From an uncultured Planctomycetota bacterium (GTDB lineage: Bacteria > Planctomycetota > Planctomycetia > Isosphaerales > Isosphaeraceae): a DNA stretch of 64,000 nucleotides. The notes below the pieces were generated by a model. It saw only the letters and a list, made by a program, of their open reading frames with translations, had not been told where the DNA came from and made no database searches. Location of the stretch: NCBI GenBank assembly GCA_963823665.1, contig CAWGMQ010000010.1, positions 1,696,001-1,760,000 of the forward strand, written 5' to 3'. Position numbers and translations under genes: made by a program. Positions 1 to 64,000 of the stretch are shown here, piece after piece (within the stretch, counting starts at the first letter, position 1; every line of letters starts with the position of its first letter).

Positions 1-3000
1 ATCGGCGTCGGTCGTGCCCGACTCGGCGAGTGCCTTCGCTTGAAGCAGCAACGCATCGAGTCGCTTCTTGTCGACGTCGAGCACCAGCGTGGCCTGCTTG
101 AGTGCTTCATCGGGTTCACCCAGGCGGAGCTTCGCCTGCCCGAGCAGAACTCGCACGTCGAGCTGGCGAGAATTCCGCTCGAGCGACTCGGTATAGGCCT
201 GCGCCATGTCGCGCGTGCGCCCGAGCATGGCGTACAGGCGTGCTCGCAGCAATGAGCCGGCCGGCGACGTCTTGGAGGTCTTGTCCATCTCGCGCGTCAG
301 CTCGATCGCGCGGTTGAAATCGCCGTGGCGAGCGACCATGTCGCATTCGATTTGCACCAGGACGAGGCTCTTCGGGAAGCGGGCGCGATAGTCCTTGAGC
401 ATCGCCGTTGCTTTATCGTTGAGCGACCGCTCCCGGTCTGTTTCACGCCGCGCGCCGGCATCGGCGGCCTGGAGCGAAATCGTCTGGATCAGCGAGGCCG
501 CCAGGTTGATGTCGTCCGGTGACTCCTTGTTCAACTCGGACAGCATAGCCGCCGCCTTGTCGTAACGCCTCAGATCGCGATAGATGTTCACGAGCTCGGC
601 CCGGTAGGGCCCCTTGGGGAATTCCTTGGCCTTGGCCTGAACGAATTCGATGGCCGCGTCGGGCTGTCCCAGAGCGCGAAGCGCGACGTGCTTGGACTGC
701 ACAAGCTCGATGGCGTCGGGCAATCGAGCGAGCCCCTCGTCGATGACGCCAAGCGCTCGCTTGAGCCCGGTGGCCGGCGGCGGCTGCTCATTCTCGGCGG
801 CTGCCAGCATCAGATAGAGAACGGGAGCCGGCCTGTCCTTCGCAGCGATAAGGGAAAGCGCCTTTCGGAGGATCGTTGCGGCCTTATCGGGCTGCTTTGC
901 CTTGAGCAGGATATAGGAGCGGGTCACCACGGCCCAGGTGTGAGTGGGATTCACTTCCAGGACGTAATCAAGTTGAGAGAGAGCGGGCGCATCCTCGCCT
1001 TGCTGGCGATAAAGGTTGGCGCCGCGCACTCGCTCGTCGTCGCTGGGCGCGTTCTTGGTGTCGTTCAGGATGGCAGCAATTTCTCGTTTGGCGAGGGGCC
1101 ATTGGCCGCTCGCGACATAAGCGTTTATCAATTGCCAGCGGTCGTTCCGCGTGAGCGTGCCCTTCTGGTCGCCGCGCTTGAGCTCCTCGAACCGGCGGAT
1201 GGCGTCGTCGAAGTCCCCGGTGCGAAGCGCGAGATTTGCCAGAGCCGACTGGGCGGCGGCCAGGAGGGAGGTGCCCGGATCGAGCTCTTTGACCGGTTTG
1301 TCGCGGACGATGGCTTCCAGCGTTTTCTCCGCTTCGGCCACGGACCCGGTCTGGCCGTCGAGCTGAGCTTTCCAGTACTGAACGATCTTGTTGTTGGGGT
1401 CTTTCTTGAGCGCGGCATCGAAATGCTCGATGGCCAGCGCGGCGTGCCCGCGCTTCAGCTCGAGCTGGGCCGAGAGGACGTCGCTGGTCGCGGCTTCGGG
1501 CCAGCGGGCACGGATCTTGGCGATGACGGCCGCCGCCGCGTCCAGACGGCTGCGCTCGAGCTCAAGTCCGGCCCACTGGACGAGCGGTGCCGAGCTCTCG
1601 GTGCGATCGGCGATGCTCGAGAGCAGAGTGCGGGCCTCCTGGTCATTCTTGAGCGTATCAGCCTGGAGCTGCGCCCGCATCATGACAAGCGCCGGTTGAT
1701 CGGGCGAATCCTTGAGAAATTCGGCGAGAATGCGGTCCGCCAGGGAGGCATTGCCGTCCCTGGCCGCAAGTGCGGCTTCGAGGCCGGCAAGCTCAGCGCT
1801 CTTCGGGTACGTGGCGCGAGCGGCTTTCAGGCGTGTGCGGGCTTCGGGCTTCTTGCCTTGTTCCTCGAGGGTCATGACCGCGAGCTGCTCGGCGCTGGGG
1901 CTTCCATTACCCTGGCGTGCCATGGCGTCGATGCGGCCGATGGCCCGTTCAGACTCGCCGAGCTGTACGTCGATCTGAGCAAGACGGACCAGAACGGTGG
2001 CGCTCGATTCCGGGCCGGCAGCGAGCGATTTCTCGAATTCAGACGCGGCCTTGCGGAGGTTCTCCGGGGTGCGGCGGCTCTGGAGTACCTCGCCACTCAA
2101 GAGATGAATCGCGGCGCTCAGCTCGCGCGGCACCGCACCGCTTTTCAGCTTCTGGGCAAGCGAGCTGACGATCGGCTCGGCCTCTTCGGGATAACCGGCC
2201 TGGAGAACCGTCCAGGCCGCCCAGAGCTCGAGCTGCGCATCGAGGTTGCCGAGTCGGAGGGCGTTCTGCAGAAACTGGCGGCCGAGGTTCTGCTCCCCGG
2301 CGAGCACCAGGGCCACTCCGTACCGCGCCTGCACCACCCCGATTTCCGGCAACTGCGCGGCCGCAATCTTCAAATGGTTGAGTGCGCTCCTGCGCAGGGC
2401 GGTCTGGGATTTCTGTCCCGTGCCGGGCGCCGGCTTTGCACCCGGATTTGCGCGTCCCGCACCGGACTGGTCCAGCTCGATCGACCCGGCAAGAAAGTGC
2501 CCCCGGCCCTGGTAGATCGGGTCCGGGCACTCGAGCAGTGCCTTGACGTGCGGCGCAGCCTTGTCGAAACGCTGCTCGTCCGCCTCTGCTGAGATCGCGG
2601 CTTCGGCGGCGATCGTGTGCAGATTCATCACCAGGCGGGTCGAGTTCTGGCGTGATGCCTGCGGCGACGCGAGGGCGCGATCCACAACTTCCAGACATCG
2701 ATCGCGGCTTCGGCGAAACATCAGGTGGTCGGCGTAGCTGAGGAACGTTTGCAGGTCGGGTTCCTTCTCTCCCGAGAGGGCGAGCTTGAAGATGGCTTCG
2801 AGCTCGAGCTCGATGGCGTCCACCTGGCGGTCATACAGCGGTGTCGCGGCGGCCGAGACCCTGGACGCGCCCTCGATCAAACTGCGCTGAGAGAGCTCCA
2901 GAAAAGTGCGCAGCCGTGCAACCCGGGCCGGAGCCAGCCCGTGGGAAAGAGTCAACTGCTTGACCTGAGCCAGCATCGCCTCGACCTGTCCGCCGAGCTT

Positions 3001-3723
3001 GGCGGGCTCCGATTCGGTGCGGATCTGCAAAGTGATCAAGCGCAGCCAGGTAATGCACTCGATCGCCGCGGTGTCGGCCGCGAAGGACAAGGCAGCCGCT
3101 TGTGCGCAGGCGGCGTCGCGGGCCGGCGCGTCGCCGGTTGCGTCGGCAAGCTTCGCACGAATCCACAATCGGCGCACCAGGCTTGCTTTCCGGGCTTCGA
3201 GAACCTTGAGATGGCGGCGGGCCTCGGGGACGTCCGGAGTTCGGCCCTCAAGCGCCTCGACGGCCAGGACGAAGTGCGCGTCAGGGTCGTCAGGCTCGAG
3301 CTTCTGAACCTCCTTGGCCCAGTACAGCGATTCCGGCACAAGGTCCTCGTTCAGCGCGTCATCGAGCAGCTCATGCCGCGTGTGCCTGTCGGTCTTGTCG
3401 ATTCTGACCGCGCTCACGAGATGGTCCAGGCGTTCGGCTCGAAGAGACGCTTTCTTCGCCTCCGGAGCGCACCGTGACCACTCGCGATACATCGCTGCCA
3501 GCTCCCGATGGATCGCGGGGTTCTTGGCTTCGAGCTGAAGAGCTTTCTTGTAGTAGATCTCGGCATCCGGGAAGCGATTCGCAACGCGTGCCGCCTGCGC
3601 TCGTTTCAGCATCCCTTGAGAAGATTGCGGAACGAGTGTCACGGTGATGGCGACCACGCCGACGAGCGCCACGGCCACGAAAAGCCCGGACAGAACGAAC
3701 AGGGGTTTCCATCGAACAGTCAT
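1..3723 (-). CDS. Large membrane-anchored tetratricopeptide-repeat protein (>1240 aa, runs off the window start)
   Basis: ATG at 3723 with AGGAG SD upstream. Reads MTVRWKPLFVLSGLFVAVALVGVVAITVTL (N-terminal TM) followed by TPR-like helices (AEIYYKKALQLEAKNPAIHRELA...). Absent from the ORF track because no stop lies within the window; the + ORFs 688-2592 and 2725-3477 are its in-register antisense shadows. Confidence 0.85.
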   Translation of the reverse strand, partial: MTVRWKPLFVLSGLFVAVALVGVVAITVTLVPQSSQGMLKRAQAARVANRFPDAEIYYKKALQLEAKNPAIHRELAAMYREWSRCAPEAKKASLRAERLDHLVSAVRIDKTDRHTRHELLDDALNEDLVPESLYWAKEVQKLEPDDPDAHFVLAVEALEGRTPDVPEARRHLKVLEARKASLVRRLWIRAKLADATGDAPARDAACAQAAALSFAADTAAIECITWLRLITLQIRTESEPAKLGGQVEAMLAQVKQLTLSHGLAPARVARLRTFLELSQRSLIEGASRVSAAATPLYDRQVDAIELELEAIFKLALSGEKEPDLQTFLSYADHLMFRRSRDRCLEVVDRALASPQASRQNSTRLVMNLHTIAAEAAISAEADEQRFDKAAPHVKALLECPDPIYQGRGHFLAGSIELDQSGAGRANPGAKPAPGTGQKSQTALRRSALNHLKIAAAQLPEIGVVQARYGVALVLAGEQNLGRQFLQNALRLGNLDAQLELWAAWTVLQAGYPEEAEPIVSSLAQKLKSGAVPRELSAAIHLLSGEVLQSRRTPENLRKAASEFEKSLAAGPESSATVLVRLAQIDVQLGESERAIGRIDAMARQGNGSPSAEQLAVMTLEEQGKKPEARTRLKAARATYPKSAELAGLEAALAARDGNASLADRILAEFLKDSPDQPALVMMRAQLQADTLKNDQEARTLLSSIADRTESSAPLVQWAGLELERSRLDAAAAVIAKIRARWPEAATSDVLSAQLELKRGHAALAIEHFDAALKKDPNNKIVQYWKAQLDGQTGSVAEAEKTLEAIVRDKPVKELDPGTSLLAAAQSALANLALRTGDFDDAIRRFEELKRGDQKGTLTRNDRWQLINAYVASGQWPLAKREIAAILNDTKNAPSDDERVRGANLYRQQGEDAPALSQLDYVLEVNPTHTWAVVTRSYILLKAKQPDKAATILRKALSLIAAKDRPAPVLYLMLAAAENEQPPPATGLKRALGVIDEGLARLPDAIELVQSKHVALRALGQPDAAIEFVQAKAKEFPKGPYRAELVNIYRDLRRYDKAAAMLSELNKESPDDINLAASLIQTISLQAADAGARRETDRERSLNDKATAMLKDYRARFPKSLVLVQIECDMVARHGDFNRAIELTREMDKTSKTSPAGSLLRARLYAMLGRTRDMAQAYTESLERNSRQLDVRVLLGQAKLRLGEPDEALKQATLVLDVDKKRLDALLLQAKALAESGTTDAD

Positions 3724-4168
3724 CAGGCGGTTCTCCTTTGGCTCGTGACACCGTAAGGCGCAAGGCGACAGCCCCGCGGCGCGGCCGGTCGCAAGAGTCG
3801 AGGCGCGGACCGCCGGCTCGCCGCGTTGCAAGTCGGTTCCAGAGCGTCGGTCGAATCCCAACGTCCCCAAATGCGAGAGCGTGCGCCTGCGTGCGCGAAG
3901 AGCTCGCAGTGGGACCAATTCGAATGGTTCCGGAATCAAAGGGGGCAAATCCATTCGCCCTGATGCCTTAAGAGGGGTTGCAGTCCATTGCCGTTCTATG
4001 CCGGAATCAGGCGTGGCACAGGATAGAGCTTCTTCGCAAAGACATCAAGCGAAGTTTTCCACGAAAACTCGCCAAGCCGCCGAGCGGCCCGGCCCGGGCA
4101 CAAGAACGCGACACACCACCGCGGCCGGCAATGCGAAAGACGGTTCAGGACATAGTCGGCATCTGAGG

Positions 4169-4191
4169 CGCGGGCCCGACACGAGCCCGCG
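4169..4191 (-). terminator. GC-rich hairpin just downstream of the giant protease gene
   Basis: CGCGGGC-N9-GCCCGCG inverted repeat about 10 bp after the stop at 4201. No clear U-tract. Confidence 0.3.
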
Positions 4192-4200
4192 TGCGGTCAT

Positions 4201-7200
4201 TCATTTCTTTTTGGCGTGCGCGGCGGGATGGGCCTTCGCGACCGCCAGGTGCTTCACGGTCTTGGTCGTGGTTGTCTTGTGGAACTTGGTGCTCGACCCA
4301 CCGCCGGGATGTGTCTTCTTCGTCACCACTTTCAGTTTCACCTTCGTCTTGGCCTTGGTTGCGGCCTTGACCACAGGCGGCGTTACCGTCACCGGAGTCG
4401 CCACGGTGGTGGTCACGACGACCGGTGTCGTGACGGTGGTCTTGGTCGCCACTTTGGCCGAGGCCGTGAGCGGGGTTCCATACGTGGCGTACGGCTTGAA
4501 GCTGATCGCGGGAATTGAGACTCCGCCTTGATAGGCGCCGATGTCGATCGACGTGGTCGGTCGGGTGCCTCCTCGCTGGTCGGTGGTGGGAACCGACACA
4601 CCGGTGATCGTCGTGCTCCCTGCGCCCATGGCCGGGCTGGTCGACGATAATGCAATCGTCTGGGTTGGGCCGCCGTTGTTGGCCAGGGTTCCCAGGCCGG
4701 CATTGATGTCGCTGATGATGAGGTTCGAGTTGGTGTTCGTGAGTCCGCCGGAGCCGGCGCTGCCGATCACGTTGAACGAGCTCGCCGGGGCGACGGTCCC
4801 GTCGATATTGTTGTAGATGGCACCGCTGCGCTCTGGCCCTGCGCCGTGTTCTGGGCGACGATCGTGTCATAGAGGCCCGTGGTGCCGCCGGAGGTTTCAA
4901 TTCCGCCGCCGGTACCAGTGGAGGAGACGGAGTTGAGGGCGATGGTTGAGCTGATCACCGTCAATGTGCCGAAATTCGCGATTCCGCCGCCGGAGAGCGA
5001 AGCCACGTTGCCGGCGATGGTGCTGTCGGAGAGAGTGAGTGTTCCGCCGTTGTAGATGGCACCGCCGGTCGTGCCCGAGTTGCCGGAGAGGGTGGAATCG
5101 GTGACCATCGCGGTGGCGCCGATTTCGTTCGAGAGTCCGCCCCCGTCCAGAGCCCCACTGCCGGTGACCGCGACGCCCGAGAGCGTCAATTTGCCGAAGT
5201 TGTCGATGGCGCCGCCGGAGCCGGGTTGCCCGAGCAGAATACTCTCGGCGGCGCCTCCGGTGAGCGCGACGCCCGAGATCGTGGCGGTGGTGCCGGATGC
5301 GATCTGGAACACTTGCGAGGCGTTGTTCGCCGAGATGGAGACCTGATTCGCCCCGGGACCCAGGATCGCAATTGGCGTCACGGAGTTCTGCAGCACGCAG
5401 CGCGCCGTTCGTCAGGGAGATCGGCTGCGTCGTCGCCAGGACAATGGTGTTGGCTGCAGGCGTCTTGATGTTGCCGGGGTTCGCGTTGGAGTTCGCATCG
5501 GCCCACTCGACCGCGGCGCGGAGCGTGCCGATGCTCGAGTCATCGGCGGAGGAGTAAACCTCGTAGGACGAGCTCGCTTCATAAGCACCGATGTCGATCG
5601 CCGTTCCCGCGTTCAAGCCGCCAGGTCCCCGCAATGCGCCGCGCTGGTCTGTCGCCGGTGCGGTGATCGTGCCGGAGGGAATCGCAAAGCTCGCAGCCCC
5701 CGCATCGATCGCCGGGCTGCCTGCCAGGAGCGCGACGGTCTCGGTCGGGCCGCCATTGTCGGCGAGTGTGCCGAGCAACGGCTTGGTCACGCCGACCAGG
5801 TTTCCAGAGACGCCATTGGTGAGTCCGGACGACTTGCCGCCGATCAGGTTATTGGAGCTGAGCGGACTGACGAGACCGGAAATGTCGCTCGTGGTGGCGG
5901 TTGCACCGGTACCGGTGGTGTTGTCGGCGACGATCGTGTTGTAGAGCAGGGTCGTGCCAGCCGATGCGTCGATGCCGCCGCCGGCGCCGCCAGGTGCAAC
6001 AGCGTTGTAGGCAATCGTCGAGCTGTATGCGGTCAAGCTGCCGACCTGATTGATTCCGCCACCGTTTTGACCGGCGAAGTTGTTGGCGATGGTGCTGTTG
6101 AGCAGGACGAGAGTTGAAACGAGATCGTTGGCAATCGCCCCGCCCTGGAAGGCAGTCGAGTTCGAGAACGTACTGCCGCTGATCGTGGCGTTTGAATCGT
6201 TGTAAAGGCTGCCGCCCTGGATCGCGTCGTTGCTATCGAAGGTACTGTCGTTGACAGTGAGAGTGCCGGCGTCCTTGTTGTCGATCGCGCCGCCCTCGAA
6301 TGCCTTGCCGCCGGTGAACGTGCTGTAATTCACCGTCAGGCTGCCGGAATTGTCGATCGCGCCGCCCAGCCCGTACGTTGCGGTATTTCCGGAGAACGTC
6401 GTGTTCGACACGCTCAGCTTGCCGCCCTGATTGTAGATGCCGCCGCCGTAGTAGAGGACGGTGTCGTTCGTGAACGCCGTGTTGGCGACGCTCAGTGTGC
6501 CCTGATTGAGGATACCGCCACCGTTCTGGCCGCCGCCGCCGGAGATCGTCAATCCGCTGAACGAGGCCGTCACGCCGGGCTGCACCGAGAAGAGTCCGAC
6601 GCCGCCATCTCCCTCGATCGTCACGAGCGCGGCGCCGGGGCCGACGAGGTTCACGGGGGCATTGGTATTGGTGAAACTGAGAGAGCCCAGCTCGTCGGCG
6701 ATGTTGATCGTCTGGGGCGTGTTGAAAACCGTGGGATCAAAGAGAATGGTGTTGGCGCCCGACGCGCTCACCGGGTTGCTATCAGCCCACGAGACGGCCG
6801 ATCGAAGCGTTCCGGCCAGGAGAGAGTCGCCGGTGTTGCTCACCAGGTAAGATGAGCTGATCTCGAAGGCGCCTGCGTCGATCGTGGCACCGTTATTGAT
6901 GTGGTCGGGGTTGCGCAGCGCCCTGCGCTGGTCGGTCGTGGGAACGTTGTAACCGGCAATCGTGGCGGCGCCGCCGCTTATGGCGGGGCTGCCCGTCAGG
7001 AGCGAGATCGTGAGCGTCGGCCCACCGTTGTCGGAGAGGCCCGAGGCCAGCAGGGCGGGAGAGCCGATCTGGTTGCCGTTTGCGCCGTTCGTCAAGCCGC
7101 CGTCCGAGGCGCTGTCGTCGATCACGTTGTATGCGCTGTTCGTGGAAACGGCGTTTTCGATGTCACTCGGGGTCGAGCCTCCGACGGTGTTCAGCGCCAG

Positions 7201-10200
7201 GATCGAGTTGAACAGCGTCGCCGTGCCCGAGTTCGCGTCGAGACCACCGCCGGAAGCGGTCGCGGTGTTGTAGGCGATGGTGTCATTGATGAGCGTCAGC
7301 GTACCGTCGTTCGTCACGCCGCCGCCTGAGGGTGCGCTGTTCTGGGCGATGGTGGTATTGGTGAGCGTGGCCGTGCCGTCGTTGGCGATCGCGCCGCCGG
7401 TCGTCGTGGCGGTGTTGGACGACAGCGTGCTGTCGAGGACCGAAAGCGTGCCGCCTGATTCGTTGGCGATCGCTCCGCCTGTTGCGGCGGTGTTGCCGGT
7501 GAGCGTGTCGTTGCTGATGGACAGCGTGCCGAAGTTATTGATCGCACCGCCGCTCGTGGCTGTTCCTCCGGTGATCGTTACGCCGGTGATCGAGGCGGTG
7601 ACGCCGGGGGCAATCGTCAACACGCCGGAGCCGTTGCCGCCGCTCAAGGTGAGCGAGCCCGTGTCCGGGCCGACGATTGCCGCGGGGACGGTCGTGTCGG
7701 TGAACGCGAGCGGGCCGCCCGTGAGTGTGATCGTTTGCGGTGTGGCGAAGAGGCCCGTCTGGTCGAAGACGATGGTGTTGGCAGCCGGGTTTGCGAGGTT
7801 GGCGGGATTGACGTTCGTGTTCACGTTCGCCCAGCCAACCGCGGTCGCGATCGTACCGACGTCGAGCGTGTCGGCCGTCGTCGAGACCAGGTATGACGAG
7901 CTTGCTTCGTAGGCCCCGATATCTGCGGCCGGTCCGGCGTTCAGCCCCCGCGGCCCGCGCAATGCGCCGCGCTGATCGACGATCGGGACGCTCACGCCAA
8001 CGATCGTCGAGGCGCCTGCGTCGATGGCGGGGCTGCCCGGCAACAGTGCGAGCGACTCGGTGATGCCGCCGCTGGGCTGTAGCGCAGTTGCCAGTCCGGG
8101 GTCGGCGACGCCGACCAGATTGCTGGTGATCCCGCCGGAGCTGAGCCCGCCGGAGCCTCCGGTGCCGATCAGGTTGTACTGACTGTTGGGAACCAGGCTG
8201 CCGCCGCCCACAACCGTTATGTCGCTTGCGTGGTTCGGCGCGCCGGCACCCATCGTATTCTGGGCCACGATCGTGTTGTACAGGCCGGCTTGACCGCCGG
8301 TCGAGAGGTACAGCCCGGCACCGCTGCCGGCCAGAGTGGAGAGGGAGTTGTAGGCGACGGTGACGTTGACCAGCGTGATCGGGCCTGAACTTGAGATACC
8401 GGCTCCAAGGTTGGCCGAGTTGAAGGCGATGGTGGTGTTGGTGAGCGTGACCGGGCTGCTCGAAAGCTGGGCGATGGCACCGCCGGTGGTGCCGGTGTTG
8501 GAGACGAGCGACGAGTTCGTGATCGAGGCGGTACCCTGGTTGTAGATGCCGCCACCGTAGGCAAGGGCCGCATTCGAGGTGAGCGTGCTTTCGGTGATCG
8601 AGAGACTCGATCCAGGCAGGTTGGCGATTGCCGCGCCGTTTGAGGCGATATTGGTCGTGAACGTATCGCCCGAGAGCACGAGCGTGTGGCTGTTCAGAAT
8701 CGCGCCGCCGAAGGTCTTGGCCGCGTTCTGTGAGAAGCTCGAATTCGCGACCGTGAGCGTGCCCGTAAGCTCGTTGGCGACGCCGCCGCCGAACGCCGCG
8801 GTATTGCCCGTGACCGAAAGATTCGAAAGGTTGAGCACCCCCGAATTGTCGATGGCACCGCCGTTGTTCGCGGCGAGGCCGCCGGTGACCGTGAGCCCGC
8901 TGATCGAGGCCGTTACCCCGGCCGCGACCGAGAACACGCCGCTTGCATTGCCGCCGCTGATCGTGAGCATGCCGGGGCCAGGGCCCAGGATCGACTTCGC
9001 CACACTGGTGCCGCCGTTATTCGCCAGTGTGAGCGTGCCGCCGGTCAAGTCGATCGTTCCGGTTGCGCTGAAATCCACCGTATTCGGTGCGGGACTGAAG
9101 TGATTTTCGGGGTTCACGTTCGTGCTGACATTGGCCCAGCCGATGCCCGTCCTGAGCGTGCCCGCGTTGAGGGTGTCGTCGGTCGACGAAACGATGTAGG
9201 ACGAGCTGGCCTCGTAGGCACCGATATCGGCGCGGGGCCCCGCGTTCAAGCCTGCGGGTCCGCGTACCGCGCCGCGCTGGTCGATGGTGGGCACTGTCAC
9301 GCCGGAGATCGAGTTCGCTGCTGCGTCGATCGCCGGGCTACCCGCCAGGAGGGCGATGGTCTGGGTGGGGCCGCCGTTGTTTGCAAGTCCCGCGGCGATG
9401 CCTGGTGCGACGCCGATCAAGTTGCCGGCGGAGCCGCTCAAGCCGCCGGAGAAAGCCGCGCTGGTCACGAGGTTGTTCGAGCTGGCCGAGGCCAGTGTGC
9501 CCGTGATGTCATTGGGCGTCTTGAGCGCGGCAGAGCCCGCCGTGTTGCCCGCGACCAGCGTGTTATAGAGTGTGGCCGTGCCGCCGGCGACATCGAACCC
9601 GCCGCCGGCCAGCGAAGCTTGATTGTAGGCGATCGTGGCATTCACGAAGGTGAGCGAGCCCTGGGTGTAGACCGCACCGCCGAAACTCGCCGTGTTGGAT
9701 GCAAACGTCGCGTTCGATGCCGTCAGTCCGCCTGCAACGAGCACGGCGCCGCCATTACCGGCCGAGTTCCCGGTGAAGGTGGCACCGTCGAGCGACGTAT
9801 TGGTCGCCGTGTACAGGGCACCGCCGGTGGTCGCCGTATTCGTGCTGAAGGTGCTGTCCACGATGTCCAGCGGCACGGCCGCAAAGCTGTAATAGACCGC
9901 GCCGCCGGATTTGGCGGCGGAGTTGCCCGTGAACGTGCTGTCCGAGATGGAGAGCACGCCCGAGGAGGAGACGGCACCGCCGGTTGCGGAAGTGCCGGTG
10001 GCTGAGTTGCCCGAGAAGGTCGATCCGAGGATGGTGAGGATACCTGCCGCGGTATTGCCGATCGCTCCCGCGGAACCGGTCGACGAATTGTTCGTAATCG
10101 CACTTCCCTGCACGGTCAGCGTGCCGACATTCTCGACGGCACCTCCCGTGGTGCTCGAATTTGTCGTCAGGTTTGAGCCGGCGATCGTTGCCGTGCCGCT

Positions 10201-13200
10201 ATTGTAGATGGCGCCGCCCTGCGGGGCCGAGTCGCCCGAGAACGTGGAGTTGTTGACCGTCAAGGTGCCCGGCGCTTCGTTCTGGATGCCGCCGCCGGTG
10301 CCGGTCGCGATGCTCCCGGTAAGAGCGACGCCGCTGACGTCGAGCGTGCCGAAGTTGTCGACGGCACCGCCCGAGGCTGAACTGCCGCCCGAGAGCGTCA
10401 TTCCGCTGAGCGTGACGTTTGATCCGGCGCTCACCTTGACGATCTGGGTCGCACCACCGCCCGAAATGGTCAAGTTTGCGATGCCCGTGCCGTTGATTGC
10501 CTCGGGGGTCGTCGTGCCCGTGAAGACGAGTGGCCCGCCCACGAGTGTGATGGTTCGCGGGGATGAGAACACGTTCGCGCTGTCGAACGCCACGGTGTTC
10601 GGTGCGGGTTTCGCGAGATTCTCCGGATTGTCGTTGAAGCTGACGTTGGCCCACTCCACGGCGGAGATGATGCTGCCGTAGCCAATGGCGTCGACCGTGG
10701 TCGTCACGAGATACGAGGAGCTGGCCTCGTAGGCGCCGATGTCGACGTTGGGCCCGGCGTTCAAGCCCAGGGGCCCGCGTGCGGCCCCGCGCTCGTCGTA
10801 TGTGGGTACGTTCACGCCGGTGATGTTGTCGCTGCCGCCGTCGATGGCCGGGCTGCCGGTCAGCAAGGCGATGGTCTCGAGCGGCCCGCCGTTGTTGGCC
10901 AGTGCGCTCAGGTGCGGATTCGAGACGCCGACGAGGTTGCCGTTGACCCCGTTCGTCAGGACGCCGTTTGCACCCGTGCCGATCAAGTTGTAAGAGCTGT
11001 TCAAGGAGACGATGCCGGCCGAGAGGGGATAAATGTCGTCGGGCGTCGAGGTTCCCCGGACATTGGACGCGACGATCGTGTTGTAAATCGCGACGGCACC
11101 GCCGGCGATATCCAGGCCGCCGCCGTGGCCTCCTGCGGAGGCGGAGTTCTGGGCGATCGTGGCGTTGACCGCAGTGAGCGTGCCGCCCGCGCGTATAAAT
11201 GGCGCCGCCGGACGAGCCGCTGTTCTCGGCGATCGTGTCGTTTGTGAAACTGAGCTCGCCGGCGTTGTAGAGGGCGCCGCCGGAGCCGGTCGTGGCCTTG
11301 TTCAGGTCCAGCGTTGCGTCGGTCACCGTGCCCGACCCGGATGCCGAGTTGTAGAGGGCGCCGCCGGAGCTGCCGGTGTTGCTCGCGAGAGTGACGATCG
11401 TGATCGTCATGGCCCCGCCGTTCTGAATGCCGCCGCCGGTGCCCGTCGCTGTGTTGTGGGAGACGGTGACGGTGTTGAGCGAGAGCGATCCGAGGAGATT
11501 GTCAATGCCGCCGCCGGAACCCCCCGCAGTGTTACTGGTAACCGAGCTGCCGATGATGGTCAGGGCGCCTTGGTTGACATAAATACCGCCGCCTGACGTG
11601 CCGGCGCTGTTTCCGGAGAGCGAGCTGCTCGTGAACGCCACCGAGCCGCTCGAGTTATAGACGCCGCCTCCGGTCTTCGACGCGGAGTTATTCGCGATCG
11701 TCACATTGCTGATCTCGAGGTCTCCGTGATTCCAGATGCCTCCGCCGGAGCGGGCGGTGTTGCCCGTGAGCGCGCTGGCGCCATTGAGCGTCAGCTTGCC
11801 CACGACGTACACGCCGCCGCCCTGGTTCAGCGCGGCGTTGTCGGAGATGCTCGCAGCGGAGATGGAAAGCGTTCCCGTGGCAGCGATGCCACCGCCGTCG
11901 CTTGCGGAGTTTCCGGCGATGTTCCCGCCGTTCACCGTGAAGGTTCCGCCCGCGGCGATTGCGCCACCGGAGCCCCCGACTGCCTGGTTGCCCGTGAGCG
12001 TGCTGTCGGTGACCGTGAACGGCCCCTTGGTGCTGTCAATCGCCCCACCGTCGATGGCCATGTTGCCGCTGAATGTGCTGGCGCTGATACTGCCCTTGCC
12101 CTGGTTGTTGTAAACGGCGCCGCCCAAGCCCGTTCCGGTGGTTGCAACGTTGGTGCCGAAATTGGCAGAAGTGACCGCGAGCGTTCCCTGCGATTCGATG
12201 CCACCACCTTCCTGGGCCGTATTCGAGTCGAAGGAAGTCCCGGCGCCCACGACAAGCGAGGCGCCCTTCCCCGCGTAGACGGCGCCGCCGGCCTGTGCAG
12301 TGTTCTGGGAGAACTCGGTGCCGGCGATCGTTCCCTTGCCGGTGGAGTCGATGGCCCCGCCCAGGAAACCGGCGGTGTCAGCGGAAAAGGTACCGCCCGT
12401 GATGGTGAAGTTGCCGGTGCTGTTCACGCCGCCACCGCTATCGGTCGCGGAGTTGCCGGTGATGTCGGTATCCTGAAGCACCAGCGTGCCGGCGATCGTG
12501 ATGCCGCCACCGTTGGTTGCCGAGTTGCCGCTGACGACGCTTGACACGAGGGTGAGCGCGCCCTTCACGTCGATACCGCCGCCTGAGTCGGCGGTGTTGT
12601 TGGTGATCATGGCGCCTGAGAGAGTGAGCGCCTGCGCGGCATCATAGAGCCCGCCGCCGGCACCTGAGCCGGCTGGCCCTCCGGCACCGGATTTTTCGCC
12701 GGGGGAGCCGACGCCGACGACGCCTCCCTGGCCCCCGGTACCTCCATCGGAATCACTCATGTTGATGGCAGTGTTGTTGAATGTGACGCCGCCATTCAAT
12801 ATGTACATGCCGCCACCGGAGCCGGGGCCGCCCTTGCCGCCGTCGCCGCCGGCCCCGCCCTTGCCGGTGAACGTGTTGCCCGCCGAGGTGATTTCGACCC
12901 CGCCGAAGCCGCCTGTGCCACCGACGCCGCCCACGCCGCCGGGACCGTGGTTGGCGGAGAGGTTCGTGGAATTGAGGGTCACGCTGCCGGCAAAGAGGTA
13001 AATGCCGCCACCGGCTCCCACACCGCCGGCGCCGCCGACGCCACCCTTGCCGCCTGGAAACAAGAACGTGCCGCCGGTGCCGCCGAACCCGCCCTGACCA
13101 CCGGTGCCGCCCTGTGCATTATTTCCGGTGATCGTGCCGTTCGTGATGGACACTTTGCCGCCATCAACAAAGAGGCCGCCGCCCTGACCGGAGCCACCGG

Positions 13201-15652
13201 CGCCGCCCGTGCCACCCTGGCCGCCGGGTTCCTGGCGCCCGAAGTAGAAGAAGCCGTTGGGTGTCCCCGTTCCCCCGAGGCCGCCGGTGCCGCCCAGACC
13301 GCCGAGCCCGCCCTGTGCTTTGTTGCCGCTGATCACGTCATCGGCGAGCGTCAGTGTTCCCGCGGCCAGATAGATCGCTCCGCCCTGACCGATCCCGCCC
13401 GCGGTTCCGGGACCACCCGGCCCGCCGGTGACGGAAGCACCCAGGAAGCCCGTTGACCCGGTGGCGCCCTGGGCCTCGTTGCTTTCCATCGAAACCTTGG
13501 ACATCGACACCAGGCCGCCATCCATCAGGATGCCGCCGCCGACGCCTGACCCGGTCGGCAAGAGCAGTCCGCCCGCGTCTCGGGCCATTCCACCGCTGAT
13601 CGTGAGGTTCTGGAAGAACACAGTCAGATTGCTGAAGCCCCCTGGCAACATGCCGAGGATCTCGAAATCTCGGTTCTCACCACCCGCGGTGATGACGGAT
13701 TGCCCCTCGCCCATTCCCTGGACGTTGATCGTCTTGTTCGCCATTTGCGAGGTGTTCTGAAGAACGATCTGGCCCCCGCTGACGTCGTAGTTGGCGCTGT
13801 AGACCAGAAGCAGATTGTTGATGGCATCTGCATTGGACCCAGCGGCGGCGAAGTCGTTGCGCACGCTCTGGTCGACCGGCAGCGGATAATAAACGCCGGT
13901 CCCGTTCGGAGCCGCCGGGGTTACCGTGACCGGGGTGGTGGTCAGGCTTGCGAACGGGTTCTTGCCCGCAAGGACGCTGATCTGGAAAACATAGGGAGTT
14001 GACGAGACAAGATTGAGCGTCAAGCCATCAAGCACGCCCATCCCGCCCGACATCTGAACCTTCACCGGAGCGAAGGTCGCGCCCGGAGGGCCGGAGACCA
14101 TGGAAATCGTCGCCGTCCCGCTGAAGCCGAACGCGAGATTGCCCTTGGCGTCCAGAGCCTCGACAACCGTGCCGAAGACACCGCCGGCCTGCACGCTTGA
14201 CGGAGGCTGGTACTCGATAGCCGCCGAAGTCGCCGCGCCGTAGTCGGCAAGGTCAGGGATCAGCTTGTTGCCGACCGGCGAGCCGCGGCCGGTCACCAGG
14301 TCATAGCCGGGGCCTGCGTTGTAAAAGTTATAGCCGACCGTTTCGTCGTGGAAGTCGCTCGCGGGGAGCGAATAGAGCGCGGGCAGGGTCTGGTTGGGCC
14401 CGTCAAGCGGCTCTAACCCGCCTTGCACGCGACCCTGATCGGCGATGGCGATTTCACCCGCCCAGGTTGGACTAGCAAGGCTCGTGCCTCCGACTGTACC
14501 CCAGGGCGTGCTTGATCCGAAATCGCTGGGATCGTAGACCGACACACCGGTGTCGACATCGGCGTCAGAGGAAACGTCGGGAACGGTCCGGAATCCTCCG
14601 CCGCCACTGAAGCCATCATCCTGCTGAAACACCGGCGTGGGGTAGACGGTGCTGATGCCGCCGCCGCTGGCCAAATCCGTGTCGAATGAATCGCTGCCGT
14701 AGCTCCAGCCGATTTCGTTCAGCCACTGGTTGCTCTTGGTGAGAGTCAGCGTTGTGCCGCCGACTGCGACGACGTCGGGCGAGAGTGAAGGATAGAGGGG
14801 CCCAGAGCCTTTGACGGTGGGGTTAGCGCCTTCGTCGCCGGTCGAAGCGAGAAAGGTGACATACGGGTTCGCGGCCAGCGCGGCCTGGAAGTAGGTTTGA
14901 TCGATGAACGTCTCGAGTGACCCGAAGCCGGCTTGTTCGTACTCGGCGCCGAAGCTCATCGAGACTACCGAAGCGCCCAGCTTGGTGACCGCGGTTTCGG
15001 CCGCCTGGAACAAGTCAAGGCCAGTAGGACCCTCCACAGCTTCGACAATATCGAGATTAGCGAGCGGAGCGATGGCGTGGGCCCATTCGATATCGAGAGC
15101 GATTTCCGTGCCCCAGCCGGACACCGGCGCCGGAAGCGTGGTTCCCCCGGTCTGGTTGTACATTCCGAATGAGGGTGGATCGGGCAGGCCGAACTCCTGG
15201 TCGAAAACCTGAAGTGCACTTCCGGCGAACTTGGGACCGGTCGGCTGGAAGCTCGTGTTGTTGCCGTAGTCGATGACCGCGATGGTTTGCCCCGCACCAT
15301 CCCCTTGAATTCCGCCGGGGAACTGAATGAGAGGGATTCCATAGGCCGTCTGCAACTGGATCGGTGTCAAGCCTGTAGGAGACGGCGCCTGGAGTGGGAC
15401 GATCCCGCCGCCGGGGCCTGTCCCGGGGAGACTGCCAGGACTGATCTGAATATCATGAAGCGCCGCCTCCTGGCGGGGCGTGAGCACCAGCTTGCCTTCG
15501 GGTGTCGTCGCCACCGGCCCGAAGGTCTGGTTGATCGGCATGGTCACCGATGATAGAACCAACCGGTTTTCGAGGTCCTCCAAAAGCGGGCGCGAAGCGC
15601 ATCGTGGCTTCTGGAGTCGATTGGAGCGGACTGATCGCTTGCGAGCGGACAT
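4201..15652 (-). CDS. Giant secreted protein (~3800 aa): planctomycete LExR motif, S53 (sedolisin/kumamolisin-like) peptidase, Gly-rich segment, parallel beta-helix repeats with six choice-of-anchor-Q-like modules, Thr/Lys-rich basic tail; three apparent frameshifts
   Basis: ATG 15652 with GAGG SD; RPLLEDLENRLVLS. S53 motifs EIALDIEWAHAIAP, ASTGDEG, GGTSLASP and GYDLVTGRGSP. Many GGAI.N.G.LT+ repeats; LANNGGPTQTIALL.GSPAID modules at ~10870, 9370, 8060, 7020, 5740 and 4670. ORFs 10199-15739, 4897-11004, 4767-5396 and 4201-4770 join at ~11190, ~5400 and ~4830. Confidence 0.85.
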
Positions 15653-16306
15653 AGGTCGTTCTTCCTCGGTGCGGGGACCAGAAGCGCGGCCAAGGATCAC
15701 ACGGTGACCCAAGCTGCCCTGTCGAGCCGACGACGTCAATGAAAACGGGAATTCCTACTTACGATACGCATCCGTTACGATTTCAAACGCCCTGCAACGC
15801 GGCCAAGAGATCTCACGAGGACCGAACCCGAGCGAACGAATAACTCCGTCCGCAGAAGAGGATCAATACTACCAAACTGCGCAAAATGTGTGACTTACGC
15901 AGTCTGCCTTGCAGTTCGATCAAAATCAAGCCGATCGCCTGAGGACTCCTTCACAAAAAAGCCATCTGGCCGGATCAACCATCATGAACGTTGACCCGTC
16001 AGAGGTTTACGATGATTCGCCCTCTCTGAACTGCGTCCCTGACAATCTCCATACCATGCATGATATTTATCTCGCATCTATGCGATGCTCGCCCGGTCAA
16101 CCGCACAATCTTGGTCCGATTGACAGCGCGACCATTCGATTCCTTAGCGGACGCATGGGGCTCCTTCGATCCATCGCACTTGTGTGCAATCATCATGCAA
16201 TGGTCGCTCGCATCGTGTCAAGTGAGTGCTGGCGAAAGTGTGAATTTTCTTGAGGCCGCGACGGTCGTAGGCTTTTCTACCCAATCCGTGCGCCGCTGAG
16301 ACATCC

Positions 16307-16327
16307 GTAGGGTGGGTGCAACCCACC
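16307..16327 (+). repeat. GTAG-family REP-like palindrome
   Basis: GTAGGGTGGGTGCAACCCACC: GTAG tetranucleotide followed by a GGTGGGT/ACCCACC hairpin, in an intergenic region. Confidence 0.55.
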
Positions 16328-16544
16328 GGTAGCCATGTTAGCCCGAGGCGCCCCGCCAGACCCTGAAACGGTCGTCGCGGTGCGAGGAATCGATCGATCG
16401 CGCCGGATGATCGACGGGTTCGGTGAGTCGAAGCGGAACATCGCACGTGCTTCAAGTAAAGTGCCCGGATGACGCGAGACATTTCGCCACTGGACACGAG
16501 ACTGGCAGCGCACCTCCTGTGCGAGCCCATGAGAGGATACCAGG

Positions 16545-17513
16545 TCATCCTCCAAAATTCGACACCCTGGCTTCGTGACTCGATCGGTTCGCGTCATCCT
16601 CGGAGCGAGAAGCCGCGCCCGATGATTCGGTGCCAGGCAAGCTTTGCGTGGCGAAGGGACCGGGATTGGCGAAGAACCGGCGTCGATCTTCTTCGCTGGC
16701 GCAGAGGAACAACCGCCCGGCGTAAAGAATGCCCCAGCGCGGATCGCCGGGCGTTGTCTTTCCGCGCTCGAGCTGCGTCACGGGACACGCGCCGCCGTTC
16801 CAGGGCACGTAGCGATCCCGATTCTGGCGAAATCGTTCGCCCGCCGCCGGCGTCGCGAAGTAAAAGGCCTGGCCTTCGTGCTCGATTACGTGCTCGCTGT
16901 GGCCTTTCTTCAGCTTCCGCTCGTCGACCAGGCTCACCACGCAGTATCCGCTCGCGGCGAGCGTGCCGCCGCCGCCGGGCTCAGCCTTCTTGTCGCCACC
17001 GGGCGTTGCGTCTGCTTGTTCCTGCGAGCCGGCGGCCGGCGGTGCTGGCTCGGGTCTGGATGAAACCCGCGCATGGCAATCGCGCAGCAGTCCGTCGAGC
17101 TCTTGCGGACCCAGATACCCCTGATGAAAGCCGATGATGTCGCGGTTGGGCGCGACCACGACCGTCGCCGGAATCGCAGTGAGATTGAAGGCCGCGACGA
17201 GCTCTTCGTTGAGATCGGACCTGAGTTTGAGCGGCACGCACGATCGCTGCGCGTGCTCGACGATCGCGGGATGGGGAAACGAGTCGTTCTCCATCCGGGT
17301 GCAGTTCGGGCACCACGGGCCGGTGAACTGGATCCAGAGGAGCCGATTGGCGGCGCGGGCATCGTGCATCGCACCGGCGTAATCGTCGCGCCAGACGATT
17401 GTTGCTGGTTCGTCTGCGCAGGCGACTTGATGCGGGAAAAGAAGGCCGAGCACCCCGAGGGCAAGCGCGAAGCGAGATCGGGCCCGTTTGGGCCTTTTGG
17501 CATGCGAGTTCAT
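16545..17513 (-). CDS. Secreted thioredoxin-family (CxxC) protein fused to YHS-like domains
   Basis: Signal peptide; WIQFTGPWCPNC; then GYCVVSL...FYFATPAA..RF..N.DRYVP...G.CPV...GRLFLCASEEDRRRFFANP, which is YHS-like. Confidence 0.8.
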   Translation of the reverse strand: MNSHAKRPKRARSRFALALGVLGLLFPHQVACADEPATIVWRDDYAGAMHDARAANRLLWIQFTGPWCPNCTRMENDSFPHPAIVEHAQRSCVPLKLRSDLNEELVAAFNLTAIPATVVVAPNRDIIGFHQGYLGPQELDGLLRDCHARVSSRPEPAPPAAGSQEQADATPGGDKKAEPGGGGTLAASGYCVVSLVDERKLKKGHSEHVIEHEGQAFYFATPAAGERFRQNRDRYVPWNGGACPVTQLERGKTTPGDPRWGILYAGRLFLCASEEDRRRFFANPGPFATQSLPGTESSGAASRSEDDANRSSHEARVSNFGG

Positions 17514-17752
17514 CAAGCATCTCCGTCAGCGACGAGGTTCAGAGGCTGTCGTGAGTGAAGGCTCGCGGCGCTATGCCGCGTACTCCTTCCCTGGAGATGC
17601 CACCCGAGTTCACCGAGCGGGCCAGACCATTGGCAGTCGAACGAAAGTCGGTTTTTTCTCGACAGTCAAATCGGCCGGCGGTGGGCTCGCACTTGAACCG
17701 CGAGCGGCGCTCCGAAATGTCGCGGCCGGAAGAATCGCGACAAGCGGTTCCT

Positions 17753-18341
17753 TCAGCGAGATCGGCGCGAGTGGCGCAGCGCGAGGGGGGGCTTCAAGAC
17801 CTCTATCAAGATCGCGATCTCACGGAGCTTTTCCGGGGAACCGAGAATGGCGCGAGCGGACTGGGCGTCGAACGTCGAGGTTTTGGGGCGGACCGGGCGC
17901 GGCTCGAGGGACGCGCGAGTTCCCAGCGGAGTGAGCGTGGCGCTGAGCGATGACAGCGGGATCTCGAGGGGGACGATTTCGAGCGGGCGGTTGGCGGCCT
18001 GCGACATGCTCAGGCTGATCTGGCTGGAGAGCCGGCGGCCTCTTTCCGGCTCGGCGGTCTTGGCGGTGGTCGCGCCCGAAGTCGAGCGGCCCCGGCCGCC
18101 CCGCCGGGACGAGCTTCGCGATCCACGTGAGGATGTCGGGACCGGCGCAGCGGTCGCCGCCGCGCCGGGAAGTGATCGCGCGGCGCGGGAATCAGACTCG
18201 GGAAACCGGCTCGCCGACGGCGCGAGCCCACCCATGGGCCGGGCGCGGGGGCCTCGGCGGCAGGGGCTGCGTCTCGCGGCTCAGCAGCGAGGTCAGTGCC
18301 CAGAGGAGCAGGATTCCGAGCGAAATCAGGATCTGGAGCAT
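17753..18341 (-). CDS. YqfB-like small membrane protein, third gene of the nfeD-floA operon; one apparent frameshift at ~18240
   Basis: ATG 18341 gives MLQILISLGILLLWALTSLL (TM), which joins ORF 17753-18235. The C-terminus LREIAILIEVLKPPLALR resembles the YqfB-type AII.SEILGPP.A.R motif, and the gene lies directly after floA. Confidence 0.6.
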
Positions 18342-18436
18342 GGTGTCGCTTTCGGGGGGGCGGGAAGGGATCGTTCGCGTGGGTGCAGGCGAGTTGACGC
18401 ACTTTCGCAGAGCGAAAGGCGACTATTCGGCCCGCT

Positions 18437-19504
18437 CTAGCCGGGTACCTGTGCGTTCTCGCGGCGTGCGTTGCCGGTTCCGGCGATCGAGTTTCGCATT
18501 TCGGTGTCGGCTTGAACGTTGCGAAGATTGTAATAGTCGACGATGCCGAGATGTCCCTTCCGGAAGGCCTCGGCAATGGCCATGGGGATTTCGGCTTCGG
18601 CTTCGACGACCTTGGCGCGGTTTTCCTGGACGGCGGCTTGCATTTCCTGTTCTCTCGCCACGGCGAAAGCACGCCGCTCCTCGGCCTTGGCGCGGGCGAC
18701 GCGGGTGTCGGCTTCGGCCTGGAGGGCTTGAAGGTTGGCGCCGATGTTATCGCCGACGTCGATATCGGCGATGTCGATCGAGAGGATCTCGTACGCGGTT
18801 CCGGCGTCGAGGCCTTTTTCGAGCACACGCTTGGAAATCGACTCGGGCCGCTCGAGCACCTGGAGGTGCGTTTCGGCCGACCCGATCGCGTTCACGATGC
18901 CTTCGCCCACGCGGGCGATGATCGTCTCATCGGTGGCGCCGCCGACTAAGCGGTCAAGGTTGGTCCGCACGGTCACCTTGGCTTTGACCTTCAACTGAAT
19001 GCCGTTCTTGGCAACGCCGTCGATTGTCTGGCGGCCGGATGCGGGATCGGGGCAGGGGATGACCTTGGGGTTCACGCTCGTCTGCACGGCCTCGAGGACG
19101 TTGCGGCCGGCCAGGTCGATGGCGGCGGCTCGCTTGTAGGAGAGCGGGATATCCGCGCGGTTGGCGGCGATCAGCGCGCGGACGACGTTGGGCACGTTGC
19201 CTCCGGCCAGGTAGTGGGCCTCGAGTGCCCGGGTCGTCATCCCGTCCTTCTCGGACAGACCGGCCTGGTAGGCCATGATCTTGGAGCGGACCATGATGTT
19301 GGGATTGACCTTGCGGAACGACATGCCGACCAGCTCCCAGATCGTCACGTTGGCCTGGGTCATCTTGGCCTGGATCCACAGCTTGAAATACTTGGCGAGG
19401 AAGATGCTGACGATCAAGGCGAAGCCGCCAATGGCGATGATCAGCAGCCAGATATAGGTTTGCCACGGGTTCGTGGGCAGTTGCGCGAAGAGCACGGTGG
19501 TCAT
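18437..19504 (-). CDS. floA: Flotillin-like protein FloA (YqfA/UPF0365)
   Basis: [85 protein letters not shown] and [14 protein letters not shown] 19504 with AAAGGA SD. Confidence 0.95.
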
Positions 19505-19526
19505 GGTGTTTCCTTTGAAGTTGTGA

Positions 19527-21729
19527 TCAACTACCGATTTTCTTGACGACGACCCGCGGCCCCTGCACGTCGACGACTTCAATCAAGGTGTCGGGCTCGA
19601 CGAAGCGGTCGCCTGCGGTGACGTCCAGGAGCAAGCTGCCGAAGCGTGCCTTGCCGGTGGGTCGTAGAGCAGTGGTCGTGCGCCCGGTTTCACCGATCAA
19701 GAAAGCGAAGGAATCGAAGCCGTCGGCCGAATGTCTGCTCTCTGTGTCTTCGACTTCGACCGCTGTCCAGGGCTCGGGCTTCAAGATCAGGCGGTTGAAC
19801 AGTGGCAGCGACGGGAAGTACCGTGCCAGCCCGACCGCAGCGCACCCGACGGCGATCAGCACGCCGGTCAATTGCAGGAGCGTGTGGCCGAACTCCTGGT
19901 ATTCGTAATCTTCTCTGGGCCAGATGAACGTGTGGCTGGCCAGGACGATGCTGCAGAGCATGAGCAGGATTCCGCTCATTCCGAAGACGCCGAAGCCCGG
20001 AAACACGAAGATCTCGAGTGCGATGCAGACCAGGCCGATCAGGAAGAGAATGATCTCTAGCTGGTCGGCCGTTCCGCTCAAGTAATGGCTGCCGAAGAAG
20101 AGCAGAAACGCGACGGCCGAGATGATCGCCGGCAGGCCGATACCGGGCAATTTCAGCTCGACCACGAGCATCACCGCGCCGATGAAAAGCAGCATCCAGC
20201 TCACGTACGGATTGGTGAGCACCGTCACCAGCCAGTCGACCCACCCTGCCCCTTCGACCCGCATGGTGCGCGGGACGGCGTAGAGGTCCTTGAGCTCGTC
20301 GCCGCCGGAGACCACGTGCCCCAGACCGAACGAGGCGGCATCATCGGCGCCCAGAGTGAGAACGGATCCGGGGGCTTTACGGGTTTCGAGGATCCGGAAT
20401 CGATCTCGCGCGGCCAGGGCCTCGGCGCGGAGGATCAACCGGCTCGCGCCGGTCTGGGCGTCGCTGGCCTCGACGATTTCGGCTTCCGGATCGATCATGG
20501 CAATCGGCGACGGCTTGCGGATGCCCTTTGGCCTGGGCCCACAGAGCGGCCTTCTTGGCCAGCCCGGCGCGGGTGGTCGCGCTCAGGTCGTGCAGCATGC
20601 CGTTCCGCCCGCTCACGGTCTGGCGGATATCGCCCATGGTCGCGCCCTTCTTGAGGACGATGTCGCGGCAGGCCAGCGGCAGAAGCGCGGCCACACCCAG
20701 GGCCCGTTCATTGATGTAGGCGACGGTCTTCATGTCCTTGATCTCGGCGAGGATGTCGCCCATCCGGTCACCGGCTGCCTCGGTTCCCCCCGGGCTGTCG
20801 ATTTCGAGGATGAACAGGTTCTTTTTCTGCTGCCGGGCGTCCTCGAGCTTTCGCGACAGGAACGACACCGAGACGCTGTCGAGCAGTCCTTCGAGCTTGA
20901 TCCATTCAGGGCGGACGCTCTGGCCCAGTGTCGGGTCGTCGACCGACGACCGCCCCCCCAGTTGGTACATGTTCGCCAGCTCGGCGGGGCTCTCGGCGGT
21001 GCGCTTGCAGAACCCTTCCGCCCGCGCGCGCTCTGCGGTCAGGATGCCGCGGGCACCGGCGTCCCAGGCGGCTTTGTCTTCGGTGACGTTGTGGGTCTTC
21101 AAGAATTCTTGCATGTTTTCCGCAAGAACGTAGTGCACGGCGCGATCGGCAGTACGCACCACATGGAGGTCCGCGTCGCGGTCGAGCATGCCCAGGAGCA
21201 GGTCGGGCTCGCGCGTCTTGCGAATCGCCAGAAACCGAATCGGTTCCCGGTGGGCGGGGTCGAACGCACGGTCCTCGGGTGTGATCGGGCCCAGCGAGGC
21301 CGATGCCCCCATCACGATCTCGGTGCAGGCGACCGCGGGCAGCACGACGAAACCCTTGAGCGGCTTTGGCACGTAGGCCACCGTGAGCTTCGCGCCGGCC
21401 AGGTCGCGTGAGATCAAGCTCGCCAGGTCGTATGACGACCCGAACTCGCTGCTCCCAGGCGCCGTGTCGCCGGGGAGGAACTCGAACACAAGAACCGGTC
21501 GCGCCGCCTTGCCCGACGCCGCGGCCCGATCGACAAGCTGCCGCGAGGCCGCTCGAACCCTGGTGAGCGTATCGTTCGTGATCGGCTCCACGATCTGAAA
21601 GAACTGGCCGGGGGCGTCGTCGGCGCTTGCCGCTTCCTGGGCACGTGCGACCAGTGAAGCCGGCGCCGCAAGCACGGTCACGCAGAGCCACACTGCGACG
21701 TGGCGCGGCACAAGAACTGGGCGGAACAT
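19527..21729 (-). CDS. nfeD: Long-form NfeD family membrane protein (two ClpP/crotonase-like domains, TM region, OB-fold); one apparent frameshift at ~20505
   Basis: [32 protein letters not shown] and [21 protein letters not shown]. Immediately upstream of floA. ORFs 20377-21843 and 19527-20498 join at AVA-IAMIDP. Confidence 0.88.
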
Positions 21730-21970
21730 GGCAGCCGGACTCCCTTCGAGAGTCGGACGCGCCTCTTTGGCCTCGTTTTCCGGCACAACGATACAAGCGT
21801 TGCAATCAGGGCTGATTCGCGTGAAGTCCTTAATAGGAGTCAATCACACTCGTTTGCCGTTCACAAGAGAGCGCGAACTGAATCCATCAAGTCGCTCATG
21901 ATCCTGATTATAGACGGGCCGCCGGAAGGGGTCAAACATGGCGCACGGGCTGGATCAGTACCAGCGAAAT

Positions 21971-22945
21971 TCATTGGCGATCGATCGGCTCCCGACCGGG
22001 AACGGTGCGCTGTGCCGCTTTGGGATCCCCCGGCCGGCGAGCACGCTTGGCGCTAGCGCCCGTCGGATCATCGCGCAGGGGATTGATCTCGGTTGTCCAC
22101 CCGCTAACCTTGCTCATCTTCACCCCGATGAAGTACTTCTCGCTGATGCCCTCCTTGTTGTTGGCACTGAACTTGGACAACCAGAAGTCTTGCCGCTTCA
22201 CCCGGTCGGGCGAAATGAGCGTGATCTGTGCAGGCAGCAGGAACTTGCGGTCGAGCTTGACCCACGCCGTGCTGAAGACGTCTTGATCTTCCTTGAGTCG
22301 CGGGGTCACCACGACGAGGGAGTACTTCTCGTCCTGACCTCGCAACACCATGTGGTATCTCTGTTTGGCATCTCCGGCACGCATCCGGAACAGGAACGGC
22401 AGCGGCCCCTCATCGAGCACCTTTTTGCGCATGGTGTTGTCGAGCGTCCAGATCACGAGGTTCTTCACGTCGGATCGGTAGTCCCATACTTCCTTCCCGG
22501 TGCACAGAATCGTCTCGAACGGGTCCGAGAGAGGCTTCCCGTTCTTGTCCTTCTGCACAACCATCACGCGCTTGTTCTTCACTTTCGGATCGGCCTGCGC
22601 CGACATCTTGACCTTACGGTAGTCGACGTACGCCAGATCGGGGTTCTTGAACGCGGCATGTCCCGTGAAATGGACCTCATCGCCCCACTCTGCGTCGCGG
22701 TCGATCCGGTAAATATCGACCTCGAGTGTCTCGAGTTTCCTGCTCTGCAATTCCCACTGGCCGAGCAATGCATCCATCGCCTCGGGCGGAAACGCCTGCG
22801 CCTGCTGGACTTGCCCGGGCGCCGCCTGAGCCGCTCTCGCCTGCTTGGCCGGAGCCTGCCCGCGATCCTGGGCTCGAGCCGCTTGGTAATTTATAGCCAG
22901 CACGGCGACCGACACGACAGCGAAGAGCATTTGACGACGCGGCAT
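21971..22945 (-). CDS. Planctomycete TIGR03009-like / LolA-like periplasmic protein
   Basis: ATG 22945 with GGAGGG SD; signal peptide; LLGQWELQS, ETILCTGKEVWDY, EGPLPFLF.M.A.DAKQRY and LDRKFLLPAQI. Confidence 0.75.
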   Translation of the reverse strand: MPRRQMLFAVVSVAVLAINYQAARAQDRGQAPAKQARAAQAAPGQVQQAQAFPPEAMDALLGQWELQSRKLETLEVDIYRIDRDAEWGDEVHFTGHAAFKNPDLAYVDYRKVKMSAQADPKVKNKRVMVVQKDKNGKPLSDPFETILCTGKEVWDYRSDVKNLVIWTLDNTMRKKVLDEGPLPFLFRMRAGDAKQRYHMVLRGQDEKYSLVVVTPRLKEDQDVFSTAWVKLDRKFLLPAQITLISPDRVKRQDFWLSKFSANNKEGISEKYFIGVKMSKVSGWTTEINPLRDDPTGASAKRARRPGDPKAAQRTVPGREPIDRQ

Positions 22946-23358
22946 GGGCAATCGCCCTCCATGCACCGGCCCCGGGCGCACCGGCAAACGTATCGACGAA
23001 CTGATTCGACCAACCACCGCGGATGTTCCATCAACCCGCAGAGAATAGAGACCGGGGAACCTACCACAACTGCCAAAGAACCACCAGTGCAGCCGGCGGG
23101 CCGAGCCCGGTCCTCCGATCGCCAATGCGTCTCCTCGTCCTCCGCCCGCCGTCCTGCGTTTCACGCCCTCCATCGCCCCGAGTTCGTTTTGTATATTCGA
23201 CGCGCGTCCTTGTCCCATAACGATTAAGGGAACGAATCCCAGGAATTCCTCGCGCCCTTGTGAGCGAGGTACCGCCGCGGCATGAGCATCCCTCCCGCTC
23301 TTGTTGGGAGCTGCCGCCGCAGGCGTCGGACGGGGGTCGCGCGCAGGTAGGCCGCAGC

Positions 23359-23391
23359 CAACTGACAACCGACAACTGACAACTGACAACC
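23359..23391. repeat. Heptamer tandem repeat (CAACTGA)x4.7
   Basis: CAACTGA CAACCGA CAACTGA CAACTGA CAACC, read directly. Confidence 0.8.
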
Positions 23392-23643
23392 AGCCCAACG
23401 GCAACGCCTTGGTTTTCGATGCGCCGCCGACCGTTTCCGATGCCAAGCCTGGTGGCTCGCCGAGACACCTCGGAGGGGGTCCAAAACATAGTGAACAAAC
23501 TAAGAGATTCAGGGTGGCGGTTTCGACCTGACTAGCGCCACGAGGTGTTTTTGATCGCCAGGCCGCATCGGGATCATACCCTATCATGTTATCTCCATTT
23601 GATTTATGGAGCAACTGCGCCCCTGTCTGACGACCACATGTAA

Positions 23644-23669
23644 GTGGCGGATTGTGGCGCATTGTGGCG
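23644..23669. promoter_or_regulatory. Three GTGGCG direct repeats with 10-bp period (possible protein-binding array)
   Basis: GTGGCG-GATT-GTGGCG-CATT-GTGGCG. Confidence 0.35.
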
Positions 23670-23864
23670 CGTTTACGAGGGGTCTCCAGCATTTGTACAT
23701 TAGTGTAAATCGCCCGCTTTCAGAAGCTGCCAGTGGCCGGCAGCCGTCCGCTATTGAATACTGCTCGGTGATGCTTCCCCGGGCTGGCGTGTAAGGCCGC
23801 AACAGTACAGCCGACGGCAACGCCCTGGGGCCTGCCTTCGCACGCTTCAAATAAGTAGAAGTGG

Positions 23865-23914
23865 ATGAGACAAAATGAGACGAAATGGGACGATTTAGCC
23901 CAAAAAAGTCTCAC
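23865..23914. promoter_or_regulatory. Three ATGRGAC direct repeats with 10-bp period plus one inverted copy
   Basis: ATGAGAC at 23865 and 23875, ATGGGAC at 23885, GTCTCAC at 23908. Confidence 0.35.
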
Positions 23915-24691
23915 ATTGCTCGCTGTGTTGAACCCCCTCCGATGGCTATCCGGAACGCTTTGAAGCCGTACGGAAAGACTGAGAGCCAAAGAGGATAGCC
24001 CCACAAGTCCCGCTTCATGATCCCTCGCCCCAACGGCGGAAAACTCACCCTCACCGCGGTCCAAACCCGTCCCACTGCCGGCAAAGCTCAAAATTCGGTG
24101 GCATTTCGTCGCGCACCGATCCCCCTTTTGGAGCACAGTCCGGCCCCGTATTTCCCACAACATGGCCCTGGCCAGGCCGAGCTGAATTCTTCGAGCACGC
24201 GCCCGAGCAAACGAAGCAGTCATTCCCGGTCCCAGAGAGATGTGTGGTGCCTCGCGCCGACTCCAGTGTCGGCGATCGAGATCGCGCTAAGTATATTATG
24301 CGACGGGTTTCCCGGATTTGGCCATTTCGTCGACCAGAAAACCCGGAATTTTTTTCGCGTCGCAACGGATGCAACGATCAACGCGATTGCAACCCCCGAA
24401 TTGAGAGTGATCTGGTTAAGAACTCTGCAAGAACGCCCGACGCGATTCCCGCATCGAGGTTGTCCGTTCGGTCGATGCGCGTCCTCGTCCTCAATGCAGG
24501 TCATCTGATCCCCGACAGCCAGCCATTCGGCTTGAGTGACGCGCGCGAGGTCGACAGACGCAGAAGAGCTTCCGAACAGTGTCAGAACGCAAGGTTACGC
24601 CGCGCATGTTTACGAACGGCGCGCTCGCCACCGTCCTTTTGGAGAAAATCGCATTCGATTCTGAACGATGCACCCCGATTACCTCATCACA

Positions 24692-27600
24692 TCATTGCTG
24701 CAGAAGCTTCCGACGTGATTCGAGGCGGGTCATCGCTTCATCCGCGCCACTGACCGGGCAATACGTCTCAATGGCAAGCCGAATGTCCTTCTCCATTTCA
24801 TCGACGCCTTCGGCACCGGAGAGTCCTAGAGCGACCTCGTAAGCCGCGAGGGCATCGCTTGTCCTGCCGCTAACTAGCAACGCAATCGCGAGATTGGCGT
24901 GAGGTGTCCAATCCTCTGGATTGAGCGAGATTGCCTGTTGCTCGTCCTCGATCGCTTCATTCTTGCGACCGGCGAGGAAACGCAACCAGCCCCGGCTGCA
25001 CAGGGCCGCGGCGCGCTCCTTCGCGTTTGTACCCTGCATCTCGATCACGGTTGTGTAATCGCCTATCGCCTTGGCCGGCTCCCCCCGTCTAGTGTGAATC
25101 GCGCCGCGGTGGTTAAGTGCTTGAGAACCTAAGTTCATCGGGAATCTCCGTCATTCCAATAATTGCTGTGTAGTCGGCCATGGCGTCGTCCAGCCTCTGA
25201 AGCTGAGCGCTGGCCGCCCCTCTGAAATAAAGTGCCTGCGATTTCGGCTGCCCGGAAATCTCGGTGGTCTCGATCACCGTTGTGAAGTCGGTTATCGCGT
25301 TTTCGAGCTGGCCGAGTTTGGAGTAGATCAAACCACGGCGGCCAAGGTTTTGAGCTCTTCCCTCAGGGGAAGCAGCACTCAACCCGAGCAGCAACGTGAA
25401 GTCGGCGATTGCCTTCTGAAGTTCGCCGACTTGTTCATAGATCGACCCTCGCATAGAGAGGGCGTCGGCTTTCAGTTCCGCGAGGTCCGCGGGCATTTGA
25501 ATCACGGCTGACATGTCGGCGATCGCCTTGGCTGATTCGTTCTTATCACGATGTGCCAAGCCACGGTAGAAGCAAGCGTTGGCTAGCACATCGGACGAAA
25601 CCCCCGGCAGTTCGATCACGACGGTACAGTCCGCGATTGCAGAGTCGTGCTCCGCTTGTCGACTGTGGCTGATGCAGCGCAAGAGCAGAGCCCTCGCTCT
25701 GGCATCGGCGCGAGCGTCAGGCATTCCGACGACAGCCGAATAGTCCGCGATGGCGCTCCCGAAGTCGCGTTGCTCGGCGAACGCGACGCCGCGATTCATC
25801 AGCGCTTCGGCGCGCTCCTCAACGGGGACGTCCTTCATGTCGATGACATCCGTGAAGTCGCACATCGCACGGTGCAATTCGCCGCGTTTCTCGTGCGCCA
25901 GACCTCGGAAGATCTGAGCCCTCGCGCGCTGGTCCACCGGAATGTTAGATGCGTGGATGGCGGCGGTAAGGTCGTCGATCGCCTTCTCGAACTGACCCGC
26001 TTCCCAATACGATAATCCACGATACACAACGGCGAACGATTTCTGGTCGGCTGGAGCGTTCGACATCTCAAGCACGGCGCCGTAATCGGTGATTGCCTCC
26101 TTGGGTTGCTTCAGGAGATCGAGTTGTAGGCCTCGGCCAATCAGAGCGGAGGCTCTCTCCAGGGGCGACGGGTCAAAATCCTGAATAACCGCCGCAAAGT
26201 CGGCGATCGCTTGTTGCGACTCGCCCATTTCGCCGTATGCGAAGCCGCGACAGAGGTGCGCCTTGCATTTCTGATCGGCCGTTGCGCCTGGCAGGTCGAT
26301 CACTGCCGTGAAATCGACTGTCGCCAGTTTGGGTTGAGCGGTCTGTTTAAGCGCCGCCGCACGGCCAAGCAAAGCTTTGATCAGCCAATCCTCGCGCCGC
26401 GCAGGCTCGTCTGCCGTCCGGATGACAACATTGTGGAACGGACTAGCGTCGGCTATGCCGCCCTGCTGGCCAAATGCGAAGGATGGTACGACTAGAAGCC
26501 GAGTTTGCCGCTCGGTCAATGTTCCGAGCACTTGGATGCAGGAGGCGTAGTCCGCAATCGCTTTTTCCGGTTCGCTGATCTGGAGGTGCATTGTGCCACG
26601 TTCGGACCGCGCCAGGGCCTTCCTGTCGGCGGGCGCGTCTGGCATCTCGATTACAGCTGCGTAGTCCGCGAACGCTTTCTCGGGCCTTCCGAGTTGACGA
26701 AATGCCGCGCCGCGATTGACCAACGCTCCAGCCTTCTGTGCGGGAGAGGCCGCGATTTGCATCACGGAGTCATAATCGGCAATGGCCTTTTCTGGTTCGC
26801 CTTTGTGACCGTGTCTCAATCCGCGGTTGAAGTGTGCGCCGGATTTCTGTTCAGGCGATGCTTCCTCCGATTGAAGGATCTGTTCGCAAAGGCTCATCGC
26901 GGCATCGAAACGCAGGTCGGCGAGCCCAGCGTCCGCGGTTCTCATCGCCCATTTGGTTAAAACATTCGCCCAGCTTATGAACACCGCGATACGAGTCGAC
27001 GGGTCTCCGTCGTAAAGCACCCGGCATACCCGATCCCAGAGGACAAAGTCCGAGTCTCCGGTGAGGGTCTCGAGGTCGGTGGTCGAGAGAAGATGTGCAA
27101 GAAACGGCGCCGCTCCGGGACTCCAGGTGGACCGGAGTAGTTTGGTTAACGCACCGGAGAACTCGGAGGGCGATCGAGGTTGCTTGAAAGCCGTCGCAAG
27201 AAGATTGTCGTCGAACGAATCGCCGGCTGATCGCAGGACCTCTCGTGTCAGCTTTTCATATTCCTCGGCTAAGTACTCATCCGTGTAGCCGCGCGTGAAG
27301 ATCGTTTCTTTCAATGCCAACTGCGGGTGGTATGACAGTTTAACACTAACGTCGCCCAGACCTTGCTCAACCTGCTTGAGCCGCTCTCGCTTCCCCTCGA
27401 TCTCCCCGGCGGGGACGAGACTCGCCACGATCATGCATGGCTTTGATCCCGGCGCAGGGCCGGTTTCTTCATAGACCCCGACCTCAATAAGGAACTTACG
27501 AGTTCCGGCCACGTTCTGGTCATTCATCGCTGTGAGGACGACGAGCTGGTCGGAGAGCGGCCCGATGCAGAGACCCCCGATCTCCGTGATGCCGGTGCGG

Positions 27601-28148
27601 CTGTCGATCAGAACATAGTCGTAAGAAGCAGATCGCGGATAGTCCGGCCCGTAGTAGTCGGGAACTTCGATCGGAAACCGGAGGCTTTGAAGCCACGCTC
27701 TTAGCACACTTCCCGTCTTTACCAGCGCTTGCTGATCGCAGTCCCTGATGGCGAGTTCAGAAAGTCTGTCGTAGTACGCTCGCTCCTCGTCCGCCGGAAT
27801 GATGTCGAGACGACCGAACTCGCCGAAGAGCGATGCAATCCGATCTGGATCGTTCTTCGCGATAGGGACAATGTATTCAGCGGCAGGGCGATATGATGCA
27901 GGGACTAGCGGTAGAGAGACCGTCCGGGCCCAGCTCACCAAGTCGAGAATGTCGCACGGAGCGTAACGTGGAATCTCCTTGTCTCGGTGAAGAAATCCGC
28001 TAAGGCCTGGCGCCTCCAGGTCCATATCCAGGATAAGGACGTGCCGGCCTTTAGCCGCAAGGGCGAACGCCGAGTTCACGAGTGCCATGCTTCGGCCGAC
28101 CCCGCCCTTGAAGCTGTAGAACGCAAGGATGGTAGGCGTGTCTTTCAT
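24692..28148 (-). CDS. KGGVGR-motif ParA/MinD-like ATPase fused to a long TPR array (~1150 aa); one apparent frameshift at ~25127
   Basis: FYSFKGGVGRSMALVN, LILDMDLEAPGL and YDYVLIDSRTGITEIGG, followed by more than 15 repeats of about 38 aa (AL..RG......G....AIADY..VI.M.DA). ORF 24692-25138 continues the TPRs. Confidence 0.88.
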
Positions 28149-28962
28149 CCCGCGATTGACTGCCGAACGTCGATGGCCTTGAGCCTGGCAATGCCACGCA
28201 ATTTCGTTCCCACAGGCGTGCCAGTCGATTCCACCGGCGGACGAGAATTCCCGGACGGGATCGACCGCAGCACGTCGCTCAAGTTCTTTATCTCGCCGAG
28301 GTACGCATCCCAGGGCACGGCCGGAAACTCGTTCTTCGTGAACGCGTCGAACGTGAGCCTGATCCGCTCAGGATCTTGGGCCAGAGAGTAACGCAAGTGA
28401 GCCTGCCAGCGCAACTGCCGATTCCTGGCGGCACAGAGCATGAAATCCGCCATTCGTTTCAGAGACGCCCTGTCGCAGCCCTGTTGGTACATGCTGTTAA
28501 AGCGTTCCTTCAGGCAGACGGCCCACTCGCCCAGGAGTGCCTCAAGTGCCGCGTCAGAAGCGGTTGTGGCGCGAATTGACTCGTTACCCCGTTCGAGACC
28601 ACGCCAAAGCAACGGTTCGTCACGAAACACTTCGGGCCAGGCAGCTCGACCTGTTGTGTCGAGGAACGTTCGAGCCGCGAAAACCACCATCGGATATCGT
28701 CCAGACTGTGCGCCGAATCGCACACGCACGATCGCGGAAAAGGAAGCGGCTCTCGGAATTTTGTCCATCGCCCTGCCTCGGCGAGCTCTGTTGCCTGTCC
28801 CTCATCGTACCAGGAGAGCTTTGCCGCATCTTCTACAGGACCGAGCACGCAGTGCATTCCGTCCGATTGGCGCCGCGCGATCGGCAATGCGCGACCGCAC
28901 TCCACGACCGGCGATCCATTAAAGCCGACAATTTCCAAATCATGATCTCGCGCCAGCATCAT
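28145..28962 (-). CDS. Uncharacterised protein (~270 aa), middle gene of the operon; probable frameshift at ~28735
   Basis: ATG 28962 overlaps the upstream TGA (ATGA) and reads MMLARDHDLEIVGFNGSP...WTKFREPLPF, then continues in ORF 28145-28768. Its TGA overlaps the ATPase ATG (ATGA). Confidence 0.6.
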
Positions 28963-29789
28963 CGGAGACATTGCTCCTGTGCCCATTGCTCGATTCGTTC
29001 GCAGAACATCGGCGTCCCCGCCGGTTCGAGCGCGCCAGGTCCGGAAAAGAATCGTTCGAGGGGGGTCGGCGGATCGCCTGGCGGGGACACTCCGTCCTCG
29101 TCCAGTCGCCGCCGTAGGGACTCCATCGTGGGCTCATCGGCACACCAAGCCGCGCGATCTTCAATCGGTTGACCCTCGTGAAATCGTACCTCGAATGTCC
29201 AGGCCCGCCAATCGCTGTTCAGTTCGTATAGCCCTTCGGGATCGAACGGTTGCGGTTTGCCCGACCAGTAGTCGACTGAGGATAGGAAGTGCGCTGCGAG
29301 CACTCGGGCGAACACATCGCGCCAGCGATCCAAAGGGATTTCAGACGATCGGAAATACTCTGTTCGTTCCGCGTCGCCATCCGTGGGCGAAAGGCGCAGT
29401 TTCACAACACGCTTCGGATGGACGAGCCCACCGGTGTCAAAGGGCGTCGCGGAACCGGTATGACCGGCCTCGCACGGTGGCAGGAAAGCGAGTGCAACGG
29501 AGCCAAATTTAGGGTGTGCTCGTCCCGCATAGAAGTACACGCAGCTTAAAAGCCCGAGTAATTGTTCCGCGCGCCTCGTGCCGCGCGAACTGCTCCCATC
29601 ATCATCGGACGCGAGGATTTCGTGTGGCGCGTTCTGCACCATTGTCTAGAACGGGCTCTTACTTCCGGTCACATGAACCAGGGCGATGCGCTTCGACACA
29701 TCGTGGCAACTGGGCAACCTCCGTTTGTAGCCGCCACTGTCAAACGGTGGGCTTGAAGCGCGTTCGTCGAGATCCGTGAACACAGGCAT
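28959..29789 (-). CDS. Putative DarT-like (H-Y-E type) ADP-ribosyltransferase-fold protein with an in-frame TAG at codon 48
   Basis: ATG 29789 reads MPVFTDLDER...IALVHVTGSKSPF*TMVQNAPHEILAS...CVYFYAGRAHP...ATPFDTGG...WTFEVRFH. HxT, YFY and terminal E fall in ART-like order. The TAG occupies 29646-29648, in frame with ORF 28959-29642. Confidence 0.55.
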
Positions 29790-30070
29790 CGGCAATGATG
29801 ATCCGTTTGGTTAGTCGAGTGAAGGCTGGATACGATTCAGGAAAGTGGTAACGTTCTATACATAAATGATATCGGCCGTCACAGAGAAACGATAGAACGG
29901 AACATGGCGACGCAGAGGTGTTGCCGACCGGCCACCAAGGCACGCCATATTCGGCCCGGCCGTCACGTCGCGCACCGACTTGCGGGGCGCTGCTGACTTC
30001 GAGAGAATAAGAACCGTGGCAGCGGCCCAGCATATCGGCGGAGGCCATCCACAAAACCGGCGGAGTGGCT

Positions 30071-30742
30071 ATGAAAGCGGATCCTGATCACGCTCCCAAG
30101 CGATTCGTACTGCGGTTGAGCGTCCGCATGTTCATGACGCTCATCCTCCTTCTCGGCGCCTGGCTCGGGTGGGTCGCCCGTCAAGCCGATCGCCAGCGGC
30201 ACGCCGTCGCGGCGATCGAGAGGGCCGGAGGCCGCGTCTATTACGATTGGCAATACGCCGGCGGCACGACTAGCGGCGCCGAGCTTCCCCTTGACGGGCC
30301 CTGGGTGCCGCGCTCGCTCGTGAACCTGCTCGGCCCTGACTATTTCGGGACGGTGATATCCGTGCAATTTGAGGGATGCGGTACGGACGAGGTCCTGGCT
30401 AAAGTCGCGCAGCTCAACGGGCTCGAACAACTGACACTCTGCATGTCCCAGGTCAGCGACGATGGAATGCGCCGGATCGCGGGCCTGCCCCGCTTGCAAC
30501 GGCTGAATCTCCAGGACACCGCCGTGGGCGACGCCGGGCTGAAGCACTTGGAATCGCTGCCGCGATTGCGCATGCTGACGCTGCCAAACAATGTCACCGA
30601 CGCGGGTCTGGTTCGCCTTGCGGGCATGCGAGGCCTGCGCACGGTCTTCATCCATCGCGAGCAGAGCTGCCAGTTCCTGACGGAAGAGAGCCTGCAAAGG
30701 CTCCGCTCCAGGCGGCCTGACCTGGCGATCGACCCACCTTGA
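30071..30742 (+). CDS. Membrane-anchored leucine-rich-repeat protein (planctomycete type)
   Basis: RLSVRMFMTLILLLGAWLGW..RQ..AVAAIERAGGRVYYDW; LRRs L.L..TAVGDAGLKHL..LP.LR.L. Confidence 0.85.
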   Translation: MKADPDHAPKRFVLRLSVRMFMTLILLLGAWLGWVARQADRQRHAVAAIERAGGRVYYDWQYAGGTTSGAELPLDGPWVPRSLVNLLGPDYFGTVISVQFEGCGTDEVLAKVAQLNGLEQLTLCMSQVSDDGMRRIAGLPRLQRLNLQDTAVGDAGLKHLESLPRLRMLTLPNNVTDAGLVRLAGMRGLRTVFIHREQSCQFLTEESLQRLRSRRPDLAIDPP

Positions 30743-30788
30743 GGCCCACACGAGGGCCAGACCCGAGAGGACCAGCGGAGTCTTACCC

Positions 30789-30992
30789 ATGCCCCAGGAC
30801 AAGGAAAAACCAGACGATCGGCTCGGTGAGCTCGCGAAGTCTTCTGATCAAGAGCCCGGATACTCGAATCCACCGTCGCCGAAGACCGCAGAGGAGCGGT
30901 TCGAGGAACAAGTCCAAAGACTGCTCCGCTCCGTTGATCCGTCGCATGTTGACGATACCTGGGAGGGATGCGGCGGAAACCCCGCCCGTTGA
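30789..30992 (+). CDS. Small acidic peptide (67 aa) of unknown function
   Basis: ATG with GGAG 8 nt upstream. Fills the gap between the LRR gene and the convergent halogenase. Ends DDTWEGCGGNPAR. Confidence 0.4.
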   Translation: MPQDKEKPDDRLGELAKSSDQEPGYSNPPSPKTAEERFEEQVQRLLRSVDPSHVDDTWEGCGGNPAR

Positions 30993-31097
30993 ACCTCCGC
31001 GCCCGAGCGACCGATGTCTCGGGCCAGCCGAAGAAGCGCCTTGAGCTCCGGAGTGCTCGGACGACACACGCAAGCTGCTCGATCAACTGGCAACCAT

Positions 31098-32660
31098 TCA
31101 CACCAGCGGGTGCTTGAGTCGACCTTCATGCACCGCCGCGATCGCCTCCTCGATTGTGAGTGCGCCTTTTGCCGTCTCGTCGAGACTGGTCCATAGCTCG
31201 TCGCATCTCCGGCGCTCCTCCTCACCGATCGCGGGCGATACACGTGAAGGAACCTGCATACCTAGAAGCAAGGTAAGGTAACCGGCGAACCCGAAGATAC
31301 TCCAGGGGGGGAGAGTCACTTGACCTCGCTCGGCAGGGTCCGGGATCATCGATGCAAGCGCTGGACCGAGTTGCTCATATGTATCGACGAAACCCTGAAG
31401 CGAGCCCAGCGGGATTGACGAGTGACACCACCTCCAGAACTCCGACTCACGCGCTCGATTGAATTTGTAGTGGATCGCGATGAAGTCACGAATGTCATCC
31501 CATCGCTGCGCTGCTTGCGTGTTGTACGCGGCGATCCGTCCCGCGTCGGGACAGAGCATACTCAGGTCGAGGTCTCGAATCAGCCACCTGACTTGACTTG
31601 CGATCATGTGCAGCCCCGTCGACTCAAGCGGCTCCACGAACCCGGAAGAATTGCCGATGGCGATCACATTCTTGAGCCAGCAAGTCTCATAGCGGCCCGA
31701 AGGGAAACGGATCGTCCTGACATTGGACGGCGACCCCTGTGTTTCACGCAGATATTCTGCACGCGCCTCATCCTCACTGATATGGTTCGAGCTGAACACA
31801 TAAGCTTGATTAATCTTCTCGACGTGTTCGATTCTCCACATCCAGCCGCATTCCATCGTCGTGCACGTCGTGCAGGGACGGACCGGTTCAGGGCGCGCCC
31901 ATTCGCCGACGATAGCCCTGTCGCACGCAAGTACATCGGCGTAGGAAATGAACTTCACACCAAGTTGCTTGAGAAACAGCGACGAAAACCCGGTGCAATC
32001 GACAAACAAGTCGGCGGTAAAACTCTCTCCAGTCTCGGTCTGGATCGAGGCGACGGCGCCGGAACTGTCGGTGAGAATTCCCCGCAGCTCGCCATCGTGA
32101 AACCGGATTCCTCTCTCTCTCGCCACGGTGCCCAGGAAGCCCGTGAAACGCTGATTCTCGATGTGGTATCCATAAGGAAGGAAATGATGCTCACCTGTCA
32201 CCGGATCACGAACGACCGGGCTCTTGTTCCTGCGGATGAGCGCGCTCGAAAGCGCGAGGTCTCGGCCGAGTGCGCCGTAGTAGACTCCGAGTCGTTGAGA
32301 CAGGCGATCATCCCGGCGCAGGATCTGCTTGTCGAACGCAAAATTAAAAGAGTTCGTGGCTTCGCTTCCCCACCGTTCGAACCGCAAGCCAACCTTCCAG
32401 GTAGGCCAAACGGCTCGATGAAAACGGCCCGGCTCGAGCTCGAGATTCGTGTGCAGGAAGAACGGAATCGCGCCGGTCGTCGATTCTCCCACGCCAATGA
32501 TCGGCTTTCGTGTCGACGCGAGAATCCGGACATCAAGCTCTGGAAACCGCGTCTTGAGTGCCAACGCCGCAAGCAAGCCCGCGCTACCTTCGCCCACGAC
32601 AACGACCGATGAAATGGGTTTTGGCATCGTCGGAATGGTTTTCCCATCCGGTGCACGCAT
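31098..32660 (-). CDS. Flavin-dependent tryptophan halogenase family protein
   Basis: GEGSAG (GxGxxG), GVGESTT, catalytic-Lys region PTWKVGLRF, DLFVDCTGF, WMWRI (WxWxI) and GFVEPLESTG. Alternative start at 32627. Confidence 0.92.
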   Translation of the reverse strand: MRAPDGKTIPTMPKPISSVVVVGEGSAGLLAALALKTRFPELDVRILASTRKPIIGVGESTTGAIPFFLHTNLELEPGRFHRAVWPTWKVGLRFERWGSEATNSFNFAFDKQILRRDDRLSQRLGVYYGALGRDLALSSALIRRNKSPVVRDPVTGEHHFLPYGYHIENQRFTGFLGTVARERGIRFHDGELRGILTDSSGAVASIQTETGESFTADLFVDCTGFSSLFLKQLGVKFISYADVLACDRAIVGEWARPEPVRPCTTCTTMECGWMWRIEHVEKINQAYVFSSNHISEDEARAEYLRETQGSPSNVRTIRFPSGRYETCWLKNVIAIGNSSGFVEPLESTGLHMIASQVRWLIRDLDLSMLCPDAGRIAAYNTQAAQRWDDIRDFIAIHYKFNRARESEFWRWCHSSIPLGSLQGFVDTYEQLGPALASMIPDPAERGQVTLPPWSIFGFAGYLTLLLGMQVPSRVSPAIGEEERRRCDELWTSLDETAKGALTIEEAIAAVHEGRLKHPLV

Positions 32661-32937
32661 GCCAAGGCGTTAGATAATCGCATGCGCGGCGAATTCCTGG
32701 AGTTTCAAGCCCCGTCGGAGGAGACTAGCATTTCGATCGGCCCGTTGAAAGAGCCTCTCCTCGCATGGACGGGGCGAGGGAAACCAATACGACACCGAAT
32801 TCTTGCATTATCCGTGTTTCATCAGGTTTCATCCGTGGCTAAAATCTCCGGCGCTCTTCCCTTTCACTTCTCAATTTCCAGCCCGAACGGGTCTTGTCCG
32901 CGGCCTGATCCAATCGCCTCCGCGCTGCCGTTTTACC

Positions 32938-33001
32938 GTGAACCCATGAACCCAGACACCCATTCTCTGGTGAACCCATGAACCCGAACACCCATTCTCT
33001 G
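32938..33001. repeat. Two 32-bp direct repeats near the 3' end of the Y1 transposase element
   Basis: GTGAACCCATGAACCCAGACACCCATTCTCTG / GTGAACCCATGAACCCGAACACCCATTCTCTG. Confidence 0.8.
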
Positions 33002-33308
33002 GAGGGGGTTGCGGGGTTAACCAGGCACACGTGACTTGCACTGGTTCGCGTCCCGCGATTGCTAGGTGCCACACGGCCGACGCCGCGCAGAGCTGGTGCT
33101 GCGCCATGCACTGTCAGCAACGGGATGCGCTCGGTTCGGCGCCGGCGCTTGCACGCGTCGGTTGCTGCGAACCACTCGATACGGACGGCGCTGCTTCGTC
33201 GCTTGCCGCGCCAGCGAAAGAGAACGCCGCTGGCCGGCCTCTAATCCAATCGAATTCCACGTCTGCCGCTACGACTGGGGCTCGCGAGAGAGAGCGCGAG
33301 CCGCTTAC

Positions 33309-34527
33309 TCAAAGAAACGCGATTTGCGCGGCCGCCTTCCCCTGAAACCAGCGCCGTGAACAACGCGGTGCGGCGCGCACAAGCGAACTCGCTCGACCTG
33401 CCGCTTGCTTGAACATGCGACCAAAGTCGCGCACCGTGCGCACCCAATTCGATCGATCCACTCCCAGCCTGTCCAGGATGGGAGCCAGGTCTTCAGGGAT
33501 TGCCCCACGCTTGTCGCGCCGCAGTTCCCGGCCCGTCCAATCGAGCAGCATCACGTACTTTCTGGTCTCGATCGGCAGAAACCCTTGATCCGACGCCCGC
33601 GCAGGGAGCGGCCGTTTTGACGCCGCCTGGCGCGGCACGGTCGAGACCGTGGCAGAAGAGCCAGCACGTGCCCGACGCCCCGCGGTACCGACAAGGTCGC
33701 TCGCGATCGGTTCGCGCGGCGGAACCGTTTGTGACGGTGTAGCCGGCGAGCTCTCGGCCTGCCCGGTTCTGGGAACGACGTCGGTCTCCCGCAGCGTCAG
33801 TTCGCACAGCCAAGCATCCGGGCGATCAAAAGATTCGGCCGGGCTTTCTTCGCGCGATGAACGCAAACCACCCGGAGGTCCAGCAAGGCTCAGAATGCGC
33901 TCACATCCCGACGTGAAGTGCGATTCCTCCGGCGTACTGGCGATTCCGGCCCGAATCGGGTTGAGATCGACATAGACGCTGCACGCCAAAAGCGCTGCCT
34001 CATCGAGTAGCGGCTGCGACTTGAAGCGACCGGCCCAGAATCTGCCTGCCGAGCCGTCCTCGCGATTGGCCGCTCGGGCGACCCATTCGCACAAGCACCT
34101 CATGAACCACGACAGACTCGACAGGCGGCCGCGCAGGGCCGCCATCCTGCCAGCGTCGGCCATGAGCATCGCCAGGTCGTGGTCGTCAGGCTCCGCCGGC
34201 TCACCCGTAACATCGTCACGTTGCGGAAAGAGCTTGCGCCAGCGCAGTGCGACTTCAGCGTCGCACCATTGCTCGACTCTGTCGGGTCGATTGCGGACCA
34301 CGAGATGCAGGTGGTTGCTCATAATGGCATAACCGCACACCTCAACGCCGAACAGTCCGGCGAGAGCGCGTAGCCGATCGAGAATCCATGCCTTTCGGTG
34401 AGAGTAATCACGACCGGAGTAGGAGTCGGTGCCGCACACGAAAGCTCTTCGGACGCACCGAGCAATGCAGTGATAGTCACCGACGAACTCCTCGTGAACG
34501 ATGTCGCGACGTGCAGCAGGCAGGCAC
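33309..34527 (-). mobile_element. HUH/Y1 tyrosine transposase (RAYT-like, YHC..RCVRRAF family); probable 1-bp indel near the start
   Basis: ARRDIV...GDYHCIARCVRRAFVCG, YAIMSNHLHLVV (HUH), LSWFMR, GRFWAGRFKSQPLLDE and YVDLNPIRAG (catalytic Tyr). GTG 34527 with GGAG SD. Confidence 0.88.
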
Positions 34528-34561
34528 GTAAAGCTCCATCACCAGGCAGGTGCAGCACGTT

Positions 34562-35055
34562 AGCTTGTCGCCGAAAGCCGTTGCGGTCGTGGTGCCGGCC
34601 CTGCATGCGTAGTTCCACTGCGCCTCGGTGGGTAGCCGGAATTCCCAGCCCTCGGGAAGCTCGTTGGATTTGTGCGCCAGCAGGGTGAGCTTGTGGCAGA
34701 ACGCCTCGGCCTCGGCGAAGTTGACGTTGCCGACGGGGTAGTCGTCGCCTTCGGGCAGCTCGGCCGTCAGCGGGCCGGGGAGCGTTCCGACGACGCGCTT
34801 CCAGTCGCCCTGGGTGACCTCATACTTCCCGGTATAGAATCCCTGGGTGAGCGTGACCTCGACCTGGTCTTCGCTGGGACGCCGCTCTCGCTCGCCGGGA
34901 GGGCTTCCCATCGTGAACTTGCCGGGCGGCCACCAGCAGAGCTCGATGCCGGCGATGGTGCGCTCTTCGCGGGGCTTCTTGCCTGCAAAGTCGTCCGGCG
35001 CGGCGGCGAGGCCGGCGGCGAAAAGGAGCATGATGGTCAATGCGAACAGCCGCAT
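34562..35055 (-). pseudogene. FGE-sulfatase/SUMF1 family gene, 3'-truncated at the transposase element
   Basis: Signal peptide, PPGKFTMGSP, GKYEVTQ, YPVGNVNF and FRLPTEAQWNYACRAGTTT. Similarity stops after AFGDKL, and the expected N.WGL.DM.GN..EW half was not found. Confidence 0.8.
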
Positions 35056-35190
35056 GGGAGTCCCCTCAGACCAGATTCGTCGCTCTTGAGGCCGAAGGCA
35101 AGTGCGGAACGGCGGTTCTTGCGGGGGATCTCGCGCAAACGGCCCATCTTTTGTGCGTGGCTGGATTCCGGTCTTCCGGCGCCTCTTAGT

Positions 35191-35219
35191 TTGCGTCCGC
35201 CTCGTCGTTTACTTATAAT
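35191..35219 (+). promoter_or_regulatory. Sigma70-type promoter upstream of the TA-like pair
   Basis: TTGCGT-17 bp-TATAAT. Confidence 0.55.
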
Positions 35220-35305
35220 ATCAGCAGGATTCCGTGATCGGCCCTCCGGCCGCTGGCGATGGTCATGGGAAGCTGTCCGAGCGGGATTGAGTCAGGAGAC
35301 AACAC

Positions 35306-35632
35306 ATGCCGGATACGACTAGCTCGCTGCAAAAGGAAACGGACAGTTTGCTTGAGAAAATGTCCATCGAGAAGCGCGAGTACTTGCTCCGGCGCCTGGC
35401 GACCGACAAACTTGCGGGCGTGCAGTCGTCGGGTCCGATTCCTGTCCTGAGTCCCGATGACGGAACAGTTGTTGGATACCTGCGAAAAGTGGTGCCCCCC
35501 TCGGATCAGGAAATAGCGCTGGTGCACGAACGTGCGAGACGGATGGATCTGTCGGCGGGACGGAGCACGCGCGAGCTTCTCGATCGAATGAGAGCGGGCG
35601 ACGTTGATGGGGTTGAGAAGTTCATCCAGTGA
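35306..35632 (+). CDS. Putative antitoxin (108 aa)
   Basis: AGGAG SD; small protein with ...GTVVGYL...GRSTRELLDRM; its stop overlaps the likely GTG of a RelE-like gene. Confidence 0.6.
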   Translation: MPDTTSSLQKETDSLLEKMSIEKREYLLRRLATDKLAGVQSSGPIPVLSPDDGTVVGYLRKVVPPSDQEIALVHERARRMDLSAGRSTRELLDRMRAGDVDGVEKFIQ

Positions 35633-35915
35633 TTAACGAGTCAGTATCCGCGTCGAGTTCGATCGCGATGGCAACGCGGAGAACGACCTGGCACGATTGT
35701 GGATTTCTGCGGAGCAGGGTGATCGGCAGCGGATCACGGATGCTGCTTTCGATGTAGAAGCGATCCTCGAGCAAAATCCTCACGCAGGCGTTTCAATTAC
35801 AAACGGCGTCAGTCCGCCTGTTCGTCACCTGGACTGGGATATCCTGCGGGTTTTCTACCGAATCGACGATTCACGCGAAACTGTCGTCATCATCAGATTG
35901 TCGCTATCCGGGTGA
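35629..35915 (+). CDS. RelE/ParE-like toxin (planctomycete type); start uncertain, probable indel at ~35645
   Basis: RVEFDRDGNAENDLARLWI...DRQRITDAA..VE.IL..NP..G...VRHLDWDILRVFYRIDDSRETVVIIRL matches the RelE-fold pattern. Confidence 0.6.
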
Positions 35916-36132
35916 ATCGTCGTTGGTTGCACGTGCGGCAAGGCGACGCCAGAGGCGGTGGAGCTGCTCTCGGAGATCCTTGATCGGCGCGTCACGAGCC
36001 GGTTGAGAGCGCGCCGCGCAAGGTGAACGGGTCAAGTCGCGTGTCCGGATTCGTACCGGGTTCGATACGGAATTGGCTAAGCACGTCATCACCACGTCGG
36101 ATCGATCAATGCCGCCCGCCTTGACGGGTGCG

Positions 36133-36651
36133 TCACATTCCACTTCCTGTACCATAGGCCAGATCGAATCGCGAGTTTTCGTCTTTCAAGTACATCTCGA
36201 CGAATTCGCTGAAGGAGCGGGCGACTGTTGAGATTTCGTGTCGTTTGTCTTGGTCGTCCCACGAGAAGGCGATCACTGGATGATCGCCGGTTCTGGCGGA
36301 GTCCAGGCGGATGGCGTAGGCGGGCAGGAAAATCGAGTGGTCGGCGAAGATGAAGAAGGAGGGCCCTTCTGCGGTTTGGATGTCTTCGTAACTCGGATCG
36401 TCGGTGATGGTGAAAACTTCTTGGAGAGGCCAGAAACGGAAAAGGTCGTTGTCGTAAGTCATCTCGCCTCCGATACCGTTTACGTGAAGGTAGTAGGTCC
36501 GCATGTCGTCGGGCAGGGTCACGGCGTAATGGGTCTCGAATTGCTGGAGGAGCGCTTCGGCGACGCCAGGCGGAGGGTCGAGGCCCTGGGCCAACCAGTG
36601 CGCCTTCAGGCGTTCGCCGATTCCTTGGGCTTTGACTGGCTCAGTGCTAAT
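36133..36651 (-). CDS. SMI1/KNR4 family (immunity-type) protein
   Basis: PGVAEALLQQFETHYAVTLPDDMRTYYLHVNG, FRFWPL, FIFADH and VARSFSEFVEMYL. The frame extends upstream to an ATT preceded by GAGGT; a TTG at 36594 is the alternative start. Confidence 0.85.
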   Translation of the reverse strand: MSTEPVKAQGIGERLKAHWLAQGLDPPPGVAEALLQQFETHYAVTLPDDMRTYYLHVNGIGGEMTYDNDLFRFWPLQEVFTITDDPSYEDIQTAEGPSFFIFADHSIFLPAYAIRLDSARTGDHPVIAFSWDDQDKRHEISTVARSFSEFVEMYLKDENSRFDLAYGTGSGM

Positions 36652-36893
36652 TTATGACCTCGATCCAGCCACCCCAATTCTGCTGTCGTGCGTGGGATAT
36701 CATCAACTTCAGGAAGAAGGGGTTATAAGGGACGTTGGACTCAATCGCTGGGCGGTCGAACCGCGTCGTCGATCTTCGTCGTCCGAGCCAAGCCTATTGT
36801 ATTGTCTCACCTACTATCCACGTTCACCATGATTCTTGCCGGAGCGGCGCTATTAGGTCTTCGTTCGTAGGATCTGTGCGCCGTTCGAGCGTG

Positions 36894-37013
36894 TCGGAGA
36901 CCTGCGGTCGCGCGTTCGGCCGGGGTCGGAGACCCGCGCCCAACGTCCGGACGGTGCGCAGCTCGGAGACCTGTGGTCACGCCTTCGGGCGGGGTCGGAG
37001 ACCCGCGCCCAAC
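36894..37013. repeat. Two 51-bp REP-like direct repeats
   Basis: TCGGAGACCTG.GGTC.CGC.TTCGG.CGGGGTCGGAGACCCGCGCCCAAC at 36894-36944 and 36963-37013, with internal GGGTC/GACCC hairpins. Confidence 0.8.
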
Positions 37014-37530
37014 ATTGCGGCTTCGCCGCGATGGGCTCAATCGTCGTGCGCATCGCCCGCTGCGCCCAGCCGCTGATCTCGCCACCGTGCCTCGCGCAAG
37101 TCTTGCTTGATCTGCGCGTCAAACCTTTCGCTGCATACTTTGGGAGAATCGATTCGTTTGTACTGCCTCCAGATGTCGTTGTTCCTGGGGATTCACCAGC
37201 TTGTCTCCGTCCCACGTCCAGCCCGCATCAAGCAGGCAGCGGATTTCCTCCGGGATCGGCACACCCGCATTGACGAGTTCCGATGCGCGCGGGTACGTCC
37301 CAACCTAGCCGGGCCGCTGCAACCTCGAACTGTCATCCGATATTGCCGGTGTTATCTATACCGCGTACGATGTGACTTGGGCATGGCGATTCGATTTGCT
37401 GAGGGAATTGAAGGCTTCTGGCTATAGTGTGGACGCCAACAAGTTGACCTGAGTCGCTTTCTTGCAACGAGGTAAGCACCCGTTTGACTGTTGGTCAAGC
37501 GAACAGAATCTTGCGAAGCGAGCGGCGATA

Positions 37531-37887
37531 GTGGCAAAAGCAAGAACCGGGGGTCTAGCCCTGCTGCGCCTGAATCTTGGGGGCGAAGGCGAAGACCCAG
37601 ACTGCATTAACCAGCAACCACCGTGGGTTGACCTTACTTGGATAATTGCGAGGACTTCATTACCGCTCAGCACGTTAACACGAGCCGGAGTCCCTCTGCT
37701 GTTTTGCGAGAATACCTGCTTGTGTTTTCCAAATTCAACGATAGATATCGTGATCACTAATGGTGTTCCTGTAGACGTTGGAGTGACATGGTTGGGACCG
37801 TCAATCCCTTCGGGCGAAATAAAGCGTGGTCTCAAGACAGGCGGCTCTTGGTACGACAACGGATCTCTCGTGTATCAGAAACCGTAA
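37531..37887 (+). CDS. Small class I SAM-methyltransferase-like protein (start uncertain)
   Basis: LRLNLGGEGE (motif-I-like), LCFPNSTIDIVITN and EIKRGLKTGG (like EI.RVLKPGG). Lies in a visibly low-GC patch. Confidence 0.5.
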   Translation: MAKARTGGLALLRLNLGGEGEDPDCINQQPPWVDLTWIIARTSLPLSTLTRAGVPLLFCENTCLCFPNSTIDIVITNGVPVDVGVTWLGPSIPSGEIKRGLKTGGSWYDNGSLVYQKP

Positions 37888-37889
37888 CC

Positions 37890-38312
37890 ATGTTCCATGA
37901 ACTCTTAGACAATGCGGGATGCCTCGAACCGGGGCCATTGCAATCTGCTGCTCGCCAGCAGTTCCCATCAATCGTAAAGAGAAGCCACCTGGAACGTCGT
38001 GTAGTCGGCGACCCCGTCCCTTGTGATGGCAAATACATCATTATTGGAATCGCTAGTTATTCACCGCATGATCTTCGACTACTTGATGAGGTAGACGCCG
38101 CCTATGCTCAATGGAAGGATGTAGCCAAGGTCACGGTGTTTGATCTTATGGAATGCAGAGATATGAGCGACGTGGGGAGATTCTTGTTAAACGCCGTCGA
38201 TGTAAGGCAGACGCCGGTCGTCGAAATCTGGGACGACGGACAACTCGTTACATTCCAGACCGGTTTGCCCATGACGCACAAAGTTTTGCAGAATGCGGGT
38301 CTCTTGAAGTAG
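37890..38312 (+). CDS. Thioredoxin-fold-like protein lacking CxxC
   Basis: ATG 2 bp after the preceding stop; IIIGIASYS..DL.LLD, VTVFDL and QTPVVEIWDDGQLV...G (cis-Pro beta-beta-alpha pattern). Confidence 0.6.
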   Translation: MFHELLDNAGCLEPGPLQSAARQQFPSIVKRSHLERRVVGDPVPCDGKYIIIGIASYSPHDLRLLDEVDAAYAQWKDVAKVTVFDLMECRDMSDVGRFLLNAVDVRQTPVVEIWDDGQLVTFQTGLPMTHKVLQNAGLLK

Positions 38313-38564
38313 CCGATTGCGCATGTGAAGCTTGTCTAGAACGCCCGTGCATCCGAGCGTGTCTGCAACACCTCGCGTTTTCCCTATTCTGGGTGTGGAT
38401 TTTTGAAAAAAAGTCTATTGCGGGATACCCGAGCGACGACCAAATAATTGGGCAACACCTCGTCCGGCTTCACGATCGAATGGCGACACGGCTCGGAGAA
38501 GCCGAATCGCTGCGGGGCCTTGGACCCGGTTACCCAGCGACAAACGGACTGGAGCGAAAAATCC

Positions 38565-39260
38565 ATGCCACGACGGCGAGCGTTTCGTCCCGCGCTCTCG
38601 AATGTTCTGGAAGGCCGAATCGCCTTGAGCAGCGCAGCAGCCGTAGCCCATAAGTCCTCGGTCGTCGCGGCGGAAACCCAGGCCGCGAGCACCGTAACGA
38701 CCCCGCCATCATACGAGAAGCTGACGACGACCTACGCCAACGGGGATGCCGGCAATATTGTCGGAATTGGCGAGATCCATGGCACGACCGAGACCGCATA
38801 TCGCCTGATCGTGCCGACCGGCACGAACACGACCACGACCACCGACTCGATCGATTTGCCCGGTACCGCCGGTCACGAAACGGTCGTGAACGTGGCGACC
38901 ACGCAGGGCAACACGACGACCGAAAATATCACGACGACGCTGCCGGACGGTTCGACCACGACCGAGACCAGGATCCTCAACACCTACGGCCGCAAGACCA
39001 AAATCGACGCATGGCTCGATTTACCTGGCCTGGGCAATCAGACCACCGTGGGCACCACGGTTCAGAGCGGACCGAAGGCGATCACCACCGAGGTGATCCA
39101 CACGGCCGCCGGCAAGGCTTATCACTACCACCGAGTCGTGACCCATATCAGTCCGCTCGAATCGACCGTCAGCACCACGACCACCGGGCCGAGCGGCGCG
39201 GCTACCAATCACGTGCGGTCAACCACCACGATTACATCGCTGTCGTTGCCGACGACGTGA
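38565..39260 (+). CDS. Secreted Thr-rich protein with planctomycete LExR motif
   Basis: GGAG SD; MPRRRAFRPALSNVLEGRIALS; very Thr-rich body. Confidence 0.8.
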   Translation: MPRRRAFRPALSNVLEGRIALSSAAAVAHKSSVVAAETQAASTVTTPPSYEKLTTTYANGDAGNIVGIGEIHGTTETAYRLIVPTGTNTTTTTDSIDLPGTAGHETVVNVATTQGNTTTENITTTLPDGSTTTETRILNTYGRKTKIDAWLDLPGLGNQTTVGTTVQSGPKAITTEVIHTAAGKAYHYHRVVTHISPLESTVSTTTTGPSGAATNHVRSTTTITSLSLPTT

Positions 39261-39321
39261 GGGGCCGACTCCTCAGAGGGCGTTCCGCCTCAATCTTGCG
39301 CCGTCCCGATTCGGGCCAACG

Positions 39322-42300
39322 TCACTTTTTCGGTGTCGCCGTCCCGTCCGTGGCGGACGCGGGATGCGGGGAGGCCGTCGGGCTGCCCTTCGAGTCGTGA
39401 TTTGCGTCGAGCCGCTTTCGCCACGCGCCGGCTTCGGCCTTCTTGCCCCAGTCCTCATAGAATTTGACGACGCGGTCGCCTGCCTCTTTGACGTAGCGTT
39501 GATCGGGAGTGGGCATCGCGGACGACTTCGAGCGCAATTCCTCGCAGCCTTTGACCAGCAGCGGCTCGGCCGCGTCGAATTTCCGTTCCATGGCAAGTGC
39601 CGCGCCGAGCAGGCTGCGTGCACACGAGGTCTCCCAGTCGGCGGGCGTCGTTTTCTCTCGGATTGCCAGCAGCTCACGCGCGAGCTTCAGGGCGGCGACC
39701 GCGTCCCCGGAACCGACGTAAGAATGCGTTAATACCATCATCGAGCTCAGAGTGTCGGGGTGGTCGGCGCCGAGCTTAGCTGCTTGCAAGGGAAATGTCT
39801 TTGCGAGCAGTTTGATCGCTTCGCCATAGCGTGCGTTCATGTCATGGAACGAGGCGAGCTCGAAAACGCACAACAGGGTGTCGGGGTTGTCGTCGCCGAG
39901 CTTCTTTTTGTAAAGCGCGAGTGTTTGCTCGAATAAATTCTTCGCGTCAACATCGCGGCCGAGGACCGCGTAGGCGCTGGCGAGATTCATCATGATGTAG
40001 AGCGTATCGGGATGATCCTCGCCGATCTCGGCCTTGTCGATCGCGACCGTTTGCTCGAAGAGCTCGGTCGCCTGCTGTTTCAGGCCGGCGACCATGTAGG
40101 CGCTCGCGAGGTTGCCCATGCATTTGACCGTCTCGGGATGCTTGGCGCCGAGCCTGGACTTGCTGACTACGAGTGTCTTCTCGTAGAGATCGATCGCCGC
40201 GGCGTTTCGATGCGCGCTGTAATAGGCGTTTGCCAGGTTCATCATGCTGATGATGGTGTCGGGGTGGTCGGGGCCGATCGTTGCCTTGCGGATTTCAAGC
40301 ACCTGTTCGTTGAGTGCGATCGACTCGTCGATGCGCCCAGAGGTTCGATAAATCGAGGCGAGGTTGCCCATGTAGTCGATCGTGTGCGGATCGGCCATGC
40401 CCAGGGCGGCCTTGCTGAGTGCGACCGACTGTTTCATCATTTTGATCGACGGCTCGGCTCGGCCGGCATACCAGTAAGCGATCGCAAGTCGGTTCATGCT
40501 CATGATCGTGTCGAGATGGTTCGCGCCGAGCTTCGCGGTCAAGAGCGCAAGCGCCTGCTCTTCCAGTTTGAGCGATTGGTCGAATCGGCCCGCATACCGG
40601 CAGGCGTTGGCCAGGCCACTCATGGCCGCGAGTGTCTCGCGGTTGTCCTCACCCAGCACGCGTCGGCGCAGCGCCCAGGCGCCCTCGTAGAGCGGAATGG
40701 CCTCGTCGTACTTGCCCAGCGCGTTCAGAGTACCGCCGATCGTGATCCGAATCGAGGCCTCGACGAGCGGCTGATCCGGAAACTTGCCGTCGATTTTCGC
40801 GGCAGCCCGACGCACGACCTCCTCGACCGTCACCTGCTTGTCGCGCGCGTTCTTATCCGGCGAGGCTTCCTCAAGCAGATCATGCCGCAGAAAGTCGTTC
40901 ACTCCTTTCGCGATCGCGGCCTCCGATTTCGCTTGCCGCGCCGATTCGCTGGCGAGCGCCTCCGCTTTGAGTGCGCGGGTCGCCTCTGCCCGCGCCTGCG
41001 ACTCGGCGATCAAGGCCCGACTCGCCTCGCCGCGAGCCCTCTTCTCGGCAGCCGTCGCACGCATCGCCTGCCACGCGCTGGCCACCACGCCGATCAACAG
41101 CAACAGCGCGAACGAGCCCGCCGTGATGATCGCGCCGCGGTTCTTGGTCGCGAACTTCCGCAATCGATAGCCACGCGACGGCGGACTCGCTTCGACGGCG
41201 TCGCCCGCGAGGTACCGCTCGATGTCGCGCGCCAGCCCGGTCGCCGACTCGTATCTCCGCGCGCGGTTCTTCTCAATTGCCTTCATCACGATCCAGTCGA
41301 GATCGCCGCGAACAAGCTTCGTCAGCCGCGCCGGATCCGTGTTCCGGACGTCCGATATCGACGTGATTGCGTCTTTCGATTCGACCAATCGCGTCGACGG
41401 GCGCGGCGGATCCTCCTCCCGGATCCGACGCAAGACCTCGCTCAGTCCTTCATCCCGACGGTTTGCGCGATCGAGAGGAGTGGAGCCCGTGAGCAATTCA
41501 TACAGCAACACTCCCAGTGCATAAATGTCGCTTCGCGTATCGATATCCACTCCACCCAGATCGGCCTGCTCGGGACTCATGTACTCCAAGGTGCCGATGA
41601 TCGAACCCAACTGGGTTTCGAGCGTGCGCTCGGTGAGCCGCTGCTCGATTGCCTTGGCGATTCCAAAATCGATCACCTTCGGGACCGGCACGCCGTCCTG
41701 CACGGTCACGAGCACGTTCGAGGGCTTGATGTCGCGGTGAACGATTCCCTTCTGGTGCGCGTGCTGGATCGCCCTGCAGACCGGGATGAACAGCTCCAGC
41801 CGGGCGCGCGGCGAGAGTCGCTCAGAATCGCAATACTCGGTGATTGGAGTCCCCTTGACCAGCTCCATCACGAAGTAGGGCCGGCCCAGCTCCGTCGTGC
41901 CCGCGTCGTGGACTTTGGCGATATTCGCATGGTCCATCAGCGCCAGCGCCTGACGCTCGGCCTCGAACCGCGCGACGAATTGAGTGGAGTCCATTCCCGG
42001 CTTGATGATCTTCAAGGCAACCTGTCGCCGCACAGGACTGTCTTGATCGGCGAGCCAGACGGAGCCCATCCCGCCCTCGCCTAGAGGCGCGACGAGACGA
42101 TAAGGCCCGACCATGCTCCCGATCGCTTCGACGCGCGAAGACGGGCTCGACCGAGCCTCGCGCTCTGGCGGGGGCGTTGCCGTGTGCGTCGCGTCGCGGT
42201 CAATGACGATGTCACTTGTTTCGATGCGGGCCTTGTCATCGAGACGGGCCTCGAGTCGGTGCCGCAGGTCGTGATCCCCGGCGCACGCAACCTGCAAGAA

Positions 42301-42362
42301 TGCAGGCGCGCGGCGACGTCGGCCAGTTTCACGGCCTCGCGAAAGAGTTGATCCTCGGTCAT
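39322..42362 (-). CDS. Ser/Thr protein kinase with TM segment and 42-aa (kinesin-light-chain type) TPRs; frameshift at ~42305
   Basis: MTEDQLFREAV start; GEGGMGSVW, VALKIIK, HRDIKPSN, DFGIAK and GTLEYMSPEQ; repeats of LG.DHPDT+.SM.NLA. Confidence 0.92.
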
Positions 42363-42399
42363 CGCCAGGTCCCCAAAAATCGACTCGCGTTCGCGGCGA

Positions 42400-42976
42400 T
42401 CAAGGATCTGTTCTTCTTCGGGATGGCGAACGCGGACGACCGCCGGAAGAACGAGGACGACGAACTTGGGGATGTGTGATCGGAACGCGAGGCTGGGCGC
42501 CGGCTCTTTGCGACTTAGGCTCTCCTGGAGCACAGCCTGCGACCGCCCGAGTAGGGCGGGGCTCAGGCGACGGACCTCCGCAATTCGAGTCGCTCCCGGG
42601 TATCGCTTCGTTCGGACTTTTGGACCGGCTCACGATAAGTTGACGCAGGCGATCCTTCCAGTAGTCAGGACGCACGGAGATTTCCTCGAGGAACCGGCGT
42701 ACCACGCCCGATGGAGTTTTCCCGCCATTTTCCCATGCGCACCGCGTGAAGCGACACACCGAGGAATTGTGCAAAGAGCGCCTGGCTGAGGCCAAGCATG
42801 CGTCGTACGCCCTCGACATCTTTTCGGGAATACACTTGAGGTTCCAGCTTCAATTTCACCGTGCGCACTGTGTACTTCTTTTCGACAGCACGGCTTCCCT
42901 CCCTGAGAGTGTCGCGGAACTCAGTCAGTGCGCCGACGATTTCAGCTCCGGCTCGGGAGAGCGTTTCGTCTCGCAT
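42400..42976 (-). CDS. higA: HigA-like XRE HTH antitoxin; frameshift at ~42740, C-terminal end uncertain
   Basis: VRRMLGLSQALFAQFLGVSLHAVR continues as AWENGGKTPSG..RRFLEEI in ORF 42400-42819. Its start overlaps the toxin stop. Confidence 0.75.
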
Positions 42977-43389
42977 CATCGGATAATTCCTTTGTCAAGT
43001 TCGTGTTTGATGCTGGACAGGATCGCGGAAATAGCGCGTTTGTCAGCGGCGTTCAAATCGGCCGTCTCGTTCTTGGCGAAGATGGTAACGAGTACCGCAA
43101 TTCCATACTCAGGAAAGTGCGAAAAACAGACACGAAAGCTCTCCCTTTTGCTCAGATTGGAGTCGTGAGCGGCGAAGCGAAGCTTACGCAGACCTCCCGT
43201 GCCTTGGATTACCGGGAAACGCTCGGGCCCCGCCATGATCGCAATCTGCAACGCGTTCAGCTCCCTATCCCGGAGCTTGAATCGCGCCCACTTGTTATCG
43301 AAGGGCGGCAAGTGAATGAAACGCAACCAATCTGTAGGTTTAAAAAGCTCCGGTGGATACTGCACTGTGTGCGTTTCCTTGCGATGCAT
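42976..43389 (-). CDS. higB: HigB-2/RelE-like toxin (toxin-first operon)
   Basis: FIHLPPF..KW, PVIQGTGGLRKLRF, RVCF and LVTIFAKNETADL. Confidence 0.85.
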   Translation of the reverse strand: MHRKETHTVQYPPELFKPTDWLRFIHLPPFDNKWARFKLRDRELNALQIAIMAGPERFPVIQGTGGLRKLRFAAHDSNLSKRESFRVCFSHFPEYGIAVLVTIFAKNETADLNAADKRAISAILSSIKHELDKGIIR

Positions 43390-43506
43390 GCAAGAGGTTC
43401 ATCTCTTCTACCTCCGCTTGCACCAAGCGTTTTCTGCGCCTGCATACCGACAGATTCGATTTCAGAATCGGCAGTCTGCGCTCCGGAACTATAATAATCA
43501 GTAGCA

Positions 43507-43529
43507 TAGTAGGCTCAGAAAGTCTACTA
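43507..43529. promoter_or_regulatory. Inverted repeat upstream of higBA, probable antitoxin operator
   Basis: TAGTAGGCT-N5-AGTCTACTA (one mismatch) in an AT-rich patch. Confidence 0.45.
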
Positions 43530-43558
43530 ATGGGTACTACGTTTCGCAGGGGCACATC

Positions 43559-43592
43559 GCAGATACGCTCTGAAAGCAGATACGCTCTGAAA
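43559..43592. repeat. Perfect 17-bp tandem duplication
   Basis: GCAGATACGCTCTGAAA x2. Confidence 0.85.
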
Positions 43593-43636
43593 TCGTGCGA
43601 AAATGAAGCGACGCCTCTAGGACGCTCCCCCGATCG

Positions 43637-43665
43637 TTGACAAACGTAATCGAATCGATTACATT
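43637..43665 (+). promoter_or_regulatory. Sigma70 promoter with overlapping palindromic operator for the BlaI-like repressor
   Basis: TTGACA-17 bp-TACATT, with GTAATCG-AAT-CGATTAC at 43646-43662. Confidence 0.75.
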
Positions 43666-43743
43666 CCCAGACGGCTGGAGAATCCATCAACCGTGGCCAA
43701 CACGCGGCTTCCCGCTGCCCGTTCAGATCAAGAGGCCGATCCA

Positions 43744-44148
43744 ATGAGTTCCGGCGAGCGAAAAGACCTATCCAAAGCAGAATGGAAGGTCATGAAAATC
43801 GTCTGGGAGCTGCAGAAGGCAATGGCCCGCGAAGTCTACACGCTCGCCGGTGAGCAATACTCCTGGACTCCCGCCACCGTCAAAACGATCCTCAAGCGTC
43901 TGGTCGACAAGGGTTACTTATCAACCACGCGCGTGGGGAACGGGTTCGTCTACCGCCCGGCACAGTCGGCGCTGGCAACGCTCCAATCCGCGGCCGATAC
44001 ATTGATGACGAACGTCGTCAATGACGTGACTGGCCCACTGCTCGTTCATATGGTCGAACGCGTGCCGCTGAATGAAGGCGACCTCGACTCACTTCAGAAG
44101 CTCATCGACGCCAAGAAGAAATCCTTGAAGAAGCGCGGAGACCGGTAG
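43744..44148 (+). CDS. blaI: BlaI/MecI/CopY family transcriptional repressor
   Basis: LSKAEWKVMKIVW and WTPATVKTILKRLVDKGYL..RVGNGFVYRP. Confidence 0.92.
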   Translation: MSSGERKDLSKAEWKVMKIVWELQKAMAREVYTLAGEQYSWTPATVKTILKRLVDKGYLSTTRVGNGFVYRPAQSALATLQSAADTLMTNVVNDVTGPLLVHMVERVPLNEGDLDSLQKLIDAKKKSLKKRGDR

Positions 44149-44166
44149 GCTGTAAAGGTCTCCAGC

Positions 44167-47100
44167 ATGGGAGACGCGCTGATGATGAACATCCTGATCG
44201 ACTCCGCAAATTCCGCGGCCGGCCGCTGGGCGCCGTGGGTCGTCGCCGCATCCCTGGATGCGGCCCTGTTACTCGGCTTGATCGGGCTGGTGTGGGGTGC
44301 CATTCACAACCGCGTCGCGCCTCAGGTCGGCTACCTGCTCTTTCTCCTGGTTCCACTCAAGTTGCTTGTGCCGGTAGTCGTGACGCTCCCGGCCGAACTG
44401 GCGCGCTGGACGCCGTCGGGGCTAATGTCGTCATGGCTCCGATCAGCTCACGGCCCCGAGCAGATTTTAAGCCGGCCGCTGGTGGCACCGCCCATCGCTA
44501 CGGCGCGCACGGAATCCGCCGCGCCCTCCCAGCCCGGTTTCGCCCCTGGCTCGCGGTCACAGTCCGCCATGCCCGGTTCGAATCAAGAGCGATCCTCCGC
44601 GGAATTCCGATCCCCGCCGGCAGTCGAGCCCTGCGCGCGCGTGTCAGACCCAAAGGTAATCGACGCTCGCCGCCTGTCGACAACCGCCATGGTCATGATC
44701 GGCTGGCTGGCCGGTGTCCTGTTGCTGCTGGGACGGCTGGTCGTCACCCAACTTCGTTTTTGCGCATGGCTTCAGCATGGTCGTCCGCTCGATGAGTCGA
44801 CCATGGCCATCGACGTGCCCGAGCTGTGTCGCCGCGCAGGAGTGTCCGCGACGATCCGGATCGTGGAGCTCGATGGCATCGCCGCGCCCGCGGTGTGGGG
44901 CTTTGCTCGGCCCACGATCATCTTGCCGCAAGGACTTACCGCGTCTCTGAAGCCAGACCAACTGCGATGGGTCCTGTATCACGAGCTGGCCCATGTTCGT
45001 CGCTATGATCTGATCGTCGTCACGATGCAGCGGCTCGCGGCCGTCCTGCACTTCTTCAATCCGTCTATCTGGATCGCGAATCGCATGATCCATCAACTGC
45101 GCGAATACGCTTGCGACGATCTCGCGGTCACCATGAGCCAGGCGTCGGCAGTCGAGTCGGGCGAAGCGTTCTTGCAGATCTTGCGGCATGCCGATGGTCG
45201 CCGCCGCGGTATGAACGGGGCTCTCGGCGTCTTCGGCCTGGATTCGCGCGCCGCCTGTTTCCGCCGGGTTCACCGGTTGGTGGATGCCGAACGGTCGATC
45301 CGCCCCGCACCAGGGGCGTGGTCGCTGTGGGCCTTGATTTTCCTCGCCGTCATCTTGCTACCTCAGCTTCGCGCCGCCGGTGATGCCACTCCAGCCCGGT
45401 CCCAGAATCCCGCCACGGAATCGACGACGCCGGGCCAAGTGAACGCGAAGCAAACGACCAGCGATGCCCAGCCTCGAAAGGCTCAAGAATTCGCGCTGCG
45501 CGTCGTCGGGCCGGATGGGAAACCAGTACCGCGGGCCGTCGTCGAGCTTTACACTTATCCTGATCCTGTAATCGAAGAAGTGCGCCGGGGCAAGCTCGTC
45601 AAGCGTGAATCGAACGACGTGCTGGTGGCGACGGATGATCAGGGCGGGCTCGCGGTCGTGCTTCGGCAGGCGCCGATTAATTTCAATGTATATATCGAAA
45701 TTCCCGGCTACGGACCCTACTGCACGCGCTGGTCGTCGGAAGAGCATGCCGAGCCGATCCCGCCTCACTTCACGGCCGAGCTGGACGCGGCCTGGTCAAT
45801 CGGGGGAATCGTCGTCGACGCCGAAGGTAAACCCATCACGGGTGCCATCGTCTGGCCCAGTTTGGAATTCAAGAACCGTCCCGGCGACACTCAGCAGGGG
45901 TTTATCGGCACCAGGCTGAAGACCGATGCCGCGGGCCGGTGGCAGTTCGACAGCGTACCGGTCTCGTTAACTGATGTTCACGTGAACATCGATCATCCGA
46001 GCTTCCAGCCGGTGCGAAGGAAGTTGACACGCACGGAGTTTGGTGTCGAGCGCGGTCGACAACCGGCAGCCAGGCTCGTTCTGGATCGTGGCCTGACGGT
46101 CTTCGGCAAGGTCACCGACGAAGCGGGAAAGCCGATCCCGGGTGCCCTGGTGCGGACGAAGTATCTCAACAACATCCGCAAAGCGAAGACAGGAACCGAC
46201 GGCGCGTACCGGTTGCTCGGTTGCGAACCGGTCGCAACCCAGATCGTGGTTTCCGCCAAGGGCCGGGCCACCGACATGAAGGAGCTGAGTATCGCCCTGG
46301 ATATGGGACCGATTGATTTCCAGATGAAGCCCGGCGGCACCGTGCGCATTCGCGTGCTGGATGAGAAGGGTAACCCGGTTCCCAAGGCGCGCATCTTCTT
46401 CCAGCAGTGGCGCGTCCCCTTCTTCAAATACTTCGAGTTCGACCACGTTAGCCCGTATTCCGACGAGAATGGAATCTGGGTGTGGAATGAAGCGCCGCTC
46501 GACGAATTCAAAGCGGATATCTGCCGTCCAGGCGGGATGCAACTGCCGCGACAGTCACTGGTCGCCCGGGCGGAGGAGTACGTGTTTCGCGTGCCCGGTG
46601 CGCTGGTGGTCTCCGGCGATGTCATCGACGCCGCGACCCGAAAGCCGATCCCGGAGTTTCGCGTCGTCCCCGGGGGAGCAGACAACCAGGAGCCCGTATT
46701 CTGGAGGAGGAACCAGAGCTTCACGGCCAGGGGCGGTCAATACCGGATTGAAGAGACCCGGGGTGGTTCCGTTAATCTGATTCGTATCGAAGCGGAAGGA
46801 TATCAGCCAGCGATTTCGCGTGAAATAAAGAGCGACGAGGGAGCGATCTCGATCAATTTCGAGCTCAAGCGCGGGACGGGCATCGTCGCCAAAGTGGTTA
46901 CTCCGCGCAACCTCCCCGCGGCGGGGGCCAAGGTCGCGCTGGGTGTTCCAGGATCGCAGATCAGCGTCAAGAACGGTGAAATCAGTGATATTCAAACATA
47001 CTGTGCGCGAAACCACCGACAACGCCGGCGGTTTCCACTTCCCCCCGCAGGACAAGGACTTTCAGCTTGTGATCACGCACCCCTCGGGCTTCGCTCATAT

Positions 47101-47766
47101 CAGATCGACACCCGAATGGGATTTAGCGCGGATCATCCATCTGGAGCCATGGTCGAGGGTGGAAGGGACGTTTCGGATCGGCAAGGCGGCGGTCGCGAAT
47201 GTAGCGATCGGTATTGACGTCGTTCGCCTGGGGTCTTTCGGAAGGAACGGACCGACAATCTTCTCGCAACACCAAGCCACGAGCGGTTCCGACGGCCGGT
47301 TTGTCTTTGAGCGCGTCATCCCGGGCCGAGGACGGATTGGTCGGAGCCTCATGCTGATGGCGGATGAAGGCGCCAGGGAAGTGACCTCAACGTGCAAGAT
47401 TGCCGCGAGTTTCCCCGCCGGTCAAACCGTTCACATCGATCTCGGGGGAACCGGTCGAGCGGTGGTCGGCAAGCTGCAACCGCCCGAGGGGTTCCCCGGG
47501 AAGGTCCGCTGGAATTTCGCGATAGTCCATGTCCGGCCCGACGAGAAAGAGGAACGCGAAGATAGCCCGTTCATCATGGCCACCGTAGACCAAGACGGCA
47601 AATTCCGCATCGACGACGTGCCCGCCGGCCAGTATTCACTCAGCGTTCGGTTCGACCGGGATGGTGCAGGCCGTCTGGATCAGTACCGCTTCGCCGTGCA
47701 GCAAACCAATGAGGGCGCGCGGCGCAGCCGGTCGATCTGGGAACGCTGAAGCTACAGGAGCCTTGA
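44167..47766 (+). CDS. BlaR1-like M56 metallopeptidase with multiple carboxypeptidase-regulatory-like domains; frameshifts at ~47010 and ~47718
   Basis: TM segments, PAVWGFARPTIILP, HELAH (HExxH), FFNP and REYACDD; repeated G.VVD..GKPI.GA.V domains. Continues in ORF 46943-47749 and likely ends PVDLGTLKLQEP* at 47766. Confidence 0.88.
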
Positions 47767-47866
47767 CGCGGGGCGCACGGATGCACGGCAGCCACACGTG
47801 AATCGCAATTTCGCGATTGCCAGGCTCTCGCCGAGCCGCGCAGGCGTGGCTGCAGACTCCTGGAGC

Positions 47867-48208
47867 TCACGACGCTTCGTTTTTGCGCTCTGCAAGATTG
47901 AAGATGAGACCGAATGGATCGCGAACATAGCAACGAGGAACACTTGGGTCTTCATCTTCGATGCGACACCCGGCAGCGATCAGCCTTTTTTTTGCGATGC
48001 CCAGGTCCGAGACGTAAAACTCGAAGACCGGTCCGTAAGCGGGGCCCTGGGCAAGATAGAGGCAAAACGAGCCCGTCTCCAAGCCAACAAGCGTCTCAGT
48101 CCGGTGAGCAACTCGCAAACCGAGCACCGTCTCGTAGAAGCTCACCGCGTCGTTAAAGACTTCGCTCTGAATCAGAACGTCTCGCGATGACCGGGCCTCG
48201 AGCGTCAT
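47867..48208 (-). CDS. VOC/glyoxalase family protein
   Basis: AVSFYETVLGL, FEFYVSDL..AKKRLIAAGC and CYVRDPFGLIFNL. Confidence 0.85.
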   Translation of the reverse strand: MTLEARSSRDVLIQSEVFNDAVSFYETVLGLRVAHRTETLVGLETGSFCLYLAQGPAYGPVFEFYVSDLGIAKKRLIAAGCRIEDEDPSVPRCYVRDPFGLIFNLAERKNEAS

Positions 48209-48524
48209 TGTATTAACTCTGGTTTTGTGCGGCTTCGCCTGACGCCGTGATTTTGCGTGTCTCTTGCATGATTATGTTGGTTCGCGGCGGGCGAGGCAAG
48301 CACTGCGCGAAAACGTCGCCGCGCTTGTCGCACGCGGCGAACTCCTGGTATAACGAGCCTCTCTGACACGATCGTGGCCGCCCGCGCCACGATCATGTCG
48401 ACGCACCCGGGCCCCATTCCTTCAGAAGCGTCCTGACATTGATGCGAAGGGCTGTCCCTCCCGCGTGCTTGCGATGCGGCGTCTTGCCCTGACGTGATGT
48501 TGCCCTCTCCCAGGAGTTTCCCCG

Positions 48525-50546
48525 ATGCGGCAAGCACTCGTTCTCGTATACATGCTATGCAGCGCGGTCTCTCAGGCGGGTACTCAGGCGCCGCCGAAGG
48601 CCGTCGTAACGGGGCTCACGAACCCGGAGTCGGTCGTGGTAGATCCACAGGGACAGGTCTTCGTCTCGGTCATGGGCGAGGCCGACCGCGACGGTGACGG
48701 CGCCGTCCTCAAGATCGATCATGGTAAAGCAGTTCCGTTCGCCTCGGGTTTCGATGACCCGAAGGGGTTGGTGGCGTACGACCGTTGGCTCTTCGTGGCC
48801 GACAAGCATCAGGTCTGGCGGATCGACGGCGAGGGCAAAGCGGAGGTCCTCGCGCCCACGTCGGCATTCCCCACGCCCCCGCTGCTACTCAACGATCTGG
48901 CGGTCGATGTCGAGACCGGCACTCTTTATGTAACGGATTCGGGAGACTTGAAGGGAGCGGGTGGGGCGGTCTACCGGATCTCGCCGAAGGGCGCTGTGAG
49001 CCTGATCCTGGACAAGAAGCGAGTTCCGGACCTGCACACGCCGAACGGCTTGCTGCTCGACGGTGCTTCGCACCTTTTGCTGGCCGATTTCGGCACGGGC
49101 GCACTCTACCGTATCAAGCTGGTGGATCAGTCGATCGAGAAGATCGCCGATGGCTTGGGGTCCGCAGATGGCCTTGCGTGGGACCAGTTCGGTCGCCTTT
49201 TCGTGAGCGACTGGAAGGGAGGTCGCGTCTTCGTGATCGCGCGGCCCGGAGCAAAGCCCGTGCTCCTGGCCCAGGGGCTCACAAATGCGGCCGATCTCAC
49301 CGTGGAATCCGCAACAAAGCGGCTCTTGATTCCCGACATGGGTGGCGGCAAGATCGCCGCGGTGGCGATCACCGCTCCAGGCTCGGAGGTCAACGAGGAA
49401 CCGCTTTCGTTGCAAACGAGTGTGGCCTTCCCCAACCTGCAGTGGGCCGGTTGGAAAGGCGAAACCGACGATGGCCGCGTCAATACCCTGCGGCCGGTGG
49501 TGCTGACCCATGCCGGCGACGGTTCGAACCGAATCTTTGTCGGCACGCAGCACGGCGTGATCCATGTTTTCCCCAACGACCAGGCGGCGACCCAGACCAC
49601 CCTTTGCCTGGATATTCAGGATCGAGTTTCTTACAAGGACGAAACCAACGAGGAAGGTTTCCTGGGACTCACGTTCCACCCTCGTTTCAAGGAAAACGGT
49701 TATTTCTACGTCTTCTATACGTCGAAGTCGGAACGGCTGACGAACATCGTATCGCGATTCCAGTTGCGCAAGGGTGACCCCAACCAGGTCGACCCGGCCT
49801 CCGAGGTGGAGATCATGTGCTTCAAAAAACCTTACTGGAACCACGACGGCGGCACGATCATCTTCGGTCCGGACGGCTTCCTTTACGTCACGCACGGCGA
49901 CGGCGGTGCCGGCAACGACCCCCACGAGAACGGCCAGAATCTCGGGACGTTGCTTGGAAAGGTGCTTCGCATCGACGTTGACCACCGCGAAGGCGGCAAG
50001 AATTACGCAATCCCCAAGGACAACCCCTTCGTCGACCGTCCTGGCGCCCGCCCCGAGATCTGGGCTTATGGCATTCGCAACATCTGGCGCATGGCGTTCG
50101 ATCGCAAGACCGGCCAGCTCTGGGCGGGCGAGGTCGGCCAGAACCTCTGGGAGGAAATTGACATCATCGTCAAGGGTGGCAATTATGGCTGGAACCTCCG
50201 CGAGTCGCTGCACCCGTTCGGGCAAAAAGGGGTTGGCCCCCGGCCCGAACTGATTGACCCGATCTGGGAGTACTACCACTTCGACACGGGCAAATCGATT
50301 ACCGGGGGCAGCGTCTACCGTGGAACTCGGCTGCCCGAGCTGGATGGAGCTTATCTTTACGCTGATTACGTGAGTGGTCGTCTCTGGGCGCTGCGTTATG
50401 ATGAGACACAACGGCGCGTCGTCGAGAACCGTCCCATCCCCTCGCGCGGCCTGCCCGTCCTGTCATTCGGCGAGGACGAGCGAGGTGAGATCTATTTCCT
50501 GACCACCACCGTCACCGGCAAAGGAATCTATTGGTTCACCAAGTGA
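48525..50546 (+). CDS. PQQ-dependent glucose/sorbosone dehydrogenase family protein with an N-terminal SMP-30/gluconolactonase-like propeller
   Basis: Signal peptide; NPESV, LNDLAVD, PNGL and ADGL in the first propeller; EEGFLGLTFHP, NHDGG.I.FGPDG.LY, GKVLRIDVD, IP.DNPF, WAYGIRNIWR and GGNYGW. Confidence 0.9.
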   Translation: MRQALVLVYMLCSAVSQAGTQAPPKAVVTGLTNPESVVVDPQGQVFVSVMGEADRDGDGAVLKIDHGKAVPFASGFDDPKGLVAYDRWLFVADKHQVWRIDGEGKAEVLAPTSAFPTPPLLLNDLAVDVETGTLYVTDSGDLKGAGGAVYRISPKGAVSLILDKKRVPDLHTPNGLLLDGASHLLLADFGTGALYRIKLVDQSIEKIADGLGSADGLAWDQFGRLFVSDWKGGRVFVIARPGAKPVLLAQGLTNAADLTVESATKRLLIPDMGGGKIAAVAITAPGSEVNEEPLSLQTSVAFPNLQWAGWKGETDDGRVNTLRPVVLTHAGDGSNRIFVGTQHGVIHVFPNDQAATQTTLCLDIQDRVSYKDETNEEGFLGLTFHPRFKENGYFYVFYTSKSERLTNIVSRFQLRKGDPNQVDPASEVEIMCFKKPYWNHDGGTIIFGPDGFLYVTHGDGGAGNDPHENGQNLGTLLGKVLRIDVDHREGGKNYAIPKDNPFVDRPGARPEIWAYGIRNIWRMAFDRKTGQLWAGEVGQNLWEEIDIIVKGGNYGWNLRESLHPFGQKGVGPRPELIDPIWEYYHFDTGKSITGGSVYRGTRLPELDGAYLYADYVSGRLWALRYDETQRRVVENRPIPSRGLPVLSFGEDERGEIYFLTTTVTGKGIYWFTK

Positions 50547-50601
50547 TCGCGCGGCGGACCGAGTACGAACGGCGCGTGGTCGGCGTGGGAGCGGATGTGC
50601 C

Positions 50602-52042
50602 GTGAAGTCAGTTACGATCATCGGCGGCGGATTCTGCGGCACTCTAACTGCCGTCAATCTAGCCCGCTTGAGTACCGATTCTCTACGCGTCAACATCGTG
50701 AACAAGCAGTATCCGCTCGGCCGCGGGGTCGCGTACGGGACGCCGCGCCCGGAACACCTGCTCAATGTGGTCGCCCGTAATATGTCGGCGTTCCCGGATG
50801 TGCCGTTGCATTTCGTCGAATGGCTTCGCAATCGGGCTGACTTCGCTGACATTCCGCTCGGGGATCTTCGCGAACAATTCGTTCCTCGTCGCGTTTTTGG
50901 GGACTATCTCCAGGACATCTTGTTCTGGCACGCACAACCCGTGGCCGGGCCGGCTAGGGTGCAGATTCACACGGTCGAAGACGAAGTCCTTGACGTTGCA
51001 CCGGCCGCGCAGCGCGGAAGTCGTGCTTGCCGGCGGCGACACCCTTCAGGCGGACCGAGTCGTTCTCGCCACGGGAAACCTTGCGCCGCACGAGCTTGCT
51101 TCCGGGGCTCTCGTACACGATCATCCCGCTTACTTCGCCAATCCGTGGTGCGGGTGGTACGAAAAACTACCAGACTCACATGAAGATATTCTGCTGGTCG
51201 GAACCGGCCTCACCATGATCGATGTCTTCTTGACGATTCGGAGCGCCGGGTGGTGCGGGACGATTTTTGCCCTTTCGCGCAATGGCCTTTTACCGCTTCC
51301 GCATTTCAAGGGGAGCGACTACTCGCAATTCCCACCGGACGATGTGGAATCATTGGGCCTGAGCAGGCTTGTGACCTTGATGGAAGAGCACTGCGCCCGG
51401 GTCCGGGCGGATGGGCTGAACCCGGCGGTGGTGGTTGACAAGCTTCGCCCGTTCACTCAGCGCATCTGGCGCAACTTCTCCGTCGCGGAACGGCTGGAGT
51501 TTTCTCGGCGTTTCCGTACCCGCTGGAACGTGGTCCGGCACCGCATCCCGCCTGCGGTCGCATCGCAGATTGAAGCCTCTCAGAAAGAGAAGACGCTTCG
51601 TATTCTCAAGGGAAGCCTTCAGGAAATCCGGGGCCACGGCGACCGGATACGCGCGTTAATCGACCCGGGAAACGGGCTGCCGTCGCACGAGCTCGTAGTG
51701 GGAACGCTGGTCAACTGCACCGGCCCCCGAGAGTCGGTGAACGATACGCCAGAGACGCTCTTCAGGAACTTGATTGGACGAGGACTCATTCGCCCAGACG
51801 AGCTCGACATGGGAATTGAGGTTACGCCAGACTTCGCCGTCGTTGACAAAGAAGGGCGAGCCTCAGATTATCTTTTTGCAATCGGTCCCTTGCTGAAGGG
51901 GACGCTTTGGGAGACGACTGCGGTTCCCGAGCTGCGCTCACAGGCTTATCAGATCGCAAAAGCCCTGATAACCCACGAAGAGCGGCACGAGCCGGAATGG
52001 GTGCAAGAGACGCCAGAGAATCTCGTGGAATACTACATCTAG
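50602..52042 (+). CDS. FAD/NAD(P)-binding protein (YdhS-like); frameshift at ~51005
   Basis: IIGGGFCG, GRGVAYGT..HLLNV.A..MSAF, FVPRRVFGDYL, GTGLTMID, RHRIPP, NCTGP and G.LWETTAVPELR.QA. Confidence 0.88.
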
Positions 52043-52122
52043 CGGCACGTTCTGCCCCAGCAAGTCGGCGGTGACCGGTTTTTGGTAGCGGCCAGTTCTC
52101 CGCCGGGGTATAACCGGACGGC

Positions 52123-52701
52123 ATGGCCGACGTCACGCAGATCTTGGCCGCCATCGAACAGGGCGACCGGCACGCCTCGGAGGAGCTGCTGCCGCTCGTC
52201 TACGACGAGCTGCGCAAGCTCGCCGCCGAGAAGCTGGCCCACGAACAGCCGGGTCAGACCCTGCAAGCGACCGCGCTGGTCCATGAGGCGTACCTCAGGC
52301 TGCTGGGCGGGAAGCAGACCCAGGATTGGGGCGGCCGCCGCCACTTCTTCGCCGCCGCCGCCGAGTCCATGCGCCGTATCCTGATCGACCGCGCCCGGCA
52401 CAAGCAGACCAAGAAGGCCGGGGGCGGCGGCCGCCGCCTCGACCTCGACGACATCGAGCCGATCCTGGAGGAGGAGAACGGCGACCGCTTACTCGCCCTG
52501 GACGAAGCCCTCCGGCAGCTCGAAGCGGAAGACCCGCGCAAGGCCGAGCTGGTCAAGCTCCGGTTCTTCGCCGGCCTCACCGCCCTACAGGCAGCCGCAG
52601 CGCTGGGCGTCTCCACCTCCACTGCCGAGAAGGACTGGGCGTACGCCCGGAGCTGGCTCCGGGTGGCGATCAACCGCATGTCGTCCGGCCACCAGCCCTG
52701 A
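52123..52701 (+). CDS. ECF sigma-70 factor, planctomycete TIGR02999 type
   Basis: VTQILAAIEQGD..ASEELLPLVYDELRKLAA, TLQATALVHEAYLRL, MRRILIDRAR, LRFFAGL and DWAYARSWL. Confidence 0.95.
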   Translation: MADVTQILAAIEQGDRHASEELLPLVYDELRKLAAEKLAHEQPGQTLQATALVHEAYLRLLGGKQTQDWGGRRHFFAAAAESMRRILIDRARHKQTKKAGGGGRRLDLDDIEPILEEENGDRLLALDEALRQLEAEDPRKAELVKLRFFAGLTALQAAAALGVSTSTAEKDWAYARSWLRVAINRMSSGHQP

Positions 52702-52720
52702 CCGACCGCGAAAAAAAGCG

Positions 52721-52789
52721 TTACGGGTTCGGCCCCGGTTTCTCGCATTAGGTTCTGGACGGGCCTCGCGGCCCGCTACTGAGGCTCCC
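52721..52789 (+). promoter_or_regulatory. Conserved 69-bp kinase leader, copy 1 of 4 (others at 55991-56059, 59094-59162, 63217-63285)
   Basis: TTAC.GGT.CGGCCCCG.TT.CTCGCAT...CTGGACGGGCC..hairpin..SD, starting exactly 69 bp before each kinase ATG. Confidence 0.75.
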
Positions 52790-55700
52790 ATGACCGAATC
52801 GCCACCCGACAACGAGGCGATCTTCTACGCCGCCCGGCAGGTTCCCGACCCGGACCGTCGGCGCGAGTTCGTCCGGGAGGCGTGCGGCCCAGACGAGGCA
52901 CGAATCGCCCGCATCGAGGCGCTGCTGGCGGCCGCCGAAGGCCCCGACAGCCTGCTGGACCGTCCAGTCCCGGCAACTGCCGTGGCGGCCTTCGGCCAGC
53001 CTGCCACGGAGAGCCCCGGCACGGTGATCGGCCCGTACAAGCTCATCGAGCAGATCGGCGAGGGCGGCATGGGCAGCGTCTGGATGGCCCAGCAGACCAA
53101 GCCTGTCTACCGCCTCGTCGCCGTCAAGCTGATCAAGGCGGGAATGGACTCCCGGCAGGTCATCGCCCGCTTCGAAGCCGAGCGGCAGGCGCTGGCCCTC
53201 ATGGACCACCCCAACATCGCCCGTGTGCTCGAGGGCGGCACCACCGGCGCTGGCCGGCCATATTTCGTCATGGATCTCGTCAAGGGTGTCCCGATCACCC
53301 GCTATTGCGACGAGCACCACCTCACGCCGCGGCAGCGGCTCGAACTGTTCATCACGGTCTGCCAGGCTGTCCAGCACGCTCATCAGAAGGGCATCATCCA
53401 CCGCGACTTGAAACCTACCAACGTGCTGGTCGCCCTCTATGATGGCAAGCCCGTGCCTAAGATCATCGACTTCGGCGTCGCCAAGGCGGCCGGGCAACAG
53501 TTGACCGACAAGACGCTGGTCACCCACTTCGGGGCAATCGTCGGCACGCTGGAATACATGTCGCCCGAGCAGGCGGAGTTGAACCAGCTCGACATCGACA
53601 CGCGCAGCGACATCTACTCGCTGGGCGTGCTGCTGTACGAGCTTTTGGCCGGCAGCCCGCCGTTCAGTCGCAAGGAGCTGACTCAGTCCGGCATGCTGGA
53701 AATGCTCCGCGTGATCCGCGAGCAGGAGCCAACCAAACCCAGCACGAAACTGAGCACTTCGGACGGCTTGCCGACCTTGGCCGCCAACCGCGGGACAGAG
53801 CCGGCGAGGCTGACCAAGCTGCTGCGTGGCGAACTTGATTGGATCGTGATGAAAGCGCTCGAAAAGGACCGCAACCGCCGCTACGAGACCGCCAACGGAT
53901 TCGCGATGGACGTGGCGCGCTACCTGGCCGATGAGCCGGTGCGGGCCTGTCCGCCGTCGGCCGGGTACCGGCTCCGGAAGTACGCCCGGCGCAACCGGGG
54001 TGGGCTGGCGGTGGCCGCGCTCTCGCTGTTCTTCCTCGTGCTTCTCGGTAGCGGCGTCGGGTGGGTCGTGCGCGATCGGTCGGCGCGGGAGATGGAAGCG
54101 GCCCGGCAACAGGGGGAGCGGCAGGCGAAGGTGGCCGGGCAGGTCATTTCGATCTTTGGCGAGGTAAACCGGCTGGAGAACGAGCAGAAGTGGCCCGAGG
54201 CCCTGGAGGCGGCCCGGCGGGCCGAGGCGGCCGTGGCCGTCGGCGAGGCAGATCCGGCAACCGCCGAGCGGGTCCACCAGCAGTTGAGGGAACTTGAGTT
54301 CATCGACCGGCTGGAGCGAATCCGGATGGAGAGGGCAACGCACGTTGAAGGGGTGTTCGACATTGCCGAGGCGGATCGGGATTACGCCCGGGCCTTCCGC
54401 GAGTACGGCGTCGATGTCGACGAGCTGCCGGTCGAGACGTCGATCGACCGGCTCAAGGCCCGCCCGCCACTCGCCGTCGTCTTGGCGGTGGCACTGGACG
54501 ACTGGGCTCGCGCCCGGCGCCAGGTCCCGCAACAGGATGCCGGCGGCTGGAAGCGGCTCGCGGCCGTGGCACGCGGTATCGACCCGGAGCCCCTGCGGGA
54601 CCGGGTCCGGGCGGCCTGGGGCCAGCCCGTCGCCAACGTGCCCGACGACCTGCTCCGGCTGGCCGACTCGATCGACGTTCGGGCCCAACACACCGCGACG
54701 CTCGACTTGCTCACCCGCACCCTCCGGCAGGTTCAGCATACCGACTCCGCGCTTCGGATTCTGCGGGAGGCGCACTTTGTCCACCCGGGCGATTTCTGGC
54801 TCAATTTCGAGCTGGGCCATGCGCTCCAGCAACAAGGAGACTACGAGGGCGCGGTTCGGTTCTACACCGCGGCCGTAGCCAGCCAACCGAGTTCGGCTGG
54901 CGCCCACAATAACCTCGGCAACGCCCTGTCCGCCCAGAAGCAGCCGGACGAGGCCATCGCCTGCTACCGCAAGGCCATCGAGCTCGACCCGAAATTCGCC
55001 GGCGCTTACCGCAACCTTGGCCTCGCCCTGCGCGACCAGGGCAAGCTGGACGAGGCCATCGTCGCCTTCGAAGAAGTCACCCGGCGCCAGCCGGATTTCC
55101 CCGAGGCGCATTTCGGACTTGCTTCAGTCCTCGCTCAGGCGAAGCAATGGGATCGCTCGGCTGGTGTCTACGCAGCAGCACTGAAGCGGTTTGGCGCCGA
55201 TCAATGGCCTGGGCCATGGTTTGAAGCCATCCGCTCCGACGAAGTTTTCACGCGCTTGACGGCCCAGCAACCGGATGCTCGCCTCCCTTGGATCGTCCGG
55301 GCTCGCCTCCATGTCTTCGAGCGCGACTGGAAACGCGCCGCGGCGGACTATACCCGCGCGAGCGAATCGTGGGCAAGCATGGGCCCGGCCGAACTCGCGC
55401 CGGAGGGCGATGACCTGCTTAGCTATGGCTGCCTGTTGCTCTTCTTGGGCGACCGCCACGGCTACGAGCAGTTTTGCAAAAAGTGGGCGGATGCGGTGGG
55501 CGACTCCCCGGCTTGTCGGTACAGCTTGGCGCGCGTCCGGGCGATGAGCCCCCGGCCGGTTGTCCCCGCGCAGCAGATCGTCGAGCTGGCTGGGAAGATC
55601 CTCCAGGCTGGTAGGTATCCCTGGGATCTACACGTCCTGAGCCTCGCCCACTACCGCAATGGGGAATTCGAACTGGCGGCCGAGCGCGCCCTTGAGTCGA

Positions 55701-55963
55701 ACGGGGGGAACTGGCGCGGCAGCGCAAAAGCTCTCAATTGGGTCGTCCTGGCGATGGCCCATTCCCGCCTGGGTCATGCGGCAGACGCGCGCAAGTCCCT
55801 GCAGCAGGCCCTCAAACTGGCCGGCCGAGCGAGCCCCGAGCAACTCCCCGGAGTGGAATGGCAGGACATGGCAGCGCCCGACGTCGTCGAATTCGAGCTC
55901 CTTCGCCGCGAGGCCGAGGAGCTCATCAACCCCAGATCGAAGGAAAAACCGGATAAGAAATAA
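52790..55963 (+). CDS. Ser/Thr kinase-TPR protein, array copy K1 (1057 aa)
   Basis: Complete Hanks motifs (GEGGMG, VAVK, HRDLKPTN, DFG, SPE), TM segment, helical linker, four 34-aa TPRs at 54794-55201 and a C-terminal helical domain. Confidence 0.95.
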   Translation: MTESPPDNEAIFYAARQVPDPDRRREFVREACGPDEARIARIEALLAAAEGPDSLLDRPVPATAVAAFGQPATESPGTVIGPYKLIEQIGEGGMGSVWMAQQTKPVYRLVAVKLIKAGMDSRQVIARFEAERQALALMDHPNIARVLEGGTTGAGRPYFVMDLVKGVPITRYCDEHHLTPRQRLELFITVCQAVQHAHQKGIIHRDLKPTNVLVALYDGKPVPKIIDFGVAKAAGQQLTDKTLVTHFGAIVGTLEYMSPEQAELNQLDIDTRSDIYSLGVLLYELLAGSPPFSRKELTQSGMLEMLRVIREQEPTKPSTKLSTSDGLPTLAANRGTEPARLTKLLRGELDWIVMKALEKDRNRRYETANGFAMDVARYLADEPVRACPPSAGYRLRKYARRNRGGLAVAALSLFFLVLLGSGVGWVVRDRSAREMEAARQQGERQAKVAGQVISIFGEVNRLENEQKWPEALEAARRAEAAVAVGEADPATAERVHQQLRELEFIDRLERIRMERATHVEGVFDIAEADRDYARAFREYGVDVDELPVETSIDRLKARPPLAVVLAVALDDWARARRQVPQQDAGGWKRLAAVARGIDPEPLRDRVRAAWGQPVANVPDDLLRLADSIDVRAQHTATLDLLTRTLRQVQHTDSALRILREAHFVHPGDFWLNFELGHALQQQGDYEGAVRFYTAAVASQPSSAGAHNNLGNALSAQKQPDEAIACYRKAIELDPKFAGAYRNLGLALRDQGKLDEAIVAFEEVTRRQPDFPEAHFGLASVLAQAKQWDRSAGVYAAALKRFGADQWPGPWFEAIRSDEVFTRLTAQQPDARLPWIVRARLHVFERDWKRAAADYTRASESWASMGPAELAPEGDDLLSYGCLLLFLGDRHGYEQFCKKWADAVGDSPACRYSLARVRAMSPRPVVPAQQIVELAGKILQAGRYPWDLHVLSLAHYRNGEFELAAERALESNGGNWRGSAKALNWVVLAMAHSRLGHAADARKSLQQALKLAGRASPEQLPGVEWQDMAAPDVVEFELLRREAEELINPRSKEKPDKK

Positions 55964-56059
55964 GGCTGACGATCCGCCCGTTGTTTCGGTTTACGGGTTC
56001 GGCCCCGGTTTCTCGCATTGTATTCTGGACGGGCCCTGCGGCCCGCCGCGGAGGCTCCC

Positions 56060-58997
56060 ATGACGGCATCACCACCCGACAACGAAGCAATCTTCCACGC
56101 CGCCCGCGACATCCCCGACCCGGCCCGCCGTCGGGCGTACGTCCGGGAGGCGTGCGGCCCAGACGAACCCCGGATCGCCCACATCGAGGCGCTGCTTGTG
56201 GCCGCCGACGGCCCCGACAGCCTGCTGGACCGTCCGGCGGCGGCCGCCGTCTTGGCGGCCATCGGCCAGCCTGCCACGGAGAGCCCCGGCACGGTGATCG
56301 GCCCGTACAAACTTATCGAGCAGATCGGCGAAGGCGGCATGGGCAGCGTCTGGATGGCCCAGCAGGCCAAGCCTGTCTACCGCCTCGTCGCGGTCAAGCT
56401 AATCAAGGCCGGCATGGACTCCCGGCAGGTCATCGCCCGCTTCGAGGCCGAGCGACAGGCGCTGGCCCTGATGGACCACCCGAACATCGCCCGCGTGCTC
56501 GACGGTGGCACCGCGGGCGGTGGCCGGCCGTACTTCGTCATGGATCTCGTCAAGGGTGTGCCCATCACCCGCTACTGCGACGAGCACCACCTCACGCCGC
56601 GGCAGCGGCTGGAGCTGTTCGTCCCCGTGTGCCAGGCAGTGCAGCACGCGCACCAGAAGGGCATCATCCACCGCGACCTGAAGCCCTCGAACGTGCTGGT
56701 CGCCCTCTATGACGGCAAGCCCGTGCCCAAGATCATCGACTTCGGCGTGGCCAAGGCTGCCGGGCAACAGTTGACCGACAAGACCCTGGTCACCGGCTTC
56801 GGGGCGATCGTGGGCACGCTGGAATACATGTCGCCCGAGCAGGCTGAGTTGAACCAGCTCGACATCGACACGCGCAGCGACATCTACTCGCTGGGCGTGC
56901 TGCTTTACGAATTGCTGGCCGGCAGCCCGCCGTTTTCTCGCAAGGAGCTGACGCACGCCGGCGTGCTGGAGATGCTCCGCGTGATCCGCGAGCAGGAGCC
57001 ATCAAAACCGAGCACGAAACTGAGCACGGCGGACGGCTTGCCGACGTTGGCCGTCAACCGCGGGACGGAACCGGCCAAGCTGACGAAGCTGGTGCGTGGC
57101 GAGCTCGATTGGATCGTCTTGAAGGCCCTGGAAAAGGACCGCAACCGCCGCTACGAGACCGCCAACGGCTTCGCGATGGACGTGCAGCGCTACCTGGCGG
57201 ATGAAGCTGTACAAGCGTGTCCGCCGGGCGGCGGCATACCGGCTGCGGAAGTTTGTGCGGCGGCACAAGGGGCCGGTGCTCGCCGGGTTGTTGATCTTGC
57301 TGGCCTTACTCGCCGGCGTCGTCGGCACGACCTATGGCCTGATTCGGGCGAAACAGCAACGCAAGGTCGTCGAGAATCAACGCAACGAGCTCGCCGAGCG
57401 CAACCAGGCGCTGCAAGCAGCCCGTGAACATGAACGCCTCCTGAGCGAACGTGCCCGCCAGGCCATCGAAACGGTCACGTCCGAAGCGTCCATCGACCTG
57501 CTCATGCGCGAGAAGGAGCTCCGCCCGGAGCAAAAAGACTTCCTGGACAAAATGATCCAGTATTACGCCGAGGTCAGCCAGGACGGGGGCACCACCGAAC
57601 AGGAACGAACCCGGCAGGCGCGAGCCTACTATCGGATGGGGCGCATGAACGACATTCTGGGCCGGTCCCGTGATAGTCAGAACGCTTATCGCCGGGCCGT
57701 GTCGCTTCTACAGCAACTCGCCGACGAGTTCCCCACCAGGACCGAGTACCGGCAGGAACTTGCCCTCGCCCACAGTGCGCTTGGAAACCTGCTCAACCAC
57801 GGCTTCGGGCGGCTGAAGGAGGCGGAGTCGGCCTACCGCGACGCCTTGGCCATCCAGAAGAAGCTCGCGGCCGAGGTCCCCGGCCGGCCCGAGTTCGGGC
57901 AGACCCTGGCCGGGATTTACAACAACCTGGGCAACGTGCTCGTCCTCGACACCGCGCGGTTGAAGGAAGCGGAGTCGGCCCACGCCGAGGCCCTGGCGAT
58001 TCGTCAGCAGCTTATCGTCGCTTTCCCCGGCCGGCCCATACTCCACCGCGCCCTGGCGATGAGCCACAACAATCTTGGCTGGTTATTCCAGATTACCAGG
58101 CGGCCGGAGAAAGCCGAGCCGGCCTTGCGCGATGCGATCGCCGCCCAGAAGCAGGCTGTCGCCAGCTTCCCCGACCGGCCCGAGTTTCGTCTGGAACTGG
58201 CGAGCTACCTCTTCAACCTCGGCAACCTGATCCGCGACAAGGGGCTGCTCAAGGAAGCGGAGGCGATCTATGGCGAGGCGCTGCCGATTGAGAAGCACCT
58301 CGTTGCCATGTTCCCAGGTCGGCCCCAGTTCCACGAGGAGCTGGCCGCGGGCCACAACAACGTGGGCCTTCTGCTCCGGGACAAGGGCCTGCTTGAGGAT
58401 GCAGAGGCTGCGCAGACCGAGGCCCTGGCTATTCAGAAGCGGCTCGCCTCCGAGTTCCCCGAGGTCACCAAATATCGCAACGCGGTCGCCGGCACACTCT
58501 TCAACCTGGCGAACCTGGCCGGCAAGCGTCGCGACTTCGCCGCCGCCCGCCGATTCCTCGACGAGGCGCTCCCCCACCACCAGGCTGCGCTAAAGGGCGA
58601 TTCGCAACGTTCGGACTACCGGCAGTTTTATCGAAACAGCCTGCTTGAGCTGACCCGGACTCATGCCGGCCAGGGGGACCGTCCCGGGGCGCTCGCCGTC
58701 GCAATGAAGGGGCATGATTTCGGTTGGGACCCAGCCGCCGATGCCTACGGGGCCGCTTGCATGTTGGCCCAGTGCATGCCAATTGTCGACAAAGACGACA
58801 AACTCGCTGCGGCAACACGACAAGCCGAAATCGCGTTCTACGCCGACCAGGCGATGGCCATGCTCCGCGATGCCCTCGCCAAGGGCTACAAGGATGCCGA
58901 CCACATGCAGACGGACAAAGACCTCGACCCGCTACGGCCACGCGAGGACTTCAAGACGGTAGTCGCGGAGCTGGAGGCGAAGGTGAAGAAGAACTGA
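56060..58997 (+). CDS. Ser/Thr kinase-TPR protein, array copy K2; frameshift at ~57227
   Basis: Kinase nearly identical to K1. ORF 56018-57427 joins 57201-58997. Carries ~44-aa TPR-like repeats (FP.RPE+..ELA..HNNLG) and the tail AM.MLR.A..KGYKD..HM..D.DLDPLR.REDF. Confidence 0.92.
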
Positions 58998-59002
58998 CAT
59001 CC

Positions 59003-59071
59003 AAGGACTGGGCGTACGCCCGGAGCTGGCTCCGGATGGCGATCGACCGCATGTCCGGCCACCGGCCCTGA
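59003..59071 (+). pseudogene. Duplicated 3' fragment of the ECF sigma gene
   Basis: KDWAYARSWLRMAIDRMSGHRP*, a close copy of 52630-52701 (KDWAYARSWLRVAINRMSSGHQP*). Confidence 0.9.
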
Positions 59072-59162
59072 CCGACCGGGAAGAAAAAATACGTTACGGG
59101 TACGGCCCCGATTCTCGCATTGTATTCTGGACGGGCCTAACCGGCCCGCTGCGGAGTCTCCC

Positions 59163-63189
<4,027 letters not shown>

Positions 63190-63285
63190 GACTGACCATT
63201 CGCCCGCTGAATCGGTTTACCGGTTCGGCCCCGGTTTCTCGCATCAAGTACTGGACGGGCCAGGCCTCCCGCTGCGGAGTTTCGC

Positions 63286-64000
63286 ATGACGGCATCACCA
63301 CCCGACAACGAGGCGATTTTCCACGCCGCGCGCGCCATCCCCGACTCGGACCGCCGAAGGGCGTACGTGCGGGAGGCGTGCGGCGGAGACGAGACCCGGA
63401 TCGCCCACATCGAGGCGCTGCTTGTGGCCGTCGAAGGCCCCGACAGCCTGCTCGACCGTGCGGCGGCGGGTAATCCCATGGTGACCATCGACCGGCCTGC
63501 CACGGAGAGCCCCGGCACCGTGATCGGTCCGTACAAGCTCATTGAGCAAATCGGCGAGGGGGGCATGGGCAGCGTCTGGATGGCCCAGCAGACTGTGCCG
63601 GTCAAGCGATTGGTCGCCGTCAAGTTGATCAAGGCGGGCATGGACTCACGGCAGGTCATCGCCCGCTTCGAGGCCGAGCGGCAGGCGCTGGCGCTTATGG
63701 ACCACCCGAACATCGCCCGCGTGCTGGATGCCGGCACCACAGGCGGTGGCCGGCCGTACTTCGTGATGGATCTCGTCAAGGGGGTGTCGATCACGCGCTA
63801 CTGCGACGAGCACCACCTCACGCCGAGGCAGCGGCTGGAACTCTTTATCCCCGCCTGCCAGGCTGTTCAGCACGCGCATCAGAAGGGCATCATCCACCGT
63901 GACTTGAAACCTTCGAACGTGCTGGTCGCCCTCTATGATGGCAAGCCGGTGCCCAAGATCATCGACTTCGGCGTGGCCAAGGCTGCCGGGCAACAGTTGA
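63286..64000 (+). CDS. Ser/Thr kinase, array copy K4 (partial, runs off the window end)
   Basis: MTASPPDNEAIFHAAR...GEGGMGSVW...HRDLKPSN...DFGVAK, preceded by the same 69-bp leader. Confidence 0.92.
   Translation, partial: MTASPPDNEAIFHAARAIPDSDRRRAYVREACGGDETRIAHIEALLVAVEGPDSLLDRAAAGNPMVTIDRPATESPGTVIGPYKLIEQIGEGGMGSVWMAQQTVPVKRLVAVKLIKAGMDSRQVIARFEAERQALALMDHPNIARVLDAGTTGGGRPYFVMDLVKGVSITRYCDEHHLTPRQRLELFIPACQAVQHAHQKGIIHRDLKPSNVLVALYDGKPVPKIIDFGVAKAAGQQL

What the first reader, a model, noticed from the sequence alone, without database searches (positions are those of the whole stretch)
24692..29789. Candidate undescribed defence/conflict operon: DarT-like ADP-ribosyltransferase + unknown protein + KGGVGR ParA-like ATPase-TPR sensor
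Seen: three co-oriented genes joined by ATGA stop/start overlaps at 28959-28962 and 28145-28148, in DNA that looks less GC-rich than its flanks, at the start of an accessory region. Gene 1 has LVHVT ... VYFYAGR ... PFDTGG ... FEVRF, the same motif order as H-Y-E ADP-ribosyltransferases such as DarT (HxT, PFYF, FTDG, QAE). Gene 3 is a deviant Walker-A (KGGVGR) ParA/MinD-like ATPase with more than 15 TPRs. Established: DarT normally pairs with a DarG macrodomain/NADAR antitoxin, and NTPase-TPR fusions act as pattern-recognition sensors in anti-phage systems. No DarG-like gene is recognisable here. Inference: a sensor (TPR), switch (ATPase), adaptor or inhibitor (gene 2) and NAD+-consuming effector (gene 1) system that I cannot match to a named system.
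Basis: partly seen in the sequence, partly recalled or inferred. Interest (0 to 1): 0.85.

Follow-up and report, generated by a model that had tools for sequence, protein, structure and literature searches.

The report
Broken ART-toxin, antitoxin, ParA-TPR cassette
Three overlapping genes pair a protein with a predicted ADP-ribosyltransferase fold and a likely antitoxin with a ParA-like ATPase-TPR sensor, a candidate anti-phage design so far catalogued only by computation, and the copy in this genome is broken in all three genes.

Summary
Three co-oriented minus-strand genes (28959-29789, 28145-28962, 24692-28148) are joined by two ATGA overlaps and lie in low-GC DNA that has no match in a same-genus genome.

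- **Gene 2** has no known family or fold. It follows gene 1 in 23 of 23 testable genome loci.
- **Gene 3** is a KGGVGR ParA-like ATPase (NF047398) with about 15 TPR-like units. It follows the pair in 12 of 20 loci. A KaiC-like ATPase replaces it in 2 loci, and nothing follows in 6.

An October 2026 preprint (Li, Burroughs, Aravind) already describes "TA-ParA" systems with ART toxins and unrecognised antitoxins, so the kind is known, though untested.

In the window, gene 1 has an in-frame TAG, which an independent short contig also shows. Genes 2 and 3 each carry a frameshift that I could not verify.

One new lead: a C-terminal KLRGIA-type peptide in gene 2 occurs only where ParA is present.

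The parts
28959..29789 (-). Gene 1: member of a family with no Pfam model and a predicted ADP-ribosyltransferase fold (276 codons). It is the putative toxin or effector. An in-frame TAG at 29646-29648 (codon 48) separates strand beta1 (LVHVT, His39) from the rest; the ORF after the stop is 28959-29642.
28145..28962 (-). Gene 2: partner protein of unknown family, the likely antitoxin or adaptor. The model shows an N-terminal beta domain, a helical bundle, a disordered linker and a short C-terminal helix. The frame changes between 28702 and 28717. The start overlaps the gene 1 stop (ATGA, 28959-28962).
   Evidence: establish the gene and its break. One search found 53 homologues, none with a Pfam hit or a name beyond 'hypothetical protein'. 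One search gave a model with pLDDT 87.4. One search (Foldseek) found no match at E<=0.001, and one search found no PDB sequence match. In one search gene 2 lies directly after gene 1 in 23 of 23 loci that have DNA there.
28187..28204 (-). KLRGIA peptide near the C-terminus of gene 2, behind a Ser/Pro-rich linker. It is a candidate docking peptide for the ParA domain (inferred).
   Evidence: In some searches a [KNSQ][LV]xx[IM][AT] motif lies 12-18 residues from the end in 11 of 12 ParA-linked loci (the L005 copy is truncated) and in the window. It occurs in 0 of 10 loci without ParA. In one search it forms the only helix (251-259) after the disordered stretch.
27159..28148 (-). Gene 3, N-terminal ParA/MinD-like ATPase domain (about residues 1-330). 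It carries the Walker A KGGVGRS (Arg in place of the second Lys) and DMDLEAPG. The start overlaps the gene 2 stop (ATGA, 28145-28148).
   Evidence: In one search NF047398 scores 132.7 bits (cut-off 90). In one search CbiA, ParA and AAA_31 pass their cut-offs. In one search PADLOC PDC-M28B scores 1.1e-28 on this domain only. In one search K14-G-G-V-G-R19 and D41, D43, E45-A-P-G48 are invariant in 14 orthologues. These are the markers that (preprint section 12) names for clade ConB2.
24692..27158 (-). Gene 3, helical linker followed by about 15 TPR-like units of 38 residues and a canonical TPR tail; the putative sensor. The frame changes inside 25113-25140, and the last 148 codons (24692-25138) are in another frame. 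The repeat register is lost over residues 530-646.
   Evidence: One search shows TPR_1 at 1.1e-45 in 8 stretches, with the tail piece at 1.1e-14. One search shows the repeat register. Searches show that the C-terminal end aligns with the end of the intact 898-aa G022 orthologue.
23095..24691 (.). Boundary of the region not shared with the same-genus genome. It contains a short multi-copy repeat at 24171-24470, just downstream of gene 3.
   Evidence: In one search the G001 match covers window 16528-23095. Window 24171-24470 matches many places in G001, and nothing matches 24.5-30.8 kb.

Best explanation
The locus is a three-gene cassette. A protein with a predicted ADP-ribosyltransferase (ART) fold is followed by a partner of unknown fold and by a KGGVGR ParA-like ATPase fused to TPR repeats. 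It likely works as a sensor-controlled toxin-antitoxin (abortive-infection type) system, and this genome's copy is probably inactive.

Shown:
- The gene order and the two ATGA overlaps.
- The ART fold of the gene 1 family in a confident model. Glu200 is invariant, Tyr85 near-invariant, and position 39 on strand beta1 is His or Arg.
- Strict adjacency of genes 1 and 2 in other genomes.
- ParA-TPR as the commonest third gene, though not the only one.
- The ConB2-type Walker A (Lys replaced by Arg) and the PG motif.
- A TAG in gene 1 and a frame change in each of genes 2 and 3.

Inferred mechanism:
1. Gene 2 would bind gene 1 and hold it inactive.
2. The C-terminal KLRGIA-type peptide of gene 2 would dock on the ParA domain.
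3. The TPR array would sense a product or consequence of an invader.
4. ATP-dependent switching or dimerisation of ParA would then rearrange the complex and free the ART.
5. The ART would ADP-ribosylate a target or consume NAD+ and so stop growth. A nucleic-acid target is the more likely guess, because the nearest folds are DarT and Tpt1.

In the window, the TAG cuts the His39 strand off from the rest of gene 1, so the toxin is most likely dead here. Toxin genes of such systems often decay in this way (recalled from general knowledge, no call).

For: **Conservation.** In 111 full-length representatives, E200 is kept in 111 of 111, Y85 in 108, D118 in 105 and R157 in 102. Position 39 is H in 81, R in 13 and T in 11. 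These residues sit on strands 37-42, 84-88 and 200-203 of the model.

**Linkage.** Gene 2 follows gene 1 in 23 of 23 loci. ParA-TPR follows in 12 of 20, a KaiC-like ATPase in 2 of 20, and nothing in 6 of 20. An intact trio is present in G022.

**Tail peptide.** It co-varies with ParA: 11 of 12 ParA-linked loci against 0 of 10 without.

**ParA markers.**, compared with preprint section 12.

**Design in print.** Preprint sections 24 and 26.

**Accessory nature.** Gene 1 was found in 3 of 41 related genomes including G000, and not in same-genus G001. GC3 is low. Only one NF047398 ATPase in G000 scores above the cut-off.

**Conflict-type neighbours in some loci.** AIPR and DUF5131 in L006. SNF2 helicases, a Zeta-like protein and DUF6398 in L011 and L012. 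SNF2, Dam, two N6_N4 methylases and BamHI in L016.

**The TAG.** It is seen in a run contig.
Against: - There is no experiment on any member.
- No Foldseek match reaches E<=0.001.
- There is no sequence-level link to DarT or any Pfam ART.
- I could not superpose residues, so it is not shown that H39, Y85 and E200 line an NAD+ pocket.
- Gene 2 has no recognisable hydrolase or inhibitor fold, so 'antitoxin' rests on position alone.
- Recognisable restriction, Abi or helicase genes lie within 8 kb in only 4 of 21 loci scanned (L006, L011, L012, L016). L011 and L012 are both Kuenenia. I scanned 139 of the 214 ORFs picked.
- Most neighbours are housekeeping genes. In Singulisphaera the trio sits directly after dnaA.
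- The window's own neighbours are not defence genes.
- The two frameshifts may be assembly errors. The window holds at least one more frameshift, in a conserved kinase paralogue, and neither site is covered by run contigs.
- The run contig that shows the TAG may come from the sample the genome was assembled from.
Confidence: 0.6

Rival explanations
1. The pair is a housekeeping or regulatory ADP-ribosylation module, not immunity. An ART with a partner would reversibly modify a component of replication or translation, and ParA-TPR would act as a localisation or regulation factor.
For: The trio lies immediately downstream of dnaA in both Singulisphaera genomes. Gene 2 is fused to a ribosomal S15-like domain (L020, L025), to KH plus S1 (L024) or to a GerE HTH (L030) in loci that lack ParA. 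Most neighbours are metabolic genes.
Against: The distribution is patchy: 3 of 41 related genomes including G000, and no match in the same-genus G001. Composition is atypical. Genomic context varies from locus to locus. The third gene is swappable. The window's copy is broken without any sign of a second copy.
Confidence: 0.15
2. Gene 1 is a protein-targeting ART or ADP-riboxanase, or a plain NADase, rather than a nucleic-acid modifier. The system design is the same but the chemistry and target differ.
Against: The two best rows by Z, and four of the top eight, are DarTs. Tpt1 RNA 2'-phosphotransferases also appear. The partner gene is fused to RNA- or DNA-binding domains in some lineages. None of this is decisive.
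Confidence: 0.2
3. The window's copy is functional. The two frameshifts would be assembly errors, and the TAG would be tolerated through read-through or restart at the ATG at 29642.
For: Other genes in the window also look frameshifted. Both indels lie at runs of two or three identical bases. An ATG follows the TAG by one codon.
Against: A product starting at 29642 lacks strand beta1 and position 39. The TAG is reproduced in a separate short contig. The repeat register of gene 3 is also lost over residues 530-646, which suggests further decay.
Confidence: 0.1

Closest known systems
TA-ParA ternary systems, ART-toxin subtype (Li, Burroughs & Aravind, bioRxiv 10.64898/2026.10.19.760177, Oct 2026; computational only)
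   Same: The ParA belongs to the arginine-Walker-A clade with a PG motif and is fused to TPRs. An upstream gene pair consists of an ART-fold toxin and an antitoxin of no recognised family. The three-gene order is conserved. The proposed logic is that a sensor drives a ParA switch, which releases the toxin.
   Different: The main text names no organism, accession or ART family, and the supplements are closed, so I cannot tell whether this very family is in their set. Several findings here are not in the sections I read: the pair standing without ParA, replacement by a KaiC-like ATPase, the ParA-linked tail peptide, and the S15, KH-S1 and HTH fusions of gene 2.
DarT of the DarTG toxin-antitoxin systems (Pfam PF14487; PDB 7yk3, 7omv, 8baq)
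   Different: No sequence relation is detectable. Gene 1 is about 70 residues longer. The partner is neither a macrodomain nor a NADAR. A third NTPase-sensor gene is attached. The target is unknown.
NCBIfam NF047398, KGGVGR-motif variant AAA ATPase (domain model), and PADLOC candidate PDC-M28B
   Same: The gene 3 N-terminal domain passes the NF047398 cut-off and matches PDC-M28B at 1.1e-28.
   Different: Both are models of the ATPase domain only. No PADLOC model matches gene 1 or gene 2. No paper in the library holds 'PDC-M28', and the only paper that holds 'KGGVGR' is unrelated.
STAND/NLR-like and other NTPase-TPR defence sensors (Avs-type; recalled, not from any call)
   Same: An NTPase switch is fused to a C-terminal repeat sensor that controls a lethal effector. 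The preprint makes the same comparison.
   Different: The NTPase is a SIMIBI-class ParA, not an AAA+ STAND. The effector is a separate gene product held by a separate partner.

Membership tests
DarT (PF14487) / DarTG | Sequence match to the DarT family profile | tested here: not met
   There is no Pfam hit at E<=1 for the window ORF, and none for 46 distant family members at E<=0.01. hhalign of the family alignment A1 against 13 planctomycete DarTs gives probability 0.2%.
DarT (PF14487) / DarTG | ART fold closest to the solved DarT structures | tested here: met
DarT (PF14487) / DarTG | Adjacent macrodomain (DarG) or NADAR antitoxin | tested here: not met
   Gene 2 has no Pfam, NCBIfam or PADLOC hit, no PDB sequence match and no Foldseek match at E<=0.001. 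The wider VIA-align search could not be run.
DarT (PF14487) / DarTG | ADP-ribosylation of thymidine or guanosine in ssDNA | not testable with these tools
   This needs biochemistry.
H-Y-E (ARTD-type) ADP-ribosyltransferases | His on beta1, Tyr on beta2 and a catalytic Glu on beta5 that line the NAD+ pocket | tested here: inconclusive
   The order, the strand positions and the conservation all fit: position 39 is H in 81, R in 13 and T in 11 of 111; Y85 is kept in 108 of 111 and E200 in 111 of 111.
TA-ParA system, ART subtype (preprint 10.64898/2026.10.19.760177) | ParA of clade ConB2: Arg instead of the Walker A Lys, and a PG motif after sensor-1 | tested here: met
   KGGVGR and DxDxEAPG are invariant in 14 of 14 orthologues, including the window. 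The definition was read.
TA-ParA system, ART subtype (preprint 10.64898/2026.10.19.760177) | ParA fused to a C-terminal sensor, most commonly TPRs | tested here: met
   for the window. for 12 orthologous loci.
TA-ParA system, ART subtype (preprint 10.64898/2026.10.19.760177) | Conserved three-gene neighbourhood with an ART toxin and an antitoxin of unrecognised family | tested here: met
   for the neighbourhood, for the ART fold, and for the unknown partner. Toxin and antitoxin activities are not testable here.
TA-ParA system, ART subtype (preprint 10.64898/2026.10.19.760177) | This protein family is listed among the authors' examples | not testable with these tools
   The main text holds no organism or family name for the ART subtype. 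bioRxiv supplements are closed.
NCBIfam NF047398 (KGGVGR-motif variant AAA ATPase) | Score above the curated cut-off | tested here: met
   132.7 bits against a cut-off of 90, over residues 5-220.
PADLOC candidate system PDC-M28 | All component models present | tested here: inconclusive
   Only PDC-M28B matches, and only on the ATPase domain (1.1e-28). No PADLOC model matches gene 1 or gene 2. I could not look up the make-up of PDC-M28 (one search found no paper).

The most novel reading that the evidence does not exclude
The gene 1-gene 2 pair would be the core of a widespread, uncatalogued ART toxin-antitoxin family (850 clusters at 50% identity). Its antitoxin would carry an exchangeable C-terminal 'plug': a ParA-docking peptide, a ribosomal S15-like domain, KH-S1, or an HTH. 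The same toxin would thus be wired to different triggers (ParA-TPR, KaiC-like ATPase, RNA or ribosome, DNA). The ART would modify RNA or DNA rather than protein.
Probability: 0.25. Interest if true: 0.7.

Novelty: new member of a known kind. Interest (0 to 1): 0.5.

Why it matters
ParA-type ATPases as immune switches were proposed only in an October 2026 preprint, and nobody has tested one. This cassette offers a concrete test case. An intact orthologue exists in a cultured, harmless planctomycete (Singulisphaera acidiphila DSM 18658), the toxin model is confident, the predicted catalytic residues are clear, and there is a specific candidate peptide linking antitoxin to ParA.

The ART family is large, has no Pfam model, and is structurally nearest to the DNA-modifying DarT. 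It may therefore widen the known range of nucleic-acid ADP-ribosylation. The window's own copy adds little, because it looks like a decaying relic in horizontally acquired DNA.

Tried and rejected
- **Complex prediction.** I sent gene 1, ParA residues 1-330 and gene 2 as the partner. The verdict was 'no answer'. The three runs scored 0.81, 0.79 and 0.83. With the partner replaced the score was 0.00 twice, and with ParA replaced by an unrelated protein it was 0.78. The tool says this may mean the score comes from the chain that was kept, and that the job is no evidence for or against binding.
- **VIA-align search for the gene 2 model.** It was never accepted because the machine was busy. I can only say that Foldseek found nothing clear for gene 2.
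- **ESM Atlas.** No usable hit for gene 2. The request for gene 1 did not complete.
- **Fused forms of gene 1.** None were found among proteins of 484-2000 residues, which is weak evidence.
- **PDB sequence searches.** Only a chance-level hit for gene 1 (E 0.19) and none for gene 2.
- **PD-(D/E)xK nuclease reading of gene 1.** I rejected it because the fold is ART.
- **Sequencing runs.** No RNA holder is listed. The laid contigs cover only parts of the stretch, and neither frameshift site.
- **Whole genome for a genome-wide frameshift count.** I did not ask for it, because the genome (16.46 Mb) exceeds the 16 Mb limit the tool states.
- **L032 (Akkermansiaceae).** The middle ORF I picked is unrelated to gene 2.
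- **RNA families, promoters and terminators.** No Rfam match over 22000-36000. Promoter and terminator scans were at chance level.
- **Literature.** 'KGGVGR' gave one unrelated paper and 'PDC-M28' gave none.

Full report
**What is in the window**

On the minus strand lie three genes with overlapping stop and start codons. ATGA was read at 28959-28962 and at 28145-28148.

- **Gene 1** starts at the ATG at 29789 and ends at 28959. Codon 48 (29646-29648) is TAG, where four full-length homologues I checked have Glu or Lys. The ORF finder therefore reports only 28959-29642 (227 aa).
- **Gene 2** (28145-28962) is split into two frames. tblastn with the intact orthologue places the break between 28702 and 28717.
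- **Gene 3** (24692-28148) is a 1011-aa ORF plus a 148-aa ORF in another frame. The break is inside 25113-25140. The tail aligns with the C-terminus of the intact 898-aa orthologue.

GC is 0.578-0.598 over 24001-30000, against 0.62-0.665 in the conserved left part of the window. GC3 of the three genes is 0.63-0.68, against 0.72-0.83 in seven other long genes. Synteny with the same-genus genome G001 stops near 23095, and 24.5-30.8 kb has no counterpart there (G001 is 84% complete).

**Are the defects real?**

A 156-nt contig from a coded soil-metagenome run covers 29616-29771 with no difference, so the TAG is reproduced. That run may, however, be the sample the genome came from. Neither frameshift site is covered.

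Both indels sit at short runs of two or three identical bases. The window holds at least one more frameshift in a well-conserved kinase paralogue, at 59566-59570, and several further split long ORFs. Assembly error therefore cannot be excluded for the two indels.

The 38-residue repeat register of gene 3 is also lost over residues 530-646, which hints at further decay.

**Gene 1**

- No Pfam, NCBIfam or PADLOC model matches.
- The word-indexed search found 148 relatives, typically 276 aa and all 'hypothetical'.
- A profile search of 1.84 billion representatives found 850 clusters at E<=0.001 and 123 at E<=1e-30. None of 46 distant members has a Pfam hit.
- The AlphaFold model of a full-length member, built with 92 sequences, has pLDDT 96.
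- Foldseek gives the same leaders with high probability but with E only 0.003-0.05.
- The likeness is structural only. hhalign against 13 planctomycete DarTs gives probability 0.2%.
- In 111 diverse full-length members, Glu200 is invariant and Tyr85 is kept in 108. Position 39 is His in 81, Arg in 13 and Thr in 11. The His/Arg alternation on strand beta1 is the classic difference between H-Y-E and R-S-E transferases (class motifs as in PMC11543638, passages read).
- I could not check the three-dimensional pocket.

**Gene 2**

- It has 53 relatives and no family.
- The model (pLDDT 87) shows a beta-rich N-terminal domain, a five-helix bundle, a disordered Ser/Pro-rich linker and one short terminal helix.
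- Foldseek and PDB sequence searches found nothing clear. The wider structural search could not be run.

**Linkage**

Of 28 genome loci that encode a gene 1 relative, 23 have more than 300 nt after gene 1. All 23 have gene 2 there, at -3 to +42 nt.

Of 20 loci with at least 3 kb beyond gene 2:
- 12 continue with a KGGVGR ParA-TPR gene;
- 2 (both Pyrinomonadaceae) continue with a ~1190-aa KaiC-like ATPase;
- 6 have no NTPase.

In ParA-less loci gene 2 carries other C-terminal domains: ribosomal S15-like (L020, L025), KH plus S1 (L024) and GerE HTH (L030).

A short motif of the type KLRGIA, 12-18 residues from the end, occurs in 11 of 12 ParA-linked copies and in the window, but in none of the 10 copies without ParA. 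I read it as a candidate ParA-docking peptide. This is an inference.

**Gene 3**

- NF047398 scores 132.7 bits (cut-off 90), and TPR_1 scores 1e-45.
- KGGVGR and DxDxEAPG are invariant in 14 orthologues.
- It is the only such ATPase above the cut-off in this 16.5-Mb genome.

**What is known**

Li, Burroughs and Aravind (bioRxiv, 22 Oct 2026) define a ParA clade, ConB2, by exactly these Walker A and PG features (section 12).

They describe 'TA-ParA' ternary systems: a toxin-antitoxin pair plus a ParA fused most often to TPRs. [quoted passage not shown] In their model ParA is a switch that frees the toxin (sections 24 and 26).

The main text names no organism or ART family, and the supplements are closed. 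Whether this family is among their examples stays open.

PADLOC knows only the ATPase domain, as PDC-M28B.

**Context**

Restriction, Abi or helicase genes lie nearby in L006, L011, L012 and L016. Elsewhere the neighbours are housekeeping genes, and in both Singulisphaera genomes the trio follows dnaA. The window's neighbours are flotillin/NfeD, an unknown protein, an LRR protein and a tryptophan halogenase.

**Verdict**

But the kind is now in print, gene 1 is DarT-like in fold only, and this copy is probably dead.

The pieces I believe are new are leads rather than results: the stand-alone core pair, the exchangeable C-terminus of gene 2, the ParA-linked tail peptide and the KaiC-like replacement.

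Noticed in passing
window 24171-24470: A stretch of about 250-300 bp just downstream of gene 3 matches at least eight places in the same-genus genome G001 at 74-90% identity. It is a short dispersed repeat of unknown kind.
   Followed up: no
window 32980-34564: A multi-copy element with dozens of matches across G001 contigs at 66-91% identity. It includes ORF 33309-34439 (376 aa), which has no Pfam hit at E<=1e-4. It is possibly an uncatalogued transposable element.
   Followed up: no
window 52123-64000: An ECF sigma factor gene (52123-52701) is followed by four Ser/Thr kinase paralogues that share an N-terminus, 83-100% identical to the query copy; at least the first also carries TPRs. The third (59163-63189) changes frame at 59566-59570, and the second (56018-58997) also looks split.
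   Followed up: partly
window 4201-15739: Very long minus-strand ORFs (189, 209, 2035 and 1846 aa) overlap or abut in different frames, as if one or two giant genes were cut by frameshifts. This bears on the assembly quality of the whole window.
   Followed up: no
L007 746-5964; L004 5781-11808: In Singulisphaera acidiphila DSM 18658 and in Singulisphaera sp. GP187 the intact trio lies directly downstream of dnaA, at the start of the chromosome record.
   Followed up: partly
L019 9969-13526; L021 9976-13572: In two Pyrinomonadaceae MAGs, a ~1190-aa protein with a KaiC/RecA-type ATPase domain follows the gene 1-gene 2 pair, in the position that ParA-TPR takes elsewhere.
   Followed up: partly
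window 26210-26560 (gene 3 residues 530-646): The 38-residue repeat register of the TPR-like array is lost for about 115 residues. This may mark older, compensated damage or an inserted segment.
   Followed up: no
window 36133-36594: A SUKH-1 (SMI1/KNR4) family protein, a type often found as an immunity protein of polymorphic toxin systems. L015 also has one upstream of its trio.
   Followed up: no
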